Positions 1 through 64,000 of a DNA stretch of 64,000 nucleotides are shown one piece after another. Each line of letters begins with the position of its first letter. Position 1 is the stretch's first letter. The notes beneath the pieces were generated by a model that had not been told where the DNA came from, made no database searches, and worked only from the letters and a program-made list of their open reading frames with translations. This stretch comes from Terriglobia bacterium (lineage in GTDB: Bacteria; Acidobacteriota; Terriglobia; Acidiferrales; UBA7541), in assembly GCA_963695545.1 (NCBI GenBank), contig OY968796.1, positions 4,095,513 to 4,159,512 on the forward strand, read 5' to 3'. The translations under genes and the position numbers were made by a program.

Positions 1-26
1 ATATCGAAGCCCAAACGGATCAGCAA
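1..26 (-). CDS. Possible N-terminus of a transglutaminase-like protein, running off the left edge
   Basis: Minus strand reads TTG-CTG-ATC-CGT-TTG-GGC-TTC-GAT (MLIRLGFD) after a GAGGA RBS. This resembles the MLIRLGYDI start of bacterial transglutaminase-like proteins, but only 8 codons are visible. Confidence 0.3.
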
Positions 27-242
27 AGCGCGTCCTCACAATCCATTATGCGCGTATTTATCCTGAACTATTGATTTTGAGGCAGGAATGCCTCGCGCCG
101 CACTCAGAAAAGCTATCGAAGAGATTGACAATTTCGATGATAGGGACGACCAGCGTGGGTCAGGACTGCAGCGTGCCTGCGAGAGCGAGAGAATTTGGCT
201 CTCCAGGCCACATTCCAAAAAATTTTGCCCTTTGTCCGCGGT

Positions 243-1214
243 TCAACCGGCGATCATCAGCGTTTCCGCAAACGGCCATTCCTTGTCCACCCACTGCGTC
301 TCGGCGCGAAAACCGGAACTCTCGCCCAATTGAACGATTTCTTCGACCGTGTATTTGTGAGAACTCTCTGTCCAGATCGTCTCGCCGCTGCTGAAGGCCA
401 CGGTGCAGCCCGCGCCTGGAATGGAAACTTCCTGCCCGCGCCGCGAAACCAGATGCATCTCAACGCGCCGTTCGATCTCGTCGAAGCGCGCCTCATGCCC
501 GAATGCCCGCAAGTCAAAATCCGCTCCCAATTCGCGGTTGATTCGCGCCAGCAAATTCAAATTGAACGAAGCCGTAACGCCCAGCGAATCGTCATAGGCG
601 CTCAGAAGTTGCTCGACCGGTTTCACCAGATCGGCACCCAATAACAGCGCATCCCCCGGCTGCAACCTTCGCCGCACCTCGTCCAGGAATTGCCGCGCCA
701 CGTCGCGATCGAAATTCCCGATGGTGCTGCCGAGAAACAGAATCAAGAGGCGTTCGTCTCCGCGGCGATCCGCCGCCACCGAGGCCAGTCCATCCAAATA
801 CGCCCGCTCCGCTCCAACAACGCTAACGCCGTCGAGTTGACCCAACTCTTTCACGCATTGCGAGAGGGCCGCCGGCGAAATCTCGATTGGGTGGTACGCG
901 GTGGGCTGCTTCCGCGCCAGCGCTTTCAGAATCCAGCGCGTCTTTTTACCGCTGCCGCTGCCAAGCTCGGCGACTACCACGGGATTCGGCAGGAGCGGCC
1001 GCACCATGGCCTCGGCGTGCGTGCGCAGCAATCGCTCGTCCGCGCGCGACAATCCATATTCCGGCAGCAGTGTGATCACCTCGAACAACGACGATCCCAC
1101 CTCGTCGTAGAAATATTTCGACGGCAACTCTTTCTGCCCCGTTTTCGTGAAGCCGGCGCGCACTTCGCCCGCGAATTCCGCAATCGAGTATTGCGCAATC
1201 GTTTCCGTAAACAT
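243..1214 (-). CDS. egtD: L-histidine N-alpha-methyltransferase (ergothioneine biosynthesis)
   Basis: KELPSKYFYDEVGSSLFEVITLLPEY, ELGSGSGKKT, LFLGSTIGNF and ETIWTESSHKY motifs; directly downstream of egtB; start moved to the ATG at 1214. Confidence 0.92.
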   Translation of the reverse strand: MFTETIAQYSIAEFAGEVRAGFTKTGQKELPSKYFYDEVGSSLFEVITLLPEYGLSRADERLLRTHAEAMVRPLLPNPVVVAELGSGSGKKTRWILKALARKQPTAYHPIEISPAALSQCVKELGQLDGVSVVGAERAYLDGLASVAADRRGDERLLILFLGSTIGNFDRDVARQFLDEVRRRLQPGDALLLGADLVKPVEQLLSAYDDSLGVTASFNLNLLARINRELGADFDLRAFGHEARFDEIERRVEMHLVSRRGQEVSIPGAGCTVAFSSGETIWTESSHKYTVEEIVQLGESSGFRAETQWVDKEWPFAETLMIAG

Positions 1215-1219
1215 GGCCG

Positions 1220-2599
1220 TCACCTTGAGTTGGGATTCGCGCGCGATTCGTGTGCGACGCACCGAAAACCGGCATAAACGAACGGATAGTGCGGTTGGAA
1301 CCAATTGCGAAAAGATCGCCGTAGCAAACACGCCGCTGTCCGAGCCGACGCGCCCTTCATCACGTAATGCTGCCCATCGAAGAAATTCGCGGAATATCCG
1401 GGATAGAACGTGAACGGCTCAAATCCGGGGAACGGCGCGAAAATCGTGCGCGTCCACTCCCATCCGTTGCCGAGCATGTCTTCCACGCCGAATGCGCTCG
1501 CGCCCGCCGGAAACGACCCAACCGGTGTCGGGTCCCATCGCGCAAAATCGAAGTTGCCGCGATCGGCCGCAGGCGTTTCGTCGCCCCACGGAAACGCGCG
1601 CTCGGTTCCGTTTGGAGTCCCATACGCCGCGCGATGCCACTCCGCCTCGCTCGGCAATTCTTTCCCTGCCCAGCGCGCGTACGCCCGCGCTTCCGCGTGG
1701 CTCGCGTACACCGGCCAATCGAGCGGCAGCGGAATCTCATCGAACATCGTGCGCAGAAAAATTCGTCCGTCGCGAAGTTCCCAAAACGCGGGCCGCGATG
1801 TGCCGGTCGATTGCATCCACTCCCAATCCGCATCTTCCCAAAACGATCGCTCCTGGTAACCACCGCTCGAAACGAATTTCAGGAACTCCCCGTTCGTCAC
1901 CTTCCGCGCGTCGATCCGAAATTCCGGCACGTCCACACGATGCTCCTCAAATTCGTTATCCCAGCCGAACGCTTCTCGATCGTCTCGCCGCAATCCCAAC
2001 GTCGCGGCGCCCGCGGGAATTCGCACCATGCGCGGCGTTAGTTGCGCCGCCGCCGGCGTGGGCGCATCGACGCGCGAGAATTTCCGCTCGGGCGCCAATC
2101 GGTGCAGCATATAAGCCAGCGTTTCGGCGTGCATCAACCGATGCTCGATAGCCACGTTGACCAATCGCGCCGTCTCGCCCGCGCGCGCCGCGCCGGGATC
2201 GAGTGCCGTAGCCAATCGCTCATCGAGAGCACTTCGCAGCCGCTGGTTGTACGCGTCGACCTGCTCGCGCTCCGGCCAGTCCTCCGGAGCGTCCGTCGGC
2301 AGCCCTCCGCCCACCGGATCGATGCCGAACGCGAACAGCTGATCGAACCCAGCGTCGAAAGCCGGCAGCTCGAAGTGCCCGCGCCCCAGCAGGTTCCAGT
2401 CGAATGCCTCCACGTGGCCTACGTAAAATATGATGCGGTGCCGCTCGGCAATCGGGCGGTCGTAAAGCGCCTCGGGCCGCACGATCCCGAATAGCTCGTC
2501 GGTCCGAGCACGCGCCTCCGCCAGCCTCTGCAATAGGAGCGCCTCGCGAGGAGGCCGTTGCTGAGACGGGTTGCGTGCTGTGGCTACCGAGCTTCCCAT
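1220..2599 (-). CDS. egtB: Ergothioneine biosynthesis sulfoxide synthase (DinB + FGE-sulfatase domains)
   Basis: HRLMHAE metal-binding motif, FGWDNE, LPSEAEW, GNGWEWT and RNWF...YAGFRC motifs; adjacent to egtD. Confidence 0.85.
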   Translation of the reverse strand: MGSSVATARNPSQQRPPREALLLQRLAEARARTDELFGIVRPEALYDRPIAERHRIIFYVGHVEAFDWNLLGRGHFELPAFDAGFDQLFAFGIDPVGGGLPTDAPEDWPEREQVDAYNQRLRSALDERLATALDPGAARAGETARLVNVAIEHRLMHAETLAYMLHRLAPERKFSRVDAPTPAAAQLTPRMVRIPAGAATLGLRRDDREAFGWDNEFEEHRVDVPEFRIDARKVTNGEFLKFVSSGGYQERSFWEDADWEWMQSTGTSRPAFWELRDGRIFLRTMFDEIPLPLDWPVYASHAEARAYARWAGKELPSEAEWHRAAYGTPNGTERAFPWGDETPAADRGNFDFARWDPTPVGSFPAGASAFGVEDMLGNGWEWTRTIFAPFPGFEPFTFYPGYSANFFDGQHYVMKGASARTAACLLRRSFRNWFQPHYPFVYAGFRCVAHESRANPNSR

Positions 2600-2862
2600 G
2601 TCACTCTCCCGTCGATTGGATGCCGCCGATCAGGTTTCGGCTCAGGGTGGGGTGCTACCGATATTTGATATCGGGCCTTTCTATTTAGTCGCTTTCCTTC
2701 GCGGAGTCAACCTGGCGCCCCTCGATCGGCGTCCCGCGCCCGCGAGCCCTAAGCGCCCCCGAAAGCCGTCCGCCCAGCCCGCAGCGAGCTGCCCAGTTGT
2801 ATCCAAACCCCGACAGCCATACTCTAATAGTGTCCAGCTGTAGCACCCGTTTGGGAGGCCCC

Positions 2863-4587
2863 ATGTCAGCTATGCCAGTTCCCGTGCCCAGCGCGCTTGA
2901 CGCCCGCACGCAAGCCTTCCCCATCCTCACGCCCGCGCAGATCGCGCGCATCCGCCCCAGCGGCAAGGTCCGGCCCGTCGCGAAGGGCGAGATTCTGTTC
3001 GAGCCCGGCGACCAGAACCTCCCGTTTTTTGTCTTGCTCTCCGGCGCCATGGAAATTGTGCAGCCGGATTTCGCTGGTGAACGCCCCGTCGCCACGCACG
3101 TCCCCGGCGAATTCACCGGTGAGATGAGCATGATCTCCGGTCACCGTTGCCTGGTGCGCGGCCGCGTCACCGAGCCCGGCGAATTTCTCGAAGTTGACGG
3201 CGATGGCCTGCGCGCCATCATCGCCAAGGACGCCGATCTCAGCGAAATTTTCATGCGCGCGTTCATCCTCCGTCGTTTGCTGCTCATCAGCTCCGGCCTG
3301 GGCAACGTCATCCTCATGGGTTCGCGCCATTCGGCCAGCACGCTGTACCTCCGTGAGTTTCTTACGCGCAACGGATATCCGTTCAACTACGTTGATCTCG
3401 ACACAGACAAGACTTCGCAGGAACTCCTCGACCGCTTTCACGTCACGATCGACGAAATTCCCGTGGTCGTTTGCACCCACACGCAGACCGTCATGCGCAA
3501 TCCCACCATCGAAAAATTGGCCGATGGTCTTGGATTCAACCCCGAGGTCGACGAAACGCAAGTCCGCGATCTAATCATCGTCGGCGCGGGACCCGCGGGT
3601 CTGGCCGCCGCCGTGTACGCCGCCTCCGAAGGTCTCGATGTGCTGGTGATCGAATCCGCCTCGCCGGGAGGCCAAGCCGCTTCAAGCTCCAAGATTGAAA
3701 ATTATTTGGGCTTCCCGATGGGCCTCTCCGGCCAGGAATTAGCCGCCCGCGCCATCGCGCAAACCGAAAAGTTCGGCGCCAAGATGATGGTCGCCAACGG
3801 CGTCGCGAAACTCGATTGCTCGCGCCATCCTTACAAAGTTGTGCTCGACAACGGCACGCGTCTCGGCGCGCGCGCCGTGGTCATCGCCACCGGCGCGCAA
3901 TATAACAAGCCCCACATCCCCAATCTCTTGCAGTTCGAGGGCCAGGGCGTCTACTACGGCGCCACGCACATGGAATCGCAGCTTTGCGAAGACGAAGACC
4001 TCATCGTCGTGGGCGGTGCGAACTCCGCCGGCCAAGCCGCCGTGTTCCTCGCGCAAAACGCCGGCAAAGTGCACATGCTCGTGCGCTCCGGCGCTCTTTC
4101 CGACACCATGTCGCGCTACTTGATTCAGCGCATCGAGCAGAATCCAAACATCGAGGTGCATTACCACACGGAAATTGTCGCTCTCGAAGGCGATAAGCAT
4201 CTCGAGCGCGTCACCTGGAAGGACAAAATCACCGGCGAGACTTCTGTGCACGACATTCGACACGTCTTCATCATGGCCGGCGCATCGCCGCGCACCGAAT
4301 GGCTCCGAGGCTGCGTCGCGCTTGACGACAAAGGTTTCATCCTCACCGGCCGCGAGACGAATTTGGCGGACGGAAACCCGGCGCCCTCCGCGCCGGGCGC
4401 GACCCCTGACGAGAACGCCCAGCCCAAGTGGCCGCTCCCGCGTTTCCCGCTCATGCTCGAAACCAGCCTGCCCGGCGTCTTCGCCGTCGGCGACGTCCGC
4501 GCCGGCAACGTCAAGCGCGTCGCCTCGGCCGTCGGCGAGGGCGCCATCGCCGTGCACCTGGTTCACCGCGTCTTGGCTGAAGTGTAA
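2863..4587 (+). CDS. Cyclic-nucleotide-binding-domain FAD-dependent oxidoreductase (thioredoxin reductase-like)
   Basis: N-terminal cNMP-binding domain (GEFTGE); GAGPAG, SKIENYLGFP, VGGANSAGQAA and GVFAVGDVR motifs. Confidence 0.88.
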   Translation: MSAMPVPVPSALDARTQAFPILTPAQIARIRPSGKVRPVAKGEILFEPGDQNLPFFVLLSGAMEIVQPDFAGERPVATHVPGEFTGEMSMISGHRCLVRGRVTEPGEFLEVDGDGLRAIIAKDADLSEIFMRAFILRRLLLISSGLGNVILMGSRHSASTLYLREFLTRNGYPFNYVDLDTDKTSQELLDRFHVTIDEIPVVVCTHTQTVMRNPTIEKLADGLGFNPEVDETQVRDLIIVGAGPAGLAAAVYAASEGLDVLVIESASPGGQAASSSKIENYLGFPMGLSGQELAARAIAQTEKFGAKMMVANGVAKLDCSRHPYKVVLDNGTRLGARAVVIATGAQYNKPHIPNLLQFEGQGVYYGATHMESQLCEDEDLIVVGGANSAGQAAVFLAQNAGKVHMLVRSGALSDTMSRYLIQRIEQNPNIEVHYHTEIVALEGDKHLERVTWKDKITGETSVHDIRHVFIMAGASPRTEWLRGCVALDDKGFILTGRETNLADGNPAPSAPGATPDENAQPKWPLPRFPLMLETSLPGVFAVGDVRAGNVKRVASAVGEGAIAVHLVHRVLAEV

Positions 4588-4619
4588 TCCGCGCGCACAA
4601 AAATTCAGGAGGCCACAAA

Positions 4620-4889
4620 ATGCCGGCATGTACGCACTTGAACGAAATCAAGAAGGGCCTTAAACCCAAAACCCACGTCTGCGAAGCGTGCGTCAAAATG
4701 GGCGACACCTGGGTTCATCTGCGCATGTGCGAAATCTGCGGCAACGTCGCTTGCTGCGATTCCTCCAAAAATAAACACGCCACCAAACATTTCCACGCCT
4801 CCAAGCACCCTATCATGCGATCCATCGAGCCCGGCGAAGATTGGGGCTGGTGCTTCATCGACGAAGTCGAACTCGACGTCGCATGGTAG
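4620..4889 (+). CDS. UBP-type zinc finger protein
   Basis: CEAC...WVHLRMCEICGNVACCDSS..KHATKH...EPGEDWGWC pattern; commonly found beside this oxidoreductase family. Confidence 0.88.
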   Translation: MPACTHLNEIKKGLKPKTHVCEACVKMGDTWVHLRMCEICGNVACCDSSKNKHATKHFHASKHPIMRSIEPGEDWGWCFIDEVELDVAW

Positions 4890-4996
4890 GTTTGAATAGC
4901 TTACGGTCGGTCAACGCTGAGCCGCGCCATCATCGCTGATCCGCGCGGCGGTTTTTGCGTGCGGAGTCTTTGCCTTACTTCCCGCGATTCGTCACC

Positions 4997-6052
4997 TCAC
5001 CCGCTCAATTCGAGATCGTCAAATCCTCTCCACCTATAAACTGCAATCGACACAATCCAGCTCAACGCGAATAGCCCCACGATAAAATACCCCAGCGTGC
5101 CAAAGTTATCGTTCAGCCGGCCGACCTCGTACCAGAATCTCCCTCGGAAATGAAAGTGCCCTGCGATCAATCCGAGAGCCTCGACCCCGCCGACCACCAA
5201 GGCCACGATCACGGAAATGCACGTGATGGTCATGTTGTAGTAAAGCTTCCGTATCGGCTTCACGAACGCCCACCCGTATGCGCCCAACATCAGTATGTTG
5301 TCCGTCGAATCGATCAGCGACATTCCCGCCGCAAACAGTATCGGAAACACTAGAATCGATCGCAGTGACAGTCCCTTCGCCGCTTCCGCCGCGGAAATTC
5401 CCAGCACGCCGATCTCCGTAGCCGTATCGAATCCCAGGCCGAATAAAACTCCGAGCGGATACATATGCCAGCTGCTGTTGATCATCCCAAATAGCGGCCT
5501 GAAGATTCGCGCCAGCAGTCCTCGATTCCCCAAAAGCAAATCGAAATCTTCCTCCACGTAAGGCTCGCCTCGCCGCACCCTGATGAACGCCCCAACGATC
5601 GCGCGCAGAATCACCAGATTCACAATCGCGATCGCAAACAGGAAAAGCGCCGAGACCACCGTCCCGACGATCCCTCCGATATTCCGCACCGCATCCATGC
5701 GGTGTTGCAACCAAAGAGCCGCCCCCGCAATCGCCGCCGCGCCGAGCACCACGATGGTCGAGTGCCCCAGCGAGAACATGAATCCCACCGCCACCGGCCG
5801 CTTGCCGTCTTGCATCAGCTTGCGCGTCACGTTATCGATCGCGGCGATATGATCCGCGTCGACCGCGTGCCGCAGCCCAAAGCTGTACGCCAGAAGGGCC
5901 GTTCCCAGCAGCACAGGGTAGTGGTGCAGCGCGACTCCCGCCCAAACCCACGCCCCCACATTGAACGCCAACAAGATCCCGTATATGCCTATCACCTTGC
6001 CGCGCAAATTGTCGGGCGCGTCGTTGAAAAGAGTTTTTAGTTTAAATCGCAT
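4997..6052 (-). CDS. HoxN/HupN/NixA family nickel/cobalt transporter
   Basis: GLRHAVDADHIAAIDN, FSLGHSTIV and LFGLGFDTATE signatures. Confidence 0.93.
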   Translation of the reverse strand: MRFKLKTLFNDAPDNLRGKVIGIYGILLAFNVGAWVWAGVALHHYPVLLGTALLAYSFGLRHAVDADHIAAIDNVTRKLMQDGKRPVAVGFMFSLGHSTIVVLGAAAIAGAALWLQHRMDAVRNIGGIVGTVVSALFLFAIAIVNLVILRAIVGAFIRVRRGEPYVEEDFDLLLGNRGLLARIFRPLFGMINSSWHMYPLGVLFGLGFDTATEIGVLGISAAEAAKGLSLRSILVFPILFAAGMSLIDSTDNILMLGAYGWAFVKPIRKLYYNMTITCISVIVALVVGGVEALGLIAGHFHFRGRFWYEVGRLNDNFGTLGYFIVGLFALSWIVSIAVYRWRGFDDLELSG

Positions 6053-6256
6053 CGCGCGCTCACTCCGCCCAGCTCCGGGTGTTGCAACAATTTATCGCAT
6101 GGCGCAGGTCGTGGATAGTCGTAACAATTCGTGCCTGCCCACGGCGGCCTGCGTTGACTTGCCCCGGCCCGCCACCTAGAATCGCCCTTCCGCGCCGAGC
6201 GCCTGGCTTTGCCGATTTCCTCGGAGCGCGGTGTTTAATCGACCGGACAAATCCCC

Positions 6257-7021
6257 ATGCCGCATCCCGAACTCAAAAACAAAATCGCCGTAATCACCGG
6301 AGCCTCTTCCGGAATCGGCGCCGCTGCCGCAATTCGTCTCGCTGCGTCCGGCGCCAAAGTCGCCGTAAACTATTTCCAAAATGAAAAGGGCGCGCAGGAT
6401 ACCGTCGCCACAATCGCCTCCGCTGGCGGCGCCGCCATCGCCCTTCGCGCCGACGTCCGCAAATCCTCCGAGTGCCATTCCCTTCTCGACGCCGCCGTCC
6501 GCCACTTCGGCCCGCTCGACATTCTGATCAACAACGCCGGCTCGCTCGTTGAGCGCCTTCGCCTCGTCGACCTCACCGAAGAACGCTGGGACGAAGTCCT
6601 CGATCTAAATTTAAAAAGCGCCTACATCTGCTCGCGCATCGCCGCGCCCGGCATGGTCGAGCGTAAATCCGGCATCATCGTCAACGTCAGCTCGATCGCC
6701 GGCCACAATGGCGGTGGTCCCGGCGCGATTCACTACGCCACGGCGAAAGCCGGCCTCTTCGGTTTCTCGAAAGCCATCGCCAAAGAACTCGCGCCCCATG
6801 GCATCCGCGTAAACTGCGTCTCGCCCGGCGTGATCGCCACGCCCTTCCACGAACAGTTTTCGACGCCCGACGCGATGCGCAATTTCGTCGCCGCAATTCC
6901 CATGGGCCGCGCCGGCACGTCCGATGAAGTCGCGAAAGTGATCGTATTTCTATGCTCCGACGAAGCGAGTTATCTGTGCGGCGAAACAATCGAAGTCAAT
7001 GGCGGCATGTTGATGCGCTAG
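6257..7021 (+). CDS. SDR family oxidoreductase
   Basis: TGASSGIG, NNAG and YATAK motifs. Confidence 0.92.
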   Translation: MPHPELKNKIAVITGASSGIGAAAAIRLAASGAKVAVNYFQNEKGAQDTVATIASAGGAAIALRADVRKSSECHSLLDAAVRHFGPLDILINNAGSLVERLRLVDLTEERWDEVLDLNLKSAYICSRIAAPGMVERKSGIIVNVSSIAGHNGGGPGAIHYATAKAGLFGFSKAIAKELAPHGIRVNCVSPGVIATPFHEQFSTPDAMRNFVAAIPMGRAGTSDEVAKVIVFLCSDEASYLCGETIEVNGGMLMR

Positions 7022-8982
7022 CGCGCGCCGCCGGCCTGCTGCTCATCTTCGCAGCGTGGCCTATCGCGCGCCCCGCGCTCGCGCAAGACGCCCGGGAATC
7101 CACGGGCGCGAGCGGCGAACAGCCCGGTGTCTCCGCGCCGTCGCCGCTTCTCGCCATCGAAGCCAAACATCCCGCCGCGCTCAAGCCCGAACTCGCCGGC
7201 GTTCATCCGCGCGTCTTCGTCACTTCCGCCGAACTCGACGAGCTCCGCGTCCGCGCGCGCACCACGCACAAAGCGCTCTGGAATCGCGCTCTCGCCAACA
7301 TGCTCTCGATGCAAATCGAGCCGCCTCCTCCGCCCGCCGGCGCGCGCCGCGCCCAGAATGACGTCGCCATGGCCATGGCCGAAGCCGCATTCGTCTACAA
7401 AATCGAAGGCGATCCGAAATATCTCGCCATCGCAAAAAAATTCATGGACGCCGCCGTCACCTACGACACCTGGGGCTATGCGTCCGACAAGCCCAACGTC
7501 GATCTCGCCGCCGGCCATCTCCTCTACGGCCTCGGCTCGTCCTACGATCTGCTTTACAACGATCTCACCGACGCTGAGCGCGCCCGCTATCGCGATAAAC
7601 TCTCGAAGCAAGCGCGCCTCGTCTACGATTATCTTTCTCCCAAGCCCGGCAAAAGTTATTCCTACAGCCAAAATCACTTGTTCATTCCCGCCGCCGGGCT
7701 CGGCATCGCCGCTTACGCCCTTTATGGCGAAGTTCCCGAGGCCGCCGACTGGGCGCGCCTGGCCCGCGCAATTTTCGATCGCGTTCTCGCCACCTACTCC
7801 GCCGACGGTTATTACTACGAAGGTTTCGAGTACTGGGTTTTCGCCACGCCCTTCATCGTTCATTATCTCGACGCGCTCGCGCATTCCACCGGCGAAGATC
7901 TCTACGATCAGCCTGGCCTGCGCAACGCCTATAAATACGTCGCGCAAGAAATGTTGCCCGACGGCAAAAATATTTTCGATTTCGGCGACGCCTTCGAAGG
8001 CTCCCGCACCCGCGCCGGCACCACCGACGATTACGCGCGCACGCATCCCGGCGGACATCTCCATTCCAATTACATTCTTCTCTACCGTTTCGCGCAGCGC
8101 TTTCGCAGCGGCGCCGCGCAAGGCGTAGCCAATTGGCTCGCGAAACTCGGCCAAACTAATTTCGAAGATTACTGGGCGCTCGTTTGGTATGACCCAACCG
8201 TCGCGCCGATCCCCATCACCGCGCAGCCGCGCTTCACGTATTTTCGCGATCACGAAGTCGTCTATTGGCGCAGCAGTTGGAGCGCTAACGCCACAGCTTT
8301 CGCCTTCAAGTGCGGCCCGCCCGAAGGCCATCGCACCGCCGCGCTCATCAAGATCATGCCCGATTGGCACCTCGAGGACGGACACGCGCATCCTGACGCC
8401 GCTAGTTTCATCCTCTACGCCAATGGCCGCTACCTCACAGGCGATTCCGGCTATGCTGGCGTCCCGATGACCGCGCAGCACAACACCCTGCTCATCGATG
8501 GGCACGGCCAAGCCAACGAAGGCGTCGGCCACAACGCATTCGACGGTTTTCCCTACGCGCGCCTTAACGCCATCCGCATCCTGCGCGTCGAGCCGCTCCC
8601 CGACGGCGTCCAAATCTCCGCCGACGCCACCGCCGCTTACGCTCCGAAACTTGGCCTCGAAAAATTTGTCCGCACCGTCACTCTGCGCGGAGCGAAGCTC
8701 ACCGTCTCCGATTCAATTGCATCCGCATCGCCTCACGTATTCTCAGTCCTGCTGCATTCCGATTCCGACAGCACCGACGAAGCTTTCACCTCTTCGCGTC
8801 TAAAAATTGATGTGCTTTCTCCCCGCAACGCCCTCATCCGCACCGAACCCAACTGGATCACCGCCGCCGGCCCTCCCGGCGCCGTAGACCAAGGCCCCAA
8901 AGAACAGCGCGGCACCCGCGAAGCAATCTCCACCCCCGCCCCCGTTCGCGCCGCGAATTTCAACGTCCTCTTACATTGGTGA
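6952..8982 (+). CDS. Secreted heparinase II/III-like (DUF4962) polysaccharide lyase; start uncertain
   Basis: Signal-peptide-like segment ending ALA-Q; HPRVF, QNH, YYEGFEYW, GHAHPD and HNTLLIDG motifs. Confidence 0.75.
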   Translation: MLRRSELSVRRNNRSQWRHVDALARAAGLLLIFAAWPIARPALAQDARESTGASGEQPGVSAPSPLLAIEAKHPAALKPELAGVHPRVFVTSAELDELRVRARTTHKALWNRALANMLSMQIEPPPPPAGARRAQNDVAMAMAEAAFVYKIEGDPKYLAIAKKFMDAAVTYDTWGYASDKPNVDLAAGHLLYGLGSSYDLLYNDLTDAERARYRDKLSKQARLVYDYLSPKPGKSYSYSQNHLFIPAAGLGIAAYALYGEVPEAADWARLARAIFDRVLATYSADGYYYEGFEYWVFATPFIVHYLDALAHSTGEDLYDQPGLRNAYKYVAQEMLPDGKNIFDFGDAFEGSRTRAGTTDDYARTHPGGHLHSNYILLYRFAQRFRSGAAQGVANWLAKLGQTNFEDYWALVWYDPTVAPIPITAQPRFTYFRDHEVVYWRSSWSANATAFAFKCGPPEGHRTAALIKIMPDWHLEDGHAHPDAASFILYANGRYLTGDSGYAGVPMTAQHNTLLIDGHGQANEGVGHNAFDGFPYARLNAIRILRVEPLPDGVQISADATAAYAPKLGLEKFVRTVTLRGAKLTVSDSIASASPHVFSVLLHSDSDSTDEAFTSSRLKIDVLSPRNALIRTEPNWITAAGPPGAVDQGPKEQRGTREAISTPAPVRAANFNVLLHW

Positions 8983-9070
8983 AGCGCCCGGCGTGCCTAG
9001 ACTCGCCGTCTTCACGCGTGGCCCTTTTTCTTGCCATCGGCCAACGCCTGCTGTAAATACTCGCGTGTCC

Positions 9071-10030
9071 ATGATTCGCGTCCTTAAATGCTCAGCCGTT
9101 CTCATGGCGCTGGCGTTATTTCCGACCGCCCCCGCGCGCTCGCAGCAGCCGGCCCCGCCATTCCAATCTCCATCCCCTCAAGCCGCAGCCGCTCCCGAGT
9201 ATCCAGACACAACCGAAGGGCTCGAGGACCTTCTCTCAGAGATTGGCGAAGCGGAAAAACGCAAAGACGTCTACGGCCTGGCCCAGATGGCGGACTACCT
9301 GCAGATCCCCAACTACGAAAATTGGTTCACCGAAACTTTCGGCGCGGATAAAGGCAAGGCCTGGGCGGATGCCTACGCGATCAGCCGCGAAAAAAATGGG
9401 AATGACCCCCAGCAAAACCTCCCGAGTATCCCCGTGACGGGCGGCGAATTTGTCATCCGCAAGACTAACGGCGCCCCTAGGCCGGGCCCAGGTCTCGAAC
9501 CCGACATGCTCGCTGCCATGAAGGTACCCGTCGATATCTATTTCGTTGCCTGGAAACTCGCGGACCTTCCAGACAACTCGCAACCCGCCCCTCTCGGCTA
9601 CTTCGTGTTCATCGACGGAAAATTCCGGTGGGACTCCGGTGTCACACTGGCGGACATACTCGGCCCGGTAGCAAAGGCGAGCGAAGGCGGTCCGTTTCTC
9701 CCGGGCGTTCTGGGTGTGGGATACCCAAAATGCCTCGCCTGTCCTCGGCCCGCGTTTTCGCCTGAGGCACGCGCCGTAAGTCTCCAAGGCACGGTCCTCC
9801 TCACCGTCGTCGTTCAAGCGAATGGCCAGGCCGGATTCATCAAGGTCGTAAAGAGCGTGGGGATGGGTCTGGACGAATCTGCCGTTCAGGCCATTCGGAA
9901 TTGGCGCTTCCAAGCCGCCCTCGATTCGAACGGCACGCCGGTATCCGTCATTACTCAGATCGAGGTCACGTATCGCCTTACTCCCAGGAAATCGCCCGCC
10001 GTCTCGCCCCCCAATCCTCCAAACAATTAG
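9071..10030 (+). CDS. TonB C-terminal domain protein
   Basis: Signal peptide; C-terminal PAFSPEARAVSLQGTVLL...GMGLDESAVQAIRNWRFQAA. Confidence 0.8.
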   Translation: MIRVLKCSAVLMALALFPTAPARSQQPAPPFQSPSPQAAAAPEYPDTTEGLEDLLSEIGEAEKRKDVYGLAQMADYLQIPNYENWFTETFGADKGKAWADAYAISREKNGNDPQQNLPSIPVTGGEFVIRKTNGAPRPGPGLEPDMLAAMKVPVDIYFVAWKLADLPDNSQPAPLGYFVFIDGKFRWDSGVTLADILGPVAKASEGGPFLPGVLGVGYPKCLACPRPAFSPEARAVSLQGTVLLTVVVQANGQAGFIKVVKSVGMGLDESAVQAIRNWRFQAALDSNGTPVSVITQIEVTYRLTPRKSPAVSPPNPPNN

Positions 10031-10241
10031 CCGGCCGCTCCCTTTCGCTTGTAAGCACTCGATTTTCGACTCCTCGCCCCCTCACTGCCCACAGAACGGA
10101 GAAGCGTCCGAGAGCAATTCCACGAAACCCAGCAGGCGCCACAAGCCGTAACGCGCGACTCGAACCCCTGCCGCACATCGCCCTCGCGCAATCTCGTTTC
10201 GAAATCCTGTGGATATCTATTCAAATAACTTATAAATAATA

Positions 10242-10271
10242 TTGACAATACTGTATAATTCGTGATATGTT
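10242..10271 (+). promoter_or_regulatory. Sigma70-type promoter in an AT-rich intergenic patch
   Basis: TTGACA, 18-nt spacer, then TATGTT preceded by TG (extended -10). Confidence 0.45.
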
Positions 10272-10743
10272 TGCATGTGATCCGCAGACTTACACCTTCG
10301 CCGCTCGAAGCGCCCCGTACCTCCCCGATCCACCGGCGTTCAAACCACACCTATCCGTAGAAAATCGTCTCTCCAAACCTTTTCTTTTCAACCTCATCCA
10401 CATCTCTCCAGAGGCGTGCACAACACATTGAAAAAACCAGACATAGCCATTTTCGTAACCGACTTGTTTTCAATCAATTGCGCACTCCTACCCCACTCTT
10501 CTCCCGGAAATCCCCTATTTTCATCTTCTTACGCAAAACGTACCCGGGGTGTGGGGGGTGCGACGCATCCAAGTACAAAATCGCCCCGCTCCGCTCGAGC
10601 CTCGCCACCGAAATAATATGACCGCGACCTCGGACATCTCGCTTTTCTGCCTCGACGCCGGCGAAGCCCCCCTCCCGCGCCTCGCGTGCGCCGCGCTTCT
10701 CTGCGAATCGCCGGCGCCCGCACGATTCTGCTATCCTGAAATC

Positions 10744-11625
10744 GTGCGCATCCAGAAATTCCTGGTCTTCCTCCCGATGATCGCGGCCGGAGCCTTGCTC
10801 GCCCGCGCCGGCGCCGCTTCCCAAACGATTCCCCCGCCGCCCGCCGCGAATGCCGCTCCGAGCGCGCCGCAAACTGCTCCGCCCGCCGCGCCCACCACCG
10901 CCGCCGTCGCCGCGCCATTCGTCGTGGTCCTCGATCCCGCGCACGGCGGGGCCGATCCCGGCGCACACGGCTCGACGGGCATCAACGAAAGTGACGTCGT
11001 GCTTTCCTTCGCCCGCCAAGTGCGCTCCGCTCTCCAGGAACAAGGCATCGTTGTCTTGATGACGCGCGACGCGGACATCGATCCTTCCTTTGACGACCGT
11101 TCCGCCGTCGCGAACGCCCAGCCCCACGCCATTTTCATCAGCCTGCACGTCGCTTCCACCGGCATACCCGGCACCGTGCGCGTCTATTCCCTGCCGATGG
11201 TTTCATCGCAGTCCACTGCACCGGCGCCGGCCCAATCCGCCGCGGGATTCTTGCCCCCTCCAATCGCCTCGCCAAATCCGCACCCCGGCCTGCGCACCTG
11301 GGACAACGCGCAAGACTCTTTTCTCGATCTCAGCCACAGCCTCGCCGAAATTTTGCAAGCGCAACTCGCGCTGCGCTTCCGCGGATCGCCGACAGCGCCT
11401 GCCGCCGTCGCCGTGCGTCAACTGCGCACCATCGCCGCTCCCGCCGTGGCCATCGAACTTTCCAGTGTCTCCGTCGCCGATCGCAGACAACTCGACGTGA
11501 TGACCGGTCCCTTGGCCGACGCCATCGTTCGTGCGGTATTGGAGTTTGAGCCGCTGGACTCCATCACCGGCAGCTCCGGCGCAATCCTCGCCGCCGCGGC
11601 CGCGCCTCCCGCAGGAGCGCACTGA
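10744..11625 (+). CDS. N-acetylmuramoyl-L-alanine amidase (Amidase_3)
   Basis: VVLDPAHGGADPG, MTRD, FISLH and AVAIE motifs; signal peptide; GTG start assumed. Confidence 0.85.
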   Translation: MRIQKFLVFLPMIAAGALLARAGAASQTIPPPPAANAAPSAPQTAPPAAPTTAAVAAPFVVVLDPAHGGADPGAHGSTGINESDVVLSFARQVRSALQEQGIVVLMTRDADIDPSFDDRSAVANAQPHAIFISLHVASTGIPGTVRVYSLPMVSSQSTAPAPAQSAAGFLPPPIASPNPHPGLRTWDNAQDSFLDLSHSLAEILQAQLALRFRGSPTAPAAVAVRQLRTIAAPAVAIELSSVSVADRRQLDVMTGPLADAIVRAVLEFEPLDSITGSSGAILAAAAAPPAGAH

Positions 11626-12290
11626 TGTCGCGCCGCGGAATCATCGCCACGCTGATTCTCGCCGCGCTCGTGGTCGTCGGCGTGTTCGAGTTTTCGGGAC
11701 TGCGCCGCCGCGTCTCGGGCCTCAGCAGCGAACAAGCCACTGAAGCCGAAGCGCGCCGCGATGTCGTCGCGCCCCAAATTTCCACGCCCACTGACGTGCA
11801 GTCGCCCGCGCAAATGTTCTGGCTCGCGATCGGCTCCTCGGACACGCTCGCACCTTCGACCATCCAGCTTCCGCTCTCGAACGATCCTGTCCAGCGCGCG
11901 AAGCAAGTCCTCGCCGCACTCATCACCCAAGCGCCCACCGCGGCCCAGCGCACTTTGCCCGCCGATGCCACGTTGCTTCAGTTCTACATCTTGCCGGACG
12001 GTACCGCGATCGCCGATTTCTCCGACGAACTCGCCAGCGAAACGCCCTCCGGCATCCTAAGCGAACAATTGGCCGTCGATTCGATCACGCGCACTCTCGC
12101 CGCGAACGTCAGCTCCATCGCGCGCCTGAAAATTCTGATTCACGGCCAGGAAGCCGATACCCTCGCTGGCCACGTCGATCTCACCGGATTTTTCGCGGTC
12201 GGCAAGCAGCCCGCCCCGTCGGCGGCATCGACCGCGCAAGTTGCGCCGCTGGCGCCGGCCGCACCGCCTGCGCCGGCGGCGAATCCGTAA
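11625..12290 (+). CDS. GerMN domain protein
   Basis: N-terminal TM helix; AIADFS...SGILSEQLAVDSITRTL...TLAGHVDL; typical amidase-GerMN-rph gene order. Confidence 0.8.
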   Translation: MSRRGIIATLILAALVVVGVFEFSGLRRRVSGLSSEQATEAEARRDVVAPQISTPTDVQSPAQMFWLAIGSSDTLAPSTIQLPLSNDPVQRAKQVLAALITQAPTAAQRTLPADATLLQFYILPDGTAIADFSDELASETPSGILSEQLAVDSITRTLAANVSSIARLKILIHGQEADTLAGHVDLTGFFAVGKQPAPSAASTAQVAPLAPAAPPAPAANP

Positions 12291-12369
12291 CCGCAAGTTG
12301 ACACCGCGTCGAGTGCCCGGCACACTCGCGCGGTAATCGGTGACGCAGCAAGAAGTAAAAGGAGACGTT

Positions 12370-13110
12370 GTGCGCAGCGACGGACGAGCAGCGGATCAAA
12401 TGCGCGCGGTAAAAATCACGCCGGATTTCGTCCCCACGGCCGAAGGCAGCGTGCTCATCGAAATCGGCCGCACGCGCGTGATTTGCACCGCGACCGTCGC
12501 CGACGGCGTGCCGCAATTCATGAAGGGCTCCGGCAAAGGCTGGGTCACCGGCGAATACGGCATGCTGCCGCGCGCAACCGAGCAACGCACTCCGCGAGAG
12601 TCCTCGCGCGGCAAACAATCCGGCCGCACGCTTGAAATCCAGCGCCTCATCGGCCGCTCTCTCCGCGCCGTCACCGACGCCGAAAAACTCGGCGAGCGCA
12701 CCATCTGGCTCGATTGCGACGTCATCGAAGCCGATGGCGGCACGCGTACCGCCTCCATCACCGGCGCGTTCATCGCGCTCGCGCTCTCGCTCGAACGATT
12801 GGTCGCCGCCGGCATTATCAAAACCGTTCCGCTCACCGACTCCGTCGCCGCCACCAGCGTGGGCATCGTCGATGGCGCCGCGCTCCTCGATTTGGCTTAC
12901 GAGGAAGATTCGCGCGCCGAAGTCGATATGAACGTGGTCATGACTGGCTCCGGCAAATTCGCCGAAATCCAGGCCACGGCCGAAGGACGCCCTTTCGGCG
13001 GCGATCAGTTGCACGATCTTCTCGCGCTCGCCGCCGCGGGTATCCGCCGACTCACCGAACAGCAGCAATCGCTGGTGCAAATGAATTTCCGTGCCCGCCC
13101 GAATCGCTAA
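12370..13110 (+). CDS. rph: Ribonuclease PH
   Basis: [37 protein letters not shown] and DLAYEEDS motifs; AAGGAG RBS before the GTG. Confidence 0.96.
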
Positions 13111-13780
13111 CGCCACGCTGTATCTCGCGACGTCGAATCGCGGCAAACTCGATGAAGTCCGCGCGTTAGCCGAAGCATCGCCGTTTCAAATCGCGGCACT
13201 GCCCGAAATCTCATCGCTCGCGGCGTTCGATGAAATCTATCCGACGTTCGCCGAAAACGCCGCCGGCAAAGCACTCCATTACAGCCGCTCGACCGACGAA
13301 ATGGTTTTGGCCGACGATTCCGGCCTCGTCGTTCCCGCTCTCGGCGGCGCTCCCGGCGTGCATTCCGCGCGCTACGCCGGCCCCAGCGCCACCGACGCCG
13401 ATCGCGTCGCAAAGTTGCTGGATGCCATGCGCGGTCGCTCTGGTGACGAGCGGCAAGCCTACTTCGTGTGCGTAATCGCAGTCGCACAGCACGGTATCGC
13501 TCGCGCTATCGTTTCCGCACAAGCCGACGGCGTGCTCCTCGATCACGCCGAAGGTTCCGGCGGCTTCGGCTACGATCCAATCTTCTTTTTCCCGCCGCTG
13601 GGCAAGACATTCGCGGAGATCTCGCGCGAAGAAAAGAATTTGTGCAGTCATCGCGGCGTCGCGTTTCGTAAGGCTGTCGAGTTTCTCGCCAATGAACTTC
13701 GTGTAGCCGCGCCCGAGGCACAGCGCGAGGAGGCAAATCAGGACGATGATGGCGTGTGGTACAGTCCTCGCCCAAAATGA
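13091..13780 (+). CDS. rdgB: Non-canonical purine NTP pyrophosphatase (RdgB/HAM1)
   Basis: [28 protein letters not shown] and SHR motifs. Confidence 0.93.
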
Positions 13781-14553
13781 AAACCATGAAAACAAAAAAG
13801 TCCAAGACGAAAAAAGCTCCGCCGACGAAGGCAAAGAAAAATCAGCCGCGCAAGCCCGCCGCCACGCAGCGCCGCGCTAAAGCCTCAGCCATCCAGACGG
13901 CGACCAGAGCTGCGGGCGCGACGCCGGCGCGCGTGCGGGCCATCCTCGAAAAACTCGATGAAGCATATCCGCAAGTGACCTGCGCGCTCGATCACGAAGA
14001 CGCGTTCCAGTTGTTGATCTCAACCATATTGTCCGCGCAATGCACAGACGTGCGCGTCAATCAGGTGACCGCGACGCTGTACCCCAAATATCCGACGCCG
14101 AAGCATTTCGCCTACGCCAATCCGCGCGAACTTGAACAGGACATCCGTCCCACCGGATTTTTCCGCAACAAAACGAAATCGATCATGGGCGCGAGCCGCA
14201 AAATCGTCGAAGAATTCGCCGGCGAAGTGCCGCGCACGATGGAGATCTTGCTGACCCTGCCCGGCGTGGCGCGCAAAACGGCGAATGTCGTCCTCGGCAC
14301 AGCGTTTGGAATTGCGGACGGCGTCGTCGTTGACACCCATGTGCAGCGGCTTGCCGGCCGGCTCGACCTTACGCGCAACACCGATCCAAAAAAAATCGAG
14401 CAGGATTTGATGCAGGTGATTCCGCGCGAAAAATGGATTCTATTCGCGCACCAACTGATCTGGCATGGCCGCAAGGTTTGCGTGGCGCGCAAGCCGCGCT
14501 GCGCCGAATGCAATCTCCAGCGCATCTGCTATTCAAAGGATAAAACGATTTGA
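13777..14553 (+). CDS. nth: Endonuclease III
   Basis: LSAQCTD, HhH motif LPGVARKTA, VDTHV and a C-terminal 4Fe-4S cysteine cluster; ATGA overlap with rdgB. Confidence 0.95.
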   Translation: MKTMKTKKSKTKKAPPTKAKKNQPRKPAATQRRAKASAIQTATRAAGATPARVRAILEKLDEAYPQVTCALDHEDAFQLLISTILSAQCTDVRVNQVTATLYPKYPTPKHFAYANPRELEQDIRPTGFFRNKTKSIMGASRKIVEEFAGEVPRTMEILLTLPGVARKTANVVLGTAFGIADGVVVDTHVQRLAGRLDLTRNTDPKKIEQDLMQVIPREKWILFAHQLIWHGRKVCVARKPRCAECNLQRICYSKDKTI

Positions 14554-14584
14554 CGCCGCGATGCCACGATCGTCGCGCGATAAA

Positions 14585-15973
14585 TCAGCGGCTGAGCGCC
14601 CCTTCCGCTTCCAGGCGCATCCGATCCGCGTCGGAATAAACCACGGTTTTTCGCGGATCGACGAAAACGAAACACACCCCGGCGATAAAAAACATCGCCG
14701 CATAGTAGTACAGCGAAACTTTCCAATTCGGATGACTCGCCGTGCCGAAGAACATCGCAAGCTGCACCACGATCGGCACCGAAAGCACTTGGCTCAAGTT
14801 GCCGAACGAATTCATCAGCCCGGAAACGGTCCCTGCGTAACGATGGCCGATGTCGATCGTGATCGCCCAGGTCGAAGCCATCCCGATATCTTTCGAGAAG
14901 GAGGAAAGGCAAATCGCAGCCAGCGCCCACACCGCGTGATGCGTGGTCACCTTGAACGCGATGAGCATCAGCGTCCCGGCAAAACCGTAGCCGATCGCTC
15001 CGATAAGCGTGCGCCCCCACCGCCGCCCCCAGCGGCGCACCAGCCGGTCGGTGAGGAATCCGCCGAGGAAACACGCAATTCCGCCAACGAATAGTGGCGA
15101 TCCCGAGGCCAGCGCAAGTTTCATTCCTCGCAGATGTAAATCGCCTTCGAGGTACGGCGTGATCCAGCTCACAAAAAATGACCAGCCCGCGTTGCTGCAG
15201 AAATACATCATCAGCAGAAACCAAATCGTCGGACTAAGCAGTAAGTTGCGCCAGGAAATCGGCGCGGGTTTTCTGGTATCGCGCTTGCCCTCTTCAATCA
15301 GCGCGCGCTCGGCTTCGTTCACTTTCGGATCCTGCTCGGGCGTATCGCGGAATCGCGCCCAGAAGAAAATTACCCAGACCACGCCGATCGCGCCGGTGGC
15401 CACGAAGGTCCAGCGCCAGCCGAATAGTTCCGTGAGCACCAGCAGGAACGGAAACGCGATCGCGCCACCGAATCGCGCCAGCATCCACACGTATCCTTGC
15501 GCGAGTCCGCGCTCACGATAAGGAAACCATTCGCGCGTGGCGCGTGCTATGTTCGGAAACGCACCGGCTTCTCCCGCGCCGATCATGAAGCGGAAAAATA
15601 CCAAGCTCACGAGACTCCACGACGCTCCGGTAAGCGCCGTGAAAAACATCCAGCACAGTACGACGCGCGTCAGGACTTTGCGCGGACCGAAGCGATCGCC
15701 GAGCCAGCCGGTCGGCACCTCGAATAGAGCATAGGAAAGCGTGAACGCGGCGATTGCATACGCCGTGCGCGCGGGAGTGAGATGCAGATCGAATTCTATG
15801 TTCTCGCGGAGCTGGCCGCTGATTCCGACGCGCCCGATGTAGGTGAAAACCGAAAGGCAGCACAGCCACGCGAGCACTTTCCAGCGCTCCCACGTCGGGC
15901 CCGCGCCGGAGGAAACCAAAGCGCGGGTGTCGGCGACGCCATCCTCGAACTCGAAGGAGGAGCCGGAACTCAT
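14585..15973 (-). CDS. MFS transporter (ACS family, sugar-acid type)
   Basis: GWLGDRFGPR and GAGEAGAFP motifs; multiple TM helices; last gene of the sugar-acid operon. Confidence 0.88.
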   Translation of the reverse strand: MSSGSSFEFEDGVADTRALVSSGAGPTWERWKVLAWLCCLSVFTYIGRVGISGQLRENIEFDLHLTPARTAYAIAAFTLSYALFEVPTGWLGDRFGPRKVLTRVVLCWMFFTALTGASWSLVSLVFFRFMIGAGEAGAFPNIARATREWFPYRERGLAQGYVWMLARFGGAIAFPFLLVLTELFGWRWTFVATGAIGVVWVIFFWARFRDTPEQDPKVNEAERALIEEGKRDTRKPAPISWRNLLLSPTIWFLLMMYFCSNAGWSFFVSWITPYLEGDLHLRGMKLALASGSPLFVGGIACFLGGFLTDRLVRRWGRRWGRTLIGAIGYGFAGTLMLIAFKVTTHHAVWALAAICLSSFSKDIGMASTWAITIDIGHRYAGTVSGLMNSFGNLSQVLSVPIVVQLAMFFGTASHPNWKVSLYYYAAMFFIAGVCFVFVDPRKTVVYSDADRMRLEAEGALSR

Positions 15974-15992
15974 GCTTTCTTGACCCGCGCAT

Positions 15993-16904
15993 TCACGGTG
16001 CGAGCACCGGCTTCCAGCGCTCGACCATCGCGCGGACTTCTTCGATTTCGGCTGGACGCAATTTCGGCAGCGGCGGCCGGACCGGTCCGCCGACGAGCCC
16101 CGCGAAATCCATCATCTGTTTCATTACTGTGACTTCGTACCCCTTGCGCCGCGCGCGCATCGCGTAGAGAGGCAGAACGTACTCGCGCATCAAGCGATCC
16201 AATTCTTCTTGGTCGCCGGCGGACGCCGCGGCGTCGAGCAGCAATGGAATCCTCGGCGTCACCGTCGCGATGCTCGAAGTGAAGACGCGGATGCCGATGC
16301 TGTAGTAGCCCGGTACGCTATCGTCACCGATTCCGCCGATCCAATGCAGGCGATCGCCGAGGCGCGCGATGATCTGATGATATCGTCGGATATCGCCTTG
16401 TCCGTCCTTCCAAGCGGCGAGCGTGGGCACGCGCGCGGCGAGACGCTCGACCCACTCGGCGCCGGGGTTCACCCAATCGCGGCTGTAAATAATCAGCGGC
16501 AACGGCGTGGCTTCGCCGATCGCGGCGTAATAATCTGCCAGACCTTCGTCGTCGGCGTTCGGATAATACGGCGGCAGCGCGAGAATCGCATCCGCGCCGG
16601 CGGCCTGCGCTTGCCGCGCAAGATCGATTGCGAGCGCGCGATTGAATCCCGTGCCGGCGATCACCGGAACGCGCCCCGCCACTTCTTCCACGATGGCGCG
16701 CACCACTTCGCCGTGTTCCGCCGGCGAGAGCGAATAAAATTCGCCCGTGCCGCCAGCGGCAACCAGAGCCGCGAGGCGATACCGCATCAAGTGCTGGATA
16801 TTTTTGCGCAGCCCGGCGATGTTGAGCGAAAGATCGGCGTTGAATGGCGTGATAGGAAAAGCGATCACGCCGCGAAGCTTGGTGCGAAATGCTTCAGCGC
16901 TCAC
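15993..16904 (-). CDS. 5-dehydro-4-deoxyglucarate dehydratase (DHDPS family)
   Basis: FPITPF, GGTGEF, LPPYY and KDGQGD motifs. Confidence 0.8.
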   Translation of the reverse strand: MSAEAFRTKLRGVIAFPITPFNADLSLNIAGLRKNIQHLMRYRLAALVAAGGTGEFYSLSPAEHGEVVRAIVEEVAGRVPVIAGTGFNRALAIDLARQAQAAGADAILALPPYYPNADDEGLADYYAAIGEATPLPLIIYSRDWVNPGAEWVERLAARVPTLAAWKDGQGDIRRYHQIIARLGDRLHWIGGIGDDSVPGYYSIGIRVFTSSIATVTPRIPLLLDAAASAGDQEELDRLMREYVLPLYAMRARRKGYEVTVMKQMMDFAGLVGGPVRPPLPKLRPAEIEEVRAMVERWKPVLAP

Positions 16905-16907
16905 GGT

Positions 16908-18218
16908 TCACCACCGAGGAAGAATTCGTTGCCAATTCGGATCCACATATTTGCGCATTTCCGCCGCGTCGTCACGATTGCGATACGCGCACTTCGCATA
17001 GCGCTCGCGGCCGCGAGCGACTTGGTCGTAATCGAGTTCGACGCCAAGGCCCGGCCGATCCGGAATGCGCACGCACCCATTCTCGAATCGAATCCGGCCG
17101 CCGGCCACCACCTCGTCTTGCTCCGATTGCCAAGGATAATGCGTGTCGCAGGCGTAGGAAAGATGCGGAGTAGCCGCCGCGGCGTGGGTCATGGCCATCA
17201 GCGAAATCCCGAGATGCGAATTTGAATGCATCGAAAGGCCGAGGCCGAATGTGCGGCAAACTTTTCCCAAATGCTGCACTTGCTGCACGCCGCCCCAATA
17301 ATGCGGATCGCACAGAACAATTTGGACCGCATCGCTGCGAACGCTCGCGGGAATGTCGGCGAACGACGTTACGGCTACGTTGCTCGCCAGCGGCGTCGCG
17401 TTTGACTCGGCGAGCAGGCGGCGCCGCACTTCAGCCATTCCGTCGAGACCCGCCGTGGGATCTTCGAGATAACCGCCGCCGGAAAGTTCCGCGACGAGCG
17501 ATCGTCCAACGCAAACCGAAGTCTCGACCGACCACGCGCAATTCGGATCCAGTCGCAAGGGCACCTCGGGGCCGAACGCCGTACGGAGTTGCCGGATGGT
17601 TTCGATTTCTATATCGGGATCGAGCACGCCGGCCTTGAGTTTTACGTCGCGGAAACCGTATTCGGCCATCATCTGGCGAACCTGGCGCACCAGCGCTTCG
17701 GGCGTGAGCGCTTCGCCGTAAATATCTTCACGCGCGTCGGCGCCTTCCCCGCCGCCGCCGGCGTGTTTGTAAAATGCGTACGCGGAAAATGGCACGGCGT
17801 CGCGCGCGCGGCCGCCCAAAAGATCGCACGCGGGTCGGCTTACAGATTTTCCGATGAGATCGAGACACGCGATTTCGATCGCGGAATAAAGTCGCGCGGC
17901 TTCGTCGAGCGGATTTTCGCCGGGAACGTGAAAGGTCTGTGAGCGATCCTGGCCGGCACGGTTCGGATCTTCTTCAATCATCGGCAGCAGGGTGCCGGCG
18001 ACGCGATAAGGATCGGCGCCGCGGAGCTGCGGCCCGAGCGCGCGGAACGCCTGAGCGATCGCATCGCCGCCGTGCGTTTCGGCGAGGCCGATGGTTCCGT
18101 CGTCGCTTTTGAGCTCGAGAATCGTGCGCAGCGCGTATGGTGCGTGCCGCCCGTAGGAGCTGCGCAACGGCGGATCGGCGATGGCGATGGAATGGACCGT
18201 CAGATCAACAATTTTCAC
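16908..18218 (-). CDS. Glucarate dehydratase-related enolase-superfamily protein
   Basis: KLKAGV, LDPN, LEDP, SMHSNSH and CDTHYPW motifs; AGGAG RBS before the GTG at 18218. Confidence 0.82.
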   Translation of the reverse strand: MKIVDLTVHSIAIADPPLRSSYGRHAPYALRTILELKSDDGTIGLAETHGGDAIAQAFRALGPQLRGADPYRVAGTLLPMIEEDPNRAGQDRSQTFHVPGENPLDEAARLYSAIEIACLDLIGKSVSRPACDLLGGRARDAVPFSAYAFYKHAGGGGEGADAREDIYGEALTPEALVRQVRQMMAEYGFRDVKLKAGVLDPDIEIETIRQLRTAFGPEVPLRLDPNCAWSVETSVCVGRSLVAELSGGGYLEDPTAGLDGMAEVRRRLLAESNATPLASNVAVTSFADIPASVRSDAVQIVLCDPHYWGGVQQVQHLGKVCRTFGLGLSMHSNSHLGISLMAMTHAAAATPHLSYACDTHYPWQSEQDEVVAGGRIRFENGCVRIPDRPGLGVELDYDQVARGRERYAKCAYRNRDDAAEMRKYVDPNWQRILPRW

Positions 18219-18321
18219 CGGCGCTCCTGCGAATGTCCCGCGGCGCGGAGCGTATGTCGTGTGCGAGCGAGGCACGCCGTGAGACCCGGGAGATGATACA
18301 GGAAACTTTCTCGCGCGGCAC

Positions 18322-20019
18322 TCAGGCTTCGATGCGCGGATCTGGAACGGCGCGGCCGACAGCGAAGTGATAGATCACTTGGCGAGGCAGCGTACGAGCG
18401 TCAGCGCTCGTCGCTTCCTCGCCGAGAAAACCAAGATAGCGGTGCACATCGTCATCGTAAAAGGCGCCGATTCCTGTCGCGTTCCAGCCCAGCGCTTCCG
18501 CGCCGACGTAAAGTCGTTGTCCGATTGCGCCCGCTTCAAAATGCGCGTAGCGATACCCGCGATTGCCGAACACACGCGCGGCACGAGCGAGATCCGCGAT
18601 CATTGAAACGGCGAAGCATGCGTTGCCGGCGAGCGGCTGCTCCAGACTGAGAAATGCCGCGATGCGCTCGACGTTGCCGCTGTGAAGTTGCTCGAGCTCG
18701 CGGCGCGCGGCATGCCAGCGGTAAACGCCAGGCTCGCAATTGCGCACGCGATGAACATAAAGGTAGAGCGATACAAAATCGGCGCCTCGGGATGCGGGCC
18801 TCGCCTCTTCCGCTGCGCCGAAATTTCCGCGCCAATCGGCGCGCCAATCGCGGGTCGCGAAATCGAGCAACTGCTCGAAATCGGCGCGCTCCATCGAATC
18901 CGTGCGCGGATCGAAATCGAGCGCGGAGCGGCGACGCCGAACAGTCGCGCCGAGGGAGGCGTCGCGCGGCGGCTGCGAGGCCGCATCGGCGGGCAGCGCG
19001 GCTTCGGCGAGCGCGGTCGTGGCATCGCTCTCCGGAATGCGCGGAAGCGGGCCCGGCGGATCGAGTAACATCGTCGAGCGATGCATGCCGAGAAGCAACT
19101 CGTAGGAGACTTCTTCGGCGGACAATTCGTTTGGGATCCCTGCGGCGTCATGCAGCGGATTGGACGCAACGCGTTTTACTTGCGTGTTTCGCGGAGGAGG
19201 AAAAATCAAAAACGCCATGGGAGCTTCGTCGCTGTCTTGTCGCAAACCGAGCGTGCGCGCCAAGCGCAGATCACTGAAGTGGGCGGCAACGCTGCCGGAA
19301 ACACCGAGAGCGCGCGCCGCGACGAGCAAGCCGATCATCGCGTGGCCCAAATCGTGGCAGGAATAGCGATAGGCGCGATCGCGATATTTCCACGCTTCAC
19401 GCCAAAAAATCGACGTGAGCGCGACGATCAGCCGCGATTCCGCCGCCCACGGCGCGTCGAGTGCGCGCGCGATTTCGCCGACGCAATTGCCGCCGCGGCG
19501 AAGTTCGAGCGCGTGGCGATCCGCGCGGTAGTGATAGAGGCCGTCGTCGAGCCCCGAGAAATCGCGGATGGCAAGATACGTTTCCGTCGGATGCAAATTT
19601 CCCGAGGACGGATTCACGCGCAGACTGTAGCGATCTTCCGTGCGCGGCACTTTCTTCCAAGCGCTGACGGCCATCGAATGCCACAGGAGACGGCTGAGCC
19701 ACGCCGCGTCGAATCGGATTTCCTCGCGGGAATCGGGCGTACCGCCGTTGTTCTCGGTCAATTCACCTCCCAGCGCCGCCATTGCAGCGAATGCACCGAT
19801 TTCGGGAAGGCTGGGGGCAGCCGGAAGCGCGATGAGTGGTGCGCCTTCGTACGTGCGAAAGGGATTGGGCTGATTGCGCCAATCTAGAAAATGCGCGTTC
19901 GCGCGCACGGAATCGTAGGTGTGCTTGGTCGCTTGATGGTACGCGAACAGGCGCTCGGTATCTTTGTTCACTCCAACGGTTGCCGGATCGCCTTGCGCCT
20001 GGTAGAGGAATCTTGTCAT
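18322..20019 (-). CDS. SagB/ThcOx-like double-domain nitroreductase
   Basis: YHQATKH, RVNPSSGNLHPTE, REAWKY, RRRS and TGIGAFYDD motifs. Confidence 0.85.
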   Translation of the reverse strand: MTRFLYQAQGDPATVGVNKDTERLFAYHQATKHTYDSVRANAHFLDWRNQPNPFRTYEGAPLIALPAAPSLPEIGAFAAMAALGGELTENNGGTPDSREEIRFDAAWLSRLLWHSMAVSAWKKVPRTEDRYSLRVNPSSGNLHPTETYLAIRDFSGLDDGLYHYRADRHALELRRGGNCVGEIARALDAPWAAESRLIVALTSIFWREAWKYRDRAYRYSCHDLGHAMIGLLVAARALGVSGSVAAHFSDLRLARTLGLRQDSDEAPMAFLIFPPPRNTQVKRVASNPLHDAAGIPNELSAEEVSYELLLGMHRSTMLLDPPGPLPRIPESDATTALAEAALPADAASQPPRDASLGATVRRRRSALDFDPRTDSMERADFEQLLDFATRDWRADWRGNFGAAEEARPASRGADFVSLYLYVHRVRNCEPGVYRWHAARRELEQLHSGNVERIAAFLSLEQPLAGNACFAVSMIADLARAARVFGNRGYRYAHFEAGAIGQRLYVGAEALGWNATGIGAFYDDDVHRYLGFLGEEATSADARTLPRQVIYHFAVGRAVPDPRIEA

Positions 20020-20091
20020 CTAATTTCAGTATAATCGGATCGCGGCCACTTCGCGCGGAGCGGGGCGCTCAGAAGGAGTTCACTCAACCAA

Positions 20092-21708
20092 ATGGAACTT
20101 CACGGATACAGCATCATCGGCGGAGAAGCGAGTCGCGAGGGCAAAACTACTTTCCGCGGCGTGAATCCCGCGACTGGCGCGGCGCTCGACCCGGTTTTTT
20201 ACGAAGCCACTGAAGGTGAGATTAACCGCGCGCTCGCCCTGGCGGATCAGGCTTTCGCCACGTACCGCAAAATGCCGCCCGAGGCGATCGCGCGATTTCT
20301 GGACACTATCGCGACCGGCTTGGAAAACCTTGGCCCGGAACTGATCGCTCGGGCGCACGCGGAAACCGCGCTGCCCGAGCCGCGCTTGCTGGGCGAGCGA
20401 GCGCGCACCACAGTGCAACTTCGGATGTTCGCCGCGCTCATCCGCGAAGGATCGTGGCTTGACGCGCGCATCGACCGCGCCAATCCCGCGCGAACGCCCG
20501 TGCCCAAGCCCGACATGCGCCGGATGCTCCTACCGATGGGACCAATCGTGATTTTCGGCGCGAGCAATTTCCCGCTGGCATTTTCGGTGTGCGGCGGCGA
20601 CACCGCATCCGCGCTGGCTGCCGGCAACACGGTGGTTGTGAAAGGACACCCGGCGCATCCGGGCACGTCAGAGATGGCGGCGCGCGTGGTGCAGGACGCG
20701 ATTCGCGCGTGCGGCATGCCGCTGGGCACGCTTTCGGTGGTCAATGGACCGTCACCAGCGGTCGGACTCGCCCTCGTGAGGCATCCTCTGGCGCGCGCCA
20801 TTGGATTCACGGGATCGCTCGGAGGCGGCCGCGCGCTTTTTGACGCTGCGGCGGCGCGGCCGGTGCCGATTCCGCTGTTTGCCGAAATGGGGAGCATCAA
20901 CCCGGTGTTCGTGTTGCCGGGCGCGCTGAAATCGCGCGGTGCGGGCGTGGCGCAGAGCATGGCGAAATCAGTGACGCTGGGCGTGGGCCAATTCTGCACC
21001 AAACCGGGGCTCGCGCTCGGCGTGCGCGGGCCGGAGCTTGACGCGTTCACGGAAACTTTGAGCGACGAGATCGCGAACTCTCCCGCGGCCACCATGCTGC
21101 ATGCGGGAATCGCGGAGCATTATCGGAGAGGGCTCAGCAAGCGGCGCGGAATCGCGGGGATTCGCGTCGCGGGCAGCGCCGCTCCCGATTCGGCGAGCAC
21201 GTCCTCTGCGCCATCGAGCGAAAGGTCCGCCAGCGCATTTGCCGCCGTGCTCACGGCGGACGCGGATTTATTCGCGAAGGAACCGAGCTTGAGCGACGAA
21301 TTGTTCGGGCCCGCGACGCTTGTTGTACCCGCCGAATCGAAAGCGCGCCTGGAAGAAATTGCGCGGAACCTCGCGGGGCAACTCACCGTGACGATTCACG
21401 CTACAGAAGAAGACCTGAAAGAATTCGCCTCACTCGTCGACATTCTGCGCGAAAAAGCCGGGCGCCTGGTTTTTGGCACGATGCCCACGGGCCTTGAAGT
21501 CGGTCCGGCTACACAGCACGGCGGTCCCTATCCCGCGACGACGGACCCGCGCTTTACGTCGGTGGGCACGGCGGCGATTCTGCGCTTCGTTCGACCCGTG
21601 TGCTTCCAGGATTTTCCGCAAGCGTGGCTGCCAGAGGAACTGAAGGATGAAAACCCGCGCAAGATTGCGCGCATGCTTGACGGCGTGTGGACGCGCGATC
21701 CGATCTGA
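20092..21708 (+). CDS. NADP-dependent aldehyde dehydrogenase (alpha-ketoglutaric semialdehyde dehydrogenase-like)
   Basis: FGASNFPLAFS, GFTGS, EMGSINP, GQFCTKPG and ELFGP motifs. Confidence 0.88.
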   Translation: MELHGYSIIGGEASREGKTTFRGVNPATGAALDPVFYEATEGEINRALALADQAFATYRKMPPEAIARFLDTIATGLENLGPELIARAHAETALPEPRLLGERARTTVQLRMFAALIREGSWLDARIDRANPARTPVPKPDMRRMLLPMGPIVIFGASNFPLAFSVCGGDTASALAAGNTVVVKGHPAHPGTSEMAARVVQDAIRACGMPLGTLSVVNGPSPAVGLALVRHPLARAIGFTGSLGGGRALFDAAAARPVPIPLFAEMGSINPVFVLPGALKSRGAGVAQSMAKSVTLGVGQFCTKPGLALGVRGPELDAFTETLSDEIANSPAATMLHAGIAEHYRRGLSKRRGIAGIRVAGSAAPDSASTSSAPSSERSASAFAAVLTADADLFAKEPSLSDELFGPATLVVPAESKARLEEIARNLAGQLTVTIHATEEDLKEFASLVDILREKAGRLVFGTMPTGLEVGPATQHGGPYPATTDPRFTSVGTAAILRFVRPVCFQDFPQAWLPEELKDENPRKIARMLDGVWTRDPI

Positions 21709-21724
21709 CCAGCCATCTCCACCG

Positions 21725-22024
21725 TTAGACGGGCTCGACCGTGAGTTTTAAGCCCACCGCTTTCGTGACGGCGACGAGTGTGGACAGGCGAGGGTTGCCG
21801 CTGGCGGAGAGCGCGCGATAAAGGCTTTCGCGCTCGACTCCCGCGGCCTTGGCCACTTTGGCAATGCCGCGCGCTTGGGCCAAATGACGCAAAGCGATCA
21901 AGAGAACGCGGGGCTCGTCGTGATCGTCCAGCGCGGCTTTTAGATACTCGGCGGCGAAGCTCGGGTCTTTCCGAAGCCGGCGAACCACGGCGTCGTCATG
22001 GGAAATGCTGGCTTTACGCTTCAT
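21725..22024 (-). CDS. Addiction module antidote protein (HTH antitoxin)
   Basis: ALRHLAQARGIAKVAKAAGVERESLYRALSASGNP signature. Confidence 0.88.
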   Translation of the reverse strand: MKRKASISHDDAVVRRLRKDPSFAAEYLKAALDDHDEPRVLLIALRHLAQARGIAKVAKAAGVERESLYRALSASGNPRLSTLVAVTKAVGLKLTVEPV

Positions 22025-22358
22025 CGATTTCCGACCTTCTTTTGTAATCCCGCCAATGCGCTAGCGCCCGATCAATATCGGACGATTGCTTTCTCTTGTC
22101 GCCGCCGCACAGCAGCAATACACAGTGCTTTCCCGCCATCGCGTAATAAATTCGGTAGCCCGGGCCCCAATCGATTCGCAACTCATACACGCCGTCACGC
22201 ACGTACTTGCAATCTGCAAAATTGCCGAGGGCCAGCCGGTTGATTCGGACGGCGATCTTGGCCTGCGCTCGCGAGTCCGCCAATCGCGTCAGCCAGTCGT
22301 CGAATACATGTTTTCCGGACGGGCTGACGTACTGCCGAATCTCGATCGCGCCTTCCAT
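22014..22358 (-). CDS. Addiction module killer protein (RelE/ParE-like toxin)
   Basis: GNFAD.K...GVYELRIDWGPGYRIYY...LLLCGGDK; overlaps the antitoxin gene. Confidence 0.9.
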   Translation of the reverse strand: MEGAIEIRQYVSPSGKHVFDDWLTRLADSRAQAKIAVRINRLALGNFADCKYVRDGVYELRIDWGPGYRIYYAMAGKHCVLLLCGGDKRKQSSDIDRALAHWRDYKRRSEIDEA

Positions 22359-22402
22359 TGTAACTTATAGATTACAAATCGGCAAGCCCATGGCCGCGCC
22401 GC

Positions 22403-23683
22403 TTAATTTGCCATCGGCTCCGGGCCGCGCGTAGTGTCCAGGCCTTCAACGCGCGGCAGCTTCACGGTTTGGCCCGATGCGGCGGAGGCGTAGACAGCCT
22501 CGATCAGCTTCATATCCTGAAGTCCTTCTTCGCCGGGCGTGCGCGGCTTCACGTCGTTGCGGATGCACAGCGACAGATGATCGAGTTCCGCGGCGAAGTG
22601 ATCGGTGTCGCCGATCCTCAACTCGGCGAGAATTCCTTTTCCGCTGATCGAGTGATCCTCATACAGGCGCAGGCCGCTGTAAGAATAGGCTTGATCGAGA
22701 TGCAAAACGGCCATGTCGCTTTGCACGCTGAAAATTTTCGTGTTGTGCATCGCGTAGCTCGTGGAGCAAGTGGCCATCACGCCCGACGGAAATAGCATCG
22801 TCCAGTAGACCGACTCCTCAACGTCCTTGAAGCGCGGATCGCCGGGCGTGGTGTAAATGCGCGCGTTCAACTCGATGGGTTCTTCACCCAGCGTGAATCG
22901 CGAGGCGTTCAGGCAATAAACTCCGATGTCGTACATCGCGCCGCCGCCCGCGAGCACCCGGCGCAGGCGCCATTGCGCGGGATCGCCCATGTTCTGGCCG
23001 TTGAATGCGGTGATGGCTTTTATTTTGCCGATTTCCCCGCTGCGGACCATGCGCACGATTTCACGACAGTGCGGCTCGTATTGCATGCGGTAGCCAATCA
23101 TCAGTTTGCGATTGGCCGCGGCGCAAGCGCGCACCATGTCTTCGGCTTCGGCGGCGGTTGCGGACATGGGCTTCTCGCAGAGTACGTGTTTGCCGGCGGC
23201 CGCGGCTTTCAGCACGTGTTCGTGATGCAGCGCGTTCGGCGTGACCACGTAAATGGCTTGGATGGATTGATCGTCGCGAATGCGATCGAAATCGCCGTAG
23301 CCGTAGATTTTATTTTCCTGCAGGCCGTACTGCGAGGCCAGCACGCGCGCCTTCTCCGGCGAGCCGCTGATCAGCGCGACGAGCTTCGCGTGTTTGGCTC
23401 GGCCGAACGCGGGCATGATCTGCTCGGTGGCCAAGCGGCCGAGTCCGAGAATCGCGAAGCCGATGCGTGCGTCCGGCGGATCTTGATTCGGCGGCGCCCC
23501 GAACGGCGCGCCGCCCTCGATGGTTGAGCCCTCGGAGGGAAATTCGATTTTGCCGTCCTGCACCATTCCGGTGTCAAACGGCGATTCCGGAATATTCTCC
23601 TGCGCCGCTTCGCCGGGCGCCGCCAATGCTCCCGAGAGCGCCACGAGCGCGCCACCGCGTTTGATGAATGTTCGACGATCCAT
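22403..23683 (-). CDS. Tat-exported Gfo/Idh/MocA oxidoreductase (glucose-fructose oxidoreductase-like)
   Basis: Twin-arginine signal DRRTFIK; GLGRLA, HVLCEKP and GGGAMYDIGVY motifs. Confidence 0.88.
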   Translation of the reverse strand: MDRRTFIKRGGALVALSGALAAPGEAAQENIPESPFDTGMVQDGKIEFPSEGSTIEGGAPFGAPPNQDPPDARIGFAILGLGRLATEQIMPAFGRAKHAKLVALISGSPEKARVLASQYGLQENKIYGYGDFDRIRDDQSIQAIYVVTPNALHHEHVLKAAAAGKHVLCEKPMSATAAEAEDMVRACAAANRKLMIGYRMQYEPHCREIVRMVRSGEIGKIKAITAFNGQNMGDPAQWRLRRVLAGGGAMYDIGVYCLNASRFTLGEEPIELNARIYTTPGDPRFKDVEESVYWTMLFPSGVMATCSTSYAMHNTKIFSVQSDMAVLHLDQAYSYSGLRLYEDHSISGKGILAELRIGDTDHFAAELDHLSLCIRNDVKPRTPGEEGLQDMKLIEAVYASAASGQTVKLPRVEGLDTTRGPEPMAN

Positions 23684-23798
23684 GTGTAAGCCTCCGATTT
23701 CGCGGCATCGCGGCCGCGACAACGGCGGGATGATACCAACAATCGGGGCGCGGAGATATCGGGGAGCGGAAATATGGCGGAGCGTGTGCCGGAGGGCG

Positions 23799-25910
23799 TT
23801 ACGTCAGTGCCGCGTTGCGTACACCGGTTTCGAGCAACTTCGCGAACTCCGCGGGATGCACGGGCCGTCCGAAATAATAGCCTTGCGCCTCGTCGCATTG
23901 GTGCGTCTGAAGAAAGGCCAACTCTTCTTGCGTCTCGACGCCCTCGGCGACCACGCGCAGATTCAAGCTGCGGCCCATGCTGATGATCGCGGTCACGATC
24001 GTGGTTTCGTCGGGTGCGGTCGAGATTTGGCGCACGAAGGATTGGTCGATTTTCAGGGCGTCGATGGGAAATCTTCTCAGGTAGCTCAGGCTTGAGAATC
24101 CGGTTCCGAAATCGTCGATCGCCAGTTGCACGCCTTTTGCTCGGAGGGTTTGCAGAACGGATGCGGCGGATTCGGCGCGCTTCATTAGCACACTTTCGGT
24201 TAGTTCGAGTTCGAGAAATTTCGGGTCCAGGCCAGTGTCCTCGAGCGCCGCGAATATTCCCTCCAGAAAATCCTCGTGGCGGAACTCCATCGCGGAGATG
24301 TTCACCGCGATCGAATGAAGGGGCAGTCCCGCGTCTAGCCATTCCCGAGCTTGCTTGGACGCTTCCCGCAACACCCAGTTGCCGATCGGCAGAATCAACC
24401 CGCAATCTTCGGCCACGGGAATGAATTGGCCGGGAGAAACCGGTCCTCGCGTGGGATGTGTCCAGCGAATCAGCGCTTCGGCGCCGGTGATGGCTCCCGT
24501 GCGCAGGTTGATCTTCGGCTGATAGTGCAGCGAGAGCTCCTGCCGTTCGAGCGCGGTCCGCAAAGCTTCCTCGATGGATTGGCGCTCGACGGCGCGGACG
24601 TTCATCGCCGGCTTGAAGAATTGATAGCTCTGGCGGCCGTTTTCCTTGGCCTGATACATCGCGGTGTCCGCATTCTTGATCAGCGTCTCGGCGTCGAGTC
24701 CGTCGTCGGGATAGACGCTCACACCGATGCTCGTGGTGATGTGCAGCTCATGCTGGCCGACGGGATGCACTTCGGCCACAGCTTGCAGCATTCTCCGCGC
24801 GGTGATGGCCGCATCTTCGGAATGCTCCACTTCGGAAAGCAGCACGACGAATTCATCGCCGTCCTGCCGGCTGACGGTGTCCGATCCACGCACACAATCG
24901 ACCAAGCTCTCCGCGATGGATTGAAGAAGCTTGTCGCCAATAGCATGCCCCAGGGAATCGTTGATGTGCTTGAAGCCATCCAAATCCAAAAACAGTATCG
25001 CGACTTTTTTGGCGTGGCGCTGGGCCAAACTGATCACTTGATTCACGCGGTCACTCAAGAGCATGCGATTCGGCAAACCGGTCAGGAAATCGTGATGCGC
25101 CGAATGAATCATCTGCAGGGCCATGGCGCGTGCGGCACTCACGTCGCGAAAAACCACCACCGCTCCGTCAGCCTGTCCTGCGCGATCGTGGATCGGGGCA
25201 ACGGAGTCTTCAATCGGCGTTTCAAATCCGTCACGCCGCATCAGGATGCAGTTCGCGGGCAGATGCACAGTTCGATCCTGTTCGACGGCCATGGCCATTG
25301 GGTTCGGAACGGTCTCGCGGCTCTCGGTGTCTAGGATTTGCAACACGTCGCCCATGGCCCGGCCTCCGGCTTCCTCGCGCGACCATCCCGTCATTTTTTC
25401 CGCGACCAGATTGAGAAAGGTGATGTTGCCGGCGACGTCCGTGCAAATCACGGCGTCGCCGATGCAATTGAGTGTGACCTGCGCGCGTTCTTTTTCGACG
25501 AACAGCGCCTCCTCCATCGCCTTGCGCTCGACGGCGTAGCGCAGCGCGCGCAAGAGTCCGCGCGGATCGATCTGGCCTTTGATCAAGTAGTCTTGCGCGC
25601 CTTCTTGCAAAGCCTCCGCCGCCAGAGTCTCGTCATCGTAGCCTGTGAGCACCACCAGAGGCACGCGCGGCGCGATTGCTCGTGCGCGGCGCAGCGCACC
25701 CAATCCTTGCGCATCGGGCAACCCTAAATCGAGCAGCACAATGTCGAACGCGCGCTCCGCAAGATGTCGTTCGGCGTCACACATGGTTTCAGCGTGAGTC
25801 AACTCGGTCTTGTGCGCTCCCTCTTGCTCGCCGAGCATTTCGCGCAGCAGGCGGGCGTCTCCCGGGTTGTCTTCCACCAGGAGCAGCACTTTGAATGGCT
25901 TCCTGTTCAT
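23799..25910 (-). CDS. REC-PAS-GGDEF-EAL c-di-GMP signalling protein (GGDEF site reads DGDEF)
   Basis: Receiver domain, [29 protein letters not shown] and DDFGTG. Confidence 0.92.
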
Positions 25911-26368
25911 GCGGCCGTTTTCGAGCGCGGAAGCTTGACCTTGGTCAGCCAGAAATCGTTAATGCTTCTCACTAAGGCCTCGAATGCGTCGAGCTGCACG
26001 GGCTTTGTCAGATAGCAATTCGCCTGCAGCTGGTAGCTTTTCGCGATATCCGCTTCGGAGTCGGAAGTCGTCAGGATCACCGTTGGAATCATCTTCAGAT
26101 CGGCATCCGCTTTGATATGAGCCAGGACCTCGCGGCCATCCATTTTGGGGAGATTAAGATCGAGCAAGATCAGATCGGGGCGAGGGGCGCGGATGTGCAT
26201 TCCCTCACGTCTTAGAAACGCCATGGCTTCGACGCCGTCCGCGGTCAGGTGCAAATGGATTTCAGGGTTGGCGTCTCGAAATGCTTCTTGCGTGAGCCTG
26301 GCATCGCCAGGGCTGTCTTCGACCAACAGAACTTCTATGGGCATACCGTCTCCTCCAATGATCTTCAC
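25907..26368 (-). CDS. Single-domain response regulator (Rcp1-like)
   Basis: [21 protein letters not shown] and ANCYLTKP. Confidence 0.9.
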
Positions 26369-26406
26369 GAAATCCTCTCAATCTCCAAATGGCGTTCTCG
26401 CGCCCC

Positions 26407-26868
26407 TCAAAGAAGCGGCGTCTGCGGCGGCAGCCTTGCGCTCGTCAGCCAAAAATCGCTGACGCTTTTCATCAGGCTTTCAAACGCCTCCAACTGTCCA
26501 GGCTTGTTGAGATAGCAACTGGCGTTGAGTTCGTAGCTCTTGTCGATATCGGACTCGGCGTCGGAAATGGTCAAGATAATTGTGGGAATCGTCTTAAGTA
26601 CGGCATCCGCCTTGATGTAAGCCAGAACCTCGCGGCCGTCCATTCTGGGCATATTCAGATCGAGCAAAATCAGATCCGGGCGCACGCAGGTGCCGCGGTT
26701 GCCTTCTTTTTTCAGAAAGGCGACGGCTTCGACGCCATCCGCAGCCACGTGAAGATGGACGGGAATCTTCGCGTCGCGAAATGCTTCCCGCGTAAGCCGG
26801 ACGTCGCCGGGACTATCTTCGACCAACAGAACTTCCTTGGGTTTGCCGTTTCCCTGGGTGTTTTGCAC
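26407..26868 (-). CDS. Single-domain response regulator (Rcp1-like)
   Basis: Paralogue of its neighbours; GAGAGG RBS before the GTG at 26868. Confidence 0.87.
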   Translation of the reverse strand: MQNTQGNGKPKEVLLVEDSPGDVRLTREAFRDAKIPVHLHVAADGVEAVAFLKKEGNRGTCVRPDLILLDLNMPRMDGREVLAYIKADAVLKTIPTIILTISDAESDIDKSYELNASCYLNKPGQLEAFESLMKSVSDFWLTSARLPPQTPLL

Positions 26869-26920
26869 AATTTCCTCTCTCGCCCCACCGGGCCGAATCG
26901 AGAAATATTCGATCTCCCAC

Positions 26921-27379
26921 TCACAAACTATGTGTTTGTTGCGGCAACTTGACCCGAGTAAGCCAAAATTCATCGATGCTCTTCACCAGACTCTCGAACG
27001 AATCGAGCTCGACGGGTTTTGTCAGGTAGCAATTGGCCTGAAGCTGGTAGCTCCTGGCGATGTCGGTCTCAGCCTCGGAAGTAGTCAGTATGATTGTGGG
27101 AATGGTTTTCAGAGTGGCGTTCCCTTTGATTTGGGCCAGCACTTCGCGGCCGTCCATCTTGGGAAGATTCAGATCGAGCAGAATGAGATCCGGGCGCGGT
27201 GCGTTGGCGCGGTTCCCTTCCTGCTTGAGAAACGTCATGGCCTCGACGCCGTCCGTTGCAATGTGCAGATGCAGTCCGGCGTTGGCTTCGCGAAAAGCTT
27301 CCTGCGTGAGCCGGACGTCGCCGGGGCTGTCTTCGACCAAAAGTACTTCGGTGGGCATGCCGTCTTTTCCGATCATCAT
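26921..27379 (-). CDS. Single-domain response regulator (Rcp1-like)
   Basis: Receiver motifs; ATGA overlap with the kinase gene. Confidence 0.9.
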   Translation of the reverse strand: MMIGKDGMPTEVLLVEDSPGDVRLTQEAFREANAGLHLHIATDGVEAMTFLKQEGNRANAPRPDLILLDLNLPKMDGREVLAQIKGNATLKTIPTIILTTSEAETDIARSYQLQANCYLTKPVELDSFESLVKSIDEFWLTRVKLPQQTHSL

Positions 27380-30300
27380 GATTTCTCCTGGATTTCCGCC
27401 AAGGCGAAGCTGAATGTCGAACCGTGCCCTGGCTCCGATTCGACTGAAATGTTGCCGCCGTGCCGCTCCACAATTTTCTTGCAGATGGCCAAGCCTATTC
27501 CGGTGCCCGCGAACTCTTCGCGTTTGTGCAGGCGTTGGAACATTCCGAAAATTCTTTCAAAGTATTGAGGATCAATCCCCAACCCGTTGTCCTTCACGGA
27601 AAAAGTCCACTTCGGTCCGCCGTTCTTCGTGGCGGAGACGTGCACGGTTGGGATTCCGCCTTTCTGATACTTGATGGCGTTGCCCACGAGGTTCTGAAAC
27701 AACTGGGTGAGCTGCATTTCGTCGGCCATCACCGAGGGCAAGGGATCGTGCGTCACCAGCGCGCCGCTGGCTTCGATCGAGCCGCGCAAATTGATCAGCG
27801 CCTGCCCCAGCGCTTCTTCGCTCGAGGTCGCGATCAAATCCTGTCCCTTGGTGCCTACGCGCGAATACGTCAGCAGATCCTGAATCAAGCGCTGCATGCG
27901 CGCGGCGCCATCCACCGCGAATGAAATGAACTCGTCGGCATCGGCGTCGAGTTTTCCTTTGTAGCGCCTGGAGAGAAGCTGCGTGTAACTGGCGACCATG
28001 CGCAGCGGTTCCTGCAAGTCGTGAGAGGCGATGTAGGCAAATTGTCCCAACTCGACGTTCGACCGGTTCAATTCTTCGACCTTTTCCAAAAGATGCGCTT
28101 CGGCCTGCCTGCGTGTGGTGATGTCACGAATCGCCGCGGTCACCAGAATTCCTTCCGCGCTTTCAAGCGGACTGAGCATCAACTCGATTGGAAACTCTGT
28201 GCCGTCCTTGCGCAGCGCGGTGAGCTCGATCCCCGTGCCGATCTGCTGCGCCAGCGCGTCTTCGGCGGAGCGCAGCGCGTCCGCAACCAGACGCTCGGCG
28301 AAGCCTTCGGGAATGATGTTTTTCACCTTCTGCCCGATCAGTTCATCGCGGCTGTAACCGAACTGAGTCTCCGCCTGAGCGTTCAGCAGCACGATCTCTC
28401 CCGTCGGATTCACCACCACCATCGCGTCCGGCGCCGCTTCGAGCAGCCCGCGGTAGCGGCCCTCCATCCGCGCCAGATGGTTCTCCGCTGCTTTGCGCAC
28501 GCTGATATCGCGAATCGCCGCGGTGATCAGGATTCCTTCCGAGCTCTCGAGCGGGCTGAGCATGATCTCGATCGGAAACTGGGTGCCATTTTTGCGCCGC
28601 GCGGTGAGCTCGAGTCCCATGCCGATCTGTTGCGCGAGGGCATCTGCCGCGGAGCGCGTGCCGTCAGCGATGATGCGTTCGGCGAATCCTTCCGGAATGA
28701 TGTTTTTCACTTTCTGCCCGACCAGTTCATCGCGGCTGTAGCCGAACTGCTTTTCGGCCTGAACGTTTAACAGCACGATCTCGCCGCCGGGGTTCACCAC
28801 CACCATCGCGTCCGGCGCCGCTTCGAGCAGCCCGCGATACCTGCCCTCCATCCGCGCCAGATGCTTTTCGGCTTCCTTGCGCACGCTGATGTCGCGGATC
28901 GCCGCGGTCACCAGAATTCCTTCGGCGCTTTCGAGCGGGCTCAGCATGATCTCGATCGGGAATTCGCTGCCATTTTTGCGCCGCGCAACCAGCTCGATGC
29001 CCGTGCCGATCTGCTGCGCCAGAGCATCCTCCGCGGTCCGGAGATCGTCCGCGACCAGGCGTTCCGCGAAACCTTCTGGAATGATGTTCTTCACTTTCTG
29101 GCCGATCAGTTCATCGCGGCTGTAGCCGAACTGCTTTTCGGCCTGAACGTTCAACAACACGATCTCGCCGCCGGGGTCCACCACCACCATCGCGTCCGGC
29201 GCGGCTTCCAGCAGTCCGCGGTAGCGGCCTTCCATGCGTGCAAGATGCTTTTCGGCTTCTTTGCGCACGCTGATATCGCGGATCGCCGCCGTCACCAGAA
29301 CTCCCTCGGCGCTCTCGAGCGGGCTCAGCATGATTTCGATCGGAAATTCGGTTCCGTTCTTGCGTCGCGCGATCAGCTCGATGCCCGTGCCGATCTGCTG
29401 TGCCAGAGCATCTTCAGCAGTCCTCAGATCGTCCGCGACCAGGCGTTCCGCGAATCCTTCCGGGATGATGTTCTTCACTTTCTGGCCGATCAGTTCATCG
29501 CGGCTGTAGCCGAATTGTTTCTCGGCCTGAACGTTCAACAGCACGATTTCTCCCGCCTGATTCACGACCACCATCGCATCCGGGGCCGCTTCGAGTAAGC
29601 CGCGATACCTGCCTTCCATTCGCGCTAAATGCTTCTCAGCTTCTTTGCGCACGCTGATGTCTCGAATCGCCGCAGTGACCAGGATTTCCCCGGCGCTTTC
29701 GAGCGGGCTCAGCATGATTTCAATCGGAAATTCGGTTCCGTTCTTGCGCCGCGCGATCAGCTCGATGCCCGTGCCGATCTGCTGGGCCAGCGCGTCAGCC
29801 GCAGACCTTAGATCGTCCGCGATCAAGCGTTCGGCGAAGCCCACCGGAATGATGTTCGTGACCTTTTGCCCCAGCAGTTCATCGCGGTGATATCCAAACT
29901 GTTTTTCCGCCTGCACGTTCACCAGCACGATTTCGCCGCGTTGATTCACCACGACCATCGCATCGGGCGCGGCTTCGAGAAGGCCGCGATACTTTGCGCC
30001 GGTTTCCTCGGTTGCGCTGATGTCCGTGTTCGTGCCGAACCAGCGCAATATCTTTCCTGTCGCGTCGCGAACCGGAACGGCTCGCGAAAGGGACAAATGG
30101 TAGGTGCCATCGCGGCCGCGGATTGGAAAGGTGTCTTCCCAAATTTCGCCGGTCTTAAAGCAATTCGTGATCTTGTCCACCACGGCCTGCACGTGGTCCG
30201 GATGATGGACCTTTTTCCAGCCCCAGCCCTGCATATCGTTGAGCGTCGTGCCGGTGTAATCGAACCACCGGTCGTTGTACCAAAAGATGTTGCCCTTATC

Positions 30301-31026
30301 GTCGGCCATCCAAGCCATTTGAGGAATGTTGTTCGCGAGCGTGCGGAAGCGGCCCTCTCCCTCAACCAGCGCGTCCTGCGCGAGCAGCAACGCTGAGTTA
30401 TCGCGATTCACGCTCCAGGCCGAGCCGATTGTGATCAACAGAGCCAACATCGTTCCGATTGCCACGATCATTTTCGTCTGGTGCAGGTGCCGCGCCGCGT
30501 CCGCATTGCGCAGCAATAACAATCTTTCCTCTTCCATCCTCATCTCGTGGAATGTCTCTCGAAACTGACCTATGATTTGCTCGCCCTGCGCATCTCCAAG
30601 GGCATTCGCGGCCGCTTGAGTTCCCTGGGAACGCCGCAAGCCCATGATTTTGTCGGCGTATTGGGCGTTCTGAGCGGCAACGCTTGCGAGGATCGGGATT
30701 TGGCGCTGCTGCACGGGGTTATCCGCGGTTAGGTCGCGAATGATCCCAATGTCCAGCTGGACGTTTGCGATGCTGGTGTGGCAGGCGTCGGCGTAGATTT
30801 CGTTGCCCGTCAAGGCAAACGCGCGGTAGTTCGATTCGACACTACGCACTGTAGAGATCAATCTCTGGAGATTCTCGAGGACCTCGTGCGTGTGGCTCAC
30901 CCAGCGGTCGCTGTCTCCGGCAACGACCGTGCCGTGATAGCAAATCACGGCGGCTATGAGCACGCTCAGAAAGGCGCACACGAAGGCGAGTTGCACCCGG
31001 CGATTCAAAAGAGACTTCGTCGTCAT
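27376..31026 (-). CDS. CHASE3 / multi-PAS sensor histidine kinase
   Basis: Two TM helices around CHASE3 (WVSHTHEVL); one divergent PAS plus five near-identical PAS domains; H-box ASHDLQEPLR, N-box NLVGNAIKY and G-boxes. Confidence 0.92.
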   Translation of the reverse strand: MTTKSLLNRRVQLAFVCAFLSVLIAAVICYHGTVVAGDSDRWVSHTHEVLENLQRLISTVRSVESNYRAFALTGNEIYADACHTSIANVQLDIGIIRDLTADNPVQQRQIPILASVAAQNAQYADKIMGLRRSQGTQAAANALGDAQGEQIIGQFRETFHEMRMEEERLLLLRNADAARHLHQTKMIVAIGTMLALLITIGSAWSVNRDNSALLLAQDALVEGEGRFRTLANNIPQMAWMADDKGNIFWYNDRWFDYTGTTLNDMQGWGWKKVHHPDHVQAVVDKITNCFKTGEIWEDTFPIRGRDGTYHLSLSRAVPVRDATGKILRWFGTNTDISATEETGAKYRGLLEAAPDAMVVVNQRGEIVLVNVQAEKQFGYHRDELLGQKVTNIIPVGFAERLIADDLRSAADALAQQIGTGIELIARRKNGTEFPIEIMLSPLESAGEILVTAAIRDISVRKEAEKHLARMEGRYRGLLEAAPDAMVVVNQAGEIVLLNVQAEKQFGYSRDELIGQKVKNIIPEGFAERLVADDLRTAEDALAQQIGTGIELIARRKNGTEFPIEIMLSPLESAEGVLVTAAIRDISVRKEAEKHLARMEGRYRGLLEAAPDAMVVVDPGGEIVLLNVQAEKQFGYSRDELIGQKVKNIIPEGFAERLVADDLRTAEDALAQQIGTGIELVARRKNGSEFPIEIMLSPLESAEGILVTAAIRDISVRKEAEKHLARMEGRYRGLLEAAPDAMVVVNPGGEIVLLNVQAEKQFGYSRDELVGQKVKNIIPEGFAERIIADGTRSAADALAQQIGMGLELTARRKNGTQFPIEIMLSPLESSEGILITAAIRDISVRKAAENHLARMEGRYRGLLEAAPDAMVVVNPTGEIVLLNAQAETQFGYSRDELIGQKVKNIIPEGFAERLVADALRSAEDALAQQIGTGIELTALRKDGTEFPIELMLSPLESAEGILVTAAIRDITTRRQAEAHLLEKVEELNRSNVELGQFAYIASHDLQEPLRMVASYTQLLSRRYKGKLDADADEFISFAVDGAARMQRLIQDLLTYSRVGTKGQDLIATSSEEALGQALINLRGSIEASGALVTHDPLPSVMADEMQLTQLFQNLVGNAIKYQKGGIPTVHVSATKNGGPKWTFSVKDNGLGIDPQYFERIFGMFQRLHKREEFAGTGIGLAICKKIVERHGGNISVESEPGHGSTFSFALAEIQEKS
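28100..29995 (-). repeat. Five tandem intragenic 384-bp (128-aa) PAS repeats
   Basis: YRGLLEAAPDAMVVV recurs five times at 384-bp spacing. Confidence 0.9.
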
Positions 31027-31181
31027 CGCACACCAGCTTGGAAGTGGAAGTGCTAATCCGGAAGCGGCACTGAAGGCTGAAAGAGGGCAGCCGGTAGCCG
31101 CAAACCGTTTTGGGTGCAGGCTCGAACGAGAGCCCGCTCGAATACTGAAGGGGAACTTAAGCTTATACCAGTCTCCTCCGG

Positions 31182-31397
31182 CGTGGCTCGCGATTCTCGC
31201 GCGCGTGTCGAATTGACCACCCGCGCGCAGCCTCAGGTGACGCGCGCGTTTGCGGCAGGATCGAAATCCGCCGCTGTAGAAGCTGCCTCGCGAAGTACGC
31301 TAGAATCGAAACTCGATCCGTCGGGGTGTAGCGCAGCTTGGTAGCACGCCTGCGTTGGGCGCACCGAACCCGACCCCAACAGCTCCTTTTCTTACTT
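31182..31397 (+). repeat. ~215-bp direct repeat, copy 1 (promoter + tRNA-Pro 5' half)
   Basis: Aligns over its whole length with 34500-34714. Confidence 0.9.
31322..31363 (+). pseudogene. Degenerate 5' half of tRNA-Pro(TGG)
   Basis: CGGGGTGTAGCGCAGCTTGGTAGCACGCCTGCGTTGGG covers acceptor 5' strand, D-arm and anticodon. No T-arm (GTTCRA) follows. TAGAAT -10 at 31301. Confidence 0.7.
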
Positions 31398-31459
31398 CGT
31401 TTGTAATGAGCACCGTATCGAAAGGAGCCATCAATGAACGGCGCAAAAAGGAGCCATCA

Positions 31460-31906
31460 ATGAGCGCGGTACAAATCGAACAGAAGAGCTATGAGATGCC
31501 CCCGCACGAGGGGTTCAGCGTCGCGCACTTTCTCACCGTCGCCGACGTCGAACGATCGGCTCGCTACTACGAAAAAGTGTTCGGCGCCCGGATTCTGACC
31601 ATGGGTGACGGCAATGCGCCCCCGTACCTTCAACTTGCGAATATCTGGATGATTCTGAACGTTGGAGGCGGTCCGACCCCGGACAAGCCGACGGTAACGC
31701 TCAGCGTTCCCGACCCGAATCACATCAACAGCTTTATGAATTTCCGCGTTGCGGATATCCAAGCGTGCTACGAATTGTGGAAAAGTCGAGGAGCGGAGTT
31801 CATCACGCCGCCGATCCCCAAGTACGGCGAGATTCGCTGCTACATCCGCGATCCTGACGGTTATATTATCGAGGTCGGGCAGAGTACCGCGCTCAAGTAC
31901 GGTTAG
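31460..31906 (+). CDS. VOC/glyoxalase family protein
   Basis: HFLTVADVERSARYY and YIRDPDGYIIEV motifs. Confidence 0.88.
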   Translation: MSAVQIEQKSYEMPPHEGFSVAHFLTVADVERSARYYEKVFGARILTMGDGNAPPYLQLANIWMILNVGGGPTPDKPTVTLSVPDPNHINSFMNFRVADIQACYELWKSRGAEFITPPIPKYGEIRCYIRDPDGYIIEVGQSTALKYG

Positions 31907-32005
31907 CGCTTGGTGCGCGGATAGCATGCCGACTCTGCCCCCCTCGCGCTCGTGCCAACGTTTGCCTCGAACAGTCACTCGCTCTGACATCGAAAGGACT
32001 ACCAG

Positions 32006-32866
32006 ATGGATGGCACAAATGGACTGAAAGAGACCACGCTTGGTGTGAACGTTTTTACCGCCCCGGGAAAGACTATGGTCGGCGAGCGGCCAAAGCCCTT
32101 CGGCGAACCGCTCGGCTTTGACCCGATCACGTCGACTTTAATCTTCGGCGAGTACGACGCGGTGCTGGTGGACGCAATGGGGACAGTGGCTGAGGCCGAG
32201 GCTCTCGCGGATTGGATTGCTCTGCACAACCGCAACCTGGAGACGATCTATATAACGCACGCGCATTTCGACCACTTCTACGGTCTGAGCATTCTACTCG
32301 ACCGTTTCCCGGGCGCTCGGGCGATAGCAACGCCGAACGCGGTGAAAGCCATGCAGATGTCTTTCTCTCCTACGGTGGAGCGGTTGGCGCGCCGGCTTTT
32401 TCCTGGGCAAGTGGCCACAAAGTTGGTTCCGCCTGAGCCCTATGAGCACGACACGTTCACTCTCGAGGGCCACGAATTGCGCATCATCGAGCAGGGCCGC
32501 ACCGATAGTCCCGATTCGACGTCGCTGTACGTTCCATCGATCGGCCTGATCGTCGCTGGCGACGTTGTGTACAACCAATGCCGCATGTACGTCGGCGACA
32601 CCACGGCCGAGAGCCGAAAGAATTGGATCGCGGCGCTAGACCGGTTGGCGGCGCTGAACCCGGCGATGGTTGTCGCCGGTCATAAGAAGACTGGCGCGCC
32701 CGACTCTCCCACGACGATCCAAGAGACCAAGCGTTACCTGCAGGACTTTGATCGGTTGCAGAAAACCGCGACATCCGACCAGGAGCTGTTCGATCAGATG
32801 ACGGAGCTCTACCCGCATTGGGTAGCCAATCAGTCGTGGTTGATGTTCGGATTCCCCGGGGCATAA
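32006..32866 (+). CDS. Metallo-beta-lactamase fold hydrolase
   Basis: THAHFDH, AGDVVY and VAGH motifs. Confidence 0.87.
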   Translation: MDGTNGLKETTLGVNVFTAPGKTMVGERPKPFGEPLGFDPITSTLIFGEYDAVLVDAMGTVAEAEALADWIALHNRNLETIYITHAHFDHFYGLSILLDRFPGARAIATPNAVKAMQMSFSPTVERLARRLFPGQVATKLVPPEPYEHDTFTLEGHELRIIEQGRTDSPDSTSLYVPSIGLIVAGDVVYNQCRMYVGDTTAESRKNWIAALDRLAALNPAMVVAGHKKTGAPDSPTTIQETKRYLQDFDRLQKTATSDQELFDQMTELYPHWVANQSWLMFGFPGA

Positions 32867-32974
32867 CTCACATCAACCGCGGTGGCCCGTCCTTGCGCAC
32901 TTTGGAGGTAGCCGCGGACGATGAGCTAGCTCATATTCAGGAGAACAGAATTCGATTTCAAAGAGGAGAACAAA

Positions 32975-33799
32975 ATGACAACAAAAGGAAAAGTCGTGGT
33001 GCTGGTCTCGAGCGGTCACGGTTTGCCCTTGAAAGATGGCAAGGTATACGCCGGCGCTGGCTACTATCTCAACGAGCTGACGGTTCCGGTTCGCGCCCTG
33101 ATGAAGGAGGGCTACGAAATCACTTTCGCCAACCCCAAAGGCAACACGCCGCAATTGGATGTCCATTCAGCTGTAGCCGACTTCTTCGGTGGAGACGAGG
33201 CTAAGCTTCAGGACTATCTAAAATTCCGCGACACTCTGACTGGGCTCAAAAATCCAACTCGTATCTCGGATGTCATCGCCTCGGGCCTGGATCAATATGA
33301 CGCTGTTTTCGTCCCCGGCGGCCATGGCCCGATGATGGACCTGCTCGATGATCCCGACGCGGGCACCGTGCTGAGACACTTTCATAAAACATCCAAGCCT
33401 ACGGCAGTGCTCTGCCATGGCCCGATTTCACTTCTCGCGGCGCTTCCGAATTCGACGGAAGTGGTCGCCGCGCTGTCGGCGGGCGATGCCGCTGGAGCAC
33501 ACGCAAAGGCTCAAGGCTGGATCTATTCTGGATATAAGATGACCATCTTTTCGACGGCGGAAGAGCAGCAGCGGGAGCCGCTTGAGATTGGTGGGAAGGT
33601 TCTTTTCTACCCGGACTTCGCCTTGCGTACTGCGGGCGGCGACGTAAGTGTGGCCGCTCCATGGCAGAGCTACGTTCTTCAAGATCGCGAGTTGATCTCA
33701 GGTCAGAACCCGTTCTCAGACGAAGCGCTTCTGAAACTTCTTCTACCGGCACTCAACGGGAGAAGAAGTAAGGGGGCTGGCGCATCCTCCGTTGGATAG
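32975..33799 (+). CDS. DJ-1/PfpI (type 1 glutamine amidotransferase-like) protein
   Basis: PGGHGPMMDL, LCHGP and SGQNP motifs. Confidence 0.88.
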   Translation: MTTKGKVVVLVSSGHGLPLKDGKVYAGAGYYLNELTVPVRALMKEGYEITFANPKGNTPQLDVHSAVADFFGGDEAKLQDYLKFRDTLTGLKNPTRISDVIASGLDQYDAVFVPGGHGPMMDLLDDPDAGTVLRHFHKTSKPTAVLCHGPISLLAALPNSTEVVAALSAGDAAGAHAKAQGWIYSGYKMTIFSTAEEQQREPLEIGGKVLFYPDFALRTAGGDVSVAAPWQSYVLQDRELISGQNPFSDEALLKLLLPALNGRRSKGAGASSVG

Positions 33800-34037
33800 A
33801 ATCGTCGCTACTAGCGCAGCCACAACCTGCATCAACCGCCGATGCGAATGTTTCCTCGCGCATGATGGAGCATTGTCCCTGGTTGGGAAGGCGCCGGAAA
33901 TCGCGATGCCGACGTGTCGTCCGATACCTTGGTCCAATCGTTTTGCCTTTCCTCGCCAGGCTTAGTCGGCAGCAGGTATAAACACGGAAGAATCGGAATC
34001 AGCAGGTAAGCACTGTTTATCGGAATGGGAGCCGTCA

Positions 34038-34484
34038 ATGAGCAGCGTACAAATCGCACAAAAAAGTTACGAGATGCCCCCGCTCGACGGGTTCACCGTA
34101 ACACATTTCATCACCGTCGCCGACATCGACCGATCGGCTGATTTTTATGCAAAGGTCTTCGGCGGCCGCATTCTGAGCAGAGGCGACAGCAAGGGTGCAT
34201 CTGGGCACATTCAGATCGCGAATACTTGGCTGATTGTCAACGTCGGTGGCGGGCCCACTCCGGACAAGCCGTCGGTAACGCTCAGCGTCCCTGCCGACCC
34301 GGATAAGGTCAGCAGCTTCTTGAATATCCGCGTTGCGGATATTCGAGCGTGCTATGAACTATGGAAAAGTCGAGGAGCCGAGTTCATCACCGTGCCGATT
34401 GCCAAGTACGGCGAGATTCGCTGCTACATCCGCGATCCCGACGGTTACATTATCGAGGTCGGACAGACCACCGACCTCACGTAA
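34038..34484 (+). CDS. VOC/glyoxalase family protein, close paralogue of 31460-31906
   Basis: Shares NVGGGPTPDKP and CYELWKSRGAEFIT...KYGEIRCYIRDPDGYIIEVGQ. Confidence 0.88.
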   Translation: MSSVQIAQKSYEMPPLDGFTVTHFITVADIDRSADFYAKVFGGRILSRGDSKGASGHIQIANTWLIVNVGGGPTPDKPSVTLSVPADPDKVSSFLNIRVADIRACYELWKSRGAEFITVPIAKYGEIRCYIRDPDGYIIEVGQTTDLT

Positions 34485-34499
34485 TGCTGGCTGGGCCGA

Positions 34500-34714
34500 C
34501 GTGGCTCGCGATTCCCGCGCCATGTCGAATTGACCACCCGCGCGCAGCCTTAGGTGACGCGCGCATTTGTGGCACGATCGAAATCCGGCGCTGTGGAAGC
34601 TGGCTCGCGAAGTACGCTAGAATCGAAACTCAATCTGTCGGGGTGTAGCGCAGCCTGGTAGCGCGCCTGCCTTGGGCGCGGACCGACCGACTCCAACAGC
34701 TCCATTCTCTACTT
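34500..34714 (+). repeat. ~215-bp direct repeat, copy 2 (promoter + tRNA-Pro 5' half)
   Basis: Aligns with 31182-31397. Confidence 0.9.
34639..34682 (+). pseudogene. 5' half of tRNA-Pro(TGG), probable att junction
   Basis: CGGGGTGTAGCGCAGCCTGGTAGCGCGCCTGCCTTGGG then loss of tRNA similarity; TAGAAT at 34618. Confidence 0.75.
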
Positions 34715-34795
34715 TGGCTTCTCTGTGTTTTCAGCAATTTGGGGAATCTGCTTTTCGCTCAAAGCTAACCCCAATGGCATCAAAACATCGGATTC

Positions 34796-34814
34796 TGGCA
34801 CAGTTTTGGCACAG
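34796..34814 (+). other. Tandem TGGCACAG direct repeat resembling a tyrosine-integrase arm site
   Basis: TGGCACAG-TTT-TGGCACAG; related motif at 39376, 39884 and 40388. Confidence 0.5.
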
Positions 34815-34969
34815 GGGACGCGCCTGCTTTTGCAGCAGAAGCGTGCTGGCGCACATTCGCTAGCTATCCAGGATTGGTAGTGTGCCCGTGACCTAAATGA
34901 TCGCAGGCTTGCTGACTTCTCGACCGAGGATTCTCCGCTGACGAGCACGTCCGGTAGCGTCGGGATAAT

Positions 34970-35512
34970 CTATTTAGGCAGCTTTGAGTTGATGTGCGTT
35001 GCTAGTACACGAATCTCGTTTCGAGCGATCTGACAGTCTTTTCGCGAAATACAAGGAAACATGTGACTGTACATATTGCGCACGCGCTTAATAAGCTCCA
35101 TGTGCCCAAGGAAGAATTCCAGCGTGGGAAAAACATCCGGGATGCAGTCGGACTGATAGGCCTTCACAACTTCTTCGAGCTGACCAAGCGTGACCAAATG
35201 TATTGGTAGGACTTTAACCGAAGAAGAGGAGCCGATCCACGGCATTGAATCCATTTTTTCCTGCTGATTCTCAGCGTACTCGAAAATCTTTTGTAGCTTA
35301 GTCCTGAGCGACACTTCCCACCAATCAATGCCATAGCACGTCGTCAAAAACGAATCGATTAGCAGGCGAAGCCCGTTTTCAAATTGGTACAGCGCAGGGA
35401 AAATGATATTACTCAGGTCCATCGCGGGAAAGTACTCAGCCGGAAGCCTGACTATCCGCCTGGGACCTCTGATACGCGTTTGCCTACTTGTTCTTTTTGT
35501 CCTTCGGGCCAT
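34970..35512 (-). CDS. Swt1-like HEPN domain protein (putative RNase)
   Basis: YQFENGLRLLI...WW...LGQL...RNMYSH (E...Rx4H pattern). Confidence 0.72.
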   Translation of the reverse strand: MARRTKRTSRQTRIRGPRRIVRLPAEYFPAMDLSNIIFPALYQFENGLRLLIDSFLTTCYGIDWWEVSLRTKLQKIFEYAENQQEKMDSMPWIGSSSSVKVLPIHLVTLGQLEEVVKAYQSDCIPDVFPTLEFFLGHMELIKRVRNMYSHMFPCISRKDCQIARNEIRVLATHINSKLPK

Positions 35513-35714
35513 GTTTTCTCACGTGATGACGGGCGTTCCTGATTGACTGGACCTTGCTACCGCATACAGTTGCAATCTCCGTATCAGCCAGGGCAAATCT
35601 ATCAAGTATTTCCACTTTCCTCTCAAGGCTAGCTTCTTTCTCTGTTGCCACGCAAAGGTACGCCAACATCAAACGGATTGAATCCGAATCCGCCGACGAA
35701 CGATTGGAGTTCAT
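35484..35714 (-). CDS. Small HTH protein G (76 aa)
   Basis: Hydrophobic helix, then KVEILDRFALADTEIATVCGSKVQSIRN; ATGA-coupled to the upstream gene. Confidence 0.7.
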   Translation of the reverse strand: MNSNRSSADSDSIRLMLAYLCVATEKEASLERKVEILDRFALADTEIATVCGSKVQSIRNARHHVRKHGPKDKKNK

Positions 35715-35944
35715 TTCGTCCCCCTAAACTTTTTCCTTTTCAAGCCAGACTTCATCACGGCTACGGTTGGAGGCGTCGTGTCACAAATCACGGCGATTTC
35801 TTGATTTCCATAGCCGAGACGAGCCAAAACACGAACGCGATCTTCCAACCTCTGCAATTCTTTGATTGCGATATAGCCAAAAACAAGCGCTAGACTCGGC
35901 AGTGCTTGCTGCTCAGCTTCCCTTTCTTTACTTTTCTTCGCCAC
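35711..35944 (-). CDS. Small HTH protein F (77 aa)
   Basis: RVRVLARLGYGNQEIAVICDTTPPTV; AAGGAGG RBS. Confidence 0.75.
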   Translation of the reverse strand: MAKKSKEREAEQQALPSLALVFGYIAIKELQRLEDRVRVLARLGYGNQEIAVICDTTPPTVAVMKSGLKRKKFRGTK

Positions 35945-35976
35945 GAATTGATCCCTCCTTGAGCGTCTGGTAACTC

Positions 35977-36753
35977 TTAGGCTTCCAGTCGGCTTGGTGC
36001 AATCGGGTTAATCTCGACAATGATGTTCCTAATCTGGCTGCCATTCGCTGCGACCCTTGCGGGCACACGGTACTTCCGCCCCTGTGGACGGGCATCAAAA
36101 AGTATCAGCCATCCCACCCGTCGGGACTCTCTTTTCATGTAATCCCGCAGTTGAGCCGCTCCATTGTAGCGACTCTTCATTATCTTTAGTTCGATGAGAT
36201 GCGGAATTCGAGAAAGCACCACCACGACGTCAATAAAGCCAATTCCAGAAAATATTTCTCTCCACACCAACCCGCTTTCCGCAAGCACTCCCTTCGCAAA
36301 AACCGCAAGCAACGCTTGGCCAATGCGCTCAGGTCTTGGACGCAGCTCTCCGGCCTTTCTAGAAACCCAAAAGCTATCGACCGCCCGTGATTCCACAGCT
36401 CTCTTAAATCGATCAAGGAGCAAAGATATCGTCAACCTCGCCCTCTGTTTTAACTCTCGACGCTCTTGTGAGAGCCCACCCGGGAACGATTCAATCTCCG
36501 ACTTTGCTTTTTTTTTAAACTGGCCGTCGAGAACCGCAAGAATGGACTTTTCAAATTTCGGTCTATCGAGTTCCCGGTTATTTCGGTAGAACACTGTTCG
36601 AATTCGATGTGCTGATTCTAAGAGAGACTTATCCGTCCGGGGTCGCCGCTCTCTTTCGTAGAGATTCGCGAGACTCACCGCATACTGATCAACATCGCGC
36701 AAGCCTCTGCGCGAGAAATAGTCTTCCAAGAATCTCTGAACTGAGAAGATCAT
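35977..36753 (-). CDS. PD-(D/E)XK nuclease-fold protein
   Basis: C-terminal GFIDVVV...IELK...AAQLRDYM; N-terminal region unrecognised. Confidence 0.65.
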   Translation of the reverse strand: MIFSVQRFLEDYFSRRGLRDVDQYAVSLANLYERERRPRTDKSLLESAHRIRTVFYRNNRELDRPKFEKSILAVLDGQFKKKAKSEIESFPGGLSQERRELKQRARLTISLLLDRFKRAVESRAVDSFWVSRKAGELRPRPERIGQALLAVFAKGVLAESGLVWREIFSGIGFIDVVVVLSRIPHLIELKIMKSRYNGAAQLRDYMKRESRRVGWLILFDARPQGRKYRVPARVAANGSQIRNIIVEINPIAPSRLEA

Positions 36754-36762
36754 GCCTTTGCG

Positions 36763-37203
36763 CTAATGGCGCTTCCCCCTCGCCTTTTTATTGGCGGACG
36801 GGCGACCGTCCCGCTCCAGGTTGAACTCCTCACACACAAATTGGGTGATCCGCAAACTTCGGTCGATTGGAGTTTTCCCCCAGAGGTCGCGTCCGCCGGA
36901 AGCCCCTACGATTTCAAGAAGACCTTGGTCCTTCAATTCTCTCAATTCTGGAGTAATGTTCTGCCGCTGCATTTTCAAGTGTCCCGCAATCTCTTGTACG
37001 CCTCGACTTCCATCTGCGGCCAGATACACCTGTGCTCGTCTCTTGCTCTTCTTAAAGATCTCCATGGCCGAAGCTCGGTGCTTGCTGGCTTCTGCACGCA
37101 GGGCAAACGCAGTAGTTTGCTCCAGAGAATCGACTTTGTGCTCTATCAACCCCAACCTGTTCAATACCTGCTGATTCCAATCGAGTGAGCTGTCTTTGCG
37201 CAT
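36763..37203 (-). CDS. Coiled-coil + winged-HTH (ArsR/MarR-like) protein
   Basis: RAQVYLAADGSRGVQEIAGHLKMQRQNITPELRELKDQGLLE. Confidence 0.75.
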   Translation of the reverse strand: MRKDSSLDWNQQVLNRLGLIEHKVDSLEQTTAFALRAEASKHRASAMEIFKKSKRRAQVYLAADGSRGVQEIAGHLKMQRQNITPELRELKDQGLLEIVGASGGRDLWGKTPIDRSLRITQFVCEEFNLERDGRPSANKKARGKRH

Positions 37204-37234
37204 GATTACCTTACCTTGTAACCTTTCTAGCCGC

Positions 37235-37489
37235 CTACCTCGCAGCGATTCTCGTCTTGCCGGCCCGCGATAGCGCAGGATGCATAGTTCCTTCCCCGCT
37301 CGCTTCCAGCAACGGTTTGAGAAGCTTTGAAATTCTATTCACCCGCTTCATATCCAACCCCACCACGCTCCGGAGTTCCTGCCGCTTCATCCTTGCGATC
37401 GAAGCCTGCAAGATAAAAAGGTCCTCTAGGAGCTCGATAATCCTATCGAGTTTTTCTGTCGTGTTCTCCTCGTGCGGAGCCCTCTTCAT
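37235..37489 (-). CDS. Small HTH protein E (84 aa)
   Basis: KLDRIIELLEDLFILQ...RQELRSVVGLDMKRVNRISK; GGAG RBS; start at 37489. Confidence 0.7.
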   Translation of the reverse strand: MKRAPHEENTTEKLDRIIELLEDLFILQASIARMKRQELRSVVGLDMKRVNRISKLLKPLLEASGEGTMHPALSRAGKTRIAAR

Positions 37490-37665
37490 TGTTTTTTCTC
37501 CTTCCTGAAGAACCTTGCGATGCGATTGACTCTGTGGATGTCGCAACCAACAATCTTTCGAATCTCAAGCTGAGGCACATTCGCTTTCGCCAGCTCAGTT
37601 ATCAAAAGGTCCTTCAGAACCTCAGTGCCTATCTCTACTTGAGCGCCCGCTCTTTTAGTTGCCAT
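37486..37665 (-). CDS. Small HTH protein D (59 aa; absent from the ORF track)
   Basis: Manual translation MATKRAGAQVEIGTEVLKDLLITELAKANVPQLEIRKIVGCDIHRVNRIARFFRKEKKQ; GAGGTG RBS; ATGA overlap with E; paralogue of E. Confidence 0.75.
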   Translation of the reverse strand: MATKRAGAQVEIGTEVLKDLLITELAKANVPQLEIRKIVGCDIHRVNRIARFFRKEKKQ

Positions 37666-37689
37666 ATTCTTCTCACCTCTGCATTTCGC

Positions 37690-38484
37690 CTAAGACGTGG
37701 GAATTAGTGCATGCTTCGCCTTCACTACGCGTTCCCAATCGCGGAAGTTCAAGATGACCCTCTGACGGTCATGCCGCGAGATGGGATTCATATGCGCGAG
37801 TGGGTTTCGAGACGCACCAATACAATTGATGAGTTGACTGAACCACTCTATGTTCCCCAAGATAGCTTTTAACGCTTGCCAGGCATTTTGATTGCGCACG
37901 ATGGACACTAAGTCCTTGATATCGGTATAAAAGATGGGATGCGCCCCCCGTGCGCCGTGCCACGGTATTTCCGTCTCCTGGCGCATTCTCTCACGGACCG
38001 TGCGACGGACATTTTCAGATGCACATCGATCCCACCAATCCGGACCAATTGCTTGTCCCAAAACTCGTCTAAGAACTTCTCGCACGGAATTTTCAAAGAC
38101 ATACATAATCGGGTATACCTTTTCAGACATCTCCTTTGCCTCTGCTATCATCCGCGACGGCAAAATCGGGTCAGTAATCGACAATACGCCCCCGATTCGA
38201 ACCTCGCCCACTTTCGTCACTATCTTCGTTCTGACCTTCCTCTCCTCCGGGAATTCCTTCCTTGAGTTGAGCGTTGAGACTAAGCCGCGAACACGAGCAA
38301 CTGTCTCACCGTCTACGAATCGGTCCAGGCGCAGTCCTTCCTGATGAGCGATGCAGTAAACGGCTTCCTCCGTGCTCATCGGCACCTTCCGAATCAGTGC
38401 TTGGACGCGTTGAGAGAGGCGCTGTTTTGTAACGCCAAGCTTCCGAAGCAATGCGGTCCTAAGTGCCTTGTTCGTCATCGCCAT
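37690..38484 (-). CDS. Swt1-like HEPN domain protein with a helical/HTH-like N-terminus
   Basis: YVFENSVREVL...DWW...YTDIKDLVSIV...RNPLAH; GGGGAG RBS before the ATG at 38484. Confidence 0.8.
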   Translation of the reverse strand: MAMTNKALRTALLRKLGVTKQRLSQRVQALIRKVPMSTEEAVYCIAHQEGLRLDRFVDGETVARVRGLVSTLNSRKEFPEERKVRTKIVTKVGEVRIGGVLSITDPILPSRMIAEAKEMSEKVYPIMYVFENSVREVLRRVLGQAIGPDWWDRCASENVRRTVRERMRQETEIPWHGARGAHPIFYTDIKDLVSIVRNQNAWQALKAILGNIEWFSQLINCIGASRNPLAHMNPISRHDRQRVILNFRDWERVVKAKHALIPTS

Positions 38485-38497
38485 CCAGTTCTCCCCG

Positions 38498-38734
38498 TCA
38501 ATCGTTCTCTGCCCCTGGCTTCCGACGTTCCTTCCTTTCCTTTCGGACTTCTGCCAACCTGACACTGATCGCATTCGCTGTGGAATTTAGGAACGCCGCG
38601 ATTTCCTTCTGGCCATATCCTGCCCGGTCCAGTAGGTCCACTTGCTCCCTCTGCTTCAGCCCTCGGAGCAATGTCAATCCAATCAGACGCAGCGCCTGCA
38701 AAATCTGACTATTCGTGTCCTTCGGGTTATTCAT
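38498..38734 (-). CDS. Small HTH protein C (78 aa)
   Basis: EQVDLLDRAGYGQKEIAAFLNSTANAISVRL; ATGA-coupled. Confidence 0.75.
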   Translation of the reverse strand: MNNPKDTNSQILQALRLIGLTLLRGLKQREQVDLLDRAGYGQKEIAAFLNSTANAISVRLAEVRKERKERRKPGAEND

Positions 38735-38988
38735 TTAGGCCCCCTGCGCACTCGGCGGTCTCTCGATTTTCGCAAATTGAATAGCATCACTCGCACGGTG
38801 TTCGGCGTCGTATTCAGAATCTCAGCGATTTCTTTCGGCTGTAGTCCAGCCACAGAAAATAACCAAATCCTTTCTGTTTGACTCTTCCCCTCCGTCATGC
38901 CCATCACGGCGAGTCGGATAATCGCATCCAGCTTCCGCACGAGTGTATCCATCTTTTTTGAGATTGCGTCTAGACGCGTATCATCCAC
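38731..38988 (-). CDS. Small HTH protein B (85 aa, sigma70 region-4-like)
   Basis: KLDAIIRL...ERIWLFSVAGLQPKEIAEILNTTPNTVRVML. Confidence 0.78.
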   Translation of the reverse strand: MDDTRLDAISKKMDTLVRKLDAIIRLAVMGMTEGKSQTERIWLFSVAGLQPKEIAEILNTTPNTVRVMLFNLRKSRDRRVRRGPK

Positions 38989-39214
38989 GGTTCTTTGCCT
39001 TCTTCCTCATCGCCGTTGCTGCCGTGACGTAATTAACGGGTCTGCGCAGGATTTCAGCGACCTGCGCAGGTGATGCCCCCAGCTCTGTGAGTTTCACGAT
39101 CTTGTCGGTCATGCTGGCCTTAGAGCCCTCCGTACTTCGATCAAGCAGCAAGGAGATTATCAGGTCCAGACGTTGCACAATTGCTGCTACGGGGCTCGCT
39201 GTCTTTGGTCTCAT
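38981..39214 (-). CDS. Small HTH protein A (77 aa)
   Basis: RLDLIISLLL...DKIVKLTELGASPAQVAEILRRPVNYV. Confidence 0.72.
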   Translation of the reverse strand: MRPKTASPVAAIVQRLDLIISLLLDRSTEGSKASMTDKIVKLTELGASPAQVAEILRRPVNYVTAATAMRKKAKNRG

Positions 39215-39222
39215 ACAATAAT

Positions 39223-39252
39223 ATGTTAGCTCATATAATGAAGTATTGTCAA
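39223..39252 (-). promoter_or_regulatory. Promoter of the HTH-HEPN operon (leaderless or near-leaderless)
   Basis: Minus strand TTGACA-N18-TAACAT-N8-ATG; no SD sequence. Confidence 0.55.
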
Positions 39253-39355
39253 TAACGTTTTTTGAATCCTATAACTACATATCTGTCATTAGACAAAGAC
39301 AATCGTAGGCGTCATGGTTTCTGTTCCTCGGCCATTCTGATCACAACGTATCCTC

Positions 39356-39743
39356 AGCACGGACGGAGTGGTTTCTGGACACAATCTGGCACAGCTTCCC
39401 AACAGCGACAATTCAGTCACGCTGCCATGATCGAGTAGCACTTGGATTTCGGAATGGCTAGGTTCAGTGTTGGTTGGAGTCGATTCTGGAAGTCATCCAG
39501 GTCGTATTCCTCCATAAGTGACCAAAATATAGCAGTTTACGAGCTTATCCAGGCTGAAAACCTCGGTTTGTGACACGAAGCACTTCTCCGCAAGGCACGT
39601 TGCCCGACGCAGGCATTGGGAGAACCGGCGGCGTTTCTCGATCCAGACGCGTTTGGCCGCAGATCTGACGAACGAGCTTCCCGATTCCCTGAAGATCACC
39701 GCCAGACCCTATTCCCATATCCACGACGCTGAAGCTAACGATC
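39356..39743 (+). repeat. 388-bp direct repeat, copy 1
   Basis: Nearly identical to 39864-40251 (offset 508 bp; one mismatch noticed). Confidence 0.95.
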
Positions 39744-39863
39744 ACAAGATAACGCATAGCGATAATAGCCTGTATCCATAGCGTTTAGCAGTACTCTTGC
39801 ATTAAGCAGTATGATTTTTTCGATATGCGCTTGTGATATATTGTTTTACATTAGGATGTTCCG

Positions 39864-40251
39864 AGCACGGACGGAGCGGTTTCTGGACACAATCTGGCAC
39901 AGCTTCCCAACAGCGACAATTCAGTCACGCTGCCATGATCGAGTAGCACTTGGATTTCGGAATGGCTAGGTTCAGTGTTGGTTGGAGTCGATTCTGGAAG
40001 TCATCCAGGTCGTATTCCTCCATAAGTGACCAAAATATAGCAGTTTACGAGCTTATCCAGGCTGAAAACCTCGGTTTGTGACACGAAGCACTTCTCCGCA
40101 AGGCACGTTGCCCGACGCAGGCATTGGGAGAACCGGCGGCGTTTCTCGATCCAGACGCGTTTGGCCGCAGATCTGACGAACGAGCTTCCCGATTCCCTGA
40201 AGATCACCGCCAGACCCTATTCCCATATCCACGACGCTGAAGCTAACGATC
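39864..40251 (+). repeat. 388-bp direct repeat, copy 2
   Basis: Nearly identical to 39356-39743. Confidence 0.95.
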
Positions 40252-40368
40252 TAAACTACAACGTCTCGCCAGAGGTTGAATTCAGGCTCCCATTTGAGCC
40301 CCATTAGGAGGGCGTCCCGTTGCCAGAAGATCGTTTTCAGAATGCTTTCTTGGATCAGGGTGTTCCGG

Positions 40369-40478
40369 GCACGCACGAACCAGTTTCTGGACACAATCTC
40401 GCACAGCTTCTCAACGGCGACAATTCAGTCACGCTTCCATCATCGGGCAGCACCTGGAATTCAGAAAGGCTTAGGACC
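40369..40478 (+). repeat. Diverged partial third copy of the repeat's first ~110 bp
   Basis: GTTTCTGGACACAATCTCGCACAGCTTCTCAACGGCGACAATTCAGTCACGCT. Confidence 0.85.
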
Positions 40479-40601
40479 ACTCTGCCCTTGTCTATCGCTC
40501 AATGGACCAGAACATGGTTTCGCGTCAAAACCATCATCCCTTATAATCGGCGCACGTCAGACCTGCCAATCTGTGGCTGAACCTCTCGTTGAAACTCGTT
40601 G

Positions 40602-41507
40602 TTATGAATTTCTCAGTTTAGTTTCAACAATCCCAGCTTCCCTCAGATACGTATCCATGATCGCAAAAGCACCGTCTATTGCTCCCGACAAGCCACACTC
40701 CTTGGCAAGCGCATCGTACGGCTTCTGCCAATCTGGAGGAGGCTGCGGCAGCGGGTTCGGCACGGCGTGAGTCCCTCGGCGATCAAACGTGAGACGGATT
40801 GCTTCAGCAACCTTGGCTTTTGCCAAGGTGCCGCAATGAATCAAGAGAACCATGTCCACCAGGTCTCGCACGCGACTATTCGTCGCACCGTGTCGTGGCA
40901 GAGTGTAGGCGTGAAGTTTTTCGGCAAACTGTTGCTCGCGAGGGATCATATACAACGACGGGCTCGCAATACCGGCAAAACCCAACCAGTCGCGCCCTTC
41001 GATGACTTCGAGCGGCTCCATCACAGCATCGCCTATCCCTAGGTCCAGGTGAAATCCAACGAATACGCGGCCATCGAGGCGAGCTTCGACGGGAAACCTT
41101 GCGCCGCCATACGGGGCAGCATCCAAGTCAGAAATTGGCTCACCTATCGTGTAAACGAAGAAGTCGTCACTCCTGGATGCAGCGGCCTCTTGTAGCTTCT
41201 CCAGCACGGCCAGATTCTTCTTGTCGTCTTTCTTCTCGCCTGAACTAGAGGTGCTGCGCATCGTCAGGTCAATATCCTTCGTCGTGCGCGCAGCCTTGAT
41301 TCGCAGCTCCATCGCGTAGCCACCCTTCAGTACCCAGGGTAGCGCGCTAGGCTGTGCCGACTGAAACAGTCGCGCCAAGAGCCGATCAAAGGAAACCTGA
41401 CGCCGCAGACGCTGCAAGTCAACGCCTTCCTTCCCGGCAATATCCTGAAGCCTATCCTCCAGTGCCCTTCGAAAGGCTGTGGCTGTCGCGTACTTCTTAG
41501 GCTCCAT
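40602..41507 (-). CDS. abiEii: AbiEii/AbiGii nucleotidyltransferase toxin (type IV TA)
   Basis: WVLKGGYAM, RTTKDID, AEKLHA and RVRDLVD motifs. Confidence 0.9.
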   Translation of the reverse strand: MEPKKYATATAFRRALEDRLQDIAGKEGVDLQRLRRQVSFDRLLARLFQSAQPSALPWVLKGGYAMELRIKAARTTKDIDLTMRSTSSSGEKKDDKKNLAVLEKLQEAAASRSDDFFVYTIGEPISDLDAAPYGGARFPVEARLDGRVFVGFHLDLGIGDAVMEPLEVIEGRDWLGFAGIASPSLYMIPREQQFAEKLHAYTLPRHGATNSRVRDLVDMVLLIHCGTLAKAKVAEAIRLTFDRRGTHAVPNPLPQPPPDWQKPYDALAKECGLSGAIDGAFAIMDTYLREAGIVETKLRNS

Positions 41508-42121
41508 CAGGCGGCTACTCTCTGAAACAAATTTCGCAGTTGCTTACTATCAACGAGGCGTTTCCTAGCCTCCGCAATTTCGTTTCTGCGAATGAGCCCG
41601 CGACGGAGTCCTTCACGCACTGCTTGCCGAAGGGTCGCAGGCGACACCTCTCCACCTGTCAGCAGATCAAGAATTGTTCGCATAGGCTTCGTTACGCGCA
41701 CTCCATAGGCAACTCCGATATCGCTCTGAGGGAGATCAGCAAGATGCAGTACGAGCACACGAGGGGTTTCACTATTTCGCCGGAAGCTTCTCGGTACAGT
41801 CATGTGCAGCTTCGCTGGCATTACGTCGGAAAGATCATGAAGGCTCAGAGCAGTTTGATGGCTGTAGACTCCCTGTGCGGTCTCTCCTCGATTCCTGGAC
41901 CAGAGCGACCAAAGCATCAGGTCAGGGCGCTCGCCTCGCGGAAAGCTGGCCAGACGATAGATTCCCCGATGCTCACGAATCCAGTTTCCCGCCTGAACGT
42001 GGTACGGGTGAGTATTCTCCGCGAACCCCGCAGCTTTAGCCTGCTTGGTCGTGAAGAAACCCTGCTGGCCTTCCGCAATCTCGTAGAGCCGTTTCGCGGC
42101 TTCTTTGCGTCCTTTCCGCAT
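41507..42121 (-). CDS. abiEi: AbiEi family antitoxin
   Basis: QQGFFT, RGIYRL, SHQTALSLHDL and RTILDL motifs. Confidence 0.88.
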   Translation of the reverse strand: MRKGRKEAAKRLYEIAEGQQGFFTTKQAKAAGFAENTHPYHVQAGNWIREHRGIYRLASFPRGERPDLMLWSLWSRNRGETAQGVYSHQTALSLHDLSDVMPAKLHMTVPRSFRRNSETPRVLVLHLADLPQSDIGVAYGVRVTKPMRTILDLLTGGEVSPATLRQAVREGLRRGLIRRNEIAEARKRLVDSKQLRNLFQRVAA

Positions 42122-42122
42122 A

Positions 42123-42158
42123 GCACAATACTACAACTTATTTGAAGTATTGTGCAAG
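42123..42158 (-). promoter_or_regulatory. abiE promoter with overlapping inverted-repeat operator
   Basis: GCACAATACT-N13-AGTATTGTGC; minus strand TTGCAC-N18-TAGTAT-N6-ATG. Confidence 0.7.
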
Positions 42159-42188
42159 TAAATGGAGTATCTCTCCTGGCGCAGCACT

Positions 42189-43112
42189 TCAATTCTTACC
42201 CAACTCTGCCACGATAGATCTGAGGCGATCAAGTAGCTCAATTCGCGTGCAGGGAGTTTGCTGATAACTTTCTCTCGCTTGTCCGAGCAGTCGCCCGACA
42301 AGTTTGCCCGGCTCTACGCCAAATTCTTGCATTATGTCTTTTCCCGTAATCGGCATTAGGCTAGAAAGGTCAGCCAATATGGCGTTCTCGATGAGTTTTC
42401 TGGCCTCGCCCTCGAAATCATAGTCCGACGAAAAGGCTCTCAAGCTTTGCGCCCATTTCTCGTAATTCCTCCGCACCAAACGCTCCGGATCGATGTATTC
42501 ATGACCCATATCAATGGCGATTGCTGCAACTAAGGCTTCGAATTGGTGTGGAGGGTGATACCGACTTCTGCGAAATCTCCAATCGTTACAAATCAAGTCC
42601 TTAGATTCATCTTTCTCCATCAAACGCAGGACATTCAAGAGTGATTCGAGGAACTCCAGCGCCTCCTGCAGAAGGGCAACCAGGCATCTGTCCCATTCGT
42701 CTTCCGAATCGGGCACTGCGGTTCCACATTTGGCAGAAAACCAATCATGGCAGTCACCAATGGTCTTCTTGTCGTGCGATTCTTCAATACTTAGATTGTG
42801 CTGCGTATATGTTCTCAATTTTTGAACATTGAGAGGATGGCCACGAAGCGTTCCGTCCCCATCAAGGGAGTAGGCATCGAAACGCTTCATGAGATAAGGT
42901 AAGCTTATTTTTCCGGCTTCCCAATACAAAACATAGAGCCACGAAACTAGTCTTAGAAAACCGAGTTCCGCAGGGACGAACTTTGGCATGCGTTGAGAAA
43001 CCGTGTCAAACAGCCCGGCTCCGTCAGCAAGTAACGCAATGACGCGAGTATTTGTCTCCTCTGCCTTCCCAACAATCCGATACATCAATTGCTCGGGACT
43101 TGGAGTAGACAT
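42189..43112 (-). CDS. Hypothetical protein with a HEPN-like Rx4H motif and a C-terminal CCA-adding-enzyme-like tail
   Basis: KLRTYTQHNL; C-terminal PITGKDIMQEFGVEPGKLVGRLLGQA. Confidence 0.6.
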   Translation of the reverse strand: MSTPSPEQLMYRIVGKAEETNTRVIALLADGAGLFDTVSQRMPKFVPAELGFLRLVSWLYVLYWEAGKISLPYLMKRFDAYSLDGDGTLRGHPLNVQKLRTYTQHNLSIEESHDKKTIGDCHDWFSAKCGTAVPDSEDEWDRCLVALLQEALEFLESLLNVLRLMEKDESKDLICNDWRFRRSRYHPPHQFEALVAAIAIDMGHEYIDPERLVRRNYEKWAQSLRAFSSDYDFEGEARKLIENAILADLSSLMPITGKDIMQEFGVEPGKLVGRLLGQARESYQQTPCTRIELLDRLRSIVAELGKN

Positions 43113-43123
43113 GCACGCGATCC

Positions 43124-46100
43124 TCAGCCTTTGTAATAGCTAACGGGGTCAGCAATTGGCCCGACAAAATTAAAAGCAATGTGAAACTCTCCGAGGGAGG
43201 ACCTTGGAGTGATATCAGGTTTACCAAAATCGCGAGGCCGAAAGTCAATTTGCCTACGAAGTTCTTCAATGTGGACGGAACCCTTCACGCCGTCGGGCGC
43301 GACCCATGCGACAATTCCGTGGAACTTTTGAGGCACCCCTGTAGGCGCACTGGCAATATAGCTTCGGACGATTCTCCTTCTTCCCATAACTCGCTCAGAT
43401 TCACGATCAAGCTCTTTGAAGGTTTGAAAAGCAAACTCCAAACGTCCCAGGTGGAAAAATGCCAACCCTCGAATGAAAGCCGTTACGAGAGGGCGTTTCG
43501 ATTCACCAGTGGCTTCGATAGCCTCAACCATCGCGAGGCATTCGTTCCATTGCGATAAACTAAGAGGAAGCAACATCCTTTCAGAGGCGAAAAGTTTTCG
43601 GCCAGTGCTTACTATCCACCATAAATCGAGCATCAAATCTAAACATCTCGCGTCGGCCGAGATTTTCTCTTTCTGAGAGCGAAGGTAAGTCAGGGCGTCA
43701 TTCAACCGCCGTGCATTCACCTCCGTTGCGCTCTCCGCACTCTCGGGAAGCCCTGAAATCCTTAAAGCCCTTAGGTAGTATCCTGCACACGAACCCTTCT
43801 CTTCCAGAGAAGCGAACGCTGCTTCTTCAAGATCCTCTAGATTCGCGACTTCTGCTATCTGCATCCTTCTCTTCTGCAGCATTAACTGCTGATCTACTTC
43901 TAGCTCTATCGATTCTGCTGTCTGAAATGACGACAAAACATCAGCGAGCAGTTCACTTTCAGCAACAGAATCGAGAACTTTCTCCTTAATCATCGTACGC
44001 GCAAACCAAGAAAGGATATCTATGGGATAGTAGCTGTCGGGATCTTGCATGCGGGCTTGGCGGAGCGCCGCGTTTGCTTCTTCGTAGAACTGTTTCAGTT
44101 CCCGTGCGTCTGCCGTGTGACGTAATGCTCGGGTCGCCAACGAAGCCGTTAGTTCGTTGAAAAGAAACGTACGCAACGCGCGATTTTTCTTGTCTTGACC
44201 GAGAATTTCAAAGGCCGACTTAACAACGGCCTCGACTTCCGCGAGTGCGTTGTCAATTCCTGTATCCGCCGAGTCGATTCTGTCCCGGCCCACGGCCCAT
44301 TCGCGGAGCAGATTTGCCTCTTGAAGCATCAGCCTCGGATTCTGAAGCCCCCGCTGCTGGCGAAGTTGTTTGAGCGCTTCGGCCACTTCTCTGAGATAAG
44401 GCCTAAAGTACTCATTGCTTTCACCTTTAGGTCCAATCGCTCGCAGAAGCTCGACACCGAAGGTCACCTCCCGACCGTCGGTCATCACCCCTGTTTGGTC
44501 ATGGATTTCAAGGAGTAACCGTTTTACAAATTCGATTTCAGTACTCGGTCCACCCATCCTAGAGTCAACAATGATTCTTGCCTCTAGAGCATTTCGCGGA
44601 CCCACTTCGATATTTCCCACTTCGTCTTCGTACCACCTGATTATGTCTATCCCTTCAAAAAGCTTTACGATCCTGAGCGTGTCCTTCTTTCCTAATGTCC
44701 GTAAGAGCAATTCCAGAGGAACCCGAAGGCCAAATCGGCCCGGAACCATAACCAGACACGTAAAATCTTGAATGTCCGTCAGTACTTCTCCACCGGTCGT
44801 CCTCGTCATTTCCGAAAATAGCTGCCTCTGACCGATCCATCCGGCCTTTTTCAACTGTTCTTCGAGAATTGTCGTCGAGCGCGATTCAACTTCGGTAGCT
44901 GCAGCTTTCTTCCTGAGCAATTCCTCTGCGTGCCCAATCTCAAGACGCAACTCCGGTACGTATTGCCATCCGGGTCGAAGGAAGCATTCTGTATAGCGCA
45001 ACCAAAAATGTTTGGTCTAGGCGAGGTCGCACGCGGCTCACAAGGTCTCGCAGTGAAGGGTGGAATCCAGCCAGGAAATCTCCGAACTCAGCAAGCTCCG
45101 ATTCAATCAGTTGCGCGGGGGCCTCTACGCTATTCTCTTTCGGGTGTTGAGCAAGCCTATAGGTGCTTCCGACCAAGATGACCTTTCGGCCACGACCCGT
45201 CAGACGCCGCAAGAATCCTGAATAATCCTCCTGATCGACCATTCCATCCCAAATAACCAAAGCGGCCCTTGCGCCGCAATCTTCAGCCCACTGACAAAAG
45301 TGATCTATATCGGAATACACAGGTTTCTGACTGCGTCGCTCAATGTACAGCACTGGGTATTCTCGTTGGAGCGCAACCTCGTAGGCCAAACTCGCGAGTG
45401 CGACCGTTTTCCCCGTTCCGGTTTGGCCATGCAAAATTATCGGAACGTCCGAAAGTACGTGCCTCGACAGTTTCTCTTTCACCATGCCGGACAGTTCCTT
45501 CTGATAATGCCGTCTGAACGCGAACCCTCTCGCGTACGAAGCCCACTGCGGCGGGCCCTCCGCAGTAGCCAAGAAATTCCGAAACTCACGATACCTAGCT
45601 TCTTCGGATAAAGGCTTGGGCGGGAGAATGTCACGCTCGTCAATTAGATTGGCCGATCGTGACAATTGAACCCATTTGTCCCGAGGAACGACGACCGATT
45701 TCCTTGCCATTTGGACGCGACGGCCCTCACGCTCTTCTTCGGTCGTTCCGAGCGCGATTAACCCTTCCTCTGCACCTCGGGCGAGAACTGTCGAAAGACT
45801 TCCTTCGTGCGGCGTGATTTTCCCCTGTTCTAACAGCCGGCAAAAATCAGCGTTCTGAAGAAGTTCCTCTGACACACTGAATATATGGACTTGACCAACC
45901 GAAAAACCATCGAGAATGGGCAGCAATTCATCAGGAGTGAACCAATCTAGCGATCCTTTATAGCCCTCAATAAAAAGGGTACCGAGGGGGCTCACCAATT
46001 CCGGCAATCGACGCGCGAGCGAGACAGCAACCTGTCTCCGTTTTGTCCACTCGAACCGGGTCAACGGCGGGCGCGTCATCTCATCTGCTTGGTTCAAAGA

Positions 46101-46532
46101 TCCAAAAAGAAATGTGCAGTGAAGGACACGTTTATTTCGCGGATCGCTCGGGTTGAATTTTTCTTCGAAAATAGGTTGCACTTCACGCCAAGGCGAACGA
46201 AAAGCACCCAATAGAATTGAGTCAATTGACGAAGTATAAATGCCGCTCCATGCAAATTGCGAGACGGCGTGCAACCATTCAGGCACGGAGAGGCGTTTGC
46301 AGCGTTCGTCCATCCATGCCAAAGCCGCGTCTGGCTGCTGAGCGGCGTCACCTTCAAAAATATTGTAGTAGCTTAAAGTCGCAGGATTTTGTGGGCCGTA
46401 TTTACGAACGATCTCGGACAGTAACGGATCTTGACCAGTCTCAATTCTGAGATAGTCCTGCCCAATGTACAGGAATGAAGGTCCCTGCTTCAATCTATCG
46501 TAAATGGTTCTTTGGTCTTTATGATTTGCCAT
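43124..46532 (-). CDS. Large STAND-like P-loop NTPase (SIR2-like N-terminus, helical region, cold-shock/OB-like C-terminus), split by a +1 frameshift near 44950
   Basis: ORFs 44940-46532 and 43124-45001 join if one base is removed. Walker A GQTGTGKT, Walker B LVIWD, IYTSSIDS, and C-terminal FHGIVAWV...FHIAFNFVGPIA. Confidence 0.65.
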
Positions 46533-46912
46533 TTCCTGCCCGCTAAAGATTGAATGTCAAACAATAAACTAAACCAACCTCTTTTTCCAGACACACCAGA
46601 CTACCTCGGAAACGAGAAGCGCTTCCGGAACGAACCGCGCAATCTGCTGACGATGACCTTTCGTGCTTCTTTCAACCATGCTTCTAGGTCCCGCCGACAT
46701 CAGCTAGCTTTACCTTCCCCAAATAGATCGAGCGTCTTCCGCTAGCACACGGTCGCGCCAGGCAAACCGCGACCTGTCACGCCCGTTGCCATCCGCTCCA
46801 GACGCAAATACTAGACCGCGCCGGTCTCTTTCCTTTCAGTGAGTCCGTTGCGATTTGGTTCCCCTCTCTGGTTGAGGGAACCAACTCTCAACTCACCGAA
46901 AGGACAAAGAAA

Positions 46913-47734
46913 ATGAATTCAGAAAACATAAAGAAAGTTACAAATCAAGCCATCGAGCAACTCATCACGGCACTCAACGAGGGCCGGACTGAAACGCTGA
47001 CGCAATACCTTGCAGCGATTGGCCGATTCCACCGTTACAGTCTCCGAAACGTAATGCTCATTGCATCACAGCAGCCAACCGCAACGCACGTGGCAGGCTT
47101 TCACGCTTGGCACAAGCTTGGGCGATTCGTAAAGAAAGGCGAGAAAGGAATCTTGATCCTTGCTCCGATTGTTCGGCGAAAGGCTGAAAACGACGAGCAC
47201 AACGGAACTGACGAGTCATCAACGGCTGTCGGCTTTCGCGCTGCCTACGTCTTCGACATCAGCCAGACCGACGGCCAAGAGCTTCCCGAAATCGGCAGCG
47301 TCAATGGCGATCCTCGTGAGTACCGTGAACGCCTTGCGAAGTTTGTCGCCGAACAAAGCATCGCTCTTGAGTATTCAGACGAGATTGCTCCGGCGCGGGG
47401 CACTTCCGCAGGAGGCAAGATCACGTTGTTGCCCCGTCAGTCCACGGCTGAAGAATTCGCAACTTTGGCGCACGAACTCGCGCACGAAATGATGCACCGT
47501 GACGAGCGTCGCAGCAGCACTTCGAAGCGCAGCCGCGAGACTGAAGCAGAGGCCGTTGCATTCGTGGTCTGCCACGCTATCGGCCTAGAGACGGGCTCAG
47601 CGTCTCAAGACTACATTCAGCTCTACGAAGGTGATGCGAAGCTCTTAACGGCCAGCTTGGAGTACATCCAGAAAGCTGCTACCCAAATTCTCAACGCTAT
47701 CGGCGCGGACGGAGCATCCGCGCCACCCGCCTAA
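46913..47734 (+). CDS. ArdC-like ssDNA-binding/antirestriction protein (DUF1738 + metallopeptidase)
   Basis: YSLRNVMLI, GRFVKKGEKG, VFDISQTDG, HELAHE and ETEAEAVAF motifs. Confidence 0.85.
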   Translation: MNSENIKKVTNQAIEQLITALNEGRTETLTQYLAAIGRFHRYSLRNVMLIASQQPTATHVAGFHAWHKLGRFVKKGEKGILILAPIVRRKAENDEHNGTDESSTAVGFRAAYVFDISQTDGQELPEIGSVNGDPREYRERLAKFVAEQSIALEYSDEIAPARGTSAGGKITLLPRQSTAEEFATLAHELAHEMMHRDERRSSTSKRSRETEAEAVAFVVCHAIGLETGSASQDYIQLYEGDAKLLTASLEYIQKAATQILNAIGADGASAPPA

Positions 47735-47777
47735 CGCGGGTAACCGCAGTTCAAACAATTCGCCCGAAAGCCCACGC

Positions 47778-48176
47778 CTACGCAGCAATAGACTTGCGCC
47801 CGTTGCGCCGTCCCGCCATTTTCTGAGCCAAAGACATCAGAAGCTTTCTGTCGTTCTGTTCTACGCGGCCTAGAAGTCTCTGCAACCTCGAAAGAAGCCG
47901 TGCCTCCTTGCCGGAGCTACCCCACACAATGCCGTCAGCAGTCTTTCGTTTGAGGAGATTAGGCAGTTTAGGTGGAGCATCGCCATCGTAAAAGAGTTGG
48001 TAGAGAGGCACTTCAAGCGCCCGAGCCATCTTCTCCAAAGTTTCGATAGCCGGTACCGTGTGGCCATTCTCTACGCGAGAGATGTAACAACGAAGCAAAC
48101 CCGTGCGTTTCTCAATGTCTCCCTGTGACAAGTTCTTTCCTTCGCGCATTTCGCGCAAGCGCTCACCAATCACCAT
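47778..48176 (-). CDS. XRE-family HTH transcriptional regulator
   Basis: LSQGDIEKRTGLLRCYISRVENGHTVP. Confidence 0.88.
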   Translation of the reverse strand: MVIGERLREMREGKNLSQGDIEKRTGLLRCYISRVENGHTVPAIETLEKMARALEVPLYQLFYDGDAPPKLPNLLKRKTADGIVWGSSGKEARLLSRLQRLLGRVEQNDRKLLMSLAQKMAGRRNGRKSIAA

Positions 48177-48549
48177 ATTCTCTACCTCCCACTGAGCGTC
48201 GCCGAACAACTAAGGCGCTCACATTCAACCATGACCAGCAGCCGAAAGGAAACTTTCGATTGACTCTGACTCCCCCTATGGCGCCGCTTGAAGCCTTTTT
48301 ACGAAAGGATTGCTTTGGTTCTGTACATTTCACCTTTTCCGCCACTCTTTTCCTTGGGCACGGCTTCGGGAGAATTCCCACGCCCGGCAGCTTTGCGCCG
48401 TCTGCTTTTCCGTCTCCTCCCAAGAAATCTTCTCATCCATCGTCAAAGATTTACTTGTGTCCCTCCCGAAAAGCCGTCGCTCGCTTTGGGAGTGGTCTCC
48501 TCTCGCCCTTTGGTGCCCCAAGAAAAAGGGGCGAAAAAGGAGAAACAAA

Positions 48550-48987
48550 ATGTATCTGAATTCGATCCAAATTATCGGCTTCGTCGGGAAAGACCCCCAG
48601 CGACGCCAAGCCCGTACCAACGGCGCTCCATTCGTCGTTCTGTCGGTTGCCACGCAACGGTCGTGGAAGAACGCGCAGGATGAGTGGTGCTCGAAGACCG
48701 AGTGGCACCGCGTCGTCGCGTGGAACGGCCTCGGCGAGCGCGTTGCGGTAGCGCTACACAAGGGCGATCACGTCCTAGTCGAAGGCACGCTGGTCAGCAC
48801 GACCTACGACCGTGAGTACGGCAAAGGCAAGAAGCCCACAGTCGTGAAACACACACTATGGCAGATTCGTGCAGACTCGGTCCGCGAGCTCAATCGCGCA
48901 GAAAAAGAGCCAGAAGCGGTCGCTTCCGGCTCCAACGGCAGCGCGTCCCATGACTTGCTGGCATCAGCCGAAGGTGCCCCTTTTTAG
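48550..48987 (+). CDS. ssb: Single-stranded DNA-binding protein
   Basis: IIGFVGKDP, SVAT, TEWHRVVAW and KGDHVLVEG motifs; AAGGAG RBS. Confidence 0.88.
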   Translation: MYLNSIQIIGFVGKDPQRRQARTNGAPFVVLSVATQRSWKNAQDEWCSKTEWHRVVAWNGLGERVAVALHKGDHVLVEGTLVSTTYDREYGKGKKPTVVKHTLWQIRADSVRELNRAEKEPEAVASGSNGSASHDLLASAEGAPF

Positions 48988-49003
48988 TGCACCTTTCATT
49001 TGT

Positions 49004-49031
49004 GGGCCTCGGCTCAAGGGAGCCGAGGCCC
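49004..49031. terminator. 12-bp GC-rich hairpin between convergent ssb and hsdM
   Basis: GGGCCTCGGCTC-AAGG-GAGCCGAGGCCC. Confidence 0.6.
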
Positions 49032-49072
49032 TCTCCATTGGTCTTTTCTCGCAGGAAATGTATTCGAGCCGA

Positions 49073-50614
49073 TCATTTCGCTCGCTGGCGCAGTGTGGAG
49101 AGTGCTTCCGCAACCTCGTGACCTTTAGCTTCGATCAGGTCGAGTAACTCTTCGGGAGTGGGGGTATCTTCGTTGCTCTTGGCATTGGGGTTGACGGCTT
49201 TAAGATCAAAATTGTTCTTTTCAATGTCTACTCTGTTGACTTTCCAACTCCGTTCACTGTCGACTCTCAGCGGAAGAAGCTGAAAGAACTCCTCGAACCG
49301 GGCCAACGTCAACGGCGATCTCTTGCCAACTTTGATGTCGGACAGGTCGTAATACCAAATCTCCTGGGTTGGCTGACCCTTTGTGAAGAACAATAGATTC
49401 GTCTTCACTCCCGCGCCGGCGTGTACAAAACTTCCTGCCGGGAGACTGACGATGCACCATAGATCGCACTCATCAAGAAGCTTTCGTTTGGTCTGTAGGA
49501 ACGCAGTTTCGTTGGTACGGAAAAGCACACCTTCATCGAGCACGATTCCGCACCGCCCGCCAGATTTCAAGCTATCGATGACATGCTGGAGGAAGAGCAC
49601 TTGCGTCGCACGAGTCTTGTACGCGAACCTTGTCTGCGCCTCTTTCCCTTCTTTGCCCCCGAACGGCGGATTCATCAGAACCACGTCATACAAAGAGGGC
49701 GCATCCAGGAACAGCCCACCGTAATTTTCTGCGCCCGTAAGCGTATTGCCATGCCACATATGCGGCTCGTCTATCCCGTGCAGGACTAGATTGGCAAGCC
49801 CGATTGGGTAAATCGTGTTGTCTTTCTCCCGGCCAAAGAAGGTACGTTGCTTGAGAATCTCTAGGTGCTCCGCCGACTTGATCCTGTCATTATTCGGCCC
49901 GGCCATATGCTCGTAGGATTGGGCAAGGAATCCACCTGTGCCACAACCGGGGTCATAAACTTTTTCGCCGATCTGCGGGTCAATTACCCTCACCATCGCC
50001 CGAATAATTTCTCGAGGTGTAAAGAACTGGCCTCCATCGTTCCCCTTCTCTCCCATTTTGAGCAGGAGGCCCTCATAAACCTGCGAGAGTGTGAATACAT
50101 GAGTCGTATCCACACTTTCAACGCTGATCTCGTGAATCCTGTCGAGAATGTCGAGAAGATTTCGTTCAGTATCAATTCGCGTGCGCTCCAGGCTGGATAC
50201 AATCTCGCTCATTACCTTTTGGCGCGACGTAGCGTTCGGCTTATCTCGCAGGCCCTTAAGGTGTGGGATGAGATCGCCATTTACAAAGCTAAACAGTGCT
50301 CCGAGTGCACCATTCTCAAGCTCCTTTCGCTTGGAACCGCCAGGTGCAGCCCAATCTTGCCACCGGTAAGGTGCCGCTAAAGACGGTTGAAACTCGGCTC
50401 TGACCGCTTCGGCTTCTTCTCCTTCGCGCGTCTCGTGCTCATCCAGGATGCGCAGGAAAAGAATCCAGGTCAGTTCGGGGACATATTGCAGAGCGCCAGC
50501 ACAGTTTGAACGGCGCATGATGTCGCAAATGCCTTTGATGTAGGAATTGAGATTCTGCTGACCGTTGAACTTGCGGCCATTTCCATTCGACGCGACTTTT
50601 CGTGATTGAGCCAT
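49073..50614 (-). CDS. hsdM: Type I R-M methyltransferase subunit
   Basis: GQFFTPR, DPGCGTGGFL and NPPF motifs. Confidence 0.93.
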   Translation of the reverse strand: MAQSRKVASNGNGRKFNGQQNLNSYIKGICDIMRRSNCAGALQYVPELTWILFLRILDEHETREGEEAEAVRAEFQPSLAAPYRWQDWAAPGGSKRKELENGALGALFSFVNGDLIPHLKGLRDKPNATSRQKVMSEIVSSLERTRIDTERNLLDILDRIHEISVESVDTTHVFTLSQVYEGLLLKMGEKGNDGGQFFTPREIIRAMVRVIDPQIGEKVYDPGCGTGGFLAQSYEHMAGPNNDRIKSAEHLEILKQRTFFGREKDNTIYPIGLANLVLHGIDEPHMWHGNTLTGAENYGGLFLDAPSLYDVVLMNPPFGGKEGKEAQTRFAYKTRATQVLFLQHVIDSLKSGGRCGIVLDEGVLFRTNETAFLQTKRKLLDECDLWCIVSLPAGSFVHAGAGVKTNLLFFTKGQPTQEIWYYDLSDIKVGKRSPLTLARFEEFFQLLPLRVDSERSWKVNRVDIEKNNFDLKAVNPNAKSNEDTPTPEELLDLIEAKGHEVAEALSTLRQRAK

Positions 50615-50616
50615 TG

Positions 50617-51633
50617 TTATTCTTCGGGTTCCTCTAAAGCCTCCGGCACATAAACTCGCTTCAAAGGCAGTAGCCCTTTGTAGCGCGAATCAAATTGATC
50701 GTAATGCTCCAAAACAAGGTCCACAAACTCGGTACCGTCGATCAGGCGCAAATTGCTCTTGCTTCGAGCAAAGTTCAAGGCGGGAGTAGTAAAGGTCCCC
50801 AGGGTAACCACGAGACCGAACTCATTTTCACCTACTTTGCCGTAGAGAGCAGAGACCACAGGATCGCCGACGCTCCCCTCGCCGCTTTTCACTTGTACCT
50901 TGATGATTGGAGGTTCAAATCCCAATTCATCTTTGTGAGCAACAATGTCAATCCCGCCATCAGATCCCTCTGCGGATACACGCGTCCGATACCCCATTGC
51001 TTCCAAGAGATGTGCCACAAACCCGGCCAGCGGATGGCCCTTTAATTCCAGAGCAAGCCGTTTAAGGATAAAATCGCGTGTCGTATCCTCGATTTCTTCC
51101 GTAACAGCCGACACGGTCTCGTCCGCCTCCACAGCAGCAGTGGTGGGCTTCCCTTCGAGGGCGGCTAAGAACTCCTCTGCGTAATTCTTTACCTGGAAAA
51201 GACTCAATGCTGACCCGATCTCGTATAAAGCGCCCTGTTTGAAATGCGTTCTCGGAAGCGAACGTAACCACTTGACTGCCCGCAAATTGGGATATCCTGG
51301 CTCCAGATTGGAATCGTACTTGTAGTTTCCCTCGACTTGACCGATGTGGACGTGCCGATCCCGCTTCGAGGGATAGACGACAAAATCCCCGACCTTCATT
51401 TCGTGTACAAACCGGAAAAGCTGTCCTGCACTATTGGGGATTTTGGCCGGTTTCCAATCCGGCCAGCATTTAGCAACCTTTGCTTTGAACGCCTCCCGGT
51501 CAGGTCTTAACTTGCTGAGGTCTCCCATTTCGGACCAGCCGAGCGCAACGTAATTCTTCTTGAGAAAAAGTGCGTCCGCGTCCCCTGTCCTGCCCGCATG
51601 AATGCCCCAAACTGTCTTCTCAGAATCGCCCAT
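50617..51633 (-). CDS. Mrr-family restriction endonuclease
   Basis: DGGIDIVA...VQVK...LIDG Mrr catalytic domain with an N-terminal recognition-like domain. Confidence 0.85.
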   Translation of the reverse strand: MGDSEKTVWGIHAGRTGDADALFLKKNYVALGWSEMGDLSKLRPDREAFKAKVAKCWPDWKPAKIPNSAGQLFRFVHEMKVGDFVVYPSKRDRHVHIGQVEGNYKYDSNLEPGYPNLRAVKWLRSLPRTHFKQGALYEIGSALSLFQVKNYAEEFLAALEGKPTTAAVEADETVSAVTEEIEDTTRDFILKRLALELKGHPLAGFVAHLLEAMGYRTRVSAEGSDGGIDIVAHKDELGFEPPIIKVQVKSGEGSVGDPVVSALYGKVGENEFGLVVTLGTFTTPALNFARSKSNLRLIDGTEFVDLVLEHYDQFDSRYKGLLPLKRVYVPEALEEPEE

Positions 51634-51634
51634 A

Positions 51635-52849
51635 TCACAGTTCTCCGTAGTATGCCTGACGTAGGAGTGCCGCAGGTATTGCAGCGATGAACTTAAGTTG
51701 CTCTTCTATCGCGTTCTGTATTCGTTGTGCTCCCTCGATTCGCGCTGTGAGCGCCGCCGTGAGGCTTTGCTGTTCGGTAAGTGATGGCACCGGTACCGGC
51801 TCGTTTAGGAGCTGTGTGCGTGTTATCTTTTTCATCGTACCGCTCGCACCTCCTGCCCGTTGTTTCCAGTAGCCCGTTAAATATAGGAACGACAAATATG
51901 AACTCAAAAAGAGTGGTAACAGTTCACCATTTGGCAGGATGCGAATCGTCAGATCTGAAGCAACAATCTTCTCCGTTCCCCCTGGATACAGTGCTGCGCG
52001 CCCGACCAACTCAGGCGTGTTGCTCCGCGCCACGAGGACCTCACCCGCTGTAACGAAAGACTGTGCTGCATCCAAAGCCCACATTTTTGCATGCTTCACA
52101 CCTGAACGATTAAAGCCAATCTCTGTTAGGCAGGCCGTCGTAATTGCCGATACATCGGTATCCCCGTCCGTCGCGATCGATTTCGACGGGAGAAGCACGG
52201 AGATTTCCGCCAGAAGCTTCTTTGACCACTGCTTTGCCTCTGTACCACCAAATATCGCTCGGAGATGAGCACCAGCCAATTCCTTGGCGGCTCGCAATTG
52301 TATTTCGCCGCTGACCCGCGCATTATCGACGGCTTTCATTCGATGATTCAACAAAGCTACGATACGCGGCTGCTCTGAAATAGGAGGAAGGGCAATTCTC
52401 AGCGACTCGACCTCCCGCTTTGTTACGTGGCGTAGACCGACGCCACCATGAGCCTTGCCTATCATCTCTCCCAACTGCTCATTAATTGCAAATACTGCCC
52501 AGTCCGCATCGAGACAGGATTTGTCAAGATTCAAAAGGAAAATGTGTTGGTTTAATACGCCTCGTTCACCCTGCCATGTATGAGCTCCGAACGACGTTCC
52601 AGGCGTTCCGGACCAGGCTAATAGGACATCACCTGCCTCGACAACGACCCGATCATTCAGCGGACCTGCCCAGTAGTTGAACCCTTTTCGAGCGTCGTTA
52701 AGATTTTGGATTCTAATAATAGGTGTCCCCTGAGTGCTCCAGTCCGATTCTTTATATGCGTCTCCGTTTGTTAGCCGACACAGCTCTCCCAACTTCACCC
52801 ATCGCCATCCAGTAGGCAATGGTTGAGAACTGGAGCCATCAAATTGCAT
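51635..52849 (-). CDS. hsdS: Type I R-M specificity subunit
   Basis: LPTGWRWVKLGE; two TRDs ending LPPISEQ and VPSLTEQ; ALLRQAY.GEL. Confidence 0.9.
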   Translation of the reverse strand: MQFDGSSSQPLPTGWRWVKLGELCRLTNGDAYKESDWSTQGTPIIRIQNLNDARKGFNYWAGPLNDRVVVEAGDVLLAWSGTPGTSFGAHTWQGERGVLNQHIFLLNLDKSCLDADWAVFAINEQLGEMIGKAHGGVGLRHVTKREVESLRIALPPISEQPRIVALLNHRMKAVDNARVSGEIQLRAAKELAGAHLRAIFGGTEAKQWSKKLLAEISVLLPSKSIATDGDTDVSAITTACLTEIGFNRSGVKHAKMWALDAAQSFVTAGEVLVARSNTPELVGRAALYPGGTEKIVASDLTIRILPNGELLPLFLSSYLSFLYLTGYWKQRAGGASGTMKKITRTQLLNEPVPVPSLTEQQSLTAALTARIEGAQRIQNAIEEQLKFIAAIPAALLRQAYYGEL

Positions 52850-52863
52850 TGTGGTGGTCGCTT

Positions 52864-53691
52864 TCAGAGTTGAATCCTTTTGCCGCCCGTGGCTCCTAGT
52901 ACAAACACAACGGCGCTTTCGAGTTTTCTAAAGAGAAAGGAAATCAAGGCCAACACGTCAAGGGCGTCCTCGCGGCTCATTGGCCAATTCAATTCAGGCT
53001 CGTGTGCCTGGGGATTCCGCACAGCGTTCATCAATCCCATACAGAGGAACATAATTCCTAGCTGCTCATCTCTCTCGCTCTGGCTTCTTTGACTATTGAT
53101 CTTGATTGGTCCGCCGAAATTCAAAGCATCCCCCATCAGGGGTTGTCCACTCTTTGCGATCTGGGAGTTCTTGCTAACGGCTGTATCGAATGCTTTGCAA
53201 CATTCAAATACGGCATGAAAATATGCTCCGCGCCCAAAGTGACTCCTGCCGTGCTTGATGACTTGCGGGTGGAACCCTCGACCATCGAATGCAATTTCGT
53301 CCGGCGACTTAGTTTGCCGAACCGTCGTTGCCTGCACCCCAGTGATCATCAAGGTGCCGTTCTCAGTGGCCCGCACGCCATAAAATTCCAGGACGGAATT
53401 TACAGACGACAGGAAACGTTCGTATTGTTCCCGTCTGCCGATCCAGCCCTGTGGATGACAGGCAGTCTCTATCACCTTGAGCACGGCGTGCGGCTTGGCT
53501 CCTGCCTCACTTTGAAGCTGTTGAAAAACCTCTGCTACAAATCGCCACTTTGTTCCGCCATCGTGGACAATCTTGGGATATCCGCTTCGCTGAAAAAGCT
53601 GTGTGATTTCACTGCCAGTGAAGTAACCTCCAATGACTTGTGCCAACATCTCAAGAGCTTCATCGCGAAGAGACGGCAAGTCTTTGCTCAT
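52864..53691 (-). CDS. TIGR02391 family protein (AbiJ-N-like + HEPN-like)
   Basis: TGSEI...TKWR; HPQVI...AVFE..K...RNPQAH. Confidence 0.8.
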   Translation of the reverse strand: MSKDLPSLRDEALEMLAQVIGGYFTGSEITQLFQRSGYPKIVHDGGTKWRFVAEVFQQLQSEAGAKPHAVLKVIETACHPQGWIGRREQYERFLSSVNSVLEFYGVRATENGTLMITGVQATTVRQTKSPDEIAFDGRGFHPQVIKHGRSHFGRGAYFHAVFECCKAFDTAVSKNSQIAKSGQPLMGDALNFGGPIKINSQRSQSERDEQLGIMFLCMGLMNAVRNPQAHEPELNWPMSREDALDVLALISFLFRKLESAVVFVLGATGGKRIQL

Positions 53692-56051
53692 GCCGCGAAC
53701 ATCCGTTCCTTCGTTTGATGGAGGACCTCCGAGGGTTTCCCAAGCATCTTAAGCGCGGGGAGACCGCCAGCACGAACCACCTCCGGAGTCTGGAACACCT
53801 GCGGGTTTTCTAAGCCATCTGTCCCAGCTTGGGCAAATTGACTCGCCAGCGCCCTCAATGTCGCCGACGCATTTTTCGGCAAGGTGGCAAGCCAGGCCGC
53901 GTGCTTATAGTTGAATGCCTCCGCTCGCTCGGGTCGCGTGCGCGGGTCCATGCCGTAACCGACTTCGCCAAGCACATCATAAAGGTCGTAATCTCCCATG
54001 TCTTCAAGCGAACGAACAAGGAACGGTGAGCGGCCCGCGTCAGGCAAGTGACCCAGCATTTCCCGCCGCTCAGCGGGGACAATCCAGCGCGCTCGGAATT
54101 CCTCCAGTGTCGCCGCTTCCTCCACGAGCCGGGCTGCCAGTCGCTGCTTGTATTCCTCAACCGTGACGGGCATCGCTTGCCCGTTCACTGTCGTGACGAT
54201 ATAGCGCCCGGCGTCGGTCACGTGGACATCGAATCCGTCAACTTCGATTGTGCGTTCCGGCGGCGCAGGCTCCGGTCCGGGCTCACCGGGTTTACGCAGC
54301 TTCGAGAGCGGAGAGACGAATCCACTTCCGAACAATCTCGTGGCGTTTGTGTAGTCGTACACGCGAAACATTAGCTTGTTTGTCGGAGGATGGAGACGAG
54401 TCCCGCGTCCAATCATTTGGTAGAAAGCGATGGGCGATCTGACGTACTTAAAGAACACGATGTTGCGAACAATGGGCACATCCACGCCGGTCGTGAGTAA
54501 ATCCACAGTTGACGCAACAAAGTAGGAGCGAGTAGCGCCACGCAAATCAGCCAAGTACTGACTTCCTCCGACGCTGGCGGTGCACTTGAAAGCGTAAGGT
54601 TCAAGACGCGGCCTGCCATTTTCCAGACACCAATGCGCGTAGAGATTGTTCATCGCGGAAGCCACATCATCTGCATGGCGATCACGGACACAGAAGATAA
54701 TCGTTTTCTGTTCAGGGCCACCCGAGGCAACTAGGTAATTGAACAAATCCTGGCACATGGCGAGCACTCGGTCCGGGAGAAGAATGCGGTCTTCATAGGT
54801 CGTTTTGTCGTAGAGCGCGCGAAGTTCATCGCGTGTGACCGGCTTGCCGGTATTTGCATCTTTCGGGTTCCGGGCAAGGATGTCGTCAATGCTGATCCCC
54901 GTGGCGTCGAGGTTCACTCTCCCTTTCTGAATCTCGCAGGCAGCAAGATAGCCGTCCTCAATGCCCTGACTCATGTCATATTCATAGACGGGTTCCCCAA
55001 AGTAGCGGAGGTTATCGGCAGTGACCTGCGCATCTGCCCTGGATTCCGGCGTCGTCTCCGAGATTTCCAATTGCCGGGGCGTGGCCGTCAATCCAATCTG
55101 AACCGCATTCGGATTGCGTGTAAGAACCTGAGACCATTTGCCCCAAGCCGAGCGGTGGCATTCGTCAATCACGATATGACTGAAATAGTTTTCAGGGTAA
55201 TTCGCGATCAGAAAGTTCGCGTTCGCTTCTTCGCTGTCCACGTCCAGGGTCTGATAGGTGGAGATCAGGACACGAGCGTTTTTCTGTGGATTGTCTGAGG
55301 AAACAGCTGCAGCATTCGCCCCGAAAAGATTCTGAAAGGCCGCTGAACCCTGAAGGCGCAATTCGTCCCGGTCACACACGAAGAGAGCCCGTCGAAGTTC
55401 TCCCGCATCGGCGATTCGCTTTAGTAGGTTTACCGCGATGAAGGTCTTTCCTGCGCCCGTCGCCAGAGAAAGCAACGCGCGCTTCGCCTCGCCGGTCCTT
55501 TCACATCTCGCTATTTTCTCCAGAACCGCGCGGATTGCTGCGTCTTGATAATAGCGCCGTGTCGCTTCCCCTCCTGTGTATCGCATTAGGAGAGGTCGGG
55601 CAGCAGAATCGTCAAGGGAAAAGCGTACGGCTTTTTCGTACCGCGTCCTCAACTCTTGTGGTGAAGGAAACTCTGCAACGGGGCGCGGTGAGGCGGTCAG
55701 ACCAGTTTCGCGATCAAATTCAACGAACAGGTGGCCATTACTCGAAAACACAAAAGGTACGTTGAGCCGTTTACAGGCTGCGTATGCCTTAGCTTGTTCC
55801 AATCCATGATTGGGAGCTAGATCCTCAGCCTTTGCCTCAATAATTGCCACGGCGACAGCTTGAGTGTCAGGGTTTACTTTGATTCGAAGCGTATAGTCAA
55901 CCCGGCCTCTTGCGCGCTTGCGCGGCCTTCCATCAACGACTTCTATTGCCCCGGCAGTCTCTTCTCGACGAATGAGGTCTTCCGTCCAGCCACAGAGGTG
56001 AAGAGCTGGGTCGAGTAGCTTCGCGCGGGTATCGGATTCATTCAGCCCCAA
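53688..56051 (-). CDS. hsdR: Type I R-M restriction subunit (EcoEI-like)
   Basis: VDY...IEAK, ATGAGKT, DECH, TATP and QMIGRGTR motifs. Confidence 0.92.
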   Translation of the reverse strand: MGLNESDTRAKLLDPALHLCGWTEDLIRREETAGAIEVVDGRPRKRARGRVDYTLRIKVNPDTQAVAVAIIEAKAEDLAPNHGLEQAKAYAACKRLNVPFVFSSNGHLFVEFDRETGLTASPRPVAEFPSPQELRTRYEKAVRFSLDDSAARPLLMRYTGGEATRRYYQDAAIRAVLEKIARCERTGEAKRALLSLATGAGKTFIAVNLLKRIADAGELRRALFVCDRDELRLQGSAAFQNLFGANAAAVSSDNPQKNARVLISTYQTLDVDSEEANANFLIANYPENYFSHIVIDECHRSAWGKWSQVLTRNPNAVQIGLTATPRQLEISETTPESRADAQVTADNLRYFGEPVYEYDMSQGIEDGYLAACEIQKGRVNLDATGISIDDILARNPKDANTGKPVTRDELRALYDKTTYEDRILLPDRVLAMCQDLFNYLVASGGPEQKTIIFCVRDRHADDVASAMNNLYAHWCLENGRPRLEPYAFKCTASVGGSQYLADLRGATRSYFVASTVDLLTTGVDVPIVRNIVFFKYVRSPIAFYQMIGRGTRLHPPTNKLMFRVYDYTNATRLFGSGFVSPLSKLRKPGEPGPEPAPPERTIEVDGFDVHVTDAGRYIVTTVNGQAMPVTVEEYKQRLAARLVEEAATLEEFRARWIVPAERREMLGHLPDAGRSPFLVRSLEDMGDYDLYDVLGEVGYGMDPRTRPERAEAFNYKHAAWLATLPKNASATLRALASQFAQAGTDGLENPQVFQTPEVVRAGGLPALKMLGKPSEVLHQTKERMFAA

Positions 56052-56454
56052 GGATTCTCCCGAAGATCCCTCTGGTTGTTGATCTTGCTAACTTTTGCAC
56101 AGAAGTGGCAAAACCCATTCGCGTGGGATCACGAGTTCACACGATTGCAGACTCTCTGGCGAGCGCAATTGTATTTCTTCTAGCAACGAAAGACCATTAC
56201 CAGTTTGTGCAACCTGCATGGCAGGGTGAAGGCTTTCAGGCTGAGCAAAGTACGACTTCACGCGAGTCTGCATCTTGTCTTTTTTTTCGTCATGGCAAGA
56301 CCTACTTCCCATCATAGACACGAGCTATCAATCAGAGACGGCAAAGTATTAAACCAATCTTCCCTAACCTCACACTTTCCGGCCATCAATCCCTTTGCGG
56401 ATAGCAACGCTCTAACGATTTCCTACATCTACGGATACGAAGGGGGTGAATCCC

Positions 56455-57109
56455 ATGAAAAAGAGTCTCCCCTGTTTGATGCTTTTGGGCGTTTTGCTTC
56501 TGGTCGGCTGTGCAAGCAAGAAAGACCCGAACGAAAAGAACTTCTCAGAAGCGTTGAATTCGTACCTCGCCAAGAAGGGCCAGCTTTGCCTCGGCATTCC
56601 GTCCGCGTGGCCGGTCGATCTCAATGACGCCGAGCGCCGGGGCGGCATGGGTACGGCAGCGGAAATGGCCGCCCTGGAGAAAGCTGGCTTAGTGCGCTCT
56701 CACGAGACGGAAACCGAATACACACCGCCACTGAGCAGCCGTCCCAGTCAAGGCAAGAGTTCTTCGGTACGAATTGACTGAAGACGGCAAGAAGTTTTAC
56801 CGTGAAAAACCGACTCTACCTTTGGTTGGCACGAAGGGGAAGCAGGGCGACGTCTGCTTTGGACAGCAAGCACTGGACAAAATCGTCAAGTGGGAGGGGC
56901 CAAATGCCGCTGGCGACTCCAAAGAAGTGTCAGTTTTCTATTCGTACAAGATCGAGAATCTCGCTGACTGGTCGAAGAGCCCTGATGTTCAGACAGTTTT
57001 TCCTGGAATCGTTTCGGCAATCGATGGAGCCGGAAAGACAGAGATGAACCTGGCTCTGACGCTCACCAACCAGGGATGGCAGGCCAAGGGGCTCGACAAT
57101 CCGTTTTAG
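56455..57109 (+). CDS. Lipoprotein, split by a +1 frameshift near 56745
   Basis: Lipobox LVGC. ORFs 56446-56781 and 56774-57109 join if one C is removed from CGTCCCAGTC. Confidence 0.6.
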
Positions 57110-57256
57110 TAAGGACTCCTCCCGCCTATATCGCGGCGGCATCAGCAAGGTATCCTACCATCCGCAAGCTCAATCGCACCCAGAAGGACCGGGTGTCGAA
57201 CAACGCGCGACTTGCCGCGCAACCGGAGGAGGTCCCCTTCTGACCGGACTCACACG

Positions 57257-57293
57257 AAGGGGCCACGATTTTCCCGAGGCCCCTTTTGTTTTT
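57257..57293 (+). terminator. Intrinsic terminator-like hairpin
   Basis: AAGGGGCC-loop-GGCCCCTT followed by TTGTTTTT. Confidence 0.55.
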
Positions 57294-57427
57294 GTCAGAA
57301 GCTGCATGGCTGTCGTCGATATTCTTCAGAGTGTTTAACACACGTTGACTCCTTCGGCAGGCGAAAGGGCGAAAATCGCGCTAGTACGAAGGTGGTACGA
57401 AAGTACTACAGGTATTAGAACAATCAC

Positions 57428-58081
57428 GTGGATTCGCAACAAACCCCAAGCCATCTCGCCACATCCAAATCAGCAGATTCGCGGCGACAAAGAGATGGGT
57501 CCCCATGCGCCCGAGGCCGAGAAACGAAGCCCGGTCCTCCGTTCTTGTTGAACTCGGTTGACCGCTTCGGCAGGCAAATCGCTCCTGCGGTGTTGTCTGT
57601 CTCGATGGAAATTGGCCCGCGCGCCCTCGCGTACGCCCAAAACCTGATCGGTGATCCCGCCCTGGCTATAAACTACTTTGAGGAGGCAGCGGCCTCCGTG
57701 TCTGCCGCAATCGAGGAGAAGAAGGCTTCTGGCGCACCCGCTGTACGGAATGTCGCAGCATATTTGTTCCGCACATTCATTCGCATGGTGGATGATGCCA
57801 AGCACAAAGAGAAAATTCTTGAGGAATCTCTTAAGGAATCCGGCGAAGCGCGGATTCCCTTGACTGAAGAGGCCCAAGTGGAAACCGCCGTGCTTCTGAA
57901 CGAAGTGATGGAAACCTGTGACAGGGCGTCGCGAGAGGTTGTCGTCCTTCGCCTGGAGGGTTTCTCCTGGAAAGAGATCGGGAAACAATTTGACATTTCA
58001 AGCCATGCGGCAGAGGCTCGATTTAGCAAAGCTCTTGACCACGCCAGAAAAGTGTTCAAAATACGGAGGCGAAAGGGTTGA
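57428..58081 (+). CDS. ECF-like RNA polymerase sigma factor
   Basis: Region 2-like AAYLFRTFIR and region 4 REVVVLRLEGFSWKEIGKQF. Confidence 0.65.
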   Translation: MDSQQTPSHLATSKSADSRRQRDGSPCARGRETKPGPPFLLNSVDRFGRQIAPAVLSVSMEIGPRALAYAQNLIGDPALAINYFEEAAASVSAAIEEKKASGAPAVRNVAAYLFRTFIRMVDDAKHKEKILEESLKESGEARIPLTEEAQVETAVLLNEVMETCDRASREVVVLRLEGFSWKEIGKQFDISSHAAEARFSKALDHARKVFKIRRRKG

Positions 58082-58401
58082 GGAGGGCGTCACCCTTGCC
58101 GTCTGCCAGCCGCAAGTCGAAGGGCCACAAGCGGAAGCCATCCGTGGACAAAGCCTTTCTTGAACTTGGCAGGAGACATTTGGCCGAGGATTTTCCCAAT
58201 CCCACGCGCCAAGGATGCCCCCAGGACGATGTATTAAGACTTTTGGCCGAACAACCAACAAAGGTCGAAGACTCAGTTCTGGATCACATCACCTTGTGTT
58301 CACCGTGTTACACGACCTACAGTGGCTTCCTCCAGCAGATGAAAGCAAAACACTCCAACCGAAGGTCGCAAACCCGATCCCCCAAACCACCAAGAGTGTA
58401 A
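58078..58401 (+). CDS. Zinc-binding anti-sigma-like protein
   Basis: FPNPTRQGCP...DHITLCSPCY (HxxxCxxC); coupled to the sigma gene. Confidence 0.6.
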   Translation: MRRASPLPSASRKSKGHKRKPSVDKAFLELGRRHLAEDFPNPTRQGCPQDDVLRLLAEQPTKVEDSVLDHITLCSPCYTTYSGFLQQMKAKHSNRRSQTRSPKPPRV

Positions 58402-58747
58402 AAACCAAGAAAGTTGCATTTTGTTGGTGAGGTTTTTCCGTTTTTTCCCCTCTGTATAGATGAGGGGAGTTCTCGCCGGTTAACTCCCGCGGACAGGGCG
58501 CAACCGATTCCTTCGGTGTTTCGCTCTGTGTCGCGTACGGCCCGCTAGAGGGGACGGACGCGATTGTGGGATAACGCTGTACACGGAGCGCACGCTCCAA
58601 ATGTGCCTGGACGTGGAAGTCCAGGAACCGGCGCATACAGCCGTCCCATCAATCGCCATCCGCTTTCCTTCCTGCAGCCGCAGCCAACGGGGACTCCCTC
58701 TCAACGGCCCATTTCTGAGACTCGGAAGAGTCAGGGAGAACACGAAC

Positions 58748-59065
58748 ATGAAGCGATTTCTTTGCAGATACCTTCGCAGCTCTTGGCTGCGTTCACCGCT
58801 CGTCATCCTTGGTTTCGCACTTTTTCTCGCCGCTCCGGCCTTCGCTCAAGGAACTTCCCCATGGGAAAACGCCGTTAGCGTGCTGCAGCAGGCTTTCACC
58901 AGCACCATCGCTCGCGGCCTTTCGCTCGTTGCCATTGTCGTGGCCGGCCTCACCTTCGCCTTCGGTGAAGGCGGCTCGAAGCGTGTGCTTGCCGGTGTGC
59001 TCTTCGGCGTCGGAATGGCCATCGCCGCAGTGAATTTCCTGTCGTGGCTTTTTCCTGGCAACTGA
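58748..59065 (+). CDS. virB2: TrbC/VirB2 family pilin
   Basis: Signal peptide ending AFAQ; SPWE...IARGLSLVAIVVAGL..AFGEG. Confidence 0.85.
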   Translation: MKRFLCRYLRSSWLRSPLVILGFALFLAAPAFAQGTSPWENAVSVLQQAFTSTIARGLSLVAIVVAGLTFAFGEGGSKRVLAGVLFGVGMAIAAVNFLSWLFPGN

Positions 59066-59092
59066 ATCACGCACGTCCCGAAGGAGAAGCAC

Positions 59093-59398
59093 ATGGCGGA
59101 AACAAGACGAATCAACAGAGTGCATCGGACATTATCCCGGCCACTGACGATCCTCGGGGCCGAGCGAAAGCTTTTCTTCTTCGCCATGTGCCTGGGCGCG
59201 GCCACCTTCAACCTTCTCAACAGTTTGTTCGGCGGGTTGCTGATATTTTTGTTGCTCTACTTCCTGGCCCGCTGGGCCACCCAGACCGATCCGCAGATTC
59301 TGCGATTTCTGCTCACCGCTGCACGACTTCGTGCGCAATACGATCCGATGAAGTTCAGCCCCATTCGAATCCGAAGGGATGGCCATGCTCAGACTTAG
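59093..59398 (+). CDS. virB3: VirB3/TrbD family T4SS protein
   Basis: RPLTILGAER, two TM helices, DPQ. Confidence 0.85.
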   Translation: MAETRRINRVHRTLSRPLTILGAERKLFFFAMCLGAATFNLLNSLFGGLLIFLLLYFLARWATQTDPQILRFLLTAARLRAQYDPMKFSPIRIRRDGHAQT

Positions 59399-61832
59399 CC
59401 GAATCTTCAAGAATTACAACGAGACCGGCTCTCTCAGTGAGCTGATCAACCTCTACGGCTTTATCGGTCCGCACGTTTTTCTCACCAAGAGCGGGGATGT
59501 CGGCATCATCCTCGAAGTTCGCGGCGTCGATTACGAGTGTCTCGACGACGCTTCGATTGACGGTTTCACGAAGCGGCTTGAATCGGCGCTGAAGCTGTTC
59601 GATGAAAACTACCGCGTCTACCAATACCTCTTCAAGCGCAACAACGAGACCATCCCCTACAAGCTCTACGCCAACCCCATCGTAGACACCGCGATCAAAA
59701 ATCGCATCGCCTACCTGGCAAGCAAGGCCGACACGCTCTTTTCCCTGTCGGTGTATTACGTGGTGCTGTACCAGGGATTTCAGACTTCAGCCAAGCTCGG
59801 AAGCGCGCTCGCCGAGTTTCCCAAGAATCCGAAAAAAGCCGTTGCCGATCTGCGGGCGCATTTTTCTGGTCAGAAGCAAATCGTGGTTCTTGGCCAGCAC
59901 GTCAGCAATGCCCAGGCAGCGCTGCTTCAAAAAGCCCGCAGCTTCATCCTCCAAGTCAGCGACTTCCTCGCTGTTCGGATGCTCGACAAACAGGAAGCCT
60001 TCCGCGTTCTCAAGAGAACGCTCAACTTCCATCCCGACAAACTCGAACTCGCCAAACTCAAATACGACACCTTCCTCGACTACTACCTCCCCGAATCGCC
60101 CGTCGAATGCCATCGCGGGCATCTGCGCGTGGACGACTACTACGTCAAGGTCTTGACGCTCAAGGAACCTTCCGCCCAGAGCTTTCCGCTCATCTTCAAA
60201 CGACTGCTCGAAGTGGAAGCGAACTATTACGTCGTGACGGAATGGAAAAAGGAAGATTCCGGCAAGATGCGCCGGGTCATCCAGACCAAGCGCCGCCATT
60301 TTCACAACACCAAGCGTTCGTTCGTCAGCCAAGTCAACATGAACGACGCGGCTCCGCAGGATGTGTTGCTCGACGATTCAAAGGAATCCCAGGTCAGGGA
60401 ACTCGGCGAAGGCATCAAGGAGATCGAGCTGCACGGGAATTACTTTGGTCAGTTCTCGCTGACCGTCGTGATTTACGACCTGGACATGGCCAAAGTGGAC
60501 CGGGCGTGCGCCGACTTCTATAAAGTTTTCAGCGTCCACGATGCCCAGCTCTATGAAGAAAAATACAACCTCCTGAACGCCTTTCTCGCGGCGGTTCCCG
60601 GCAACCACGTCTTCAACTTGCGTTCCCTGTATCTGCTCAACACCAACTATGCGGATTTCTCGTTCCTCTTCACCCTTCACTGTGGCGAGCCTCGGAATAG
60701 CCATCTCCGGCAGGAATATCTCGCGGTCCTTGAGACCAACCACCACACCCCCTACTTCTTAAATCTCCACTACCGGGATGTCGCCCACACCATGATTCTC
60801 GGGCGAACGGGGGCTGGAAAATCGTTCCTGCTGAATTTCCTCATCACCAATCTCCAGAAATACGATCCGCACACGTTCATCTTCGACCTGGGCGGGAGCT
60901 TTGAAAGCCTCACACAGCTTTTCGGCGGCTCGTATGTTCGCGTCGGCCTTGAATCCGAGGATTTCAAGATCAATCCGTTTTCGCTGCCACCGACGAAGGA
61001 AAACCTCGATTTCCTCGCGCTCTTCTTGAAAGTGTTGATTCAGGGACAGAGGGCGGGCGAGCTCGACCCTGCCACCGAGCGCGACCTCTTCCACCAAGTC
61101 GAAAACCTGTATGCGGTGGACCCGGCGCTGCGCACGCTGGGCGTGCTGGCGAACACGCTCGGGCACGACATTTCGAGCCGCCTCTCCAAATGGACCCGAG
61201 GCGGCCAGTTCGGATTCCTCTTCGACAACGCCGAGGACACGATTTCGTTCTCCCGCTTTCAGTGCTTCGACTTCCAGCGCATGAGCCAGTACCCGGAACT
61301 CCTGGAACCGCTGCTCTTCTACATTCTGCATCGCGCCAATGCCGTCATCGCGGATCGTCAGATTTCATCCGTTTTCAAAGCCTTCTTCATCGATGAAGCG
61401 TGGGTGTTCCTCAAGAATCCCAGCATTCAACGGTACGTCGTCGAAGCCCTCAAGACTTGGCGGAAGCACAACGCCGCGATGGTCCTCTCGACGCAATCCC
61501 TCGACGAACTGAAGCGCTCGGACATCCTCGACGTAATCATCGAAAGCTGCGCCACCAAAATCTTCCTCGCGAACCCTGACATGGACCGCGATCTCTACCG
61601 TCGCCAGTTTCACTTGAACGAAAACGAAGTCGAGCTCATCTCGGGCCTCATCCCCAAGCAGCAATTCCTGATTAAGACGCCGGAGTTGGCGAAGGTCGCC
61701 AATCTCACCGTGGACGCCAAGAGCTATTGGCTCTACACGAACGACCCCTACGACAACAAGAAACGGAAAGAAGCATTCGAGACCTACGGCTTCGAACGAG
61801 GCCTGGAAGTTCTCGCGGGAGGACAGCCGTGA
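59385..61832 (+). CDS. virB4: VirB4/TrbE family T4SS ATPase
   Basis: GRTGAGKS, FFIDEAW, RK.N...STQS and KIFLAN motifs. Confidence 0.92.
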   Translation: MLRLSRIFKNYNETGSLSELINLYGFIGPHVFLTKSGDVGIILEVRGVDYECLDDASIDGFTKRLESALKLFDENYRVYQYLFKRNNETIPYKLYANPIVDTAIKNRIAYLASKADTLFSLSVYYVVLYQGFQTSAKLGSALAEFPKNPKKAVADLRAHFSGQKQIVVLGQHVSNAQAALLQKARSFILQVSDFLAVRMLDKQEAFRVLKRTLNFHPDKLELAKLKYDTFLDYYLPESPVECHRGHLRVDDYYVKVLTLKEPSAQSFPLIFKRLLEVEANYYVVTEWKKEDSGKMRRVIQTKRRHFHNTKRSFVSQVNMNDAAPQDVLLDDSKESQVRELGEGIKEIELHGNYFGQFSLTVVIYDLDMAKVDRACADFYKVFSVHDAQLYEEKYNLLNAFLAAVPGNHVFNLRSLYLLNTNYADFSFLFTLHCGEPRNSHLRQEYLAVLETNHHTPYFLNLHYRDVAHTMILGRTGAGKSFLLNFLITNLQKYDPHTFIFDLGGSFESLTQLFGGSYVRVGLESEDFKINPFSLPPTKENLDFLALFLKVLIQGQRAGELDPATERDLFHQVENLYAVDPALRTLGVLANTLGHDISSRLSKWTRGGQFGFLFDNAEDTISFSRFQCFDFQRMSQYPELLEPLLFYILHRANAVIADRQISSVFKAFFIDEAWVFLKNPSIQRYVVEALKTWRKHNAAMVLSTQSLDELKRSDILDVIIESCATKIFLANPDMDRDLYRRQFHLNENEVELISGLIPKQQFLIKTPELAKVANLTVDAKSYWLYTNDPYDNKKRKEAFETYGFERGLEVLAGGQP

Positions 61833-62017
61833 TTGCTCATTGCTCTCTCGAATCGTGGATGGCGGAGAGCGACCCGCTTTACGTATTCCTGCCCCTCGCG
61901 CTCGCGGGATTCGCGACCGCAATCATTTTCGGTATCCAGTTGTTACTCGGGGGCTTTTCCCGTCGCGGCCAAGGTTCCCAGCAACACCAATCACTCTCAA
62001 AAGGAGCAAGTCAATGA
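61829..62017 (+). CDS. Small single-pass membrane protein (62 aa) between virB4 and virB9
   Basis: GTGA overlap with the virB4 stop and ATGA overlap with the virB9 start; hydrophobic YVFLPLALAGFATAIIFGIQLLLG. Confidence 0.5.
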   Translation: MIAHCSLESWMAESDPLYVFLPLALAGFATAIIFGIQLLLGGFSRRGQGSQQHQSLSKGASQ

Positions 62018-62869
62018 AACAAATGTTTCACACTCAGTTGCGCAGGTTTTTCTTTCGGGTGTTCGCCGTCCTGGCTGTGGGCGCAGTCGTTTTCAACGCT
62101 TCGCCCACGCACGCCGCAACGGAAGCAGCGGCGCGCGTCGTGAAGTATTCGAAGGAAGACATTGTCCCCGTCCGCGCCAAGCTCCGGTTTTCAACGCTCA
62201 TCGTTCTACCCGAGGACGAGGAGATTCTCGACTTCACCACCGGCGATAAAGAATTCTGGGTCATCAACGGCGCGCATAACCTCTGCTACGTCCACCCGGC
62301 CCAGGCCGGCATTCGCAGCAATCTGAATCTCATCACCGCGAGCGGACACGTGTATTCGTTTCTGCTGACCGAAATCAGCAACCAGCCGAATGCCGAGCCC
62401 GATCTGAAAATCTTCATCGAACCCAAGGAAGGCTCCGGGATCGCGGTGAGCACCGGGCTGCGCGGCTATGTAAGCGCTGGCGAGGCGGAAGCATACAAGA
62501 AGGAATTGGAAACGCTCCGCTCCCAGACGGCAGATCAAATCCACGCGGCGCAAGCCCAGTCCACCGAGCAGCTCAACCATGTTCCGCTCCAGTTACGCCA
62601 CGAAACTCCAATTCGACTACCCGCTCGACTCGAAAGCTGGCCGCGAGCCGTTCCTGGTCTCCGCCATCTACCACGACGATTCGTTCACTTACATCAAGTG
62701 CGGCGCGCGGGAAAAGCCCGCTCTCTATGAAATCAAGGATGGCAAGCCCAACTTGATCTCTTTTCAGTTTGAGAACGGCGTTTACATCGCGCCCAAGATC
62801 ATCGACACCGGCTACCTCGCCATCGGCAAAAAGAAACTGCCGTTTGCGCGCCGCGTTTCCGCGAACTGA
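62014..62869 (+). CDS. virB9: TrbG/VirB9 family protein, split by a +1 frameshift near 62579
   Basis: Signal peptide, STLIVLP.DE.I...GD, SNLNLIT; second half YHDDSFTYI...PALYE in the other frame. Confidence 0.78.
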
Positions 62870-62879
62870 GGAGCCGACG

Positions 62880-64000
62880 ATGAACCAACCGAACCAACCC
62901 GCACAAGTTCAGGACAAAGCGCAGAAACCCCAAGGCCTTCTGCCGAAGAACGTCCAGTCCTGGCTTCTCATCGGACTGGCGTTTCTCATGGTCGCCATCA
63001 TGTGGCTGACCGGGGGCAAGAAGCCGCAACCGCCAGCCAAAGCAGCGTCGCCCGCCACTCTGGTCCAGGCACCCCTCGAAGTTAACGAAACCAAGATTGC
63101 CGAAATGCAGAACCGCATTCAGGATTTGCAGCGCCAGCAACTTGTCGCACAGACCGCTCTTACCCAGCAAACTCGCTTGCTCGGTGCCGCCCCTCAAGAT
63201 TCACAAGAATCCCAGCAGCAAAGCGCGTCCGGTATCCCGCCCGACCAGCGAGCGGAGGACCCCATTCAGGCGGAGCGGAAGAGACGTGCCTACGTGTCGC
63301 TGTTTGCTTCGAATGTCGCTCTGACCTACCGCAAAACTCCGCCAGCTCCGCCAACCGCGCCAGCGCCTGAACCCGAAGTAGATCCTGCCGCCCAGAGCCT
63401 CGTCCCCGTGGGACCCGACTCCCCTCAGGTCGCGCAACTCTTGAAACAGATGCAGCCCAACCCGATTTCTCCCGTCCCAGCCCGCAACGATTTCGCGGAA
63501 ACAACCAAGGATCGAAAGGAGGAAACCAGAAATCCTGCCGCCGTACCGGCTGGCTCCGCCAATGCGGCGGCAGGAAAAACCTACGTACTCTTTGAAGGAA
63601 CCATTCTCGAAACCGTTCTCATCAACCGCCTCGACGGAGGCTTTGCAGGTCCCGTCGAGTGCCTGCTTTCAACCGACGTTTACTCGAACGACCGCCAGCA
63701 CCTGCTGATTCCGGCAGGCTCAAAGTTGTTGGGTGAAACGAAAAAGGTGGACACCTTCGGCCAGACACGTCTGGCCGTCGTTTTCCATCGCGTGCTCATG
63801 CCCGACGGGTATTCCGTCAGCCTCGATCAATTCAAGGGGCTCAACCAAATCGGCGACACCGGGTTGCGGGATCAGGTCAACAACCACTATCTCCGCATCT
63901 TCGGGGTGTCGCTGGCGGTTGGCGCTCTCGGAGCCGTTGCCGAGGCCGGAACAGCTGGTTCTCTCAACGCATCCAGTTCTGACCTCATGCGCCAGGGATT
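62880..64000 (+). CDS. virB10: TrbI/VirB10 family protein (partial, runs off the right edge)
   Basis: N-terminal TM, Pro-rich linker, YVLFEGTILETVLINRLDG...LLIPAGSKLLG...GLRDQVNNHY. Confidence 0.88.
   Translation, partial: MNQPNQPAQVQDKAQKPQGLLPKNVQSWLLIGLAFLMVAIMWLTGGKKPQPPAKAASPATLVQAPLEVNETKIAEMQNRIQDLQRQQLVAQTALTQQTRLLGAAPQDSQESQQQSASGIPPDQRAEDPIQAERKRRAYVSLFASNVALTYRKTPPAPPTAPAPEPEVDPAAQSLVPVGPDSPQVAQLLKQMQPNPISPVPARNDFAETTKDRKEETRNPAAVPAGSANAAAGKTYVLFEGTILETVLINRLDGGFAGPVECLLSTDVYSNDRQHLLIPAGSKLLGETKKVDTFGQTRLAVVFHRVLMPDGYSVSLDQFKGLNQIGDTGLRDQVNNHYLRIFGVSLAVGALGAVAEAGTAGSLNASSSDLMRQG

Follow-up and report, generated by a model that had tools for sequence, protein, structure and literature searches.

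A cassette of small HTH proteins and predicted nucleases in a Terriglobia ICE, best read as a variant of the poly-wHTH theme

Within the 64,000-nt stretch of Terriglobia bacterium DNA that we analysed (the window), a 4.3-kb cassette encodes eight HTH proteins and three predicted nucleases. As far as the preprint's description of poly-wHTH systems allows comparison, its best reading is as a fresh variant of the recently predicted poly-wHTH-like theme. Sequence comparison with relatives indicates that the HTH array is the constant part and that the effectors (HEPN, restriction-type, Schlafen, HNH), each with an N-terminal adaptor domain, are swapped. We propose, at a little less than even confidence, that the cassette is a multi-effector abortive-infection system on an HTH "guard" scaffold with plug-in nucleases. 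It is a compact, intact and clonable example of a class that we found in the literature only as one computational paragraph, and that is present in under-studied bacteria and archaea, with no system call by PADLOC-DB 2.0. If the proposal is true, tiny paralogues that make up a multi-subunit sensor, served by plug-in effectors, would represent a new design of prokaryotic immune receptor.

The arrangement is the one described in an earlier note on this DNA: eleven co-oriented genes (g1-g11) on the minus strand, positions 34970-39214, spaced between -29 and +32 bp apart. They comprise seven wingless mini-HTHs, one winged HTH (g7), two Swt1-like HEPN proteins (g4, g11) and a PD-(D/E)XK protein (g8), listed in Table 1. 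Judged by gene arrangement they are one operon, for which a single transcript is a prediction. All eleven genes are under purifying selection (pooled uncorrected pN/pS 0.21-0.41 against orthologues, with pS near saturation). The promoter that the note placed ahead of g1 is a sigma70-type candidate; it ranks first among the 5 sites that the region scanned contains, against a chance expectation of 4.3, and it is backed by an identical box and spacing, 6-8 nt ahead of the start codon, in loci L001, L034 and L036. This short distance implies a leaderless first gene, and no SD is found upstream of g1; the operon transcript is probably leaderless there. We also spotted by eye a short imperfect palindrome across the promoter. 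The per-gene GC is 0.47-0.55, against 0.61 for the genome. The cassette sits in a tRNA-Pro ICE, immediately inside its att site. The tRNA copy in Table 1 resembles C1:4217-4260, where aragorn calls a tRNA-Pro, and we read it as the left ICE boundary, an att pairing that presupposes a circular contig. The location beside AbiE and type I R-M genes was also seen correctly, since the ICE surroundings include AbiEii/AbiEi, hsdM/Mrr/hsdS/hsdR, ArdC, SSB and VirB2/VirB4/VirB9-like genes.

Table 1. Features of the cassette and its surroundings, in positions of the window
Feature	Position	Strand	Remarks
att-like site	34636..34679	+	44-bp copy of tRNA-Pro(TGG) 5' end, 97.7% identical to C1:4217-4260
g11, second Swt1-like HEPN without NTD1, 180 aa	34970..35512	-	Rx4H intact; 26% identical to g4
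g10, mini-HTH, 76 aa	35484..35714	-	30% identical to g9; orthologues in 7 non-redundant loci including near-identical L034
g9, mini-HTH, 77 aa	35711..35944	-	subtype also in Bacteroidota loci L017/L018 (tree)
g8, NTD2 (helical) + PD-(D/E)XK, DUF8371 family, 258 aa	35977..36753	-	Atlas DUF8371/PDDEXK_9
g7, N-helix + winged HTH, 146 aa	36763..37203	-	ArsR/Crp-type wHTH matches, below cut-off
g6, shortened mini-HTH, 84 aa	37235..37489	-	sister of g5 (common clade in tree)
g5, shortened mini-HTH, 59 aa	37486..37665	-	40% identical to g6; accompanies g4
g4, NTD1 (three-helix) + Swt1-like HEPN, predicted RNase, 264 aa	37690..38484	-	Pfam HEPN_Swt1 E 5e-9
g3, mini-HTH, 78 aa	38498..38734	-	38% identical to g2; alignment
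g2, mini-HTH, 85 aa	38731..38988	-	Pfam Sigma70_r4_2 E 4e-6; alignment; subfamily clustering
g1, mini-HTH, 77 aa	38981..39214	-	hydrophobic N-helix + three-helix HTH + basic tail; pN/pS 0.38
Predicted sigma70-type promoter	39223..39252	-	ends 8 nt 5' of g1 start; -35 at 39252; 10/12 match

The seven mini-HTH proteins (g1, g2, g3, g5, g6, g9, g10), which the note took for paralogues, can all be aligned as one family. Their heads resemble sigma-region-4/LuxR-like HTHs; of the seven, g2 alone clears a Pfam cut-off, that of Sigma70_r4_2; for g5 and g10, Pfam gives no match at E<=0.1. All HTH subtypes carry an N-terminal helix of variable length, and the minis (n=7) terminate in helix 3 and a basic tail, without a wing; the small proteins of the cassette are basic. 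The mini profile can be aligned with the wHTH profile over 65 columns, the N-helix among them (hhalign 93%, E 2e-7), so the mini-HTHs may be wingless poly-wHTH members. The g2 subtype is the most widespread mini-HTH, in bacteria and archaea, and in alignment its recognition helix is alike from Acidobacteriota to archaea. Small genes have pN/pS of 0.21-0.38, against 0.25 for the HEPN gene, and the paralogous subtypes hold their gene order. This HEPN-like constraint and the conserved subtype order fit non-redundant subunits. The 8,178 matches to the mini-HTH profile were rejected as a measure of family size, since many of the top ones are long multi-HTH repeat proteins matching in the HTH part only. 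Mini-HTH fusions, which would point to physical association, are weak evidence here: six of the seven examined occur once each, on a single contig, and may be stop-codon errors.

HEPN domains with an Rx4-6H motif are RNases of Abi and toxin-antitoxin systems. The proposed Swt1-like pair, with motifs RNPLAH in g4 and RNMYSH in g11, is borne out: g4 passes the Pfam HEPN_Swt1 cut-off, and g11 is 26% identical to the g4 HEPN domain (E 3e-11), with weak matches to Pfam Swt1 and Abi_2. Across the aligned g4-family rows, H231 is present in 70/70 and R226 in 69/70. The fold of g4, read from a model of the 99%-identical P0001 (pLDDT 91), is the all-helical HEPN fold; the best HEPN structural match is AbiF (8vz6; Z 8.2, rmsd 4.7, 151 aligned), and others are Swt1, AbiA and further HEPNs. 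In g11 the motif is present and the fold is assigned by homology to g4. Both proteins are predicted HEPN RNases.

PD-(D/E)XK folds are nucleases, and g8 is predicted to be one. It has the alpha/beta core with the D...(D/E)xK motif (D175, E188, K190), and E142, D175, E188, K190, Q201 and Y205 are invariant in an alignment of 49 rows. Fold matches of the g8 model are McrC (best, Z 7.9), SfsA, NucC and NucS, with nucleases of restriction type at the top. Neither the g4 nor the g8 model has a Foldseek match at E<=0.001, and PDB sequence searches with the two profiles gave nothing meaningful. The NTD2 domain of g8 matches generic helical bundles (best Z 7.4, a filamentous archaeal virus coat protein), which we leave uninterpreted. 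A wHTH gene lies directly upstream of g8-type NTD2 in 9/9 loci, and the C-terminal partners fused to NTD2 vary (REase-like, HNH, AAA). The pairing of a wHTH with a PD-(D/E)XK protein stands, with g7 winged and the g8 motif invariant; g7-g8 behave in these loci as a separate unit, in which g7 is the cognate partner gene of g8-type proteins. Searches for longer wHTH fusions found none, a weak negative given that wHTH-Schlafen fusions are observed directly. Five wHTH-profile matches near E 1e-11 (L158-L160, L163, L164) are lone ArsR-like regulators and were dropped.

The linkage of HTH and nuclease genes, checked by gene neighbourhood as the earlier note had advised, is kept in other genomes far beyond chance. 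Small co-oriented HTH genes lie beside the g4 family in 73/75 informative loci, from several bacterial phyla and archaea. After clustering at 90% identity, 60/61 NTD1-HEPN clusters have them; in the single exceptional cluster the array is divergent and there is a mini-HTH in frame. At least two small HTH/wHTH genes are found in 66/75 informative relatives (eight in the window), and of the 39 loci whose two flanks are both available, 35 have 2-8. The array ranges from one small gene, as in the minimal loci L017, L024 and L099 (one small gene and a HEPN), to about eight. In 4/4 genomes other than the source that the g2 profile found, arrays adjoin Schlafen-, HEPN- or REase-like genes, without g4. 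The dependence is asymmetric, because NTD1-HEPN genes hardly ever occur without small HTH genes while arrays accompany other effectors; locus L153 has an array without an evident effector. Frequent neighbours of the relatives are R-M, integrase, Cas1, GmrSD and OLD/SMC-like genes. The division into three cognate modules, each with its own HTH group and nuclease, is only partly borne out, and g7-g8 form a pair of their own. The g5-g6 genes accompany g4 (g5 follows g4 in 17/17 loci showing both), and g9-g10 precede differing effectors: g11 in the window/L034 and in L030, and a wHTH-Schlafen gene in L035/L037 and in L040. In L041, g9-g10 have no co-oriented effector behind them, and g9-g10-g11 stand alone in L030/L125. 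Among the 14 loci extending at least about 500 bp beyond g6, g7-g8 follow in just 3 and g9 follows directly in 6.

Under the guard-scaffold proposal, oligomerisation, DNA binding, nuclease restraint, trigger and phage protection are all things that we infer. The eight small proteins would probably form a hetero-oligomer, joined through their hydrophobic N-terminal helices. It would be bound to DNA by the HTH heads and the basic tails, and it would probably repress its own operon as well. The nucleases would dock by their N-terminal adaptors, NTD1 in g4 and NTD2 in g8 (via the partner g7), and be kept inactive. Infection would disturb the scaffold, whether through foreign DNA, through host DNA degradation or because short-lived subunits disappear once the host is shut off, and the released nucleases (two HEPN RNases and a PD-(D/E)XK DNase) would arrest or kill the cell. 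An array of one to about eight small genes is hard to reconcile with a fixed-stoichiometry complex, and the context evidence fits defence and addiction alike. A doubtful alternative makes the cassette a pan-prokaryotic immune design apart from the predicted PRA-wHTH arrays, in which several non-redundant single-domain HTH proteins would make up one hetero-oligomeric sensor on DNA and exchangeable nucleases would dock by two new adaptors. In the boldest form of this alternative, NTD1 would be genuinely related to AROD and read OB-fold SSBs, and the HEPN would be set off by phage SSB or by replication intermediates that become exposed. The AROD of archaeal Rpa1 is a bundle of three helices for protein interaction and binds OB folds (PMC10122647), and NTD1 of g4 superposes on it (8aa9; Z 8.3, rmsd 2.2, 54 residues, 17% identity). 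The two differ in charge, AROD being acidic and NTD1 basic (13 K/R against 6 D/E), they have no match at the sequence level, and the Z of 8.3 may come from an arrangement common to small helical bundles.

The conserved order of the genes and the way adaptors pair, NTD2 with g7 and NTD1 with the minis, give specific predictions that separate a guard complex from DNA coating and from stacked toxin-antitoxin units. Coating, in which the HTH proteins bind phage or plasmid DNA and block its expression or replication, with the nucleases as back-up, has been proposed for poly-wHTH systems (bioRxiv 10.64898/2026.10.19.760177, section 37). It suits basic small proteins, an array that is the constant part of the loci and the effector-free array of L153. 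We hold it to be unlikely here: small genes no less constrained than the HEPN in the window's clade, and a g2-type recognition helix similar from Acidobacteriota to archaea, are unlike a fast arms race over target sequences, and the effector has a dedicated conserved adaptor and almost never occurs without an array. That the cassette is instead a stack of type II toxin-antitoxin units stabilising the ICE, with one neighbouring HTH antitoxin per nuclease and the rest orphans, seems to us rather improbable. The one-small-gene forms, the g9-g10-g11 set alone in L030, the fixed g7-g8 pair and the position at the ICE end beside AbiE all speak for it, but 35/39 loci with two-sided context have 2-8 small genes, g9-g10 are kept although the effectors behind them are unrelated, and g5-g6 come after g4. 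Moreover, g4 has no full-length match in 72,556 plasmids, the expected home of addiction modules (one partial HEPN match lacks an array). Plasmids gave nothing for g2, g7 or an archaeal wHTH.

Leaderless first genes are seen with autoregulatory repressors. The apparent leaderlessness of g1, the palindrome and the sigma-region-4/LuxR-like HTHs could suggest that the small proteins are a repressor cascade for the nuclease genes or the ICE and do not control the nucleases physically. We consider this very unlikely, since it leaves unexplained the adaptor domains of the effectors, the fixed pairing of g7 with NTD2 and up to eight distinct regulators per operon. Searches of IMG/VR with g4, the g4 alignment and the g8 alignment, and of GenBank phages with g4, turned up no relatives.

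As to known systems, PADLOC makes no full-system call at the locus. PDC-M34 consists of M34A/DUF5343 and a Swt1-like HEPN, M34B, and has only the M34B half in common with the cassette: M34B profiles match g4 (E 1.5e-38) and g11 (E 2e-11), and M34A has no match at E<=0.1 in the eleven genes or four neighbours, with a profile that detects it in 4/4 control loci. In these true PDC-M34 loci (L025-L028) the HEPNs are sister proteins that lack NTD1 and pair with M34A/DUF5343, and the 1.5-kb flanks contain no mini-HTH (4/4). We rejected membership because the M34A partner gene is missing; literature searches found none on PDC-M34 or DUF5343. The one paper found to join Swt1, HEPN, HTH and phage (PMC3710099) describes, in the relevant parts, Abi2/AbiF/Swt1 RNases that share HEPN branch and Rx4-6H motif with g4 and g11, and lists no HTH arrays for Swt1-like HEPNs. 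The solved AbiF (8vz6) is, by its entry title, bound to non-coding RNA, whereas the partners in the cassette are protein arrays. ParA-wHTH systems, per section 20 of the above preprint, are mostly archaeal and contain at least one wHTH gene whose N-terminal helix is elongated; g7 and its relatives share this helix and wHTH, but there is no ParA in the cassette or the neighbours scanned. The earlier note's "undescribed" agrees with PADLOC and is weakened by the poly-wHTH systems (PRA-wHTH) that Li, Burroughs and Aravind predicted computationally on 22 Oct 2026 (bioRxiv 10.64898/2026.10.19.760177), whose theme, in the sections describing it, is the same. These are wHTH runs of up to six or more in diverse prokaryotes, with N-terminal extensions of four types and a downstream effector, mostly HEPN, otherwise cNMP cyclase, HKD, TIR or ParA/Tox-RelA; some arrays lack an effector, and the PRA-wHTH family also occurs upstream of ParA and Tox-RelA. 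ParA, RelA, TIR, HKD and cyclase were absent from the 84 neighbour and control proteins scanned, a sampling seeded on the cassette locus, and of 421 matches on the Pfam RelA_SpoT route to ParA/Tox-RelA loci, the 150 listed were all genes of housekeeping length. In the cassette g7 is winged and the other seven small proteins are wingless; the REase-like, Schlafen, HNH and AAA effectors are absent from the preprint's effector list for poly-wHTH, and its description of these systems, the basis on which the families are compared, mentions neither wingless subunits nor NTD1/NTD2 adaptors. What the two have in common is a run of several (w)HTH genes (eight here), occurrence in diverse prokaryotes, some effector-free arrays, N-terminal extensions and HEPN effectors.

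The cassette comprises 11 minus-strand genes of the window, spaced by -29 to +32 bp and numbered g1 to g11 in transcription order (see the table). All seven mini-HTH proteins have a three-helix HTH between a hydrophobic N-terminal helix and a basic tail, and only g2 amongst them passes a Pfam cut-off. Compared with their orthologues, all 11 genes have pooled, uncorrected pN/pS values of 0.21-0.41, where pS is near saturation, the near-identical locus L034 is kept out of the pools, and the g11 value comes from one orthologue; on these ratios we regard the 11 genes as real and constrained. Promoter-type sites occur 5 times against 4.3 expected, and the cassette promoter is not significant by count; its box and spacing are found again in the related loci L001, L034 and L036. 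By eye we noticed a short motif ~40 bp before the -35 box, kept before g1 in those three loci and in L050, which is possibly an operator or activator site.

Genes of the cassette and coordinates of neighbouring and related features
Feature	Position	Length	Strand	Type
g1		77 aa	minus	mini-HTH
g2		85 aa	minus	mini-HTH
g3		78 aa	minus	mini-HTH
g4	start 38484	264 aa	minus	Swt1-like HEPN
g5		59 aa	minus	mini-HTH
g6		84 aa	minus	mini-HTH
g7		146 aa	minus	winged HTH (wHTH)
g8		258 aa	minus	PD-(D/E)XK nuclease
g9		77 aa	minus	mini-HTH
g10		76 aa	minus	mini-HTH
g11		180 aa	minus	Swt1-like HEPN
Short motif	window ~39290-39305		minus	candidate site
tRNA-Pro(TGG) partner site	C1:4217-4260	44 bp
Three short ORFs	G000:C1:2950-4173
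tRNA-Pro segment, copy 1	window ~31178-31397	220 bp
tRNA-Pro segment, copy 2	window 34496-34714	220 bp
Tandem duplication	window 39356-40163	508-bp period
Third, partial repeat	window near 40354-40471	118 nt
nSTAND_NTPase5 region	window 42189-46532		minus
Type I R-M cluster	window 49073-56051
Two tmRNA genes	G000:C1 4086954-4087736
Protein after wHTH, L005	L005:5422-6150
Protein after wHTH, L056	L056:4702-5436

The g4 protein joins a three-helix domain, NTD1, to a Swt1-like HEPN domain, and its relatives are 262-264 aa long, in agreement with the assigned start. In an alignment of the window protein with 69 of 113 homologues, H231 is present in 70/70 rows and R226 in 69/70. The structure was read from the model of the 99%-identical protein P0001 (pLDDT 91), which matches AbiF and other HEPNs with Z 5-8. 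In the same model, NTD1 resembles the AROD domain of archaeal Rpa1 (Z 8.3, rmsd 2.2, 54 residues), described in the accessible text of PMC10122647 as an acidic bundle binding OB folds. Since NTD1, in contrast to AROD, is basic, and we found no sequence match to it in the PDB, we take this likeness as a lead only. The g11 protein is a second Swt1-like HEPN, without NTD1. For g8, which groups with DUF8371/PDDEXK_9 clusters, residues E142, D175, E188, K190, Q201 and Y205 are invariant in 49 rows (the window protein and 48 of the 100 matches of a homologue search). The g8 model (pLDDT 91) is closest to McrC, SfsA, NucC and NucS (best Z 7.9), and a Foldseek search with it gave no match reaching E 0.001.

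An alignment search with g4 collected 22 genome loci, the best 80 of 135 metagenome loci, and 11 loci from 10/401 genomes of the window's phylum. A full NTD1-HEPN ORF is present in 92/113 loci, counting the window and its near copy L034, and leaving out the 17 with less than 400 bp upstream gives 75 informative loci. The linkage of HTH genes to the nuclease, proposed in an earlier note, is kept in other genomes: a small HTH or wHTH gene in the same orientation lies within 3 kb in 73/75 loci, and 66/75 have at least two. By clusters, the linkage holds in 60/61 at 90% identity and 15/15 at 50%. The two exceptions, L106 and L107, are the same in sequence, with a divergent array and a HEPN ORF that opens with an in-frame mini-HTH. 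The HTH profiles were trained on these same g4 loci, and we therefore measured their background in the window's genome, where the mini-HTH profile has 8 matches in 48,837 ORFs, 7 of them inside the cassette, and off-locus matches of the wHTH profiles number 1-3. Four HEPN relatives lacking NTD1 (L025-L028) served as controls: their partner is PDC-M34A/DUF5343, and the 1.5-kb flanks contain no small HTH genes. Named hosts belong to Acidobacteriota, Chloroflexota, Actinomycetota, Bacteroidota and several archaeal groups, and a Terriglobia MAG is the source of the closest named g4 relative (72%), which makes an acidobacterial host probable. The cassette is real, widespread and intact.

Arrays also occur with other effectors, the array being what stays constant. 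The g2-type profile matches in 5/401 genomes, the window's own among them; in each of the other four, two to four mini-HTH genes adjoin a different effector, and 10.5 kb of sequence contains no g4. The effector is a wHTH-Schlafen protein plus an NTD1-like HEPN in L121, a wHTH-fused REase-like protein in L123 (broken in L122; in both loci the REase-like assignment was made by eye, and no Pfam match supports it), and a g7 and g8 pair in L124. The wHTH profile, seeds counted, matches in 10/251 genomes of an archaeal phylum and 4/251 of Chloroflexota. Its 12 non-seed loci are seven arrays and five lone ArsR-like genes; two of the arrays include NTD1-HEPN (one also NTD2-HNH, NTD2 being the helical N-terminal domain of g8), three include other nuclease-like genes, and no effector is visible in L153 or in L162, the latter on a contig of only 3 kb. 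The archaeal arrays L152, L153 and L155 adjoin SMC/SbcC-like or OLD-type ATPase genes. In the Actinomycetota-type arrays L005 and L056, a g7-like wHTH gene is followed by one for a protein of 242-244 aa that has neither a Pfam match nor an obvious nuclease motif and is possibly an effector not yet recognised.

The order of genes in these loci bears on the three modules of the earlier note. It had grouped g5-g6 with g7-g8, and this grouping does not hold, as g5 follows g4 in 17/17 loci showing both, and g7-g8 follow g6 in 3/14 loci that extend far enough (2/11 once near copies are merged); g9 directly follows g6 in 6/14. NTD2 is found in 9 loci (7 distinct), in all of which a wHTH gene immediately precedes it; the domain to which NTD2 is fused varies, being DUF8371-type or otherwise REase-like, HNH, or AAA. 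The proposed pairing of g9-g10 with g11 exists and is not exclusive, the compared loci having g11, a wHTH-Schlafen gene, or nothing downstream. Because of these partner patterns of g5 with g4, of g7 with NTD2, and of g9-g10, the cassette is better described as an HTH array with plug-in effectors than as three cognate modules. In a poorly resolved tree of 76 mini-HTH proteins (87 columns), g1, g2, g5, g6, g9 and g10 each cluster with relatives from other genomes and not with their cassette neighbours; g5 and g6 fall in one clade, g9 and g10 in another, and g3 is unplaced. This grouping across genomes argues that the array expansion is not a fresh local duplication.

The reading we favour, at somewhat less than an even chance, is that the small HTH proteins would form a guard scaffold restraining the nucleases until infection. 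We favour it because the effector depends one-way on the array, because adaptor domains persist while catalytic domains change, and because small subunits and HEPN are equally constrained. Counting against it are the wide variation in array size and the fused mini-HTH proteins, 6/7 of those checked being single sequences, possibly errors, and only P0247 having five members. That the small HTH proteins instead coat invader DNA is unlikely, that the cassette is a stack of toxin-antitoxin or addiction units about equally so, and pure transcription control appears quite improbable.

The cassette stops ~290 bp inward of a 44-bp copy of the tRNA-Pro(TGG) 5' end, whose partner lies elsewhere on the contig; a circular contig would make the element, an ICE, ~34 kb long. 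Three short ORFs adjoining the partner site resemble, by eye, integrase pieces, and the division of this probable integrase among three ORFs may mean that the element cannot move or that the assembly contains errors. The cargo of the element includes AbiE and a type I R-M cluster with Mrr, along with ArdC, SSB and type IV secretion genes. A segment with the tRNA-Pro 5' fragment occurs twice (89% identical), each copy adjoining a glyoxalase-family gene, which points to more than one integration at a single att site. Between the cassette promoter and abiEii lies a tandem duplication with 300 nt identical in two copies and a shorter part present a third time at 85%; either a recent duplication event or an error of assembly could account for it. 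Further along, a 530-aa ORF with nSTAND_NTPase5 overlaps a 625-aa ORF without a family match, followed by a 307-aa unknown; these may represent a STAND defence gene that is split or frameshifted, or else a system of three genes. The hsdM, hsdS and hsdR genes of the R-M cluster have an Mrr-type nuclease and a Hypoth_Ymh gene set among them. Just left of the window, Aragorn reports two overlapping tmRNA genes, one permuted.

Literature searches found no experimental work on the cassette. As the earlier note had expected, PADLOC-DB 2.0 calls no full known system, finding only the HEPN half of the candidate PDC-M34; we found no mention of M34 in the main text, as accessible, of the paper defining the PDCs, and the accessible text of the HEPN survey PMC3710099 lists no such HTH arrays. 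A literature search on poly-wHTH terms returned nothing besides the preprint 10.64898/2026.10.19.760177, whose text describes poly-wHTH systems as successive wHTH genes that evolve rapidly and carry N-terminal extensions, mostly with HEPN effectors, some arrays having none, and predicts that they coat invader nucleic acid. Judged from that description, the cassette shares three architectural features with these systems, and in our judgement it probably belongs to the same or an overlapping family. As a putative member, it would resemble that class in how it works. To the theme as described, which was predicted only weeks ago, the cassette brings wingless subunits, two adaptor domains, and REase, Schlafen and HNH effectors.
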